The notes below the pieces were generated by a model, which had not been told where the DNA came from, searched no databases, and worked only from the letters and a program-made list of their open reading frames with translations. Below are positions 1 to 64,000 of a stretch of 64,000 bases of DNA, piece by piece; position 1 is the first letter of the stretch, and each line of letters starts with the position of its first letter. Where the stretch lies: positions 1,781 through 65,780 of the forward strand of contig ADNK01003292.1 of NCBI GenBank assembly GCA_000320545.1. Direction: 5' to 3'. This DNA comes from Bigelowiella natans CCMP2755. Its lineage: Eukaryota; Protista; Cercozoa. A program made the position numbers and the translations under genes.

Positions 1-95
1 GCTGGGATTCCATTGCTCCTGGTCGCATCCGAGATACAGAATGTGAGTTCTCGTGAGTGAGCGGTGGGGAGAGGGAAGGGAGGGGGGGTAGAGGC

Positions 96-127
<32 letters not shown>

Positions 128-325
128 TGCACTCTGGAAGATTTAATGCAATATTATCATTTCTCTTCTTCTCCTTTTTCTTGTCCGTCTTCTTCTCCTT
201 CTGCAAGCTGGTGTTTTTGAGTCTCTTTACCGACGATGATGATGATGATGATGATGATGATGCGAATTATCACTGTTTATGACCTTCTTCATCATCCGCC
301 CCCCTTTCTTAATGCATGAATAACC

Positions 326-358
<33 letters not shown>

Positions 359-970
359 CTGGCTCTTTGGTATTTCTCCTCCTCCTCCTCCCCCCCCCCC
401 CCCCCCCCCTCTCTCTAATCTTAAATCGTCGATATGACTGACACGATACAGCTCCTCTCCTGCTACTGATGATGATGATGATAAGGGCCATGTTTGATTC
501 TGATGACGAATATCAAATATGAGCTGCTTCTTCTTCTTCTTCTTCTTCTTCTTCTTCTTCTTCTTCTTTTGTAACATTATCCAAAGGCAAACATCAGTTT
601 TGTGTGGATTGTTGGTCTGGGTACTTGACGTCTAAGATTGGGGACGGGCAGGTAGAAGAACAAGTAGTAGTAGTAATAGTAGTAGTGGTAGTAATAGTAG
701 AAGGGGGAGGAGGAGTAGGAAGAAGTGGTGAGTAGTAGTGAGCAGCATCATTCTCTGATTATTACCCGAGTTGATTACTTGCACAACGTCAAGTAAGATG
801 CTGATGTTTGCCGGTGTTGTTGATCTTGTGGTTGATGATGATGATGATGATGATAGAGATGTAGAGGCCTGTTTTGTGTTCGTATCACCATGGTTTCATG
901 CGTTTAAGAATACCCAACTTCACGGGTGTTGCGTATCTTAGAATCGAGTGAATGATTCCGTATCATTCGA

Positions 971-1007
<37 letters not shown>

Positions 1008-1042
1008 GTGCGTGTGTGTGTGTGTGTGCTTTGCTGATCCTA

Positions 1043-1073
<31 letters not shown>

Positions 1074-2344
1074 TATTATCGACATCACGATCATCATCAG
1101 GTCGTATCCCTGAGATGTCCTGAGCCGTCCTGCAATCGAGAGGTGTGTGTGTGTGTGTGTGTGGAGGGGGTGATAGACTTTTTGGGTGAGGGGGGGGAAG
1201 GGGTAACTTACATCGATAGTATGAAAAAGCAGGATTGTATGTGTCTTAACTGCTTGCTATCGTCCTTCTTCCTTCCCCCCTCCTCCCCCCCCTTTTTATC
1301 TGTTGGGAACAGATAAAGGAGGATGAGGTCAAGAAGGTTGTGAATGAGGGGACCTTCGCAAAATACAAGTACTCGTTTCATTGGCGAACTACATGAGTGT
1401 GGTGTACATTGATTTTGCAATGGGGGATATATGAATGCTCCTCCTCCTCCTCCTCCTCCTCTTTCCTTCCTGTTTCCCCTCTCTCTTCCGTATCATCATC
1501 ATCCACATTGATGCATGGCATGAGTTCCATACCATAATCAACTGATCGATCGATCGACGCCTGCCATCATCGGGTGAATTATTAAGGAAATTCCAGAAGA
1601 ACGCAGCGATTGCAGTTGACAATGTAGTGTAGTATTTGTTGTTGTTGTTGTTGGTGGTGGTGTGGTGGTGCTGTCGTTGTAGTAGGCGATTCTGTGAGTG
1701 GTATGATGTAAAAGGACACAAAGATGATGATGGTGGTGGTGGTGGTGGTGGTGGTGATGGGGGTAATGATGGAGAGGAAGAAGAAGAAGAAAGAAAGAAA
1801 GAAAGAAAGAAAGAGAAAAAAGCAGGGGGTGAGAAAAGAAGCCAATGACTGTACAATGACTGCAGCATCGAGGTGCTTAGCGCTGCTGCTGCTGCTGCTG
1901 CTGCTGTTAATGCCATGGGACCACTCCTCCCATGTTGTTATTGTTGTTTTTGCTGCTGCTGCTGCTGTTGTTGTTGCTTCGATAGAACAAGCGATGGTGT
2001 CCAACCCGTGACTGTAACACCGTGCTTGAGAAACCTGCGGGTTGGGAGAGAAAGGTGGGTGATTGTCGCGCTAAGAGGCACTCCAATCGAACCCTGATGC
2101 GTAGTAGGACACCACATCCCCCAAATACGACTATCATTTACTAACTGGAACACCAGCGGATATATGTAGATTAAATAATACACGTCAGCTGCATGCAGCT
2201 TTGGAGCAATGTTTTATCATCGAGTTGTTGTCCCTCTTTTTCACCGCCCTCCCCTTCTCTCCCTCGGCCTTCCTCTCACTGCTGCTGCTGCTGCTTCTTC
2301 TTCTTTTATCTCCCTCCCTCCCCCCCCCCCCTTCTCTCTCACTC

Positions 2345-2375
<31 letters not shown>

Positions 2376-3129
2376 AGAAGGCGGGGATGTCTCTAGTGCT
2401 CTGTCTTTCTCGCTTACGACACTCATCGTTCCCCAGGTCACCTGCGAGAAATGCCATCGATCTTACTGCTGGAAGTGCAACGAGCGTTACCACAAGTACT
2501 ACTTATTCTCTCCCACTTACCAAACGATGATGCTTTTGTCTGCTGCTGCTTCTTCTGAGAGGTGGAGGGAGGAAAAAACATGCTAAAATATGTGTACGAT
2601 GAGTGAATTTGGAGAGCAATCGAGTAAACAGCGTTACAGTTGCATTTACAACAAAGATGACGACGATGATGATGATGATGATGATGATGATGACGACGAT
2701 GAGTGCGAGATCGGCAGCCTGTATGAACATGATGAATGCTGATAGGTCTTCTTCTTCTTCTTCTTCTTCTTCTTCTTGTTGGTGATGGTTTTTCCTCTTA
2801 GAGGAAGTTGTGAGAAGAAGGCAGCTAGTTCGAATGCTGCAGCTTTTGCGTATGTGGAAACACCACCATCATCATCATCATCACCATCATCATCACCACC
2901 ATCATCACCATCACCATCATCATCATCATCATTATCATCACCATCATCATCGTCATCATCATCATCATCGTCATATCTGTTTTGATAGAAAAAGAAGACG
3001 ATACCGCGTATATACAACATACTAGTACAATAACAGATGATGCATGACACAAAATATCAGGAAGAAGTGTGTTAAATGCTTATTGCTCCTTTTCATCGTC
3101 ATCATCAGCATTAGTATATTGATATGATT

Positions 3130-3170
<41 letters not shown>

Positions 3171-3258
3171 TAATCAGCATTTTTATATATTAATCAGCAT
3201 GTATAAGCTAATGAACACCGTGAAGCCCTGCCCAAAGTGCCGTTCTCCTATCGAACGG

Positions 3259-3301
<43 letters not shown>

Positions 3302-3554
3302 TTGATGTAAATAATATTGCAGTTTATTTAATATTATGAAAGATCATCGTCGCCCAGGTGCCTCCTTCTCCTCCTCTCCACCTTCTTCCTAGTCTTAATT
3401 ACATTTATGTTGTGTTTACTAATGTTACTATCGTTGTTGTCATTATTGTTATTTATGATATCATGCTCTTTGCAGGTCCTCTGGGTGTAACCATATGACA
3501 TGTGGAGTGTGTCGTTACGAGTTCTGCTGGATGTGGTAGTAGTAGCAGCAGTAG

Positions 3555-3588
<34 letters not shown>

Positions 3589-3977
3589 ATGAGTGATGGG
3601 GGGCGGGGAGAAGAAACACGGGAGAAGAAACACGGGAGAAAGAAGAAGAAGAAGATAATGATGATGATGATGTTTTTTTATCTTTCTGTTACTACATTGC
3701 ATATCACTATCATCGATCATCAATCATAATAATCATCAGCATCAGCATCATCATCATTTTCCTCTCACATCAGCGGAGGAAAGTACGACTCCGATCATTT
3801 CGAGTGGTACAACATCTTTGGCTGTCCAGGAGGCCAGGATGGTGGGCTGGCATGCCTTGGTGATGATACATGCTGCGGTACTATTAGTAGTAGTAGTGGT
3901 AGTAGTAGTAGTAGTAGTAGTAGTTGTAGTGCCGTCGAGTCTCTTTCTTATATTTCCATCATTATCATCAGCATCAT

Positions 3978-4008
<31 letters not shown>

Positions 4009-4315
4009 AGCAGCAGTATAATCAGCGGCATAAACAATGACAGGTGTTAACTGTGGGTGCTGCTCAATCGATTGTGGGTGTGAATGCATTGGGTATTATT
4101 TATTTATTTATTTATCTATTATTGGGACTACTACTGCTGCTACCTGCTGTTACGTCATTAATACAGTGTTCGCGCTATCGTTATCCCTCCCCCCCCCCCC
4201 CCCCCCCCCCCCAACACACGCACATAGAAGAGAGAGAGGGGGGGGGAGGGGGGTTGCTGGCTGGTGTATTAAAATATACATAGTGAAGAGGGAATAGAGA
4301 GAAGAGTTGACGACT

Positions 4316-4369
<54 letters not shown>

Positions 4370-4595
4370 TGTGTGGTTTTATGATGTTATTTTCCATCCT
4401 CCTCCTTCTTCGCCGTCACCACTACTACTAAGACTACTACCATCACCACCATCAATCATTACCTTTTTGCCCTCTCTGTGTACTCTGATTGCTGCTGCTG
4501 CTGCTGCTAGTTATCATCATATCAACCCAGTTGGCATTGCAAAACGTTCTCTTGTGCGGATCGGAGTAAGAGAAACACTATTGATAGGGAACAGT

Positions 4596-4639
<44 letters not shown>

Positions 4640-5098
4640 GAGAAAGGAGTTACAAAAGAGTACAGATATGCTGTCCTTGTTTATTTCAATTGCACAGGCT
4701 ATCGTATTTATTGCATAGCACAGTGATATCACAAATTACCACAGACTTCTCACTTGCTGGTCATCATATTCGTCTGCTGATCTACTTAACGTGTGGTGAC
4801 TTTCTTTGCAAATACTTCTTAGGCCTTAACCGGGGCCCTCGCGTGCTGCCCCTTCATATGCTGCGGACTAGCCTTATCTGTGAGATACGTTTCCTTCATT
4901 TGTTGTTGTTGTTGTTGTTATTGTTGTTGTTGTTGTTATTGTTGTTGTTGTTACTGTTGTTGTTACTGTTGCTCTTGCTGTTGTTGTTGTTGTCGTTGTC
5001 GTTGTTGTTGTTCCATCGCTTCGCTTTGTTTGACAGATGATCCATTTTATGATTTCCATCGTATCGTAAATCTGCATGTGAATTGGGGAATACATTAG
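1..5098 (+). CDS. RBR (RING-IBR-RING) E3 ubiquitin ligase, multi-exon, 5'-partial; 3' end uncertain
   Basis: Short exons between microsatellite introns spell RING1 (CKHQFCVDCWSGYL 588-650; LRCPEPSC 1101-1142), IBR (NKRWCPTRDC ~1987-2039; TCEKCHRSYCWKCNERYH 2437-2495) and RING2 (KPCPKCRSPIER ~3199-3257; GCNHMTCGVCRYEFCWM 3476-3534), followed by HFEWYNIFGCP (~3774-3841). Confidence 0.85.
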
Positions 5099-5265
5099 GG
5101 TTATTTTTGTCAGGCTTGTGATATCAACCTGTGAGTGAGGTGAAAGAGGTGTTTATTGATTATTTTCGCAGGCATGTGAGGTGGACTTGGGCCTTGAATA
5201 CTGTCTCAGCCTCTGCTGTGATGATGATTGAGAGAAGGGGGATCGGAGTTATGAATACATTTGTG

Positions 5266-5333
5266 GAGACGGATGTAATGAATAAATTTAATTTTTAATG
5301 GTCACCCTAATATAGCTAAGCAATGCTGCGGCT
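5266..5333 (+). repeat. Dispersed ~65-80 bp repeat GAGACGGATGTAATGAA...ATGGTCATCCTAA...GCAGCGGCT, copy A (truncated copy B at 5442-5473)
   Basis: Direct sequence similarity to copies at 5490, 33483 and 37772 (+), and 6791-6847 and 33647-33695 (-). Confidence 0.85.
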
Positions 5334-5364
5334 TAAGTGTAAATATGATGACACACACACACAC

Positions 5365-5401
<37 letters not shown>

Positions 5402-5403
5402 AA

Positions 5404-5435
<32 letters not shown>

Positions 5436-5489
5436 ACACATGAGACGGATGTAATGAAATGTTCAAATTTTTTGTGTGTGTACATATAT

Positions 5490-5593
5490 GAGACGGATGT
5501 AATGAAATGTTTAAATTTTTTCATGGTCATCCTAAGTAGCTGTGCAAAGCAGCGGCTACAAATATGTACATATGTATACATGTGTATGCATGT

Positions 5594-5635
<42 letters not shown>

Positions 5636-6847
5636 AATGATTGACGGATAGCGCACATGTACTAGATCATGTAGCAGGCCTAGAAGTAGACAAGGAAGCT
5701 AATCAGAATTGCCTTTTTTTGCAATGAGATCTAATGCAAATGTCACAGCTAGACAAAGAACAATGTTTTTTTGACAAAGCAGCATTGCGGGAATGTGTTT
5801 CTAGCTAGCTAGATGTACATTCATTCTCACCATGCATCGTCAACATGCACTACTATTTGAGACACGCACATTAGACTACGTACTAGACTAGCAGTGCACA
5901 ATGCAATCGGCTGTGATGATTGGTTTCTACGATGACTCAGCGTCACCTTGCGCATTTTCACTTCGGCAATGCTAACAACAATGCTAGCAATGCTAGAATG
6001 CATCGTAAGCTAAGGCGCAAATTGTTGTGCGCTGGTGTTGTCCGTTGTCGTTCGATTCTAGCATTGCATGCGCGCATGCCATTCTAGCTAGCATTGATGA
6101 TTGCTAATGCGTTGCACGCGTACTAGAGTAGCTGCTGCTGTCATTTCTAGGCTTTGTGTGTCTTGACGACGAATAAAGCTTCAAGTTCATCGCAGCATAA
6201 TTTGCTTCGCTAGAGGACAGCAGCAAAGTGTGTGGCTGCGCTACTAGACTAGCGACACTGCTAGACTGTTTAGCTGTCTAGACTGTCTAGCTAGCTAGCT
6301 GTGTGGCCATTGGAAATGCAAGCACACGCATTGCTAGATTGCCTAGTCTAGCACGTAGTGTTGCCACATCATGCTAGTATGGGTGTTGGCAACATTGGTA
6401 GCTTCAAACTCTCAAGAGGACTGTGCATGCATGCACTGCAGCTGAAGCACACCGCGCAATCCGCAACATGCACAATCGGATAAGACGTAGACCACTTGTT
6501 GTAATGTCCACTTCATGTCACACATCAACTTCGCTTGAGCAATCAGCTCACTACCATAGTTCACCATAGCTAGCATGGTGACACGCGACGACGAAACAAA
6601 AAGACTGACATCTGAGGAAAAGGAAACACGAACGCTGCTGCGCGCAATGCTATGCTATAGAATGCGCGAGCGATCAAGACCGAAACAGCATGCATTCAAT
6701 TGCATAGAACACATCATAGCTAAGACCAACAGATTCAACATTAGCGAGCGCTGTAGCCGCTGCTCTGCAGAGCTAGCTAGCTAGCTAGTAAGCTATTACA
6801 TAAGGATGACCATTGAACAAATTTAATTGATCAATTACATTCGTCTC
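5490..6847. mobile_element. Putative non-autonomous TIR element (~1.36 kb) bounded by inverted copies of the GAGACGGATGTAATG repeat
   Basis: 5490 reads GAGACGGATGTAATGAAATGTTTAAATTTTTTCATGGTCATCC. The reverse complement from 6847 reads GAGACGAATGTAATTGATCAATTAAATTTGTTCAATGGTCATCC. No transposase or clear TSD seen. Confidence 0.5.
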
Positions 6848-7140
6848 ACGTGATGCGGAGCGATGCATGGTAGCATGCAACACAGCATCGGCTGCTAGAG
6901 CATGCTACGTAAATGAGAACATGAACCCTGCTTCTTGCAATGTGTTCGTAACGCAACGTGCTATAGCATGGCTAGATGGCATGTGCATTTGCATAGTTGC
7001 TGGTGTAGACAGACGTCACAGTAGCAATGATGACATGCAAGCAAACGCCGCTGTGAGACAGATGCAATGAAATGCATTTTTTTTATTTCAACGGTCATGT
7101 ATGACATGCCAGACTTGCTAGATTTGCAATGTATCATCAT
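5640..7140. other. TpA-depleted, TG/CA-rich intergenic patch with surviving CTAG arrays
   Basis: Remaining TA mostly in CTA/TAG/CTAG context (CTAGCTAG runs at ~5801, ~6287, ~6773); abundant TGCA/CATG/GCAC. Confidence 0.75.
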
Positions 7141-8895
7141 TCATCGGAAATCAGGGTCATTGAAGAGATCATCGAACTCACTAGCCTCTTTTCCATTGCT
7201 CACCAATTCCCTCAATTCTGGGTATGGATCATTTAGATTCTCCTCAGGGTTACCTGCCGCCTCGAGCTCTTCGCTAAATTCACTTAGGTGTATTTTGTCT
7301 GACCAGTAGTACGCTTGATTAGCAGTTGCCTGTTCGTATGAGTCCTTCACCAACGTCTCCCAGTAAGGCCATGAGCTCTCATTTCCCGCGAGAGCTGCAG
7401 GCAGCCATTCCGGGCCTAACGCATCGTAGTCTTCCTGCGACAGGTCACCATCGTCTGCTGCTACATTCTCACCGCTCCGAATCGCATATCCAGGGGGTAT
7501 TTCGCCAAGATCGAGCTCGTCAAGTTCTGCCCCCCCCAATTCGCGTAGATACACTTGCTGAAGGTTTGATATGAGAGTGTTCGAAAGGTAGTAGAGGGCC
7601 AATCCTGATGGCACAGCGAGAGAAAAGTAACCTATCACTAATGGCAAGACGTAGGTCAGAGCTTTGACTGCGATTGGAGTTTCTTCCTCATCCTTCTTCT
7701 TCTTGTCCTCTTCGCCCTCCTCCCCATCATTCTCACCGCTAGTGACGATACCATCATCATCATCACCATCCCCAAACTCCATCTCCTTCTTCGCCTTTTC
7801 AGAAATAGACGCCAGTATCTGTGAGGAGAGGATTTGCGCAACCACCAAAGAGGCGGGCAGGACGAGGTAGCGAATAGCCTTGTCCCATCCAATGGGAGGT
7901 TCTCCATCAATTAACGGATAGAGCCATTTTAAGCCTACACCTGCCTGCCTATCAGCAAAGCTAACAGGGCCAGCGAGGGTGGGAATCCAGAAGAACCCCT
8001 GATCATCCAGCAGCCCTTCCCCTGCGACATTGCGTAGCGAGTAGAAAAGACCAAGAAAAATAGGAATCGTCGCGAGGGTGGGGAATAAGCTTGCAGTTGG
8101 ATTGACGTCGTATTCTTCGTAAAGCACCTGCTTCTCCCTCTCGACAATGTCGGGGTTGCGCTTGTACCTCTCCTTGATTTTGTCCAAGCTGGGCTTGAGC
8201 CGCTGCATTTTCAGCTGGGACTCAACTTGCAGCTTGGTGAGAGGGAACGTGAGGGTTTTGACGAAGAGGGTGAGCACGACAATACTCCATCCGTATGAGT
8301 ATGGAACACCTGCCAGGTCGAGCTGTCTTTGGGATAGCGCAAGTACTTTTTCAAGAAAGTCCGTCCACGGTTTCAACCATCCAGGGCTTGCTGTTGTTGC
8401 TGCCGCTGCCGCGGCTGCTGCTGCGTCAGCGGAGCTATCAGCTGCATCAGAAACTATATGAAGCAAACCTACGTCTTCATGAGCGGTGGTTAATGGGGTA
8501 ATGGAGCTCGAAAGTATTGTGTTGATGATCTCCGCTGGGGTCTGGTAATGTAGAAGATGATCCAGCTGTGGAAGGAAGGGTGTTATGGTGTCGGATGGAT
8601 CTAATGCTTCGCGTTTCAAAACGGGCAACCTCCTTGAATTTCGAAATCTAAAGCTGCTCCTCATCGTGGGGATAGATGAGCGCGTAGCCACCCCTCCTCT
8701 TTTGTCGATTTGAAAACTTCTTCCTATTGCCCCAGCGGGTGAGATGAGATCGCTACACGTCCAGGAAATAACAATCATAGAAACTATGGCCATGGGTAAG
8801 ATTAGTTCTGGCACCCACGCGCGATTGATGGCCTTCCTGCAGCCCCTGTTATTATTTCTTCGTAGGTCGGGAAGTGGGGTACTACCATCAACCAT
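7141..8895 (-). CDS. ALB3: ALB3 (YidC/Oxa1/Alb3 family) thylakoid membrane insertase with bipartite-type N-terminal leader, intronless
   Basis: Motifs VPYSYGWSIVVLTLFVKTLTFPLTKLQVES, PTLATIPIFLGLFYSLRNVA-EGLL..GFFWIPTLAGP and LVIGYFSLAVPSGLALYY are typical of plant/algal ALB3. First ATG is at 8895; the ORF track starts at an upstream TTG. Confidence 0.95.
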   Translation of the reverse strand: MVDGSTPLPDLRRNNNRGCRKAINRAWVPELILPMAIVSMIVISWTCSDLISPAGAIGRSFQIDKRGGVATRSSIPTMRSSFRFRNSRRLPVLKREALDPSDTITPFLPQLDHLLHYQTPAEIINTILSSSITPLTTAHEDVGLLHIVSDAADSSADAAAAAAAAATTASPGWLKPWTDFLEKVLALSQRQLDLAGVPYSYGWSIVVLTLFVKTLTFPLTKLQVESQLKMQRLKPSLDKIKERYKRNPDIVEREKQVLYEEYDVNPTASLFPTLATIPIFLGLFYSLRNVAGEGLLDDQGFFWIPTLAGPVSFADRQAGVGLKWLYPLIDGEPPIGWDKAIRYLVLPASLVVAQILSSQILASISEKAKKEMEFGDGDDDDGIVTSGENDGEEGEEDKKKKDEEETPIAVKALTYVLPLVIGYFSLAVPSGLALYYLSNTLISNLQQVYLRELGGAELDELDLGEIPPGYAIRSGENVAADDGDLSQEDYDALGPEWLPAALAGNESSWPYWETLVKDSYEQATANQAYYWSDKIHLSEFSEELEAAGNPEENLNDPYPELRELVSNGKEASEFDDLFNDPDFR

Positions 8896-9281
8896 GCTTG
8901 AAACCCTCAACTCAGATCAACTTCACTGTTCTTCAGCCTCCCAGCCGCTCGGCAATCGCTGCAGATTCTAATGAGAAATCTAATCTTATCTCTTAATTTT
9001 AATCGCAGGATCCCCGCTCGAGAGGGGGGGTGGAGGCGCTGCGCTTGATTTCCTCGTTTTATTCACTGCGTCAAGGAAATGGTTGTCGCAGACACAAAAG
9101 GGGTTTACAAACGATAGGATTGACATCCGGTTATTATTGTCGAAATATATTATATTTTCTCCTCGCGACAAGGAGGATATCGAAATTTCAAAAATTAATA
9201 AAGTGCTTATTTTAGTTGTCGCAACTGTATATTCTCTTACATTTAATTGATATCTTGGCCAACATATCCAAACCACCGGCG

Positions 9282-10315
9282 ATGAGGTCCGTCGTAGGCT
9301 GCAACAGCGATTCTGCAGCCCTCTCATTGATACACAGAATGACTTTTGTGAAGCAGCAAAGACACCATTGTTTGATTTGTTGTATATAGGCCCACTGTCT
9401 TGAACGTGGCATTCGCCTTGTTTATGGCTAAAGTTCCCTGGGTAGACGGATTGGCCGATGACGACATTCATATCGTCTTTAGCACCGATTGCTCGGGCTA
9501 TCAAAACTGGCAGGTCGGCATGAGAGATATCGAGGACTTTCGTTTCCACCCATCATCAGCATACCCTCTGTATTGGGGAGGGGTTTTGCATTGTTATCGT
9601 AGAGAGACTGGCATGCAACATGGATCAACATCGCCTTTTCACACGTGCGAAACCCATACAAACGCAGACAAAAAAGCAACACTTACATCCAGACATCCAG
9701 ACAACACACTCTCATGATAGCTAGAAAAGCTTGAATCGGCGGCTCTTTCTGAGCTTATCCGCCACCCATATATTAGGCTGAGGCTCTGGCTTACTCCGCC
9801 CTGATGGTAGGCCAACAAGGCCACATCACGCGAATCGTATCTAATTGTCCAGACGATGCCGACTTTGCTATGATGAGACGCTCATCGTATCCGAACTACC
9901 ATGTTCACATTACGCCAAAGTTTAGCCTTGATGAGGGACGCGAGTAAGAGCCACCACACACACCAACGGGGCGCTTAAATAGGCATGGGCATATGATGCA
10001 TTCGACGAACACAGCAACGTCAAGCACAATATGAAGAGTCGTGAATACTGCCAACTCACTCTAACCCAAGGATAATGGTGTAAAATCCTTATGCAGGTAT
10101 TTTCCGTACTACAACAAGCCTCTGGGCGTCGACCATTGGATCAAGAACGCCGTTCCTGCTGTATCACAGAGCGTGGTTGTGCTGCTTGATCCAGATATGG
10201 TTTTTGTGCAGCCTATTCGTCCTGATGGCGTTAAAAACAAGGACTACATCCTCTACACCGGCCATAGAAGTTAGTAGTCGTAGTCGTAGTAGCAGTAGTA
10301 GCAGCAGTAGTAGTT

Positions 10316-10347
<32 letters not shown>

Positions 10348-10965
10348 GGTGGTACTAGTAGCAGTAGTAGTTATTTAATACACAATTTCTAACAAAAATA
10401 TTCTAAAGTTCCTCTTTCCATAGCTGTATTCGTAGCTATAACATACCTGTTTGATGGCCTATCTCCCCCCCCCCCCCTATCCCATACGTCAGAAAAGTCA
10501 GAGGTGAGCGACGCGGTGCGGGAGGGGCATCCAGTTGGACAGCAATACTTGATTGGATCGGGGTGGGTAAACTTCAAACGCGACCTTATCTGTGGGCCTG
10601 GATCTCCATGTACTACGGTAAGTAAGTTAGTAAGTAAGTAAGAGATCGTGCCGCCGCCACCAGCAGCAGCAGCAGCAGCTTAGAAGATAATCATCCAACA
10701 ACCCGCGAAAAATCATATGTATTCCGAGCGCATACCGATTGGGGGCTAGTTCTGCGACATCAGCGCCGCCTCCTCTCGAGGCTGTGTGTAGGCGTTTCGA
10801 GATTTCAGCATTGTTACTTTTTTACGCTTGTCGATGCTGTTTTTTGATGAAATGGGGAGAAATTGTTGGAGAAAGGGCAGGCGCTGGGATTGGTAGTTGA
10901 CGCCGACGGTTACTTTTGACGAGGACTATGATGAACGTCACTGTGTTATTCTAATTTTATATATT

Positions 10966-11035
<70 letters not shown>

Positions 11036-12587
11036 CAGGTAAGTCATGATACAGCAAATGAACATTATGCCCTTGGTCCTCCTTATCTTCTACACCGTGA
11101 GGACGCCAAGAAGGTCCCCCCCCCCCCCCCCCCCTCTCTCTCGTGTGTCTACTGCCTCTCTTCATCTCACAACCATGCTAATAATTATGGGGTATGAATA
11201 GTTGTAGTTTGCGCAAGTACCTAATATGTTCAATCATTGGATGTGTTGGTGTTGCTGACTGCAATGTTTTCAATTTCCTGCTCGATAAGGTGTTTGATGC
11301 TTGGGCAAAGTTCGTAATTAAGGTGCCATTAGCGTTATGAGTAGTATTAGTAGCAGCAGCAGAAGTAGTAGTAGTAGTAGTCGTCATCGTCGTCATCGTC
11401 GGAGTAGTAGCGCGGTATTAATAGCGGGGAAATGAATGTATTAGGCATTTGTCCTCTGATGAATAAGAAACAACGACGGCAACAACAACGCCCAGAAGAA
11501 GCAAAATCCAACGCTCCGTTGTGCTGTATAATGCATATATACAATAGGTGAGGGAGGTCCAAGGGCGGTCAGTTGCTGATATGCTCTCGGAGATGTTTGC
11601 GTAATTCCCCCCCCCCCCCCCCCACCCTCTACTACTACGAGCACATCTAGACTTCGTTCATGCACACATGACTTCGATATATACAGACATTGGAGGTGGG
11701 GAGGGGGGGGGAGGGAAGAAAGAGAGAAAGGGGGGAGAGGGGGAGAATGCTCTTTCTCATTGCCTAACAATAATGTTGTTGTCAGGTATTGCTTAGGAGC
11801 CGCACATCATGAGCTACCGCATGATAGATTAGACCATTTCATGGTGTCGAATCATCGGGTAAGTGCCATTCCGCACATCAATACTTACCGCTCCTGTGCT
11901 GCGATATTGCCCTCCCAATCATCATTTGTTACCGTGCCGGAGATGCGCCCCTCCTCCGCAGCTTCCACACGACTCACGATGAGATCCAAAAATAGGCTGA
12001 TGGAGAGGCGTGGGAGTTCATCGATAAACTTGAAGAGTATTCTAACTTCAACCCTTGCATGGGGCCTCAGGTATTACTCTCATCATCATCATCATCATCA
12101 TCATTATTATTATTATTAGTAGTAGTAGTAGTAATACGTTTCTCTCCTCTTCCGCAAGGAGGAGGCGGAGACGGGGGAGATGTGTGTTTGCCGTTTTGAG
12201 CTGTAGCGATAGGAAGAGAGAATTCGTTTCAATATTCTTAGCCTGAAACACAATACTATCTGCATATCTATTTATCTTAACGATGAAGCTATATGAAGTT
12301 GTCTTCTTCGTCTCAATTAACAATGTCTGAAGGTGCCACCACCTGATGCCGCACTACCGCTGCTCGTCCACTACCCGGGAGAGGTCATTCCTTACATCGA
12401 TCCAGGAATGGGGGGTTGGAAGTTCCACAAGAAGCACATGCCCCAGAATATCTACGATTGTAAAGCGAAGATCCCAGGCTGGACAAGTGACGACGGTTTG
12501 AAGCAAACAACGATGACTGATTACACCACATCGCTGCTACACGCTGGGAATTTTCCCCCCTTTTTTTTTTAGTGAAGTCTCATTCTG

Positions 12588-12654
<67 letters not shown>

Positions 12655-14244
12655 TTCAAATAATTGTGTTTACACTACTTCTTAACGCCGAATCGTATTT
12701 CTACTCATGCGTGTGTGGGGGTGCGGGAGGGCGTGTACTGTTCGGTACTGAAACGATAGTAGTTTAGTCGTGATTCAATGCGATTTCTTTTTGCGGAGTA
12801 GCAGCAGCAGATCAACGAAATACACCGTAGACTTCGTCGTTCGATACATCTAATCGACTCTCTCTCCTGCACCAGATTTTCCCAATTTTGCTGTCTGCAT
12901 CTCAACCCTCCCCCCCCCCCCCATCCCCTCCCTCACGTAGGAAGAGGCCCTGTGACGGTAACGCCAGAACAGATATGGACTCAAGCTACCAGCCCTTCGT
13001 CTAAGTGTTCCAACAAACATCAGGTGTGTGTTTTGTTAGCCTGGAGATATGATGAGACTACTGGTAGTGATACCGACAACGACGATGATGATGATGATGA
13101 GGATTCTGGTGGTGGTGGTGGTGGTGGTGATAATGCAATCATTACCACCTTCTTCACCATCGTCATCATCATCATCATCATAATCTTAATATTGCGTGAC
13201 AAAAAAGGAAACCGATTGCAAGCGACAGGCATGGGTCGCGTGCTACGTGCAGAAAACGATCCAGCAGTCAATTTTAGCCTACAAAGCCAAATTTTGCAAG
13301 CCTGGCTATTCCGTTGAGCTCGATGGCAGCCTCCTGCACCCCGCTGTGATGCATGTCAAGGTGTTATTACATTCATCATATGGAGAGGGGAAGAGTACCT
13401 TGGGCGGTGGGTTGTTTGCGAAGAAGCAGAACGTGTGCGATCCGAAAAGAAATCTCTTTCCCGCGTTTTTCTCTATCTTCTGTCGCCTTTGTGAGGGGGG
13501 GGGAGAGGGGGAGGTTAAGCACACGATTCGTTCTCAGTAGAAATCACTTGGAACAGTACTTGCAAGCAAATAAACCCTTATTTTTCCTTCTTTCTGTCAT
13601 CATCGACAACAACTCAACAACAACTACAACTACCACTACTACTGCTGCTGCTGCTGCTGCTGCTACTCACAACAATAAGGTCGACCCATACGGCGCTCCT
13701 CTGTCCGGAACGAAGCAAACACGGGAGGGGCTGAAGGATAAATACGCCGGGGAAGACGGCTCCAAGGAATACCATAAAAAGCTGCAACGTGAAAGGGCTT
13801 TTGCTGTTGCTAGCGGTGGTGTATCTGCCAGCAGTAGTTCCGATAATAGTCCCGTCGCTGCTGCAGCTGCTAGTAGTAGTAGCAGTAGTAGTAGCAGTAG
13901 TAGTAGTGGCTTGTTCTCCAAGATTATCGGGGATGACAAGGTGAGGTGGAAGTGGGTGGGGTGAGGAGTGATAGGGTACACAAGCAAGTTCCATCAACCC
14001 ACTTTTGTCATGTCGTTAGACCAATCTATCAACAATAGGCCGGACATGTTTCTCGTCATCTGCATCAGCACGCTTCTTCATTCTCCCCTCCCTCACTCTT
14101 TTTCATCAGTTTGCATTCCAAGATGAGGACGACGACGGCGACAACACGATGGCTTATGCTGTAGTACTGCTCCCGGCTTTGTGCGGAATTTGTCTTTTAG
14201 TGTACAAGGCTTTCCATGGAACAAAAGAAGGTAAAACGGCATAG
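9282..14244 (+). CDS. Peptidyl-serine alpha-galactosyltransferase (SGT1/GT96)- or HPAT (GT95)-like glycosyltransferase, multi-exon, signal peptide and C-terminal TM
   Basis: Exons encode IHIVFSTDCSGYQNWQ (~9465-9513), GQQGHITRIVSNC, YFPYYNKPLGVDHW...VVVLLDPDMVF (10097-10210), GPPYLLHREDAK, MLSEMFA/YCLGAAHHELPH and WKFHKK. Last exon ...AYAVVLLPALCGICLLVYKAFHGTKEGKTA* ends at 14244. Start inferred from a 5-nt first coding exon (ATGAG|gt). Confidence 0.75.
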
Positions 14245-14864
14245 AGTTTTACACGTCAATCTAGCGCCGTTCCCTCGCTAAACCATATAAACTTCAGCAA
14301 TTCCTGCTGCCATTCATACTTGCAACTTGCTTTGACTTTGAAGAGCACCGGAATTTTCCCTCTCTAGCTCTGTGCGCCAACATTTTGCGCAGATTTCAAA
14401 TTCTCAATAAAAATATGTTGTCAAGCAGTAAAGGTTCAGGCCATGCAGGGAGCAGAATGAGAGTATCGCAGCACGATCATCAAATGCGCTGGCGCTACTC
14501 AATGTATATCGGCGGAAATTTTCGCACGCGCGGGGACTCATCATCATTACTAGATTGTTTCCCAGCGCAATATCATGCATCGACATGCGCGTTGTCTGCG
14601 GCCGTGCCTAGGTGCCTATGTGCGTTAATATGCACGCATGCATGTATGTTCATGCGGCCCGGCTGTAGTATCGCATACTGGCAAACGAGTGCGATGCATT
14701 TGCTTTGAGATGCATTGAGCTTACATTTTGTTACACATGATGTGCATGTTTGTCAGTAGCTAGTAGTATGCACCGTGTAGGCTATTTACATACCACACAC
14801 AGATACGGGGCAAGATAAGTGTATTAATAGTTCAACTTTTTGCACTGCTGCGATAGAGCGAGGA

Positions 14865-15278
14865 CTAATGGAAATAATTAACCCAATCTGGGTAGCAGTA
14901 GGCCTCCCACACGTCATCACTCCCCACATCGAGAAGGGACAAAAGAGTCCGTGACTTCAGCCCTTCCTCCCCGTACGTTTGTCTATCTTCTACTCTATCA
15001 CAGAAGTTTTCTGAGGGAATCCAGAGATTATCTGGCTTTGAATCATCGTGGTGAAGCTGGAGCTCGTCCATCAATAATGCCCTGAGCATCGCTTTCTTAT
15101 CCAACAACTTGGCTCCCACTTCGCCTTTAGAGTCTTCTTTTGTCTCACTTCTAGAGTTCATATAGACGATGAGCCTGGCCTGAATCTTATTCTTGTTGTT
15201 CTTCTGGTTCGCTAAGATTAGCCGCAGATTTTTACGATCTAGAAAGAAGCCATTGTTAGTCGAAACCCCATAAGCATT

Positions 15279-15376
<98 letters not shown>

Positions 15377-15903
15377 TACACACACACACACACACCTTGA
15401 CGCTGCTCTGGATCTAGAGTGAGATAACCACTCATGTCAATGACGTATACTATGTAATTGAACGACACAGAGTCTGTGAAAACTGTCCACATGTTGCTTT
15501 GAATCTCCGATCCTCCAGGATCTACGAACTCGTAAGTCTTGAAGGGGCTAAAAGAGATGACCTCATAGTTGTAGCCTGCAGTATGTGAAAGGAGGTGAAT
15601 GCTAGCTTCTATCTTTTATTTAGTAGTTTAGCGAGGCAACCTCGAGTGGGGAGTTTTTTCGAACTAAAGGGTAGATTCGAGTGCATATTGTATAGTAACG
15701 ATGTCTTCCCACAACCTGAATAAGAAAAGAGGTTCATGTAATTCTGACAGTCGCTGACAAACAACATAAAAGGCAATCATACCCTTCTTGCCAAGTAGAA
15801 TTACGCGCTTTTCAGGTTTAACCCAGCAGAAACTGCAACAGAAACGTCTAGCTATGACAGCGAAACATCCGCCACATTTTGGAAAAGATCGGCAGCACCC
15901 CAT
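14865..15903 (-). CDS. Divergent ARF/ARL-family small GTPase, multi-exon
   Basis: N-terminal MGCC, then KRVILLG..SGCGKTSLL (P-loop split by an intron), PTRGYNYE (G2), FVDPGGSE (G3-like) and IVYVID; stop at 14865. Confidence 0.8.
15279..15395. repeat. Compound self-complementary microsatellite (TG)n-(TA)n-(CA)n filling most of an intron
   Basis: TG arm 15279-15310, TA core 15311-15368, CA arm 15369-15395. Confidence 0.9.
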
Positions 15904-16961
15904 GATCAACGTTTCTTCAACAGAAGCTGTCCTAGTCAGAAGAAGAAAGTAACATATCCAATATCAGTCATAATCTATCTTGGAGTTATCAATGACGGCA
16001 GCAACGCTTCAGTTCGACCACATTTATCATATCATCACGATCCAATTCTTAGTGAGGTAATATGAACTCATAGCATGTGTCTACCTATGCTCTAGAGTCA
16101 CGCCTTTTCCCTATCCAAATCGTCTGCGGTTGCCTCAGCTCAGCTAGGTCGCTCTTGGGGACAATTCAAGATCCTCTGGGCAAAAGAAAACGACAAGGTT
16201 TCCTCCTTGCCGAGAAATAAAAATCACCTATATTTTGTATCAGTTTCCTTGATCAGTTGTTCGCCACTGTTTGCGTATTCTTGCACATAGCACATCGTTT
16301 CAACAGAAATTCCCTCTATTTCCTCGCTCATTCGGTATAAGTTTCAGTTGCAGCAGTTGCATGAGACGTAATGTAAAATTATCATGCCTTTTTGAATATT
16401 AAGGAAGATATCCGGGATATCTGCTTAACATAATAGAAATTTTGACCCGTTGCTTTTAGGAACAATGCATAAAATATAAACGACATTGATTTTGGGATGT
16501 CGTCATAATATTTCACATTTCTTTTTGAAGTGAGGACAGATTCTTCGTCATCCTTGACACTTAAAAAAATTAGGTTCGTTTTTGGTAACAGATGTCGAAA
16601 CGGGGTTGAGACGAAGGATGCCGTTGCAATTTTGTATACGTCAAGCATGATAATATGTCGCACTATAATTTTATACGATATTTTTACCATAATCGGTGGG
16701 TTTGCCCCTCATCCAAAACCTCACAAGAAAACTACTAGCAAGAAGAGGTGGTGTGTGGAATGGAGCATTTGTGCGTGTTATGTACCCCCTGCTGTCAACA
16801 GTTAAACTTGAAGACCTTTGTTGCAACGTATCATTTATAATCTGTATCTGTTATTTTTTGTTTTTTGTTTCATCTTCATAGCCTTTAGGGGACGGAAGCT
16901 TACAAACCAGTACTTTGTCCCGAAGTGCTTATGCTCCTGTGAGTAAGGCGAGACTAGAAAA

Positions 16962-18275
16962 ATGTCATTTCGCGGCTCCAGGAAGTCCCAAGCTATCCGG
17001 GAGCAGAACACGAAGAGGAGGGCGGCGGGATCCTCATCGAATTCAAAGCGCACTGTTAAGATGAAAAACAGTTCAATGTCGAGGAAAGCAGCAACGGGTG
17101 TGTCCTCTATCTGACCGATAGCTTATGTTAAATATAGTTACCAAAACCTGGCGATAATATTTTTCCTTACAATTTTGGTTTAATAGGCTCTGATCCTCGT
17201 ATAATTGAGTTCATAGATCAGTCCAATGGTCGTCAGTTCGACTCAAAGGTGTCTCATTCAGTGTTATGTGCCAAAGATTGTTGTATGTCTAATATGGATT
17301 CCCATCATCATCATCATCATCATCATCTTCTTCTTCTTCTTCATAGGTTCCAATTAGACAGCCTCTGTTCGAAGCCACCCCTGCGGAAATCAATATTCAG
17401 GAATACGACCCTTTTGGAGTTTATAAAATCAAAATCCATTTGAGGAATAGGGATAAGGTACCTAGGGAACTGTTTAAAATATAGGGTTTCCTTTTTATCC
17501 CACTGCATTCAATCGTTGTAACAATGGATCCCTTTCAAGGTTGCTCGTCGCGTCCAAATAGCGGACCCGAACTCCCATTATTTTTCTCTTTCAACGAAGC
17601 GAAACGTCAAGAATAAGGTCAAAATGATGAATTCATGTAATTATTACCTGAGCCATGGAAGCAAACTTAACATCGTTACAAAATTTAGATTGCACCGATG
17701 ATGGAGATTCTATACACATTAACCTTCAAGCCACGCAAGAAGAAGGTCATATTGGGCATTTGTTGATGTAGACACAAACAGGCGCACGCACGCTCAAGCA
17801 CAAACATACACATATTATATTAATGGTAAAAAATGTAAATCAGGACTATGAGGTGGATTTAATTGTAATGACTGAACGTGAGAAATTCGTGATTCCGGTG
17901 CGAGCGACGGGGGACAGGGCTTTCCTCACTGTCCCAGAAGAGGTACATGCAATGTACAAGATAACCCTTCGCCATACTAATGAATGTTTTCGCTTGCCTT
18001 GGTGGCTTCTCAGATAAACTTCTTCGACTGTCCTGTGTATCATAAATCGGAGCGCACATTCCTTCTCAATAACACTGGGCCAAAGGTTGTGAGTATACTA
18101 CATTCTACGTCTAATCGATACTGATAAACTTTTATGTGCTCTTTTTCAGGATACAGCATATCGCATTGATACCACACCTCCTTTCTCGGTATCCCCATCT
18201 TCGGGCAATTTGTCTAAAGGCGAGGGAGTGAGCGTGTCTGTCAGCTTTAATCCGCCCTTAGATCACAAGTAAAAA

Positions 18276-18316
<41 letters not shown>

Positions 18317-21300
18317 TATATATACAACAAATAATATTATGACGTTAAAATATACGTGCATAAGATACACATACATTACACACTGGTCCTCCTCCTAACA
18401 TCGTGCTTCTTCTTCTTCTTCTTCTTCTTCTTCTTCTTCTTCTTCTTCTTCTTCTTCTTCTCTTTCTTCTTTTTCGTATTGTAATCGTGTCACCTGAACA
18501 AGGTTCACTGGCCAGTTAGTTGTCAACATAGGAGACAACCAACGCTTGTACTCGCGGGTAATTGGTACGGGTCGATGCTTGGATATCGGTATATCAGCAC
18601 AAAGCCTCACTGCGCCCACCACGTATATATACCTCAAGTCTCATACGACACTCGAGATCCGCAACAATGGTGACATGCCGGTGGAATTTGAGTGGAAGAA
18701 TATACTAAGCCGTTCTGCTGAGTACGAAAAACGGAGGCAGATAGAGCAGGATTTACAGAAAAGAGAGGAGGAAGAGCTAGAGATTCTTGACGCGAATGTT
18801 GGAAACGATGATGGTAGTGACGTCTCCTCTGACGAGGAAACTGATCATGAGTACAAGTGGTTGGTTGCTCGCCAAGAATTGACACGCAAGTATAAGAGTC
18901 TGAGAGAGGAGTCTCTAAAAAATTTCCAATTTGAACACAAAAACTTCACGGTGGATCCCATTAAAGGTGAGGTGTTCCCCGGTGGCGTCCGCGAGGTTAC
19001 CTTCACATTCATACCCGACAATGCTGTAAGCTTCAAGGCGCAGGCTGTGCTACAAGTCGACGGAATGTTGGAGCGCGTTCCAGTCACGTTAAAAGGGGCA
19101 GGACTCGGACCGAAGGCAAAGTTTCTCTTTGATAGCTTAGACGTGGGGAAAGTGTACATCAACGCAGTTCACAATTACAGCATCGAGCTAGAGAACATTG
19201 GTCAGATCGACGTAGACTATCATTTTGAGACCATGGAGGGATCGAGATTTAGCTGTAATCCCACTCAGGGCAAGCTTGGTCGTATCCCCGACAACACCGC
19301 AAGTATCCTATTCACTTTCTCCGCGGACAAGAAAGGCAAGTTCGAAGAAACTGTCAAGTGCTGGTTAAAGGGCAATCAGGAACCCTTAACGATCACGCTA
19401 AAAGGCGTGGTGATAGGGCCTACGTTCTTCTTCGAACAGAAAATGCTGGACTGGGGAAATGTCAGCTACGGATTTCTCAGGACGAAAGAGGTCTCAATAG
19501 TGAACTCCAGTGAAATCCCAATGCGATTCAGTCTCAGGGTACCTGAAGATGAGAAGTACATGCAGAGAGAGTTTAAGATGGTGCCTCCCACTGGCCAGAT
19601 TCTACCCAATGATACGGGCAAGGTCCGTGTCGACTTCGTGCCGCAGACGAAGAAGAAGTACAACGGTTACAACCTATCAATCGATGTAGACGGTGTGGGG
19701 AAAAACCTCAAGTCCATCCCTATGTTTGCGAATTGCAAAGTCCCAGAATTCGTGCCGGGGGTCAAGGAGATAGACTTCGGCGAGATCTTTCGTGACTATC
19801 CATACACTCAACCCTTGCCGCTTCTAAACTCAAACGAATTGCCAGGTCGCTTTGAAGTAAAGGGTCAGCAAGAAATCACAGAAAAGCTGGCAAAGGTGAA
19901 GTTCAATGTGAATGCCGGCTCCGTTCCCGCTGACTCCGAGTTGGAGCTCAAATGCACTATCCTTGGTCGCACCCTCGGCGCGCATGAAATCCCAATCTCC
20001 ATGCGGATTCCGGGATCCTCCAAGATGCCTACCGTGATGATCAGGGCGGTAGTCATTGGACCGAAGGTTAGTTAGTACAGTAGTGATAGGAGATATCAAC
20101 TTGGGATATGCTGAGGGGGAGGACAAAGCAATGTGTGCCAGTATTCATTTTTACAGAGAAGGGAGAGGAGGGGGGGGGTTGAGAACGAGAACAAGTGGCG
20201 ACTGATACATTTCTTGTTTACATTTCATCTTATATATCTTCAGGTATCTCTAGATAAAACCAGGGTGACTTGGAAGAAAATCGAAGTCTTAAAACCCAAC
20301 ACACAGACAATAACTCTGAAAAACTTGTCTTTGATTCCCGCAAACTACAAGGCATTCGTGCGCAAGAAGAAATCTTGCTTCAGGATCAATGTCTCCCAAG
20401 GCAAAATTGAACCGAACGGAAGTCTCGAAGTTCAGGTGACGGCCATCCTAGACGACTTCAATGTGACGATAAAGGATCGGCTGATGATTGTCATCGAGGA
20501 CGGCAAGATCATCGACATCCCCTTGGTAGCCACGGGTGTCGGGTCTACAATCCAATGCAAGGAAAACATCGAAACGGTTGATATGGGCCACGTGTTTACT
20601 GTTGACAAGGCCCGCCAAAGGTTCGAGTTTCAAAACCGCGGGCGAAGACAGCATCAGCTCATGTGGCATTACGTAGACCCGCATGCGGAGGAAAAGAAGA
20701 AGGAAAAGGACAAAGGAAACAATAACTCCAATGCTGAAGAGGAAGTGATTCACACCACGTTTAACATAAAGCCTGAGAAGGTTATTCTAAAGCCAAACAT
20801 GGCGATCCAGTTTCAAGTTGACGGCAAATGTGGCAAGCCCGGCGTTAAGGCCGAGCAATGGAAATGTATGGCTTTGGTGCAGGGAAGCAACAAGCCCATA
20901 GAAATCTACAACTCGACATTTACAGCCAACTTTGTCGTGCCCCTCCTCGAGTTCTCGGAGCCTGAATTGTCTTTCATACAACGATGCGAGCCGGGAGTCG
21001 AAACTGCACCTGGCAAGAAGCTTCTCTCTGTTAAGAACGTGTCGCCATTGCCGCTGGTGTTTTGGATGAAATGCCCGCCTCCTTTCAGCATCGACAGGCT
21101 CGAATATGAGCTCGGGCCTGGTGAAAGTGCGACATCGGAAATTTTATTCACTGCGAATCTAAGCGATGAGCGGCAGTCACTGAAGGTCAAAACCAACCTC
21201 ACCATTACCTATCGCGACCATACGCAAAAGGACAAGCTGCCTCTCCGTGGTGAAGTATGTTTCCCGAACCTCATATTTTCGGCACAACGCATTGACTTTG

Positions 21301-24300
21301 GTTGCGTTCTAAACGAAACGTCGAAGAAGATGCGCCTCCTGGTGACTAACGTGAGCAAGGTGGTGGCGTATTACAACTGGAGTTTCATGGCACCAGACGA
21401 TCTTGCTTTCCAAGTGATCCAGGAGGATGCCAACGTAGAGGCAGAAGCCAAAAGCTCAGAGGGCCTGATTGCTTCCCATTCAGCTAATGAGATCTTCGAC
21501 ATCGTTCCTATCCGCGGTAGACTTGACCCAGGGGAAAAGGAATGGATAGATTTCATCTTCTACGGCCATATGAACGCTTTGCATGAGGCAGTCGCAGTTT
21601 GCGAGGTATTAGGAGGCCCCGAGTACCAAATCTCGCTCAAAGGAGAAGCATCAGCGATGCTGTATACTCTAGAAAAGACAAGCCTGGACTTTGGGGAGCA
21701 CGAGATGGAGTATAAGAAGGCGTATGATATTTACATTCAAAACGTCGGCAAAGTTGACTTCCCATTCAGCATCGATACCTCAACCCTCAAATTCCCTGCT
21801 TTCGCTGTGACACCGAGCAGAGGCACGCTGAAGGTTGGCCGCAAGAAGAGGCTGAATGTCCGATATCGTGGGGGAATTCCTGCTCAGTTGGAAGAGGTCT
21901 TTCGGCTTCGAGTTGCTTACTTTAACCCCATAGAGATCAGCCTCACCGCCAAGGGTGTGTTCCCTCAAATTGTAACCGATTTGTCGCGTGATCCAGAGGA
22001 CCAAAGCTACAAGCCGCGATTGGAATATGCTACCGACACTATTCTGTTAAACATGTTCAACTCGTCCCCAGATATGTTGCTTGGCCAAACGCCATTGACA
22101 GGAGTGACTAGGGCCTCCACTGCATCGAAAACTACCCGAAGAGCGATCATTCCAGTGAATCTGAGCCTTGAGCATATGCTTGTCAGGGAAGCTGATAGAT
22201 TAGCTTATTTCGACTATTCTACGAAAGATTTCTCCTCGGCGAACAAAGGAAAGAGGGGTGGTGGCAAAAAGCTCAACCCGGGAGCATTCACGGTTTCAAA
22301 TTACCTAGTGGACTTCGGACACATCATCCTTGGCTCCAAGAAGACGGTCTCGTTCAACGTCACGAACGTGGGGACGATGCCTGCCCTTGTCGAGTATCAA
22401 AAGCGAGACATCGCCAATACGATGTTTCACGTGCAAGGATCATCTCCTGCAGGTGTGCCTCCGGAGCATTCCTACAAGCTCAAGGTCATTTGCTCGCCCA
22501 CACCTGGTGTCGACGAGGAAGGGGTAAGCATAGTGCATATGAAGCTAAAGGTGAAAAATGCTCCGGCCGTGAACATCCGTTTACGCGCCCTGGTGGAAGT
22601 CCCAGTTGTAGAGGTGTCGACTCAGATGATTGACTTTGGTGAAGTCTACGCGGGAATGCGAAAGCACCAATTTCTCGTGCTGCGAAACAACAATCCCGTG
22701 CAAGCCAAGTGGGAGCTTCGAGTTGGTCGGTACAAGAACATCTTCAGCGTCACTCCGAACAAAGGCACGATTGCACCTAAGAGTAGCCTAACGGTCACGA
22801 TATCTTTCTCCCCGAGAAGGAATGAGAATTACAAAACCAACGTCACTCTCGGTGTTAAGATGAACGACGAAACGACCACGATTATGTGCAAAGGAAGAGG
22901 TCTGGTAAAGGGCATAAGGATCGAGCCAGACATGTTGAGTATGGGGCCGATGCTGCCATACAAGAGAAGCGAACCAAAGCTCGTCAAAGTGTACAACGAT
23001 TCGGCCACTCCTATCGAAATCATGTCACTCGACTTCGATGAGAAGCTGAAGGATGAAGACGAGGTTCTGAGCGGTATTGTAGGATATACAAATAATCGCC
23101 TATATCTTGAGCCGAGAAAGATTGGCCAGTCACTGCCAGACAAACTCCTTCGGCAGTATAAGATCCAGAAACATGTAAATAAGCTTGAGGAGGAGGCACG
23201 GCGTGAGAAACAGAAAGCGGAGATTCTCGAGAGTGCATACGAGGCTCTTATGGCGTCCCCAGAGGATGCCAAAACCGCCCTAGAGCAAAAATCAGGCGAG
23301 GATGTGGATGCAGCTGGCCTGCATAGCTTACTTACTTCCAAATCGGTGTACATAACCAAAAAACAGGCAAAGGCATTGGTACAAAATCATCCCAGTGAAA
23401 ACGGGCCAGAGTTTTTGAATCTTAATGCTCTGGTGGAAGCCATCGCGGAAAGACTCAATACGTTAATTGGTGCTGGAGAAGAGGAAGGAGAAGACATTAA
23501 GGAAGACCAGAAGGCAGAAGAAGAGAAAGGTGATGGAGTGGTCGGGGAGCTTCAGATGGAGGAAGATGCGAATCAGGCAGAAGACCGCGAAGAAAAGATA
23601 GACACTTCAACGATGGATAGCCGCAACATCCTTATTGTGGGAGGGCCGAAGGCAGGTAAAACCACCCTTTCCCAGGGGATAGCATCTAGTCTCAACTTGG
23701 AGGATAAGCTCATCACACTCGACAAAGCCGTGGAATTCTTCCTCAACTTGCCTGATGAGCAGGTTGCCGAGGATGCCGATCCGAAAATCATCGAAAGACA
23801 GGAAATTAAGAAGAAAATCCTGCTTCAGATGGAGGGGAAGGACACGGCACGTTCCAAGGCAGAAGGAGAAGAGGCAAAAAGCGACGAGGTAGAAGAAAAG
23901 GATGGCGCGGAAGACAATGAGGAAGAAACAGCAGCAGAGCAAAAAGAGGAGAGTGAAGATAAGACAAACCCAAGTGCTGAAGAAAAGGAAGGTGATTCCC
24001 AACAACAGGAAGGCGAAAAGGAGAATGCGAGCGATTCTACATCTCCTGCTGAAGAAGAAAAAGATGTCGACCATGGCATCCTCGATGACAAACTAATCAA
24101 CCACGAAGTGTTGGCTAAGGCGCTTTCGATTTATCTTTCTCTCTCTGTCAATGACCTGAGACACGACGATGTAGGGGCGCAGGGAGACGAAGCAGCTTCC
24201 CAGTATTTCTTCGAGGAAGGTGTTATAATCGATGGGCTTGACTGCAAGTTTGTAGAGGGAGACACCGATGCAGCCAAAGCCGTTTTCGCCGCTTTCGACA

Positions 24301-27300
24301 TGGTGCGCTCGCAAATTCCCTCTGAGCGCGACCCGAATGCAATAAAGACAGCTTTTGAACGCGTGGTATCTCCCCTACCCCATGGCGATGTAAAGTTGCC
24401 TGGCGAAGATGAAGGCATGGAGGAATCGGAAGGAAAGCGTAGGACAGCGAAACTCAATGTCTTCTTGCTAAGACCGAAATACCGTCAAATGAGGGAGATG
24501 CTGCAAGAACAGAAGAAAACAATGACAGACGTAATAGCAGACGAAGGGAAACTTGATGGATTTGCCGAGCTTGACGATAAGGCGCTCAACAAGCTTCAGG
24601 GAGCAGAGAGGGAAGAATACGACGAAAAGGTAAGGTTCAAAGCGGAAGTTGAAAGCGCAAAGAAATTCCTGTCCGAATTTGAGGAGATAGAATCGAAGGT
24701 TAGCCTTTTCTACAAGCACCCGGATGTCGAAGAGGGTCAAGATCACATACAGAGAAATCCTGGAGGGCCAGGCTTCCAAAAGCTGCTACTCACGATGAAG
24801 GAACTCGGACACGATGTGCCGCTATCGAGCCTTCAGTGGAATGTACCACGTGGTGCCAATGAAAACAAATACAAGCAAATGACCGCTGAGAGGCGTAAGA
24901 CTCTTGACGATGGCCTGGTGAAGAAACTCACTTCCATTCGGGCTTCTCTTTTCGGCTCCCAAGAACAAAAAGGGCCTGCCACAATGGAAAGTCTGGTGTC
25001 GTGGGTCCGATTCAACAGAATAAGGTATCAAAAGGGGCAGGATTCAAAGGCAGTGATAATGAAGCTCGCACACCATTTAAGGGAACCTTTCCCTGAACAA
25101 AAGAACACCGAGGGTATAGCATTCCCCCCGGTGCTGCTGCAAGCTTACCGGCGCCCAGATTCCTCGCAACAGCTGCGCGGCAAAATCGAGAATTTCCGTA
25201 TCACGCTGCACAACAGTGCCGGTGGGGCGGAGGACGGGAAAGATTCGGGTGGTGATGCAAAGGCTGCTGATGAAGAGGGAGAAGAGGGCAAGCGACCTAA
25301 GAGCTTCCGTTGGACTATTCCGGCCAATTCCTACATCGAGCTCGCTGTGGACTTCTCAAGCACGACTGCAGGCAAGTTCAACTCCCGGTTAGGTTTGATG
25401 GTAGTTGGAGATACGAGAGAATACTCCCTGCTGTGCTCCGGGGTATGTGCGGTGCCTCAGATCTCCCAAGAACCTAGGAGCGTCTTCATGCGTCGCGCGA
25501 AAACGCAGCGCCCAACTTCCATTCTGACCAAGCAGTATGTCATGGACGCTAAGTTCTTCCAATTTGGCCCTCTGTTGATCGGCAAAGACGCCAAGACGCG
25601 AAACTCGAATGACGAGGCCGTTATTGAGGCCCTGAGGAAGACCAACAGCGACACATTCAGAATTACCAACACAGGACTGTTTGACTGCCATGTTGACTTC
25701 TCAATTATGGGCCAGCTAGTCGATCAGACAACGGGCCAGAAAAACGCAGTAGGCGTTGACGCGCATACATTCATTGTAGAGCCGAAGGCACTAGACCTCA
25801 AAGTCGATGAGATGAAGGAAGTAACAGTTTGGGCTTTTCCTACCGAAGCGAAGGATTATAAAGACTCTCTACTGTGCTCTGTTCATGACAATCCTGTCCC
25901 GGTCGTATTTGACCTTGGATGCGAAGGTTCCGCTCCAAAGCTTGAGCTTTCACTTGAAAAGGTGGAATTCTCGAGACTTCTCGTTGGCCAGGTCGACACG
26001 TTGCAGGTCGTGCTGAAGAACCCAGCTAAACTTCCGATTAAATGGGAGATCAAAAAGCCGCAGGGCGAGGACGCCAAAGACTTTGAGAATTTCTTTGTGG
26101 TAAATCCCAGCCTGGGCGGAGTGATGCGACCCATGTCGAGCACCACCCTCATGATTGACTTCCAGGCCAAAGAGGAGAAGAAGGTGGAGCTCGAGCTGAA
26201 CGTCGAGTACCAGGACGCAGAGGAGGTATTCGACATCGAGCGAAAGCCCCTGTTCCTTGTCGCCGAGGCGTTTGAAATGTCCGTGAAGCCTGAGTGGCCC
26301 GAGGGCAATGATGGCATTGACTTCGGCACCATCAAGGTCAACCAACAGATGGTTCGAAACTTCTCGATATCCAACGAGGGGAAGTACCCTATTACATTCG
26401 ACTTCCTCATTAACAATCGTAAAAAACGATTCTACAATGAGATTCTCAAGATTGAGCCCATGTCGGGACGCGTAGAGTCTGGCGAGAAGCAGGAATTCAC
26501 TCTCAGCGCACAGGCGAAGAGGGAAGTCCACTTCAACAATTCATCGGACATCAAGCTGGTAGTGCTCGAGCCTGAGACCCAAGACAAGCAGCCAGCGCTG
26601 CCGATCAAAATGCATTTTAGGAGCGTCTTCAGTAAGTTTGCGATGCTTCCCAATCATGGTGTTGACTTCGGTCCTCTTGAGACAGGCACGGACTCAGAGA
26701 AGCAAATAGAGATCGAGAATGATGGCGTTTTCGACTTCCAGTACCAGATATTCGAAGCCGGCTCTGATGGCGTTGAACCACTGCAAGAAGTATTTGATGA
26801 GAAGAACGCCCCGAACATTGAGGAGGGGGGAGAGTTGGAGCTCGGACCGTTCCTCATCACTGGCATCCGCGGTGTCGTCCCCGCAAAAGGCAAAAAGATT
26901 ATCAAGGTACGCTTCAAGGCCGGAGAGATACGAGAGTACAACCGATCTTTGGAGATTGATATTTGCCAGCGAGATAAGCTTCAGTTCCCTCGTGTTCTAT
27001 ACGAGCTGATGGGTGAGGGCTGTTCTCCAGGAATAGTCGCCAGCAACTACGCCTCTATATTCGAGGAGCAGTCTGTCCTACGTCGGCTCGATCCTCTTCA
27101 TCCTCTAACCAGCAATGCGTTCACGATAGAGGAGCCTGAGAGAGTGTTCCACTTCGCTCCCGTCGTCGCGAATGGGAAGAACCCTTCTCCCAAAGAGCGA
27201 TTCCGCATCAGCAACCCCTACAAGGTGCCTTGCAACGTGTCCATATCTGTCGAGATCAAGGGGGATGAGGGCGGCAAAGGCGATGAGAAGAAGGAACCTG

Positions 27301-30300
27301 CCTTCGTTGTCACCCCAGAAGCCCTGCACATTCCACCGCACGAGCACCGTTTTGCTACGGTACAATTTAATCCGCAAGGCCTTTCCACCTGCACTGCTGT
27401 CTTCACGGCAACAGTAGAACGCGGGACCCACGAGCCCTCCAAATGCCTCACATTTGGCTTGACTGGAGAAGGAATTTTGCCCTCTATATCAGTGGAAGAG
27501 CCTACCGAGCGTGACAGTGAGACCTCAGCTGTTCTCCTGAATTTTTCCAGGATGCCACTGCTCAAGAATGATAAGAATACTAAGACCAAAACAATCGTTC
27601 TACGCAACGACATGACCGTGCTTGCAACAGCCCGTTTCGATATGGACGATACGACCCAATTCTCGTTCAGCGGGAGGGGTAAGCTCATCGATCTCAACCC
27701 TGGGGAGTCGGTGAAGCTCACGGTAGATTACCACCCGTCTGAGGCCGGTGTCCACGACGTGAAAATTGCCATGAAAATCCTGCAAAATCCATTTGAAATG
27801 ACGGCGTTTAGGCTGCTGGGCGAATGTTTCGAGCAGGATGTGACCTTGGAAGGCCTTGACATGTCCGAATCCAAGGGCGATGAGCTACAGTTTGGTGACG
27901 TAGTCATTGGAAAAACGGTCGTGAAGACCTTCAAGATGGCCAACACCTCCTCACTCGCTCATCGCTTCGAGTGGAAGGAGGACGATATTCCAGGGCAGTT
28001 TAAGTTCATTCCACGAATTGGTCATCTGCAACCCCAGGAGAGCAAGGAGATACGGGTTAGCTTCATGTCCGAAGAAACTAGTAAGTTGGAGGACCAAAAG
28101 GTGTCTTGCACAATCAAGAAGATCAAATACGTGGAGGAAGACGCTAAAGACGGCGAGGAAGAGAAACAAAATGAAAATAAAGAGGGGGCAGCTGAGAGCG
28201 CGAAGAAGACTGTCAATTGGGATGACACAATGGAGGCGGATGAGCCTAACTTCGAGGAGGTTGAAGACGAAAACAAAGATGCAGAAAATCCGGGTCTCGA
28301 TTTAGTCATGCATGCAGTAGCGGATAATAGTCGCTACGAATTGGACGAGACCATCACCAAAATGCAAAATCGAATTACTTTTGCTCCGACCATGATGTTC
28401 CAGAAGCGCACATTCCGGTTCACCCTTAAGAACAAGTCCACGATAAGCATGCCATTCTCGTGGCGATTCGGCGAGACCGGCGACGAATTCAAGCCAGAGA
28501 GCTTTGTGTTCTCTGACGAGTCAAATATGGACGACGGCGAAGAAGGCAGTATGAATGCAGCCGAACCAAAGAGCCTGACCCTCTGGGAGATTCGTGGTGT
28601 GAAGGTTGACGACAGTAAAACGTTTAAGATCACTCCCTCCAATGGGGTCATTGAACCCCTGCAGGACCAACTGTTTACTGTGCAGTTCTCGCCTATGAGG
28701 GCGTTGCATATGGAGAAGATGCTAGGAGGATTCATCAAGCACCTAACCAGTGACCAAAAGCAGCCAGTAATCTCTTTCACTGCGACCGGATTGCGTCCCA
28801 AATGCCACTTCGAATTGGTTAATTCGGACTATCTCCAGGCCGGCAGGAGGCCTGCAGATATGCGCGATACGCAGGGAAGACTGGGTGCTCTTGACCCACT
28901 CCAATACCGTGTTCTTGAGTTCAAAAGCCTCGGAACGCAGGTGCGCAATACTCGCAAATTCTACGTAGTAAACCCAACGAATCAGGATTACAGCTTCCAG
29001 TGGGTTTTCGAAGGCGTATCGATGAAGGGCAGCGACGGGAAAACCGGGGCAATACCGAACCCATTCAGGTGCCTAACTTCTCAAGGTGTTGTTATGGCCG
29101 GTCGTAAGGCGGAGATCGTGTTCGAGTTCTTGCCTCAATTCGAGCAACTCACGGAAAGCTACTGGCAGTTCCGCATTCCTGAGCAAGACATATACGTTTC
29201 AATGTTGATCGTTGGCCAAGTGGTGGAGCCTGACGTGATTCTTGACCGCACGCACATAAACTTCCGCCACATGCTGCTGGGCGCACGTTCCAAGGAAACG
29301 TTGTATCTTATTAACAACGAGCACCTGCCGTTCAGCTATCAGATCAATTTTGAGCAGGAAAACAAATCGCGCCCTGTCCTGGATATTTCGCCTGCGAGTG
29401 GCGTGATACCGGCGGAATCTCGGATTCCCTTGTCGGTGGTGTTCAGGCCAAGAGCGGAGAAGGTCTATAACTTCAATGTCGAGTTTGACATCAAGAAGAA
29501 GCCAGGGAAAGTGTCGCTCAACGTGAAGGGCCAAGGTTTCCGGATCCTTTCGCTTCTGGAGTACCAAGAGGCAGACCCATCGGGCTTAAATGTCGCTCGG
29601 AAGATTATGGAGCCTGATATGGTGAATCGGTTAGATTTTGGAGTGAGCTACGTCTGTGAGACCCGGGTCAAGCGTCTTTCTTTGACAAACGCCGGCCAAT
29701 TCCCCTTCGATTTTGAATGGTCCTTAGGAAACAGTAGATTCCTGGCTGCGAAGCCGCCGAGAGGTAAGCTGCAGAAGGGCGATACAGCAACAGTAGATCT
29801 CATCTTTCACTCAGAGAGGGAGGTGTCATTCAATGAGCTTCCGATATATCTCAATATTGGGCCGCAACGCTACACTGTTAGCCTGAGCGGTCGTGCAAAG
29901 AAGCCACGGCTACACTTCTCATTCCAACGATGGAGCTTCGGGCCTTGCTTTCTCTCACGGGAGGGAGTGCCCAGTGCTTCACACGAACTGACGGTTGTAA
30001 ACAACGAAGTGACGAACATAGAACTGGATTGCAACTTCCAATCTCAACCACATCTCACGATAGAGCATCAGGCGACGGTTCTGGCACCTGGAGAGTCGAT
30101 TCAGTACCCCATTAAATTCTTCCCTCAGGAGATTCGCAAGTACCGCGACGAGGTGCTCTTCGAGGTTAATGGTTCGTATAAGGTCCCTGTCATCATTGCC
30201 GGAGAGGGTGTTCCTATTCGCCTAGCCTTGCTCAAGGAGTCGGATAAATTGGTCAATCTCGGGGAGATTCGCAGCGGGCAGCAAAGCGTACGCATCATAC

Positions 30301-31873
30301 AGTTGGCCAACTTGAGCCGTATTGCAGCCAGATTCAAACTCACTGTCCCAGAGGCTGTTATCAGTAGGATCAAGAAACTCCACGGAATTTCGGATGATAA
30401 GAAGGACGCCAATTCGGAGATGAGATTGGCAACAATTATGGAAGATCCCCTCTCCAGTCGCCTTGACGAGTTCTGCGTGCGGTATCAGCCCACGTCGTTC
30501 GTGACTTTGAGACCAAAGCAGAACGTAAGATTCGAGTTTATATTCAACCCCGACCGTCCCATGCCGAAGTTCAGAGAGGACGTTCTGATCGACGTCGTAG
30601 GCCAGACGCCGCAGAAGCTCCTCACTCTCGCCGGGGCGTGCTTTGGTATTGGAGCACGCTTAGATACCAACTCAGTGCCCTTCGGCCCCATTGTCGAAGG
30701 AACGAAGCTCGTGAAAACTGTTCTGTTAGAAAACATCGGAGAAGCTGGTATCAGGTACTCGTGGCAAACGGGGTCGATCAAGCCTAACTTCACCATTAAG
30801 CCCGAGGACGGATTTGTTCCACCAAAAGAGCGTGTGAGCATTGAAGTCACTTTCCATCCTGTCGCTCTGGACAACGACATTCGCGTGGATAAGGTGCCGT
30901 GCTTGATTGACAAGCAAATCCATCCCAACATGAACATCACGTTGACCGGAGCCTGCGTGGTGGCAAAGAGCTCGTCCGAGAAGCTTTTGTTCAGCTGTCC
31001 CGTGCGCCAGCCACAGAAGAAGACCGTGTCTGTGCAAAACACCACTCCCAACGATTGGGATGATCTCAAGGTGCAGATCAATAACCCTTACTGGTACGGA
31101 AAGAAGGAAATTAAGGTTCCCGCCAAGTCAGAGGTCAAGTACGATATTTGGTACAAGCCGCTCTCCATGACCGCAGCAGAGGGTGGGGGGGGTAACGCTC
31201 CACCTGCGGATGTGAAAGATGGAGGTGCGGCGTCGTCGTCATCCGAATTTAAGCGGCCTGACAAGCACAGGGGGAAGCTGTTCTTTGCCCTTCCGAACGG
31301 TAAAGCGATTCTGTATGAGCTCGAAGGTACAGCTTCTGAGGCGTCTCCTGAGAAGAAAATAGAAGTCAAGTGCAAGTGCAAGCGCACGGAGATGCAAGGA
31401 TTGCTGGTCAACAACTGGCTCAACACGCACCAGGGCTTTGACGTGAAGATCGACGTTGGCGGAGATGACAAGTCCGTTCAGGTTACGGGGCCTAAGTCAT
31501 TAGACGTGCCTGAGATGTCGAGCCGAGAGTATAAACTCAAGTTCTTTGCCTACAGAGCTGGGACAACAAACGTGTCTGTGACCTTCACGAATCCAAAGAC
31601 GAAGGAGAACGTCAGGTATGAGCTCGAATTCGTCGCCGGGGATGTGCAGGAAAAAGTGCTGCCATTGCTGGAAACGTGTGTCCGGAGAAGGAAAGTCATC
31701 GGCGAGGAGATATATAACCCTCTCGACGAGCAAGTGACGGTTTCGTCGTTCTCGTGTGAAGATCCTGGGGTAATATATTAATTATGAAAACAAATATTTA
31801 TTGATTCTTCATCGCAATCAACACTAAATTTTATCGCCTTGATCTAATCTATCTGTTACCGTATTCCCCCCTC

Positions 31874-31916
<43 letters not shown>

Positions 31917-32042
31917 TTCGTGCTCGCAGATCTTTGTGCAAACACCCATCGTCGTGCCTCCTAAAGGGTCCTCAAGAATCAAGATCGTATATAACCCATT
32001 GGTGGTGTCAGCTCGCAAGGATGGCGTGGTAGTAAGCCCTAG

Positions 32043-32089
<47 letters not shown>

Positions 32090-32096
32090 CCCTATC

Positions 32097-32133
<37 letters not shown>

Positions 32134-33046
32134 TTCTAATACCATTCTGCCCAATTTGTCAGAAATTGTCAGTTGCAAGCGAGCAGCTGGGAGAGTTCGT
32201 TTATAGCCTCTCCTTGAGTGCGACGGAAGCTGGCACGGACACTACCATGCGCTTCACGACTGATCTTGGAAGTCAAGCAATCCAGACGTATCACTTCCGC
32301 AGTTTCGCTACAGAGGTACTATTAATTTTGCGCACGTTGATGATGTTGAGGGGGTTAGGGGGACGCGATGCCCAACGCGAAGTGGTTGAATATTTGCCTA
32401 AAAAAATCATCATCGCCATCATTGATGTTTTCAAACTTCAGGCCGCTGATGCGGAATACGAGTGCGAGATCAAAGGTTCCGAGTTCACTGTGCCGACCAC
32501 AGTTACCGCCAAAGTGGTTGCTGCGGGCTCGGATGGAGCCGACACCGCTGTAGATGTGTGCTATGAACCTTCGAATATGGGCGGAGTAAGGGACACTCTT
32601 GTGATCAAGTCCAAAGGCAAAGCCGGCATGTTCCAGGTAGCACTCATTGGAAAGTGCGATAAGCCAAAGCGCAAAGGACCTGTGGAGGTCAAGGCAGGAA
32701 GCTCGGCTACGATCGAATTCAAAAATGTTCTTAGCGAAGATGCGGAGTACACGTTCTCCATTAACAACCCTGCATTCACTCTTGGATCCACAACTGCCAA
32801 GGTATTATTCGTAACGTGCTGATAGCATGGTGTGCGGAGTAGTTTCAATCCTTAGCATCCGTAGTTGCTCCCTCATCGAAGACCTCACGATGATTCTGTT
32901 CTCAGATTGCAAAGAAGGATAAATGCAAGATTTCAATATCATATTCACCGTCCGAGGATAGCCCCGGATTTGACGTTGGAAACCTGCTAATTGTGTGTAA
33001 GAAAATGAAACATCCTTGGATATATTACGTTCGCGGCAGCAAATGA
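16962..33046 (+). CDS. HYDIN: Hydin, axonemal central-pair protein (multiple ASH/PapD-like Ig domains plus adenylate-kinase-like P-loop region), multi-exon
   Basis: N-terminal QPLFEATP..I..QEYDPFGVY.I.I.LRNRDKVARRV and TEREKFVIPVRA; 509-aa and 3882-aa ORFs with repeated Ig-like units; GGPKAGKT P-loop; PQISQEPRSVF and FQFGPLLIG; terminal exon ...WIYYVRGSK* (stop 33044-33046). Confidence 0.95.
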
Positions 33047-33482
33047 TGTTTTTTTAATGTCAAAACTAGTTTGTAATTTCAGCAGTAATCAATGCTAATT
33101 TTACGATTTACTATGACATGATGATGATTCAACTGGAGCTGGCACCGTAACTTATGAAACAAAGATGCCATCGTCCAGTTGTTCATCTAGCCATCGCAAC
33201 TCCATGGAAGCGCCACAAGTAATGTTAGCTGCACGCTGAATATGAGAATCTAAATACCTGCGCGCAGAACAAGTTGAGCGCATACTAGCATGTGCCGTCT
33301 GTGGACGCGCCGCCATGTATGCGACAGATGTATTGATTAATTTAGATTTCATCAGTAGTCATCCTACGACTCATACTTTCCTGCGCGCTGCGCACGTATC
33401 ATGTACTATGATATCCTAGATTGTCTCTACTATGTACTACAACACGTAATGCAAGCAGCCGTCATCCATCTAGCTTGCGTAT

Positions 33483-33695
33483 GAGACGGATGTAATGAAA
33501 TGTTTAAATTGTTTCAATGGTCATCCTAATGCGTAGCTGTGCAATGCAGCGGCTTGCGTATGCATTCATCTTCAGCGCTTTGGCCATGATAGATGCATGG
33601 CAGCTCCTGCACGACTGTGCTTTATTTGTAATAATTTACATAGCTTGATGACTAATGAAAAAATTTAATCACTTCACATCATGCATATCCGCCTC
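33483..33695. mobile_element. MITE-like element (~210 bp): inverted pair of the GAGACGGATG repeat
   Basis: + copy at 33483-33555. The reverse complement from 33695 reads GAGGCGGATATGCATGATGTGAAGTGATTAAATTTTTTCATTAGTCATC (degenerate). Confidence 0.5.
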
Positions 33696-34039
33696 TTTGT
33701 ATGGCTTGCTAGACTGCCGATCGAAGATGTACATTTGTCACATGTGGCAAAGCGTCGCATTGGCCCCTGCTACCTGCTACATGCTGACTTAACATCCGTG
33801 CATGCAATGTGCAGCGCTGTTGCGGCATCGCATCGCAGGCACCTGGTGCTGCACTCCCCCTGCTCGGCTGTTTAGTATGCATGTAGCAGGTAGCAGGGGC
33901 CGCGCCGTGCACGCGCGCACAGACAAAGGATTCGCTATCAGAAGCTAGCTAGCGAAGTGAAGCTGCAGAATCTGACACAATGCAGCACGAGGGAATCACG
34001 AAAGTTGAAATTTCCTCACCATGCAGTCGAGGTAGTCTT

Positions 34040-36580
34040 CTTCCTCACGGGAGCGGTGCAGACTCTTGACGCATCTTTGAAATGTGCAACGCATTGCAAT
34101 GAACTTTTCAACGCACATTGAAAACAGGCTTTCTAGCTTTCACCATGCTGATGTGCATCACCTCATCAGCACATGCTGGCATGCATGTTGAGAACAAGGT
34201 GTGGAAACTGCACATTCCAGCACGTTCGTCTAGTTCGTGCGTGCGCACGCTGGCACGCGCCACATGCCAGCATGGCCTCAAATGGCCACATGGATGCGAA
34301 CACACCCTCCTTTGCATGCTCTTGCGCGCTTTCTTGACCTCTCTAGCTCCACTGTTGTCCTTGCGCCCGTCTCACATGTGAAGATGGTTTGGAAGCGAAG
34401 CTGAACCATCGATCATCAACTGTCCTCATTGAAAACCATCATCATTGTCATCTTCATCATCATCGTGAGCTGGCACGCAATTGGAGTTTGCGTGGACTTC
34501 ATCCCACCACGCCAGCATGTGGGCCTGAAGCGAAGAAGAAGAAAAAGAAGTTGAGAGGGGCAGAGATGGCATTGACGAATCATGGTTTGCCCTGCAGCAA
34601 GCCAGCAAACAATGAAAGAATGACAATGAACTGCATCTCCAAAGTGTTGCAAGACACTTGCAGTGCACGAAACGCAGTGGCCTCGAACTAGCTTCAGTCG
34701 AGGTCAAACGCACTGGTGAAACCAGCAGGATTTCAAATGAACAATGAACAATGACGCTCTGACCCTGGGTTGGAGTCTGTTCCTCCATCGGTTGTCACCT
34801 CTTTCGATGCTGTCGTTCCAGCAAGATTCCATTTTCACCATTGTCGCCTTGGGTGAGGAGGGTGCGACAACAGATTTTGTCAGATTTTCTCTAGTTTCCA
34901 ATTTTCCTTCAATTTCTTGGGAATTCCCCCTTCAATTTGATGAAAATGGCACTTGGCGAACACCAGGAATGGCAACGTCGGAAACAACCAACCCCATCTT
35001 CGCTGAATTTTTCACCTTCGCGCTGTGGAAATCTGCACCCTCGCCGCCCACGAAAGAATGGAGAACGACGAGCAGTTTGAGAACGTGCCTCCGCACTTCG
35101 TGTGCCCCATCACCCAGGAAATCGTGAAGAACCCAAACGTGAATGAGGTGGGGCAGACTCACGAATGCGAGAGCATCGTGGAGTGGTTTGCAATGGGGCA
35201 CCGAACCGATCCTTTGACGAGAAAGGAGATCAAGAACGTGCGATTGCTCACACCGAACCAGGTCCTGAAGGCACAGATGTTGGAGTGGAAGCAAAGCTGC
35301 CCGCAGGAAAGACTTGCTGAGTTGGAAAAGAAGAGAAAAGTGAGGGAGCGAGATGACTGCAAGCTTGCGTGCGAAACACGTTTCAAACTTGACCAGAAAA
35401 CCGTCAGCGGCAACAGCAGCAAAAGCGAAGAGCCTGTGCCCATCAACAACTCTTCACTTGCAGCAGGTGAGGATGTGAAAGCGGACGATCTGCCCCCAAA
35501 TTCCGAAGATTGGTCGACTGCTCAATCAGCAGCTTTCATGCGAACGCTGGGGAAGGGCGCCGCCTGGGAGCGATGTGCCAAATTGTGCATGGATGAGGAC
35601 CTCGACGGCTCAACTCCAGTCGATGCAAAAGCAGAGACTCTGCAGGAAGTGGGACTTGGCAAAGTTCATTCCGAAAAGATCTTGAGAGAGATCAACAAAG
35701 CAGCAAGTCGACAGGTGCAGGCTGCGGTCGCAGGCATCTCGATTCCACTTCTTGAGAAAGATCCAAAGCGAATGGAACTGTTTGGCGCGCAAGACAAAGT
35801 TCTCAACGACTGCGAGGCCAAAATCCAAAATGCACTCACTGAATTCCTTCAAGAAAGCGAAACAGAGAAGTTGCAGTTGGAAGCTGAACTCACGAAAGTC
35901 AGAGAACACGTGGAACGTGTGACAACGTCCACGCTAGCCGCGAGGGCATCAGCAAAGAAAACAATTGTGGAAGATTTGCAAGAAGCATTGTCCAAAGTTC
36001 AGAATCCAAAGAAAGAGTTCAAAAGAACAGGCGTCATTCTCAACACACAAGTCTCAAATCCAAACATCTCAGACTGCACAGATTTGGAGCACAAGCGAAC
36101 CGAACGAACGAAACAAATCATGTCGTCGACCCAAACAGTGCTGGAGAGGACTGTGCCACACGTCACGGAGGCGCCAATGCTGAGAATCGAAAGCAATGCC
36201 CTTTGCAAGCAGCCAATGGCTTCTCCATCATTTGCGGTTGCAACGTCTGAAACAACCTTTGAGCCGAGGTGCACTCCAGAATCAAAGGAACGTGAGCGAA
36301 TTCGAATGGAAGAAGAACAAAGAAGGAGGGAAGAACAAAGAAGGAGAGAAGAACAAAGAAGGAGGGAAGAACAAAGAAGAAGAGAAGAACAAAAAAGAAG
36401 AGAGGAAGAAGAGAAAAAGCAACAAGAAAAACTCTGCCGCGAGGGAAGACGCGCCAAAAATCATCCACAACGGCACACTGGAGTGTGGTTCTGTCAACCA
36501 ATGACTCAACCAATCTCACACAGGGATGGATGCATTCAAATTTTGTGTCACTTTCAAATCAACATCTGCAGAACAATGTG
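34040..36580. other. Core TpA desert (only six TpA, all in CTAG)
   Basis: Manual scan found CTAG at 34133, 34230, 34343, 34688, 34891 and 35934 and no other TA. Flanks (33050-34040, 36580-38350) are partially depleted. Confidence 0.9.
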
Positions 36581-36602
36581 TACTACTCAAAATGTCGTTT
36601 GA
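35058..36602 (+). pseudogene. U-box + SAM-like + coiled-coil ORF, hypermutated (no Tyr), probably non-functional
   Basis: U-box PPHFVCPITQEIVKNP...GQTHECESIVEWF...TDPLT...LTPNQVLK has His where consensus G.TYER has Tyr. SAM-like WSTAQSAAFMRTLG...EDLDGSTPVD...LQEVGLGKVHSEKILREI follows. Confidence 0.75.
36312..36402 (+). repeat. 18-bp coding tandem repeat (EEQRRR) x5
   Basis: GAAGAACAAAGAAGGAGR units. Confidence 0.9.
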
Positions 36603-37141
36603 GTGTGGAACCTGATGGTTGTTGGTGAATGTGTGTTGTGTTACTTTGGTTTTGATCATCAACCCATGGGTGTTGCTGCTTTGATTTGGCTTCATCTGGT
36701 TTTGCTGCTTTGGCGTTCACGGCTTAGCCTGTAAGTGTCCGATTAGATGAGACATTTGATGTTTGTCATTGTTTGATTCTAGACAACAATCGTTTGTAGC
36801 ATGTGTGAGTCACAGTACGATGGTACGTCTCGAACATTGAGTGATAGCAAATCTTTTGTTTCTGTCATTGGATGTGTGTGGTGTGAGTTGCATGGAGAGA
36901 TTCAGTGATGTCGTTTGTTTGAGTGCGGAACCTGATGGTTGTTGGTGAATGTGTGTTGTGTTACTTTGGCTTTGATCATTAACCCATGGGTGTTGCTGCT
37001 TTGATTTGGCTTTATCTGGTTTTGCTGCTTTGGCGTTCACGTCTTAGTTTGTGAGTACCCGATTAGATGAGATATTTGATATTTGTTATTGTTTGATTCT
37101 AGATAACAATCGTTTGTAGCACGTATACGTCACAGTACGAT
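36597..37141 (+). repeat. Direct duplication of ~225 bp (36597-36821 and 36917-37141; 320-bp offset)
   Basis: Ungapped manual alignment, 18 mismatches. Confidence 0.95.
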
Positions 37142-37771
37142 AGGAAGTGTGGAATGTTGTTAAATGCAGTTTGGGTGTTTTTGCATTGGAAGGGCTCTTG
37201 TTGAGCAAAGGTTCACGATCCGGGAGTTGGTCTGCTGAGCAGGGGACAACAATTGAAATTTTCCGCTCGGTGCCCTGCTGGTTTCAGCCAACTCACACAA
37301 TTTCTAGTCGATGGTCGAAGTTTGTGCAATGCATGCTAGATCACGTGGCACCAGAAAGAGGTGAACAAAGACAGCAATCCGACAGAAGTTTCACTTCCGA
37401 TTCAAAAGGTAGCAATCACATGGATTCATTTGCTGAATGAAAAAGTCTTCATGGTCAACTGCTCTCTTTTTCGAGATGGAGCAACTTGTTTGCATTTGCG
37501 CAGCTGTGCACCAGTGCACGTGTTCATCTGCCAATGCAACCTTTGCGGCTCCATTTGTGTGCTTATCTGATTAGCGCATGTGTGTTCATTGCTCAGTTCA
37601 CAATGTGTGAATGCATTTGGCACACCTGTTCTCCATGTTGGTGTGCACATTGCACACATGGTGCATGTTTGCACATGTGAACACGTGAAACCAATTGATT
37701 GAAAGCTGTGACGAATGAAAACGATGACGAGACGAAACGTCTGACTGAAGGCTGAAAATGCATGCATGATC

Positions 37772-37851
37772 GAGACGGATGTGATGAAGTGCAAGCGATT
37801 GAATCTTTTCAACAATGGTCATCCCAATGTTGTCATGCAAAGCAGCGAGCT
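37772..37851 (+). repeat. Copy E of the GAGACGGATG repeat, TA-converted
   Basis: GATGTGATG and ATCCCAAT replace GATGTAATG and ATCCTAA found in other copies. Confidence 0.75.
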
Positions 37852-38353
37852 ACGATGCACGGCGCTCACGGCATGTCCTTTTTGTCTCTTCTGCCACACG
37901 TTTCATGCATTCAAAACTAGAAAAGCATCTGCATTCAGTCGTCGATGTCGTGCAGTGCGCGCAGCAGTTTTTGCTTCTTTTTCTGCTTCAGTGCAGTGGG
38001 CTTGTCTCATCGTTTCGATTCATGATGGGGTTCAAGACTGATTGCGCGTAGCCTGAGCTATTGGTGTTCGTGTGCTTTGCATTGAAGGAGATGATCCATG
38101 TCGCATGGGCTGCGAAGAAGAGTGGTGCTGCTGTGATGGCAGCGGAGGACAGGACACATCTAGACATGCGTTAAGAGGGATGTAGCTAAAAGTCAAACAA
38201 GTGGTTTCTGTTGTTCATCGTTACTGAAGCCATGATGCTAAAGAATGGCATTTGAGATGTCATCAACGCTCGTCATGTTTCATGCAAGCTAGAACCATGA
38301 TACTCTCGTGTCTTGTGCTTTCAAAGTTAACCATACTTTAAAGTGTGCTTCTT

Positions 38354-41300
38354 TCATATCCGAAATGCTTTTAGGTCGTTCTCTTGAGCTGTTGTTGTGA
38401 TTTGACCTTTGACGTCTTGTCGCTCCACCATGTATGATGAAGTTCTTCGTAGGGGGAAATTCGAGTTTCTCTGCGCAGCATCGATTGAATCAGACCTATG
38501 CAAGGTGAGAATCCCTTGTTCAGTGCCGTGAACGGTCTCATTGATCCTGATGCTGGATTCCTGCATCGAGCGCCGAGCCAGCTCCGCCAGCTCTATTTCG
38601 TCAACTACATCGATGGAGAGTGCTGGCGTCTTTTTCTTCGAAATCATTCGATATTGCGTGGATTGGGTGGAGGCGTTGGCTTGGTCGGGCGTGTTGTAGA
38701 CGTTCGGAGTGAAAGGGCCTTGCCCGTTTGAAGGATCGAAAGACAGCTCTACCCTGTGGAAGGCTCTCTGCGCTTTGTGGACTTCATGAGAGAACTCGCT
38801 GTCACTTTCGACCTTCTTCCCCATCACCTTGACCACCTTCCACCCAACTTTGATTGTCGAACTCGTCGACTCCAAGAGGATCTTGTCCACTGTGAGATTC
38901 TTCACGCGAAATCCAAGAATTCCCATTTCGAAAGATCGGAGCACTAGCGTCGTGTCTTTGCCGTCACGGGACCCCACGCGACAACCGAGAGCAACGAAGA
39001 GCACCCCGATGGCGGGGAAGTACCACAGCGAAGAGATGATGAAGATGCGGGTTACACGAGACGCAACGTCAGTTAAATACGACAGTAAAGACGCCTCGAC
39101 CCAACCGTCAGTCTTGTTCCGAGCAACAAAGGCTAAGATTGCAACGACGAACCAGCAGCCGGAGCAAACTATGAGACAAAAGACGATGCCGAAAATATCA
39201 CGATAGTAGTAGCTGAGGTTATCGAGCTCGGGGTTTGCCTTTATATACTCCTTTATAGTTTCAGATACGGACTTCTTAACTTCTGGCGCGTGCTTCACTT
39301 CCGAGCCCAACAGATCAATGATACTTTTTTGCTGCATCGTATTTCTTCCTTGTCGAATCGAATTGCGCTTAGCTTTCTTCTTGTCTTGTTTTTTATTATG
39401 CGGCTTATGCGCCGCTCCCATCTCATTGCCGGTTACCGCCCCAGCAGCTACACCAAGCTTTACTGCTGCCTTTTCTGCACCGTTGCTGGCCTTAACTTCG
39501 CCTCCATCCACGAGATTCTCATCATTTCCATCATCATCATCGTCGTCATCATCCTCTCCGTCCTCATCCTCTTCAATACCTTCCTCAACCTCTTCCATCA
39601 GTTCTTCAGCACCCCCCCCCTCTCCATCCATCGCCGCCCCGGAGTCATCCATGAGCAACAAAAGACAAGCTAGCACGCAGATACAGTAACCCGCCGACTT
39701 GGGAGTCTCTATATGAACCCTGAAATCGTGTGGGCGAATACGCCGGAAGAACATGCCCAAGACAAAGGGAATAGGGAAGGCAAAGAGGAAGGCGATGATT
39801 GCACTCGAATAGACGGACGATCCCAGGAGTGGGAGAGTCTGCTTCTGGCCTTCGAGGAGCGAGGCAATGGTGAGGGAGTTGAAGAGGATGGTGAGGAGAA
39901 TTGTGATACGCTTGAAGCTCAGCATGTAATCTCCTGGATGCCGCATCCATATCGAAGTCCAAGGGTTCGACTGGCTCAATCCCCAATGCAACGACTCCAT
40001 CGTGTTTGACATGTCTCTGCTTCCGTTGACAGAGCGGTACGTTGCGAAGTTGGACTTGCGCCAGAAATCGATGGAATGATAGATCTGAGAACGGCAGTAG
40101 CCATGCGGGGCAGGAAGGAGGAGAGCGGGCGTTACATGTCATGTGGTTAGTTGATGTATCTGTTAGTCAATTGTGTGTGTGTGTGTGTACTTTCGCATGC
40201 AGGCTCTCACAACAGTTCGTTCTTCCACAGATGCAAGCGTAAGACTATAGTCGAAATAAGCTTGATAGTATTTAAGTATTGATTACCGCCATGCTCGTAT
40301 TCCCACGATATTTGTTGTCGATGGAGCACGCATAGAATGAGCCGACGATGTAGCCAAGGACCAGAACAAGGCAGAGAAGCATCACCGGTTGATCGAGTTT
40401 GAAAGCATCGGCTTTGATGTCCTTCGCGCCGAAAGTGTTGATGTTAATCGAGGTCTCATAACTGACATCCGCACTAAACGAGGTCAGATGTGTCGATGCA
40501 CAGCGGATGTAGCCTTCACTGCTTGTCTCGTTAAGCGCGTACACACCATTTGTCGACCAATTTCCGATGGTTTTGTTCCAGAAACGGCACTTGGGCACTG
40601 CAACGAACCCATCTCTTGATGCTACGGGGAGCACGAATATGAACGGCTCAGAGACGCCGTTAATAGATTGCTCGACGCCCCCTTGGGAGACTGTGAGGGT
40701 GAGCTGAGCAGTTGTGTTCTCTTGGCTGAAGCTGGGGAAAAGGGGGCTGGTGGAGGTCGACATCGAGATGTCCGCGTCTCCCGTGAAGTTCAGAGACGGC
40801 GAAAGGGACGTCGAAACGCCGCTTCTTGAACTATTCAACCAAGTGCCTTTGCTAGTGCTTACGCGCTGAGACACCAGCGAGACTGTCGTCGTGGATATTT
40901 CCTGCGCTAGCTCTCCCGCAACTGCTCCTTGGAGTATTCCATTCCCCATCGCTAGGACCGACGCCTGTACTGACTCCGCAGTGCTAATCCATTGAGAAGC
41001 AAGAGGAGGAAGAAAAAGACAGGGAGATATAGGTGGGGCGGAGAGAGGGTGTGCATCAGCATAGGATACTCGTCATACTCACAAAAACATTTGAAATATT
41101 TATCATCTCCTGTTTCCCCTTCCTTTCGTTCGTCTTCAAAAGCATGCTGTATGCGTAGCACGGCTCGAAGATTGTTCTTCATCAGCATTGCCTTCCTAAA
41201 TTACCTGATACGTTCGTCGTCGGAGGCCTCTGCTGTGCCTGTGGCCTGGCTCATGGCTGTTGATACTCTGGAAATCGTCGTCAGCGCAGCAGTCACACTA

Positions 41301-41968
41301 TCGTCCGAGAAAGATTGGAGAGGGCTGGTACTGAGTGACTGCACCATGTTCACGGCCTGCATTCTAGCTGCAGCTTGCATCTCGTTGGGGTTTTGAAAGT
41401 CTGTCACCGAGGTTAGCAGCTTGAGCGGTGTCTTCACTGCCTCCTCCTCGGTGACGAATCCTCCCGTTTGCGTCATGTTTCCGATGGAATATAAAAGATT
41501 TGTTACAGTAGAGGCCTGTTATACCAAAAGTTAGATATGAGGAGACTAAAACGGTGTACGACACACACACACACACACACACCACCACCACCACCACCAC
41601 CAACAACAACAACGAGGACGACAACAAACAACTCGCCCATGAATGTGTTCGCATGCCCACATGCATTTCAAGCACGCGAGCTTATAACTACTACTACTAC
41701 AACTACTCCTCCTCCTACCTTTTGCTCCTCATCGGTTGCCAAACCAGAGTCGCTACGTAAATAGTTTGACGCCCCACTAACAAGCACGGCGAAGGACTGA
41801 ATGTCACCCTCCTCTACCTTCGAGTTGATGGAGCTCTCCACCTCGTTGAGTACAATCGCAATTGAGCGTACAATTACATAGAAATCCTCACTCGTCTCCG
41901 CGCCGAGGCTATCGAGGATACGCGCGCGGATCGTCACCTAATAAAGGCACGCGTGCGTTAAGCATTGG

Positions 41969-42025
<57 letters not shown>

Positions 42026-44268
42026 TGTATGTGTGTATGTGTGTGTGATATTTCCTGTAATTATATTTTCATACGGCGTTTGCATTAAATTATACAGCTG
42101 CTACGACAGGAAAGTGCAACCCACATTTTCGCCTTGCCGTGGCCCCGCGATGAACGTTTTGATCTCCGGCAGCGTTCTGAGCGAAGAGTACGGAATCAGC
42201 TCTTCAGCTTCCCCTTCATCATCCGTGAGTGTCTTCTGCACACTGAGGAATTGATAGAGCAAAGGCATGTCGATATCGTTCCAACCCTCGCACGATAGAG
42301 TAAATTCGGTGCTAAGACTGCTTCCTTCAGCTGGTGAGACCCCACAGCTTCCGAGCGAAGGAGGTCTATTGGTTGTGAAGCTAATGTGGCTTTCAGCTCG
42401 CGTATTTATTGGGCTAACCACCTCCAGCTTAAAGGCGTAGGTAGCGCCTGGTGTGAGAGCAAAGGGCGCGAGGACAAGATTTTGGTCGCTTGAAGAGGAA
42501 AGCACGATAGAAGTGCTATCAAGGTCCAGGTTGTTGCTGCTGCAGCTCCATGCGTAGCTCACCTCGTCGCTGGTAAATAGCTGTACGGATGAAAGAACCC
42601 GGATTTTGCTGTCCACATTAGGCGATACGAGCTTGTTGGTCGAGGCAGCGGAGCCAGTTGCGACTGAAGTCTTGACAATCGGCACCGCAACGGCGGTTGT
42701 AATGATACTCTGGCTCGCAGTGGCGTTTCGAACACCGCTCGAGGAGAGAACAGCGCCCGTGACTTGAAGGGAGAGAGTGTAGTTGCTGCCGGCTGAGAGA
42801 AGGCTCGTTGGCAGCATGAGCTCAGAGTTGTTCGAAGAAGGTACGTAAGAAAGGGAGACTTCTTGCTGTGTTGCAGCTTCCTCTATCTTCCATTGATATG
42901 TGAGCGATGCGCCGGAGGGGTCTGAGGAGCCGGAACCATCGAATTTTACAATGGTGTCGCTACCGTTCACGACGGGGATAATGGCTGCTTCCTGCGCACC
43001 GCTGATTTCAGCGGAGACCGACTCAAGCACAACCTCCACGATGAACGTGGTGTTTACCTCTCCCACCAACAGCCCGTTTTTAAGCATCCGTGCGCGCATG
43101 ACAAAGCCATACGTGTCGCCCATTGCGAGAGTGTCGGGAGCAATTTGGAGGTTTACGGAATTCGACTTTGCTATTGTAACCACGTGGTTTGAGAGAGATG
43201 AGATGGTCACACCAGAAGGGAGGCCTAGCAGGGAAGGCGGTGCTGTTGTTGCCGACGTGATCTGCTCCCAAAGGCATACCGCTACATTGGAATTCGAAGT
43301 CGATGACGAGTTGCACGCGGGGGGGGCAACCTTGGTGAGGATGGAGACAGCTTCAGAGCGGCGAATAGAAAAGGAGCGCCGCCCAGGGATGGAGACCACG
43401 GGAACGAGAGCATCGACCTTGAGTAACGTGGCCGTCGCGTTTGAGGATGACCCAAGCCAGTTAGTCACAGATACAGCGAAGGTATGGAGACCGGCACTCA
43501 ATAGATCGCCGTTGATAAGGAACTTTGTGCTGTTTCCGGTGCTGCTACTGCTACTACCGGAAGGTGCTAGGGTTGTAATCTCGACAGTCGTTGAGGAGAT
43601 GTACGAATACTCGTACGTCATGGCACGGCCATTTGCTCCTGTGCTTTCGCTCGCAATAAGCTCCACGACGTCGCACGCACCGACTGTTTGTGGGGCGATC
43701 AGTACAGCGTTAGCAACGGGGGGAGACGAGGGCGGCAATACCTGGTTAAAGACATTGAAGTGAAGCAAGATGGCGAAAATTAAGTGTTGAGGCTTCATTT
43801 TACTGCGCGTTCTAAGAGCATTGAAGCAGAAAATGCATACGTATGGTTACCGTGAGAGTGGTGGCGACAACAGGTCCAGAGGTGCCCGTGATATCCCGGA
43901 TCTTATCCGGTAGCAGTCGAAGATGACCTCCTAGCGAACACGTGAAACCCCGCCCTACACTAATAAGCAACACTGTTGTCTGCGTCCACATGCAAGTTGG
44001 CTGAGACCCCAAGAGATTCAAACTAGCGGCGGCGATAAGCAAAGAGCAGTCTGTGCTTTCTGGTGTGTCGGTGGGCTTCGTAAAAACGATTTCGATGCCT
44101 GTGACATCATCCAGGAAACGGGCATTGAGGGCACTAGGAGGCTCAATCGTAGGGGCGGCAGTGGCTGGTGAAGCTGTTTGAGGCGACAGAGTTGTGCCTA
44201 AAATGTAATTGATTGTGGATAAGACGGGATGAAGGCAGAGTCTACATGATGTAAATACTCTCTCTTTC

Positions 44269-44325
<57 letters not shown>

Positions 44326-45412
44326 AGCACAAATTTTTTTCGCGTTTCTCACCTGGAACCGTAGGTGCTCCAGAGACTGGCGAGGCTGTAGGCGAGATAC
44401 TCGAGGGACTTGCCGAGGGTCCAAATGTAGGTGTTTGCGATGGCGAGGTCGTCGACGGTGTCGATGTGGGCAAGTTCGACGGCGATGCTGAAGGTGTATT
44501 CGTTGGTGCCATGGATGGTGACGTCGTCAATGGTGAAATTGAAGGTGACCTAGACGGTGACACGGAGGGTGATACTGATGGCGATACAGAAGGCATCACG
44601 GATGGTGACGTCGTCGATGGTGAAATTGAGGGTGGCCTAGACGGTGACACGGAGGGTGATACTGATGGCGATACAGAAGGCATCACGGATGGCGACGCCG
44701 TCGATGGTGAAATTGTAGGAGCCATAGACGGCGGTAGTGACGGTGATGCTGATGGTGATACCGAAGGCATCACGGATGGCGACGCCGTCGATGGTGAAAT
44801 TGTAGGAGCCATAGACGGCGGTAGTGACGGTGATGCTGATGGTGATACCGAAGGCATCACGGATGGCGACGTTGTCGATGGTGAAATTGTAGGAGCCATA
44901 GACGGCGGAAGTGACGGTGATGCTGATGATGATACCAAAGGCATCATGGATGGTGAAATTGTCGATGGTGAAATGGTAGGAGCCATAGAAGGCAGTAGTG
45001 ACGGTGATGCTGAGGGTGCAATGGTAGGGCCAACCGTGGGACTCAGCGTGGGAGTAGACGTAGGATTGGGGTTGTGGGAATGGGGGTTGTGGGAATGGGG
45101 GTTGTGGGAATGGGGATTGTGGGAATGGGGATTGTGGAAATGGGGATTGTGGGAATGGGGATTGTGGGAATGGGGATTGTGGGAATGGGGAGTGTGGGTA
45201 TGGGGAGTGTGGGTATGGGATTTTGATGCAAGTACGCCAGCGAAAGCCCGTTGCTTATGGATAACTTCGCGAGAATCCTCATGCAAATGGGTGGCAGAGT
45301 GGAGGTGTTGAGGCGTCGGATAGGGTGTGGTGTTAGGTTCAGGAAAGGGGGTTGACGATACACTTTGTAGCAGCGCCAAAGCGATGAGCACGATGCGCTC
45401 CATTCTATGCAT
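38354..45412 (-). CDS. Polycystin-1/PKDREJ-like membrane protein: signal peptide, His-rich and S/P/T repeats, REJ region, GPS motif, several TM helices, C-terminal PDZ-like segment; multi-exon
   Basis: REJ-type NRPPSLGSCGVSP.EG..LSTEFTLSCEGWND.D.PLLYQF; GPS motif CRFWNKTIGNWSTNG...IRCASTHLTSF followed by a TM; hydrophobic helices in ORF 38354-40012. Confidence 0.85.
44490..45015 (-). repeat. Coding S/P/T mucin-like tandem repeat, 87-bp (29-aa) period
   Basis: SPSLPPSMAPTISPSTxSPSVMPSVSPSA units; identical blocks at 44701 and 44788. Confidence 0.9.
45066..45220 (-). repeat. 15-bp coding repeat (HTHTP/HSHNP) x~10
   Basis: GGGRTTGTGGGAATG units on the + strand. Confidence 0.9.
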
Positions 45413-46000
45413 TCCACACCATCTGCCTTTCATCTGCTTTCGCAACGCAGGGACGAAACGGGAAATGATACTAGATCACAAGAGAAGGAAGGGTCATGCA
45501 GAGAGAGTGGAGGGAGTTATTGATTATTGTTGACGACGATGAGATGGTGCGTGCAGAGATGGTGACGGGTGTTTCTGGTCAGTTACTGGTTTGCCATCGG
45601 AGCAAGCGATGAGGGTTTTACCTGCTGCGACAACAACAAAAAACAGATTTACAGCGGATATGGCCGGAGACAAAAACCAAAATTCTGCAAAACCGCAGAA
45701 GAGAAAAATGCATCTAGTCTACGACGATGGCTGCTGCTAAAAATGCCTAGATCTAGTTCCAGATCTAGTAGTAATCCCATTTAGTCATCACTCCGTTTAG
45801 GGAAATCTTCCAAAAACAATTCAACTAAAAACTCTCTGAATGCAGAGTGGACCTAGGCATCATCGGGAAAATACCTATGTTTTTCTCCTGCGACATGAGA
45901 TTTGTGTCGCAGGATTGGAATAGCCTGCTTGCAGCTTTCTCAGCCCCAGCATGCCGAAAGACGACACCGCCGGCAGCAGTGTTCGGGGAGAGCTAGAGCA

Positions 46001-47354
46001 ATGGCAAGCGGAGGGGACGATGGTGGAAGCAGCCGTGGGAGTGGCAGGCCACAGTTTGTGCTTAGGGGACACAAGGCTGCTGTTAACACCGTTTCGTTCG
46101 TATCCGTCAATCAGCAAATGCATATTCTCTCCGGGTACTCGACAGCGCCGTGTCCTTTCCTTGCAGTGCTGTGTGCGAAATTCTTCTTCGTTCCTTCTTT
46201 AAGTATGCTTGGTTTATACTCGTTTCAGATCCCAAGATGGCATCGTGAAGCTATGGGACCTGACAAGCCGCCGTGCTAGGACTACATTCGCTGCTCACGA
46301 TGGGAGCGTGCTTCAGGCGACACTTCTTAGTGGCTTTCAAATGATAACTCAAGAGAAGGGAGGAACTATTCATCTTTGGGACTGTGCTAGTGAGCTGAAA
46401 GGGGCATCTCCATCTCAGAGATCAGGGCATATCTCCAGCAGCACTACTCCGCAGAAAATACAAACCTTTGACACCAGATCTTATGGATTTTGCCGGTGCG
46501 CGTCCAAAGAACAATCAGGAAAGCGTATGTTGCTTACAGCTTCGGATTCACGATCTAAGCTGCTGCTATGGGACCTCAAGTCCTCGAAACCAATACAAAA
46601 GATATCCCTGACTACGGGGCGGGAAGACTTTGGCTTGACCACGCACGTTTCTTTCTTAGGAAACGATTCTATGGATACCATCTGCTGGGGCAGTGAAAGC
46701 GGGCATATTGGCTTCTACAGCCTCACTGCTGCTCGCTCTATCGCCAAAGGAACACTTGAGAAGCAACCTGTAATGAGTGTATCGTGCTTACCAAGTAAAA
46801 CAGGGGCACTGGGTTTTGCAGGCGGGGCTCTCGGAGAAATCACGGCTTTCTCTGTAGATTTCAATCAGGTTGAGTCTCTCTTCCTATCTTCCTCCCTCCC
46901 CCCCCCCCCCCCCCTCTCTTTTTGCATGGCCCCGTTACTTAACCACCATAGTCGTTTAACGTTATAAGACAAATACACCGCTGTGTAGGGAAAAGTGGAA
47001 ACGCATCAGAAGGTAAAATATGGAGACAAAGGCATTTCTGAGGTGAAGATACGGCACGATTCAAGAATCTTTGCCACAGCTGGTTGGGATCATCGCGTTA
47101 GAATTTTCAACTCAAAATCGATGGAGCAGCTCGCGATTCTTAAGTACCATTCGCAAAGTGTTTTCTGTGTTGACTTTGGCCCTTCGAGTGAGGGATTCGT
47201 TGCAAGCGGATCCAAAGACTCGACAATTGCGGTTTTCAAAGTCTACCCGAGCAAGAAGAAAAAGAAGACCAACAAGACGAAGAAGCCGCAGCAGGAGGGA
47301 CAGGGAGCGTTGGAAAGGAACCCTGATGATGTTTCAGAGCAAAAGAAGGCCTAG
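46001..47354 (+). CDS. WD40 protein, GNB1L/ASA1-like, 3 exons
   Basis: N-terminal PQFVLRGH..AV and C-terminal GISEVKIRHDSRIFATAGWDHRVRIF...LAILKYH..SV.CVDF...ASGSKDSTIAVFKVYP; introns at ~46135-46228 and ~46869-46989. Confidence 0.85.
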
Positions 47355-47690
47355 ACGACGCCTTCATTATTTATAAATACGTGCTCGGTAGAAATTAGAT
47401 ACAATGAAATATAGTGTGCAATGGCTAGCATACCTTCACGAAGACTACCGAAGCTTCACCGGTAATGCGTACTCAATACTTAGAAGAAGAAGTAGGTGCA
47501 ATATTTATGCCACATTAATGAGCGAAGAAGATAGAAAAAGGATATATGAAATACTATCAAAAAAGAATGGTCTTCAAATGTGGACTGCTACCATGGGTGA
47601 ATGTTCGTGCTTTGGCGGCTGCGCTACCTACATGCGAGACATATTCGCGCACACCATGCCACGTGTGGCCAACAAAGTTCCACAACAAAC

Positions 47691-47730
<40 letters not shown>

Positions 47731-48043
47731 TGTGCATGCATAGCAAATACGCATACAAAGGCTAAATAGCACGCATTATTCGCAGACGACTGTTGGCGGC
47801 TTATCGATGTGGAGTGCTTTATTGAGCGAAGGGGCGGTGGCATGGTGAAGGCGCGACCATGAGCAGCATGCTATGACGACGCATGGGGACGAGAAATAGC
47901 TTACGGGTTACACCACTGCTTTTGTTGTTTCGGCATGCCAATTCTAAATGTTTGGCGCGCGGCTCTCGATGATAATGATGATGATGATGATGATGATCTC
48001 CATAGCAATTACGATGATTAAATATCGTCCTACACTAACTAAT

Positions 48044-49127
48044 CTAATCCCTCACTACCCTTGGAATTAGCTGAATTTCTGCAGCTACAGGAAAATGATC
48101 TAAGGACGAACGATAAGAGAGAGAGGGTGGGGGGGGGGGTGGGGGGTAAGACTACATGATATTAATTACCAAAAATACTTGTTATTACTTGTGTATGTAC
48201 TCTTTTATGTAGCCTACCTGATGGGTATCTCTCTGTCATGGATGGGAGCGATGATGACGGTGAAGAAGATGATGGTGTTGTTGATAATGGCGCCAGCTGC
48301 GAAGGAGAGACTGCTGAAGCAGCAGGAGACGAAGAAGGAGAAGGAGCTTCTAAGCAAGAGATCATGCGTGTCCTTTCCTTCTCCTCTATACCGTCGTTTA
48401 ACACATCCGCCAGCGAATCCGTAATAGCACGGCAGGTGATAATCCTGACATCAAGCACTTTGCTGCTGTCGCTGTTACTATCACCGCGGTACAGGAGCCA
48501 GTCTATATGTTGCGAATCCTCGCCCCCCCCCTCGTAGCTTGCAGCACCCCCGCCCTCCTCCCAAAGTACGGCTGAATCTGGAGATCCGGGTGATGGTGAA
48601 GGAGTAGTAGTAGTAGTAGTAGCAGCAGCAGCAGTGCGTTTTACCTTGCTGTTTTGACCTAGTTCTACCGACCCGTCGCCTTTGTTACCAAAGCAGCAGT
48701 TGATGGAGGGAGAGGGAGGAGAGCAGTAACACGTGTGAATTCGGTGTCACTTCTCCCTCTCTCTGCTTTATGTGAGTGTGGTTTTAAGGGGGGAGGGGGG
48801 GGGGGAGGGGGGGGAGGTGTAACACCATACATCGGTTTTTCTGCTGATAGTATTGTAAATCTCTGGGGCTAACATGTGGTGTGCTGTTTTCTGCATCTTT
48901 GCCTGACCCTTCTCTCCGGCGAAATTGACGCCCAGGAACTTGTGGATCGTGCTTCGAGGAGCTTGACCAGGCTTGTTCCTAGAGGGGATAAAGCCCCGCA
49001 GTGATGATAGTGGAAAAGGCGATAAGCGGAAGGGGTTACCTCCTTTCATTTTGTATCTTATTTGACATGATTATGGATTGATTGCTCACGTTTGTCCACC
49101 ATGTAGAGTATGCAAAATATAGATATC

Positions 49128-49169
<42 letters not shown>

Positions 49170-52100
49170 AATCTCACGTCATTTTGGCTTTCTTCCACAT
49201 ATCGTACAGTCCCTGTACCCCTCCTCCTCCTCCTCCTCCTCCTCCCCGTGCTAACGTTTCGTAAACCTGAGCAAAAACCAATGTTATCACTGAAAAGAAG
49301 ACAGGCTAAACGGCGTACGGAGAGGGAACAAAACGCATCTCTTTCAATCACCGAATTTGTTTGTTGCACGCTTGCTATTGGTCTTGAAAGCATTTTTGTT
49401 AAAGACAGGCGCATTATCATTCCATCCCCCCCCCCCCCTTCTCTGTTCCCTGTTTTACATTGTCCTCTTCAGTTGCCTACCTTGTTATTCGATTTAACGG
49501 AATTGAAATCTCCTGCCAATGCAATAAATGCTTCTGGAAACCTGAACCCATCATTGTTGTATTCATCATCATCAGCATCAACCTAAACCCATCATTGTTG
49601 TATTCATCATCATCATCAACATCACCATCATTATCACCATAATTCTTGTTATATTGCGTTGTAGCTCACTTCTGCTGCAGGCGATCCACGAGGGAAAGAA
49701 GGGCTTTCGCGCTCTGGCCGTCGAGGTTAAAACGCAGCGAGGTTGAATGAGAAGTGGTGAGGAGGTTGATATTATTGATGATGATGATTGTGAAGATGAT
49801 GGTGGTGGTGATGATGATGATGATAATGATGAGAAATCAGATTTAGTGCTAAGGTTTCTTCCATATCATCACTCGCTACCATCACCATTCGTCATTACCG
49901 CCACACTCACTCATTGTACCGTGCACTCACTACAAGCACTATCCTCAATCAAATTTTCTATTCTAATGCGACAACAACAAGCAACGGCCCCACTCACCTC
50001 CTCCCTTGCTCTCACTCCAACGTGATCTAAGTGCGTATTGACGATGCATATCTGCAGCGGGTAATGATGCCCCTGTTCTTTCTCTCCCTGCACAAGGCCC
50101 AGCAGCACCCACGTGGCAATACGTGCTTTCGCCCCGTCCCACCTGGCCATCAACACCAACGATGGAGGGTGATGATATGGCAAACAAGGCGACACCGATA
50201 ATGAAAAATGCTCATTTTGTGATGAAATGGATGGTGGTGATAATGATGAAGGTGATGATGGTCATTACTACTGCTACTACTACTACTACTACTACTACTA
50301 CTTTAAGACAAGAAAGATGGGAATTTAAGCGGTATATCCTCGCTGTATTACCCAACGGATCCTTCAATATGGGGTGTTTCGGACAGCCAAATAGTCTCTT
50401 CCTGCAAGTGCACATCAACCATTGATATAAGCTGCTGTTTCATGCTTACGACGAGACAGAGTCGAGCTGAGTATGATCAGGCGTATTTTTGTATTGAAAA
50501 GCCCCCTTCCCTCTTTCACCTCTTTCACACTTACTCCTACTAAAAACTACTAACAATACTACTCCTGCTACTACCGCTGCTGCTGTTACCCTAAAACAAC
50601 TACAACAACAAGAACAACACAACAGCAGCAACGACGGCGACAACTGGTACTTGTATCAGGGTGAATTTCTCCTTGTTAAAGAAGATTGCACAGTGCTCGT
50701 CTTCGTGAGTGCCGTTTCTGCAGCAGCCGATCCATCTAAAGAGAGGTTGTGGTGAGATCTAAATCAGGCGTTAACTCCTTCATCATCCGGTTGTTATTGT
50801 CGTTGTGTATGCGGATCGTTCGTCTCCCCCACCGAAAACCCAAGCCCTGTCAAAAATCCGTCGATGTTCCTGTTTCTTTTAGGAGTTTGTTCTGTGTTTC
50901 AGTATGGTGTTCTTACGAAAGTAGTAGAAGGCAAAGGAAAAGGAGAGGAGGAGGAGGAGGAGGAGGAGGGGAAACGTTTGAGCACGATCGATCCACGGGG
51001 GTGTAGCTTCCCTCCCAAGAATGCGGATTGTACGACGATGGTGAAAGTAACGATGCAGAAGACGACAACAATCACAACGAGAGGCAAGGAAACCTAAAGC
51101 TTTCCAGTGCCTCATCTAGGTACTCTAATTGCTGGATCCTTCCTTCCTGTGTTGCTACATGATATGGACGACAAGGTCAGCAGCACTAACATCATTTCGT
51201 CTCAAGTGCATCAATATATATTATATATATAATTTATATATATATCATGACTATTCGATGTGTTTCGCCTCTTTCGCTCGCTTTTTACCCACAATATCCG
51301 CATTGTATTTCTGTATCATTTTGACGACAGCTTCCCGACGATGCGGCCAACCATTTATACCTTTTCACGCGACCACAAAATCCATCTTCAGGATTAGGAG
51401 AAATCGTAACGAAGGGCTCGCCTTCCTATCATCATACAATTGGTGTTGCATGCTACCATCGCGCTCTGATCTAGAACTTGTGCGTAGATTAAACGTCCAG
51501 AGGTTTAAATCCACTGGTGGGAGAGACAGAGGGGGGAGAGTGGGGAGAGGGGGGGGAGAGAGACAACGGAGAAGAACGACGACGATGACGATGATGGTAA
51601 GGACGATGATCAAGATGACGAAAGGCTTTAGACTGAGTATGATAGGGTCGCACAATATCAGGATTTATCACGAATGGAAGTGTAGGTCACCTCCTGCGGG
51701 AGAGCCTGCAGAGGCATAGGAAGAAGCACTCCTAATTAGAAGCAAGCGTTCGTCGTTCATGCGTGAGCATAAATCTCAAGTGGTAAGTGTAGTAGGGACT
51801 ACTCAATGTACAATGGATAGACATTCATCTGCTTTTGATGGAGGGAAATTAGCACACTCAATGATACAAGGTTACGCTACTTATGCTCTCTGCTAGCGAC
51901 AGTGGACGAAGGCCTGCAATGCTTGAAAGGCCGTGGTTTTCCTTCGATGATAGTCCCTGTTGTGACCATATCTTCTCTCCCGAAACTTCTCGCGTATTTG
52001 AAACAGCAACTACGGAGATTCTTCATCATCATCCTCGCGCAAGGACGGCTGGCAAGGACCCTGCTGCTGCCCCCCCTCCCTTTTCCAGTCCTCCCTCCTT

Positions 52101-52248
52101 TCCGTGAGGGGACAATTTCCCACCCTGCGGTGAGAAGGAGCAAGGAGAGGAAGAAGAGGAGGAGGAGGGAAAGGACTATCGTGGTTGCTGCTGCAGTAGA
52201 AGATGTCGAATTGGAATAATCCCATGGACAACGTCTCCGATCCGCCAT
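48044..52248 (-). CDS. Endonuclease/exonuclease/phosphatase (EEP) family protein, multi-exon; 5' end uncertain
   Basis: Minus-strand exons in order: LWTFNLR (~51500), WPHRREAVVKMIQKYNADIV, TQEG, EDEHCAIFFN, RIATW...VNTHLDHVGVRARE (~50000-50140), LAGDFNS (~49510), HIDWLLYR (~48500) and YPS|DHFPVAAEI...* (stop 48044-48046). Confidence 0.85.
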
Positions 52249-53446
52249 TCAAGCGATGCAGTCTTAGCCCGGCGCTGCCTTCCCCCTTCCACCCTAGCCA
52301 CAATTTCAATCGCCCTTGTCAAGTAGATAATGAGCTAAATCTATCCTTCGTTGGGTGATGGAGATTAATTTGGGGGGGGGCAGGGGGGGGGGGGGATGCC
52401 ACGGCGATGACAACGACCGACGACGACGTCGACGTGTCTTTTCTCTCCCGTTATTATCTGCCCCTAGCTGCTGTAATAAGAATAATTTATATGAGGAAAC
52501 ATCTAACTAATATTCAGAAAATTATTGATAATCTGGAAATTACAGGTTGATGCACATCTCATAGAAAAAAAATGTAATTAGATTTTATTTCGATTAAATT
52601 GTGTCAGAAACCTTGATCTCTGCTGCACTCTTCGGGCTACCAGCTCGTCCTTCGTCGATGGACGGCACGACCCCATCGAACACGGCTAGACGGGGAGATG
52701 CGACCATGCAAAGGGGCTTTTGATCGGTTGGTTTCGACCGAGCGTGTGCATTGAGATCTGAAATCACGATATTTCATTCTTCAATTCTTTCCCCCGCCCC
52801 CCCCACCAATCTCACCAGAGTGTTTGTTCGTGCACAGGCTAGCTAGCTAGCAGGCCTGCTGGCTGGGGACCGCAACGGCTGTCCTTCACGCGTGTGGCGA
52901 TGCGATTATTGACCGAGACCTTGCTGGAAAGGAAGGGATTTGATTCGGACGATGTGAGCATACGCACGGTACTTAAACTGGCATGATCACATTTTTTCAA
53001 TGTGTGGTCATTCTGCGCTAGCCAGGTGTAGCTTTGCATGCAATGCGGCACAGATGTGCACAGCGCATCAATAACATCATGCACTATTGCATCAACATGC
53101 AGGCGCCAGCGGTGTACCGTAGTGTAGCATGTAAGCAGATGCGAAAGGATTCATGACTCCGTCATTGTTTGCGCAGTAGACGCTGCTATGTATCAATGTG
53201 CACGTACAATTCTATATTTCTAAATCGCATAATAAACACACCATTCATGTAATTCAAGCTAGCTAGCTGTGAGCCGCATGCGGTGCGCTGTGCGGATATT
53301 CATATACGTCTCTAGATAGACGTTAGCGTACTAGCTTACGACAGGTATAGGCACGCCTGTGTTGTCACATATCTACAAACTACAACGCGTTCTACAGGCC
53401 TGTCACTCCAGCATGAAACTATTGGGAACACGACGACAAAGCGAAT

Positions 53447-54277
53447 CTATCCTTCAGATTTTCCTCCTTCTGCACCGCTCTCACCAGAAGAGATGGCAGG
53501 ATCACTTGCCTTGTCCATTTGATCCTCCGCTTGTTTGATGGCACTATCGACATCATCTTCACCTCCCACCCCCTCCTCTTCTTCGAAAACTAGCTCAGGA
53601 GCTCGGGAATCAATCTCTTTTGCGAGCCTCAAGTTTCGCTCTTCCGGAAGTTCTGCCTGCGGCTGCAACCTTATGTCAAATGGCAGACGAGATTGTAGCA
53701 TATTCTCGAACGACTTCATGCGGTCTCCCTTGGTGTACATCGGGAGTTTCTCTGGCCAAAATCCATCCGGGAGCAACTGTACATGTGAATAACCAACATA
53801 TATCATCATCATCAGCATCCTCGTCGCCATGATCGTCTTTGTTCTTGCTCTCTCCTCCCCCCCCAACATACACATATGACGAATTTAAAATTAGAGCCAG
53901 ATATTACTGTTACACCTGCTCGCTAAGTGCGAGCCTGTATATGCATCTTAACACGTATGTAGTATGGTGACCGCTATATACATGCAACATCTCTAGCTAC
54001 AATGGCTTTCCCGTGATCAACTCCTTTCTAAGTTTAACCCTCCTCCTCTGCCTCCTCTTTCCCTAGCCTCCACTATCTGGTGTTCCGACCTGCCTATCGA
54101 ACGTGTCTTCGTTGATTTGCGCTTCGTCTACGATCCATTCAGGGGACTCCTTTGTCAGAACGTACTCAAGCTCTTCCTTCATTTCGTCCTGTTTGTCGTT
54201 TTTCCACAGATGCCTGGAATCATGAGTTTTAGTTGTATTTTATATACATTTGTACCAATCTTCCTGAATCCCTATAT

Positions 54278-54321
<44 letters not shown>

Positions 54322-55172
54322 ATTAAAAATATCATTATGTATATTTCTTTCTTATATATTCCTTCATCCCTGCGTGATATACTGGGCAGCAAGTGCTACG
54401 ATGCATCCTCATCACCCTCCCGCTTCTCTGGAGATTCAAGTACCATTTTCGCATTTGCTCTTTGAATTCCAATTCCTGACGGATTCGTCTTTCTTCGTCC
54501 TCCTTCGCCTTGCGCTCCAGGAATGCTGCTGTTTTTTCCTCCGCGATTCTGGCTTTCTCTGCACGACGAGCCTGATTGGAAGTAGTTGTGCACGTGTGTA
54601 TGCATGCGTGTGAGGGTGCAACGTTCAGAAGTTGTATCTTTGACATAAATCTCCAAAGAAATGTTTTGGGATTGATCAGCGAATCATCGCCCACTTTCAC
54701 GTTGGAAAACGATAATTCAACCGAACAATTTGTCTTAGTCGTGAATGCAATAACCTCTCTCTCCGCCTGCAGCTGAGCCTCTCGTGCTGCCTTCGCAGCT
54801 TCTATCTCCGCCATTTCTTGCATGTACTGCTTTCTGTAAGCGGTCATCTGAAAAATGACACGTGATAATTTTATCTTAAAAAATAAAAGCAAATGTCTGC
54901 AGCTCGACAACGGATACTCTACTCAGCAAGCACAAAAGGATGGTGTAGACGATCTTCTTAACCACCTCGCTTTTGAAACGCCGCCGGTCCATGACATATG
55001 CAGACTCTTCGGCATTAGGAACCCATTTTCCCCCATCATTAGAAGATTGAGGCTCTTTTGAGGCATCAGGCGCCGAGGAAAACCCACGACTCCAGGAAGA
55101 GGCAGCATAAGCACCATGACCACCATGGCCGCCACGGACCCTTGCGCGAGCCACCGTCCCCAGCCGGCGCAT
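53447..55172 (-). CDS. Putative mitochondrial coiled-coil protein, possibly mitoribosomal mS26-like; multi-exon
   Basis: Arg-rich presequence ending SRGFSS; long E/K/R/A helical region; exon ~54095-54213 encodes LTKESPEWIVDEAQI, reminiscent of the ES..WI motif of mS26. The family call is tentative. Confidence 0.5.
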
Positions 55173-55545
55173 TTCTATTCTAGTGACTCTGGATGCAGAT
55201 TTTATCAGAAATGTAATGTAAATTTATACTGCGACAAAGTATAGTGATTGTCTTAGAAGCTGATGGAGTCCCTGTAGCCATTATTTCCCAAGAAAGTTGA
55301 GTAAATTCAGACTAAGTCTGTGGATATATCTGGGACGAAATTATGACAGGATGGTTGATGCGTCGCAACAATAACTACAATTTTCCTAATTTGGCAATCA
55401 TAATTCACGCCCCCGCCCCATCGTTAGATCTATGGCGAAACGTGTTGGAGCTGGGATTGTGTTTGGAGTTGACTTATAACATTGCCATGTTACCAGCCAG
55501 CAGTAGTTAGGACCTCCATCTTCGCACCAGCTCGGCCTTTCAGTG

Positions 55546-57930
55546 ATGCAGGACGATGGGAATAATAATACCATTCGACGGCAAGAGATGGAACACGCAC
55601 CGCTCCTCAGGGGAGACGCCAAACAACGTGGAACACAATACACGGAAACCAACATTATTGCAGCTCGTTCTGCTTCGATCGAAAATGCCGGCAAATCGGA
55701 CAATGACCATCCAGAGAGCTCATGGCCCTTTGTGGGAAATACGACGAGGTTTAGCGATCACGGACTCGTCGTAGTAGTGAGACAATTTATTCAGTTTGGT
55801 GTTGGTTGTGTTTTCACCCTCATTTGGGTGTCGGCGATTGTAATAGTATTCGCGGTTTGCATAAACTGGACGACGGATGGGCTGCTTGTCGCTGCGCTGC
55901 TACGTGGCAAGTCGGACTCTCCTGTGGAAGCAAGAATTCTCAGTATGTTTGTGGCGGTGATTTCCCTTCTCTTCCGCGTGTTTTATGCAACCTGTATTCT
56001 TTGGGTTGCCGTCAGTGCAAGCAAAGAAATGATAAGGGGTCTCCGAGAAGGCTACAGCCCTGCCGTGAGAAGTTTCATCAGTAAGGCGCTTGACCCGGCA
56101 AGCACGTGCACGCAAAGGTTGTTTTGGATGTTAATCTTCATCGCGTGGATTATCCTCCTCGGCTCTTTTGAATTCCTGTTGGTTTCTAAAAACTTGTACG
56201 GTCACTTCGGGCCTATATTCTGGTACACGATGCTGATGGGCAGCTGCACGATCACCGGCCTGTGCTTGCTGTTTGCCGAGTACATACGATGGTGCCATCA
56301 GATTATATCCGACCCTAGGCTTCCCGAATCAACATTCCAGCCTACGACCATGCTATGTACATTCTTCCGCCAATGGAAAAATCTCCATGGGGCGAGTTGG
56401 TTCTTGTTAGCCATTCACTCCATCGTGCACATTGGGCTTTTCCCCTTCACTCTCTGGAGGCTGCAACACGTACAGACAGCTTGGCAGGGAGCATTGGCGT
56501 TGACTAAGCTGCTGTTCTATGTTTTATCATTTATTTTGGTGCCCTATTTCACGCTCAACGTGGTTCCGACGTTCCTTAACTATGTCGGTGATGTCAATCA
56601 GCAAGTTGACACTGAAGCCTCTCCTGGTAGCGGAGGGAACCGTAGCAGCGACAGAAATGGTAGCGACATTCGCTGGTGGCTCTGGATAATGTGCTTAATA
56701 TTGACAGCTGGATTCGTCTCCATCGGCGTGCCATTGGTGTACAATGGGTGGGGCGCATGGTTCGGGGCCTCGTCCATCTCGATCTTCTTCGGCATTCTCT
56801 GGTCTGTCGTGTTCGATAACCATATCAAGAGAGAGGGGAAGAAACTCAACTTTGCCCTGGTTGTAGCATATCTTCTTATCACTTGGTGCTGCTTTACCAT
56901 GGTGCTGCTGCATATCTCAAGCTCTCCTCCTCAAGTCGCATCGCCAGCTGCTAATAGACACGATGATAGTCCTTCTTTTTCTTCCCCTCCTCTACCTCTC
57001 ATGCATCGAAAAGCCATAAATCATAGCCTTCCTGTGTATGGAATCTGCCAAAAAGATTGGTATGGGCTGAGCGCGCTTGAATTAGGCGAAATAGCAAGAA
57101 TCTCTTACGAAATCCCCTCGTATTCCTCGGAAGAATCGTTAAGAGAGACAATAAGCAACATGACACAGTATTTAAACAATTTCCTATGCTCCCCTCTCGC
57201 ACTTGTTGAGCCCAGACCTCCATTCAACCGAGTTCAGTACTGCCCGTTCTCTGTCGAGATGGTGTCGTCATCCCCCCCCTTCTTCGCTCACATCAAGGGC
57301 GGGAATCTGAACGTCATTGCGATTCGAGGCAGCGCAGATGTCCTCGACTTCTTCGAGGACTTCCAAGTGTGGAGCGAGATTGGAACTCTGCAGCTTGTGA
57401 GCTTTATAGTGCCTCTATACCACCTTTGGCCGGTGCGGTTGGCTGCTCAATATGCGTGGCTGGTTGACTTAGCCTTCCAGAAAGACATGTACGTCAGGGG
57501 CGTGGAACGCTACATGCACAATGCTGGCCTGATCGACTATAAAGGGAAGGATCCATTCAAACGAGTGCTCCTCACTGGCCACTCTCTAGGTGGGGGACTC
57601 GCAGCTATCATAGGAGCTCGGACAGATCACCGCTCCATCGGCTTCTCTAGCCCGGGGGCAACGCTCCAACATGTGAAGTTCAACTTCGAATGGGAGAGTC
57701 TACGAAAGACTTCCACCACAATTTTCAGCTACGGTGACTATGTACCGAATTTCGATATTCACTCCGGTTTGATCCAGGCGGTGATGTGTCGCGCGTCCGA
57801 GGGCCTGAAGTGCCACTCGCTGCATGACTTGCTCTGCGAGATCGTCGCTGGCTGCCCGGCGTTACCAGACTTGTATCTTACAGATGAAGCATACTGGAAT
57901 AATCGGTGTGTCAACTCGGCTTCTGGCTGA
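55546..57930 (+). CDS. Multi-pass membrane protein with C-terminal class-3 lipase domain, intronless
   Basis: 795-aa ORF with many hydrophobic helices, then VIAIRGS, LLTGHSLGGGLAA (GxSxG), FSSPG, D.VP and a terminal CHS. Confidence 0.9.
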   Translation: MQDDGNNNTIRRQEMEHAPLLRGDAKQRGTQYTETNIIAARSASIENAGKSDNDHPESSWPFVGNTTRFSDHGLVVVVRQFIQFGVGCVFTLIWVSAIVIVFAVCINWTTDGLLVAALLRGKSDSPVEARILSMFVAVISLLFRVFYATCILWVAVSASKEMIRGLREGYSPAVRSFISKALDPASTCTQRLFWMLIFIAWIILLGSFEFLLVSKNLYGHFGPIFWYTMLMGSCTITGLCLLFAEYIRWCHQIISDPRLPESTFQPTTMLCTFFRQWKNLHGASWFLLAIHSIVHIGLFPFTLWRLQHVQTAWQGALALTKLLFYVLSFILVPYFTLNVVPTFLNYVGDVNQQVDTEASPGSGGNRSSDRNGSDIRWWLWIMCLILTAGFVSIGVPLVYNGWGAWFGASSISIFFGILWSVVFDNHIKREGKKLNFALVVAYLLITWCCFTMVLLHISSSPPQVASPAANRHDDSPSFSSPPLPLMHRKAINHSLPVYGICQKDWYGLSALELGEIARISYEIPSYSSEESLRETISNMTQYLNNFLCSPLALVEPRPPFNRVQYCPFSVEMVSSSPPFFAHIKGGNLNVIAIRGSADVLDFFEDFQVWSEIGTLQLVSFIVPLYHLWPVRLAAQYAWLVDLAFQKDMYVRGVERYMHNAGLIDYKGKDPFKRVLLTGHSLGGGLAAIIGARTDHRSIGFSSPGATLQHVKFNFEWESLRKTSTTIFSYGDYVPNFDIHSGLIQAVMCRASEGLKCHSLHDLLCEIVAGCPALPDLYLTDEAYWNNRCVNSASG

Positions 57931-58517
57931 TGAGTTCCATCATCTTTGCATGAGTAGTGAGAGACTTGGGCCTCCTTGCTTGCTTGGTTCCATGAACCAA
58001 AAACCAGCACCGCACTCACGGAAGATGTCCACATGCGGCGCAGCTGTGATCTACACATAGATCCCTTAATACAGAGCTAAGAAATGCGATTTGTCGATCG
58101 CAGATGTGTTGCATCTCACACGTTGCAACCAAAGTGTCGTGTTCATTGACATGGAATCACAATGCTCATGCATCGTATCAATGCATGTGCATGCGTGACA
58201 CCGTGCACATGTAGCCATCCAACACTTGATCCCCAAGCAACAAAAGAATTGCAAAGTGATGATGATGCACACTGGCATTGCTAGATTGACTCGTTCTGTA
58301 GCCCTACAAGGCTACATAGCGTACGCACGCACGAACACGTGTAGTTCAGTGCACATGTTCTTTGCAACACGTGCTCGAGGTTCGGTACATTGCTCTGAAC
58401 CGTCTTGGTGATCGCAAGTGCAACGAGACAGAGATCAGCCGGTACGCTCTGTAGCTCTATGAGGCTACACAACGTGTTTGTTGCCCAGCTAGCCAGTCAC
58501 ATTGCGTTGCAACACAC

Positions 58518-58650
58518 GCATCATGCACTCATGGCACCAGAATTCATGAGCAACGTGAAGCCCGTAGCACTGCTAGACTGCACATGCATCATGCACTCAT
58601 AGCACCAGAATTCATGAGCAACACGAAGCCCGTAGCACTGCACATGCATC
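58518..58650 (+). repeat. Short tandem duplication (68-bp offset)
   Basis: GCATCATGCACTCATRGCACCAGAATTCATGAGCAAC..GAAGCCCGTAGCACTGC occurs twice. Confidence 0.9.
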
Positions 58651-59468
58651 AACTAGCCACAGTGCAAACAAAATGCAAATCGCGACATCACGGCTCGTTT
58701 GTTGTGGCATGCCAGCATGGGCGAGCTAGCGAGGTGTCAGATGGCCTTGGAAATGACATCACTTTGTCATGTGTGTGTGCACAAACCATCACTTTTCTTC
58801 ACGCGATTGCTCGAAGTTTTGCATCGACCATGTCTAGATGTGCTACGCTCATGTGGATGCGTCGTTGCACACCCTTCGAATGTGACACGAACACCGAGAT
58901 TCAGTTCTGATTTTCTTCGACGGCTCCTCGAATTTCCTCCAAGCTCGTGAAATTTTCTCCAGGATCATTGGAGCATTGAAGAATCCCATGCTCTCATCGT
59001 CAATACGCATCCCCCTTTCGTAGCTTTGCTTTGCAGCAGCCCTGAACGAGCGGATCAACAAGAAAGATGGTTTTCTTCAAGCCGAGGAGTGTTCGCAAAA
59101 GAGTCGGTCTCTATTTTCCACATGAATTAACTTTTATTTCCCAGTCTCTTTGTGGAAATGCCCTACAATTTTAGATAAATCTTCCAAAACTACGCCCAAC
59201 AATCTCAAAACCATTTCCTCTTTCCTGGCCGCTACCCACTAAGATTTGAGGTGTGAAGGGGGTGGGGCGTGCGGATCGGAAACTCGCTGGAGGGAGAGAC
59301 CTTTTTCGTGCATAAGAATTGAGATTAATTTCGTAACATCTTAAGAAAACAGATGATTGGTGAGGTTTCAATGAGGGGGGGGAAATGGATACCAAAAGCC
59401 ATGTTGCCGAGAGAAGAAACATCAAGACCTGAACGTTGTTTCTTTTTCTTAGTCGGATCACCAAGAAG

Positions 59469-60650
59469 ATGTCAGAGAATTTCTGGCAGAGATCCCGGGG
59501 GAAGAGGAGGAGTGCCCCAGCGAGGGGAAAGTCAAAAAAGGAAGTGGAAGAATGTAATATAATCCCGTAATGACATCGGAAGAATATTCTCGAAATCCTT
59601 CACTCAACATTTCTGCACTCCATAATCATTGGAAGAATATTCTCGAAATCCTTTACTCAACATTTCTGCACCCCATAATCATTGGAAGAATATTCTCGAA
59701 ATCCTTCACTCAACATTTCTGCACTCCATAATCATTGGAAGAATATTCTCGAAATCCTTCACTCAACATTTCTGCACTCCATAATCATTCACAGTGGTCG
59801 CAAAATTAAGTGCCATGGGGTTCAGCGAAAATGATTGTAGGAAAGCCCTCAAATCCACGGTTGGTATACAGTACGTAACAAAGTGATAGTTAGAAGCGAA
59901 AACGCCTGATTTTGGCACTTACAACTACAAAAGAATCTAAAGCACTAACGAAGACAACCTGTCTATAACATAGAATTACATCGAACAAGAGGCAGTAAAT
60001 ATTCTGCTGAATAACCCTTCGAAGCCATCTAATAAGAAGTCGCCCCGTAAGAAATCCCCTGCCAGGACGAAGAAGAAGAGCAGATACTTGCCCCCCCCTC
60101 CGTTCGCTGCATTGGAAGAGGATGTTGAATTCGAAAAGGGAAACTTCTTGGATTGCCGTGACAAGTATGGAATGTGGCTCGAGGCTGAAGTTGTCAAACT
60201 CAGAAAGTACTTAGAGTAGTAGCTCGGTTACATCAGCTGTGTTATTGTTCTACGAGTGGTGGTGGTGGTTGTAGTAGAAGAAGAAGAAGAAGAAGAAGAA
60301 GAAGGGCAGTGGTGGCTAGCTATTGTTTCGTCAAAAATTTAGCGTTTTTGTCTATAGACAGCAGGGTCTGGATAATCCTTGAATAATATATGTTTTAATG
60401 TGCAAACTTGAGTTTCTCCCTCCTCCTCATCCTCCTCCTCATCCTCCTCCTCATCATCCTCCTCATCATCCTCATCCTCATCCTCATCCTCCTCCTCCTG
60501 ATCGTACTCTTCTCTTAGCGACGAGGTGTTGATTCACTATAACAACTGGGACAGCAAATGGGACGAATGGATTCCTCTCAAGGACAAAGATAAATTTGCC
60601 CCTTTCCATCGACTTTCAGTCCATGGTGAGCTCGAGCATAATAATAATAA

Positions 60651-60681
<31 letters not shown>

Positions 60682-61422
60682 CAGCAGCAGCAGCGTTGCT
60701 CACAATTCGAATTCATGCTGGAGGAAGTGACTTTGCCAAATAGAATCTACGCTGCCTCGAAAAGAATGAAGGATTCTTTGGTGATCCCACCATCGATACT
60801 TCACTGCTCTTTTTGTGTGGGGAGAAACTTAAGGAAATGCAGCACATGATCGACGCGTATTCAGCGCCATTAAACCCTTTTCTTCGTGCCGCATTGTTGC
60901 ACTGAATTGGGCTTATCTGCCTTCGTATTCTTCTTCTCTCCCAACAGGCAAACAGACAAAGTATAGAATGAATGCTAAAGTCGCAATATGGGGTCCCAAT
61001 GGGCTGCGCAAGTGGTTTCAGGGAGTCATAACGGACATAAAGCACAAACAAGTCAAAGTAACATACGACGAGGTACTCTATATAGTCATTATTATGCGAA
61101 GAAGAAGAAGAAGAAGAAGGAGGAGGAGGAAGATACAACCCTAGAACATCGCAAACATAGCACCTGCTTGACGCTCTCTCGTAATCACGAGTAGCCTTCG
61201 TCATGTATCATCACTCGTCATCATTTTTGTCGAATTTTGCCTTAGTGCCAATCGTAGAAATAAGTTTCTGGCCAGATCGTATTTTCTTGTGTTAATTGTG
61301 GTTGAATTCTCCCTCACCCCCCTCACCCCCCTCTCCCCCCTCTCCCCTCCCCCCGTGGATGCGAGTAACCAAAGTTCTCAACTTCTTAATGTGCCTTCTC
61401 CTCCTCCTGCTGCTGCTGCTGC

Positions 61423-61463
<41 letters not shown>

Positions 61464-62423
61464 GTGTGTGCACAGAGCTCCAAGAATCGTGATTGCGACT
61501 ATTGGTATCATTACGAATCGCCTGATATCTGTTTAATACAAGACTTCGACAGCTACCAAGAAAGGCTGAGAACACAAGTTGTAGACGACGACCCTGACTC
61601 CAATGTCCTTCCCTCCCCCAACAAGCCGCCGGCCTCCTCCTCCTCCTCCTCCTCCCCCACCCCCCATTCTTCGTCTAAGACAGAAGAATGGTATGAAGGA
61701 AAGGTATTGCTCCTCTTCCGATTACCCGGATGATGCTAGTTACGAAGTGCAACGGCGCTTATGAATATATGACATGCCTCGTGTGTTGATCCCTGCACGC
61801 AAAATACAGCATAACCTTCCAACCGAATGAGTAGTCAATTGTATTCTCGCTCACACCAGATGATAGAGGTGCTCGACACCGCTAAAAAATGGCTTCCGGC
61901 TGAGGTGCTGAAGGTGAAAAAGAGGAAAGGGGGAGGGCATATGCTCTTTGTGAGTTATGAGAATTGGGATTCCAGGTCAATAGTGATGATGATGGTGATG
62001 ATGATGGTGATGATGATGGTATGGATCGGTGCTAGACACTAAGAGCAACCCAATTACGATCACAAAAGAAGAAGCAGCAGCAGCACGGCAGATAGGGGGG
62101 GGGAGTACTCGGGAAATGCCAAACTCAACATTGCATGAAAACCCATCTTCGAGAGGAAAGGGGAGGGGGGGGGGGGGGGAGAGGGGACGCTTCTGCCACC
62201 TTGTGGAAGATGCAAAGTTGGATTATAGATTATAGAAGTAGTACACTCATTACTTGCGTTATGATAACTGCCCCCATCATCACATGTTTGTTAGTTGGGA
62301 CGAATGGATTGATACGATAAAAGCTAAGGGGAGGGTCAGGCCTTTAGGTATTTCTCACTACTTTCCCCCCCCCCCTCATAGAAACCAGTTTCATCCACTT
62401 TGTAAAGCAATAGAGAAGGAGAA

Positions 62424-62471
<48 letters not shown>

Positions 62472-62540
62472 GCGGGGCTGGGCAACGGAACGACAGGGTA
62501 GACAAATATGTAATAGCAGTAGTCTTAGTAGTAGTAGTAA

Positions 62541-62575
<35 letters not shown>

Positions 62576-62857
62576 AGTAGTAGTATATCTGCGACACCAT
62601 GCCTTTAAAGTTAATCTAGAAACAAATCTCCACTCAAGTACTATTGTGTACGGCGTATGTAATGGATCGAAGCCCATTGATTATTGATGAGCTTTCGCAA
62701 TAATAACTAGCTACTCGGTCCTTCTTCCTCTCTCCCTTCCTCTTCCTTCGCTGTCGTCAGGCATCACCTTAAAAGAGTCGGAGAAGGAGCGTGAAATCAG
62801 AGAGCTGCATGAGGCCTTCCGGAAAGACCTTAAGGAGAGATATGACTTTGAGGTAAG

Positions 62858-62893
<36 letters not shown>

Positions 62894-63077
62894 CATAAAA
62901 ATATAATATGTGTATACATATACTGTGTGTATAAACATTATATATTATTATATGTACATATATATGTATTTTAATCAACCGGTCGCACCGGCCTTACTAA
63001 AAGAAGCAACAAAAATTAGAAAAAATGTTTCTAAAAAAACTTGAATTTTTAGAAGGCCATTTTCTAAAAAAAGGCCT

Positions 63078-63117
<40 letters not shown>

Positions 63118-63929
63118 TATATAAATTAACATGATACATGACAGAGAAGTGCATCCTCACATCTTTCTTCCTGTATGTATGCGTTCTTTCAGTGTCTCTT
63201 CGGTCATATTGTCGTCGTTGTCGCCGTTTAATGCTGTCTCTTCGGTCATATTGTCGTCGTTGTCGCCGTTTAATGCTGCTTTTTCTCTTGCCTCCTCCTC
63301 CTCCTCCTCCTCCTCCTCCTCCTGCTGCTGCTACAAATACAAAGATACAGGATATCAAGGGAGACGGCAACTGCCAGTTTCGATGCTTTGCTCACCAGGT
63401 CAATAGTGGCAAGAGCGATGATGAAGACAAAGAAGAAGAAGAAGAAGATGATGATGATGATGATAATAATAACGGTAATGATGATAATGGTGATGATAAT
63501 GACTGATGACGATGGCGGACTCAGCAGCAAAATAGAATCTGGGATTAGAAGAAGAAGAAGAAGAAGAAGAAGAAGAAGAAGAAGAGAATTAAATATATCT
63601 GCTTATACGATCAGATACATGATATGATGTCGTTGCTGGAGGAACACTGATAATTTGTTTTTTTTTAAAGAAAAGTTTTACTTAATATAGCAAAGTCATC
63701 GTTGCCATAACCCCCCTCCTCCTCCTCCTCCTCCTCCTCCTCCTCCTCCTCCTCCTCCTCCTCCTCCCACCTCCACGATGGGTACTCTTATCAGATCTAT
63801 GGTGACGATGAGAAGCACCTTACAGTGAGAAAGATGTGCTGCAACCATATCGGGGAACATAAGGAGGAGTTTGAAAACTTCATCTGCGTAGACTTTGAAG
63901 AATACCTTAAGAAAAAACGGACACCTTGC
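59469..63929 (+). CDS. OTU-family deubiquitinase with N-terminal UBA and about three Tudor/MBT-like repeats; multi-exon, 3'-partial
   Basis: UBA-like LSAMGFSENDCRKALKSTNYIEQEAVNILL; LDCRDKYGMWLEAEV..VLIHYNNWDSKWDEWI; KWFQGVITDI..VKVTY; IEVLDTAKKWLPAEV..LFVSYENWDS.WDEWI; OTU catalytic GDGNCQFRCFAHQ|IYGD..KH..VR (63351-63929). Confidence 0.85.
59578..59789 (+). repeat. Intronic tandem repeat, 53 bp x4
   Basis: Unit GGAAGAATATTCTCGAAATCCTTCACTCAACATTTCTGCACTCCATAATCATT starts at 59578, 59631, 59684 and 59737. Confidence 0.97.
63194..63278 (+). repeat. Intronic 42-bp tandem duplication
   Basis: TGTCTCTTCGGTCATATTGTCGTCGTTGTCGCCGTTTAATGC occurs twice. Confidence 0.9.
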
Positions 63930-63935
63930 GTAAGG

Positions 63936-63977
<42 letters not shown>

Positions 63978-64000
63978 CAGCAATATATACAGTTTTTTTG

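What the first reader, a model, noticed from the sequence alone, without database searches (positions are those of the whole stretch)
36597..37141. Internal control: a duplication records the mutation spectrum and its gradient
Seen: of 18 mismatches between the two ~225-bp copies, 10 are TA versus TG/CA (36660, 36693, 36733, 36737, 36753, 36761, 36767, 36784, 36805, 36807). Nine of these have lost TA in the copy nearer the TpA desert and one in the distal copy. All ten are TAA/TAT/TAC on the edited strand and none is TAG, whereas 4 of the 6 TAs shared by both copies are TAG. Inference: editing continued after the duplication, targets TAH and weakens away from the core.
Basis: seen in the sequence. 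Interest (0 to 1): 0.82.

Follow-up and report, generated by a model that had tools for sequence, protein, structure and literature searches.

The report
Duplicate records algal TA-erasing mutator
In what is likely the marine alga Bigelowiella natans, one of two side-by-side copies of a 240-letter stretch has lost most of its TA steps to TG or CA, likely through a host mutation process already reported in that species, but the spared copy lies between two heavily mutated blocks, so the damage is patchy and does not simply fade with distance.

Summary
Counts confirmed exactly: 18 mismatches, 10 TA vs TG/CA, 9 with TA in copy 2. The duplication is real: short-read contigs bridge it. Two further genomic copies polarise the sites: two are shown TA losses, four more are inferred losses, three are merely consistent, and one (36660) is probably a TA gain. 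Homologous proteins give the same direction for the neighbouring U-box gene: 11 of 11 aligned tyrosines are lost. So 'editing after duplication' holds. The gradient does not: just beyond copy 2 TA collapses again for 1 kb. A/T flanks favour loss and CTAG resists. The process is already described in Bigelowiella natans (bioRxiv 10.64898/2026.01.13.699255), and this scan noted it, with the CTAG bias, on other pieces of this genome. Added here: a position-versus-sequence control, and a single-copy eukaryote-type gene that is saturated while a multi-copy repeat is largely spared, which argues against RIP-like homology targeting.

The parts
36597..36839 (.). Copy 1 of the direct repeat; displaced copy lacking the family's native flanks; 8 TA steps that copy 2 keeps read TG/CA here
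36917..37159 (.). Copy 2; sits in the flanks seen in other genomic copies; keeps 15 TA steps in the 225-bp core, lost one at 37053 and probably one at 37155-6
36840..36916 (.). Spacer between the copies; bridged by a 288-bp short-read contig (36663-36950) with no differences
33951..36580 (.). Saturated TpA desert: 7 TA steps in 2630 bp (6 CTAG, 1 GTAG); abrupt left edge
35007..36602 (+). Open frame of 531 codons (stop to stop) with a U-box domain (residues 27-96) and no tyrosine; about single-copy depth over most of its length; no RNA reads in the one RNA run laid; stop codon lies inside copy 1
35025..36880 (.). 1856-bp segment (U-box frame, copy 1, part of spacer) that another genomic copy of the repeat appears to lack: contigs join 35024 to 36881 (only 27 letters on the short side)
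   Evidence: joints table, three DNA runs
37166..38150 (.). Second TpA-depleted block distal to copy 2: 9 TA steps in 985 bp, o/e 0.13-0.14
33480..33554 (.). Unedited copy of a very high-copy short repeat left of the desert; a diverged copy at about 37772-37829 shows TA to TG/CA differences
33762..33901 (.). 140-bp inverted-repeat element (MITE-like) at the desert's left edge; keeps its TA steps

Best explanation
The two copies are a real duplicate inside a 4.2-kb TpA-stripped block, and most of their differences are likely TA steps that copy 1 lost to TG or CA after the copies split, likely through the host TpA mutator already reported in Bigelowiella natans, whose enzyme is predicted to be an adenine deaminase. 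Shown: the differences, the reality of the duplicate, and TA as the majority state among genomic copies at 36693 and 36733. Inferred: A in TpA is deaminated on either strand and read as G; sites with A/T flanks (ATA/TAT) go first, G/C-flanked sites last, CTAG hardly at all. Inferred: the mutator acts on delimited patches of silent DNA set by position or chromatin state, not on sequence identity between copies and not along a smooth gradient. The same sequence was hit where it was displaced next to the saturated U-box segment (copy 1) and largely spared in its native position (copy 2 and, as far as contigs show, the other copies).
For: Outgroups: 36693 T in 3 contigs vs copy 1 alone C; 36733 G in copy 2 alone; a 60-bp contig at about double depth over 36739-36798 with 4 differences from copy 1, the number copy 2 has there (36753, 36761, 36767, 36784), so one more copy likely keeps those TA steps. 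Copies 1 and 2 share alleles at 36675 and 36705 against both other copies. Proteins: 18 of 53 substitutions against P0007 and 7 of 37 against P0018 are explained by TA to TG/CA, vs 4 and 1 by CpG decay and 0-8 by five control rules (pooled p=9e-5); 11 of 11 aligned Tyr lost, 8 to His or Cys, including the U-box T-Y-E tyrosine. Four CA/TG doublets between the window and other copies, with CpG o/e 0.73-0.83 in the desert. Copy 1 lost 8 of 8 ATA/TAT-containing sites and 0 of 7 other TA sites (post hoc). Tetramer o/e in the islands: CTAG 1.8, CTAC 0.71, GTAC 0.58, all others 0-0.2. The preprint saw de novo TpA to TpG/CpA changes directly.
Against: Site 36660 has CA in copy 1 and both other copies, so it is probably a gain of TA in copy 2. 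Three sites (36737, 36805, 36807) are polarised only by matching difference counts. The four-copy tree is unrooted. Eight non-TA differences imply a split up to about 5e7 generations ago at the published background rate, whereas the published active rate would remove 8 of 11 sites in about 1e5 generations (my assumption of 50-60% AT), so editing here was brief or slow and nothing shows it is ongoing. The species name rests on earlier notes and a chlorarachniophyte-level match. No deaminase was tested. The tetramer background is unedited window DNA, not the island's ancestor.
Confidence: 0.8

Rival explanations
1. Editing spreads from the desert core and fades with distance, so copy 1 was hit more than copy 2 only because it is nearer. 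A weaker form: two separate cores with fading edges and copy 2 in the trough between them.
For: Non-CTAG TA counts per 100 bp rise from 0 to 2, 1, 4, 3, 2, 7, 7 between 36501 and 37200; the far right edge (38001-38400) also recovers gradually; copy 2's distal tail differs from another copy by further TA/TG changes (read by eye from the loose ends).
Against: The count drops from 7 to 0 at 37201 and stays near zero for about 800 bp; the left edge goes from 46 D-TA-H per kb to 0 within about 200 bp; in copy 1 the sites nearest the core survive and the lost ones lie at 36693-36807.
Confidence: 0.2
2. Copy 1 was edited at another locus and arrived with the 1856-bp U-box segment, or copy 2 was refreshed by gene conversion from an unedited copy, so the pair is not a same-place, same-age control.
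For: The repeat has at least two more genomic copies, and one appears to join 35024 to 36881 without the segment.
Against: Copies 1 and 2 share 36675 G and 36705 C against both other copies, and copy 2 has private alleles (36650, 36660, 36729, 36733), so it is not a recent convert of those copies.
Confidence: 0.15
3. TG/CA is ancestral and copy 2 gained TA by ordinary C>T mutation (or the differences come from CpG-type decay).
For: The genome-wide bias outside hypermutable regions is towards AT (2.65); site 36660 fits this direction.
Against: TA is the majority state at 36693 and 36733 and is likely shared by another copy at four more sites; 11 of 11 aligned Tyr are lost in the adjacent gene; CpG is not depleted; the context excess is significant.
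Confidence: 0.03
4. The duplicate is an assembly artefact, or the TA loss is a sequencing or RNA-editing artefact.
Against: A 288-bp contig with no differences runs from copy 1 through the spacer into copy 2 in three DNA runs, the same joint stands in all four runs, and both copies have their own single-depth contigs; changes are on both strands of DNA.
Confidence: 0.01

Closest known systems
TpA hypermutation of integrated viral and other foreign DNA in Bigelowiella natans (Mettrop et al., bioRxiv 10.64898/2026.01.13.699255; read parts 1-4 of 5 of the text plus a term search; supplements closed)
   Same: A>G / T>C at TpA on both strands; TpA-poor, CpA+TpG-rich island of a few kb; silent in the RNA run laid; acts on single-copy DNA
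   Different: The target here is a repeat carrying a eukaryote-type U-box gene, not a recognisable virus (the paper does mention host-type domains and transposons among depleted genes). The main text has no occurrence of 'CTAG', 'trinucleotide', 'flanking', 'context' or 'gradient', so flank bias, edge shape and the duplicate control are not covered there; its supplements may bear on this.
Repeat-induced point mutation (RIP) of fungi (as described in the preprint's discussion, and recalled)
   Same: Localised, dinucleotide-specific transition hypermutation of repeat-associated DNA
   Different: Opposite direction (RIP makes TpA from CpA); RIP hits both partners of a duplication, whereas here one partner is spared and the adjacent single-copy gene is saturated
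TadA/ADAT2-type adenine deaminases acting on DNA, and ADAR (as cited in the preprint)
   Same: A>G outcome with a preference for T/U before the A
   Different: No enzyme was identified or tested here; the changes are fixed in genomic DNA on both strands, unlike RNA editing

Membership tests
B. natans TpA hypermutation (Mettrop et al.) | Host is Bigelowiella natans | tested here: inconclusive
   Nearest named relative of the HYDIN gene is in the chlorarachniophyte Amorphochlora amoebiformis (cluster of P0001, 45% identity); species name comes from earlier notes; no whole genome held
B. natans TpA hypermutation (Mettrop et al.) | TpA to TpG and CpA transitions, both strands, TA ancestral | tested here: met
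B. natans TpA hypermutation (Mettrop et al.) | [quoted passage not shown] | tested here: inconclusive
   3 of the 4 windows 34001-38000 meet both; 35001-36000 has rho TpA 0.02 but CpA+TpG 1.31 (my formula and framing)
B. natans TpA hypermutation (Mettrop et al.) | Target of viral origin | tested here: not met
   U-box gene with an expressed eukaryotic relative (P0018, MMETSP transcript, 67% over 118 aa); the only PHROG match is to the low-complexity repeat. The paper also admits non-viral targets
B. natans TpA hypermutation (Mettrop et al.) | Ongoing rate about 1000-fold above background | not testable with these tools
   No run-specific TA change seen in the six DNA runs laid, but so few sites give no power
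B. natans TpA hypermutation (Mettrop et al.) | Transcriptional silence of the target | tested here: inconclusive
   Depth 0 over 34870-36365 in RNA run X21 while both neighbouring genes have reads; one run, 6% of it read
Fungal RIP | C>T transitions creating TpA | tested here: not met
   Direction is TA loss
Fungal RIP | Both partners of a duplication are mutated, unique DNA much less | tested here: not met
   Copy 2 largely spared; U-box frame at about single-copy depth is saturated. Copies under 80% alike would be missed
Fungal RIP | RID/DIM-2 methyltransferases and a sexual stage | not testable with these tools
   No genome held
CpG methylation decay | CpG depletion; CG to TG/CA explains the changes | tested here: not met
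   CpG o/e 0.73-0.83; explains 5 of 90 substitutions vs 25 of 90

The most novel reading that the evidence does not exclude
The roughly 250-bp segment of copy 2 is a protected footprint (the promoter or a protein-bound cis-element of the repeat): it keeps its TA steps in its native position, just upstream of a stretch that another copy transcribes, but the same sequence was edited once displaced. The TpA mutator would then be steered by local chromatin or occupancy with edges sharp to about 100 bp and not by homology, and could destroy captured eukaryotic genes as well as viruses; spared segments would map functional elements genome-wide.
Probability: 0.25. Interest if true: 0.62.

Novelty: new member of a known kind. 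Interest (0 to 1): 0.38.

Why it matters
An adenine-directed genome mutator in a eukaryote is unusual and its enzyme and targeting rule are unknown. The process itself is in a 2026 preprint and was noted on other pieces of this genome, so this locus is not a discovery. Its value is as a constraint: identical sequence fared differently by position, a single-copy gene was saturated beside a spared repeat, edges are sharp, and flanks matter (A/T favoured, CTAG resistant). Those are testable fingerprints for the candidate ADAT2-like deaminase and for how targets are chosen.

Tried and rejected
No whole genome is held, so other copies could be seen only as difference tables from short-read contigs. 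Two scans of metagenome contigs for DNA of the U-box gene or of P0007 found no relative (593 and 592 pattern matches, none confirmed), so no DNA-level outgroup for the gene. Rfam gave 0 matches in 33000-38600. The sigma-70 scan is irrelevant for a eukaryote and found nothing above chance. A SAM-like look of residues about 165-235 is recalled only; Pfam did not confirm it. Earlier-findings look-ups by sequence and near this place returned nothing. Five paper searches: only one paper on this process (others seen as listings only); passages of PMC13384257 gave nothing on deaminase flank preference. A second-tier CpA target was considered from a few non-TA T>C changes and dropped: contexts are mixed, and 5 of 7 AT>GC transitions gives p=0.06. 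A helitron or LTR identity for the repeat was considered and not established.

Full report
Observation. The window is eukaryotic: microsatellite-rich, with a long HYDIN-like reading frame at 18498-31781. The repeat is there: 36597-36821 and 36917-37141 align without gaps at offset 320 with 18 mismatches; the ten listed sites are TA vs TG/CA, nine with TA in copy 2, and 4 of the 6 shared TA steps are followed by G. Ten of 16 transitions being TA-type exceeds the expected share of 0.31 (p=0.009) and the 4 of 30 seen in two control repeats outside the islands (p=0.0016). The repeat extends to 36839/37159, which adds a TA/TG mismatch in TAG context at 36822 and a CA/TG doublet at 36835-6.

Setting. 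TpA o/e falls to 0.09 in 33951-35024 and 0.01 in 35025-36580, where only six CTAG and one GTAG remain; it is 0.52 in copy 1, 0.80 in copy 2 and 0.13-0.14 again in 37166-38150. The core holds a 531-codon open frame with a U-box domain and no tyrosine. The nearest named relative of the HYDIN gene is in Amorphochlora amoebiformis; earlier notes of this scan name the genome as Bigelowiella natans and pointed to the preprint. I did not confirm the species myself.

Is the duplicate real? Yes. A 288-bp contig with no differences runs from 36663 through the spacer to 36950 in X1, X11 and X14, and the same joint appears in all four runs. These are short-read contigs, possibly of the assembled strain; no long reads were available.

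Direction. One search shows two more genomic copies (contigs 36613-36740 and 36645-36740, 9 differences each). At 36693 three contigs have T and copy 1 alone C: loss in copy 1. At 36733 copy 2 alone has G: loss in copy 2. A 60-bp contig at about twice single-copy depth (461 vs about 250 in X1) covers 36739-36798 with four differences from copy 1, the number copy 2 has there, so another copy likely keeps TA at 36753, 36761, 36767 and 36784 (inference from depth and counts). Sites 36737, 36805 and 36807 are consistent by difference counts only. Independent support: against P0007 (207 aligned residues before the low-complexity repeat) 18 of 53 substitutions fit TA to TG/CA, against P0018 (116 residues) 7 of 37; CpG decay fits 4 and 1, five control rules 0-8. 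All 11 aligned tyrosines are lost, 8 to His or Cys, including the T-Y-E tyrosine of solved U-box domains. Among the 40 differences I classified from the tables (one search listed 40 of 168 rows), four CA/TG doublets stand between the window and other copies; with CpG undepleted they imply independent editing of an ancestral TA.

Context. All ten variable sites are D-TA-H on both strands (10/12 vs 0/4, p=0.008). Finer: copy 1 lost 8 of 8 sites containing ATA or TAT and none of 7 other TA steps (post hoc). Across three depleted stretches, survival ranks CTAG 1.8, CTAC/GTAG 0.71, GTAC 0.58, ATAG and CTAA about 0.2, the rest under 0.1 (background is unedited window DNA). GTAC reads TAC on both strands yet survives, and TA/TG differences occur on TAG-reading strands at 34919, 34971, 58533 and 36822 (these last two not polarised as losses). 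So 'TAH, never TAG' is a bias; both flanks matter. This agrees with earlier notes on other pieces of the genome.

Gradient. Not supported as stated. Non-CTAG TA steps per 100 bp climb from 0 to 7 between 36501 and 37200, then drop to 0 and stay near zero to 38000: 12 D-TA-H in 258 bp vs 1 in 985 bp (p=8e-8). The left edge is abrupt, and the sites closest to the core survive. After removing 36660 the asymmetry is 8:1 (p=0.04), and with the doublet 9:2 (p=0.065). The duplicated segment is a spared island inside a depleted block. A two-core version of the gradient is not excluded.

Mechanism. Most likely the TpA mutator of the preprint (bioRxiv 10.64898/2026.01.13.699255; parts 1-4 of 5 read), which observed 230 de novo TpA to TpG/CpA changes in two integrated viral regions at about 6e-7 per site per generation, found 124 depleted clusters genome-wide, and proposed an ADAT2-like deaminase without testing it. 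Here it hit a repeat carrying a eukaryote-type U-box gene (relative P0018 is an MMETSP transcript); contigs joining 35024 to 36881 suggest that another copy lacks the 1856-bp gene-bearing segment (27 letters on the short side). The gene is at about single-copy depth yet saturated, while the four-copy segment is mostly spared, which argues against RIP-like pairing (inference; copies under 80% alike would be missed). Eight non-TA differences put the split at up to about 5e7 generations, against about 1e5 needed at the active rate, so editing was episodic or slow. About ten RNA reads bearing another copy's alleles map to 37269-37404 on the + strand, just downstream of copy 2, and none to the U-box frame (one run, 6% read): a weak hint that the spared segment is a promoter.

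Novelty. The process is known in this species and was found earlier by this scan on other DNA. The preprint's main text has no occurrence of CTAG, flanking, context or gradient, and five paper searches found no other description; its supplements were closed and may list this island or the contexts. Verdict: real, direction correct, gradient overstated; a new instance of a known process with useful constraints. Interest 0.38.

Noticed in passing
window 57900-59000: Second, partly edited TpA island (o/e 0.42, survivors mostly CTAC/CTAG) containing a 61-bp duplicate (58513-58573, 58581-58641) with one TA/TG mismatch in TAG context
   Followed up: partly
window 5950-7050: Repeat-like stretch with 24 CTAG in the kb 6000-7000 (background about 2 per kb) and high TG/CA; carries an inverted copy of the high-copy short repeat at 6799-6848
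   Followed up: no
window 33480-33554 (also 5487-5557, 33317-33366, 37772-37829): Short repeat at several hundred times single-copy depth in DNA runs and with RNA reads, some ending in poly(A) near 33523; no Rfam match; possibly a transposon end or SINE-like element
   Followed up: partly
window 34630-34680: Another short repeat at over 100 times single-copy depth inside the desert
   Followed up: no
window 36597-36839 and other copies: Polarisable non-TA differences lean AT>GC (5 of 7 transitions, p=0.06 against the published bias), a possible weak off-target activity or biased conversion
   Followed up: partly
window 37269-37404: About ten RNA reads carry another genomic copy's alleles, so that copy is transcribed while this one seems not to be
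   Followed up: partly
window 18498-33026: HYDIN-like gene with a single open frame of 3888 codons
   Followed up: partly
window 38354-45475 (-): Polycystin-like gene (REJ, PKD, GPS domains) with 87-bp and 15-bp tandem arrays at 44391-45244
   Followed up: no
window 7141-8916 (-), 46203-46967 (+), 55507-57930 (+): Frames matching 60KD_IMP (YidC/Alb3/Oxa1), WD40 and lipase class 3 families
   Followed up: no
window 59564-59789: 120-bp tandem duplicate (95%) outside the islands; 1 of 4 transitions is TA-type; used as a control
   Followed up: yes
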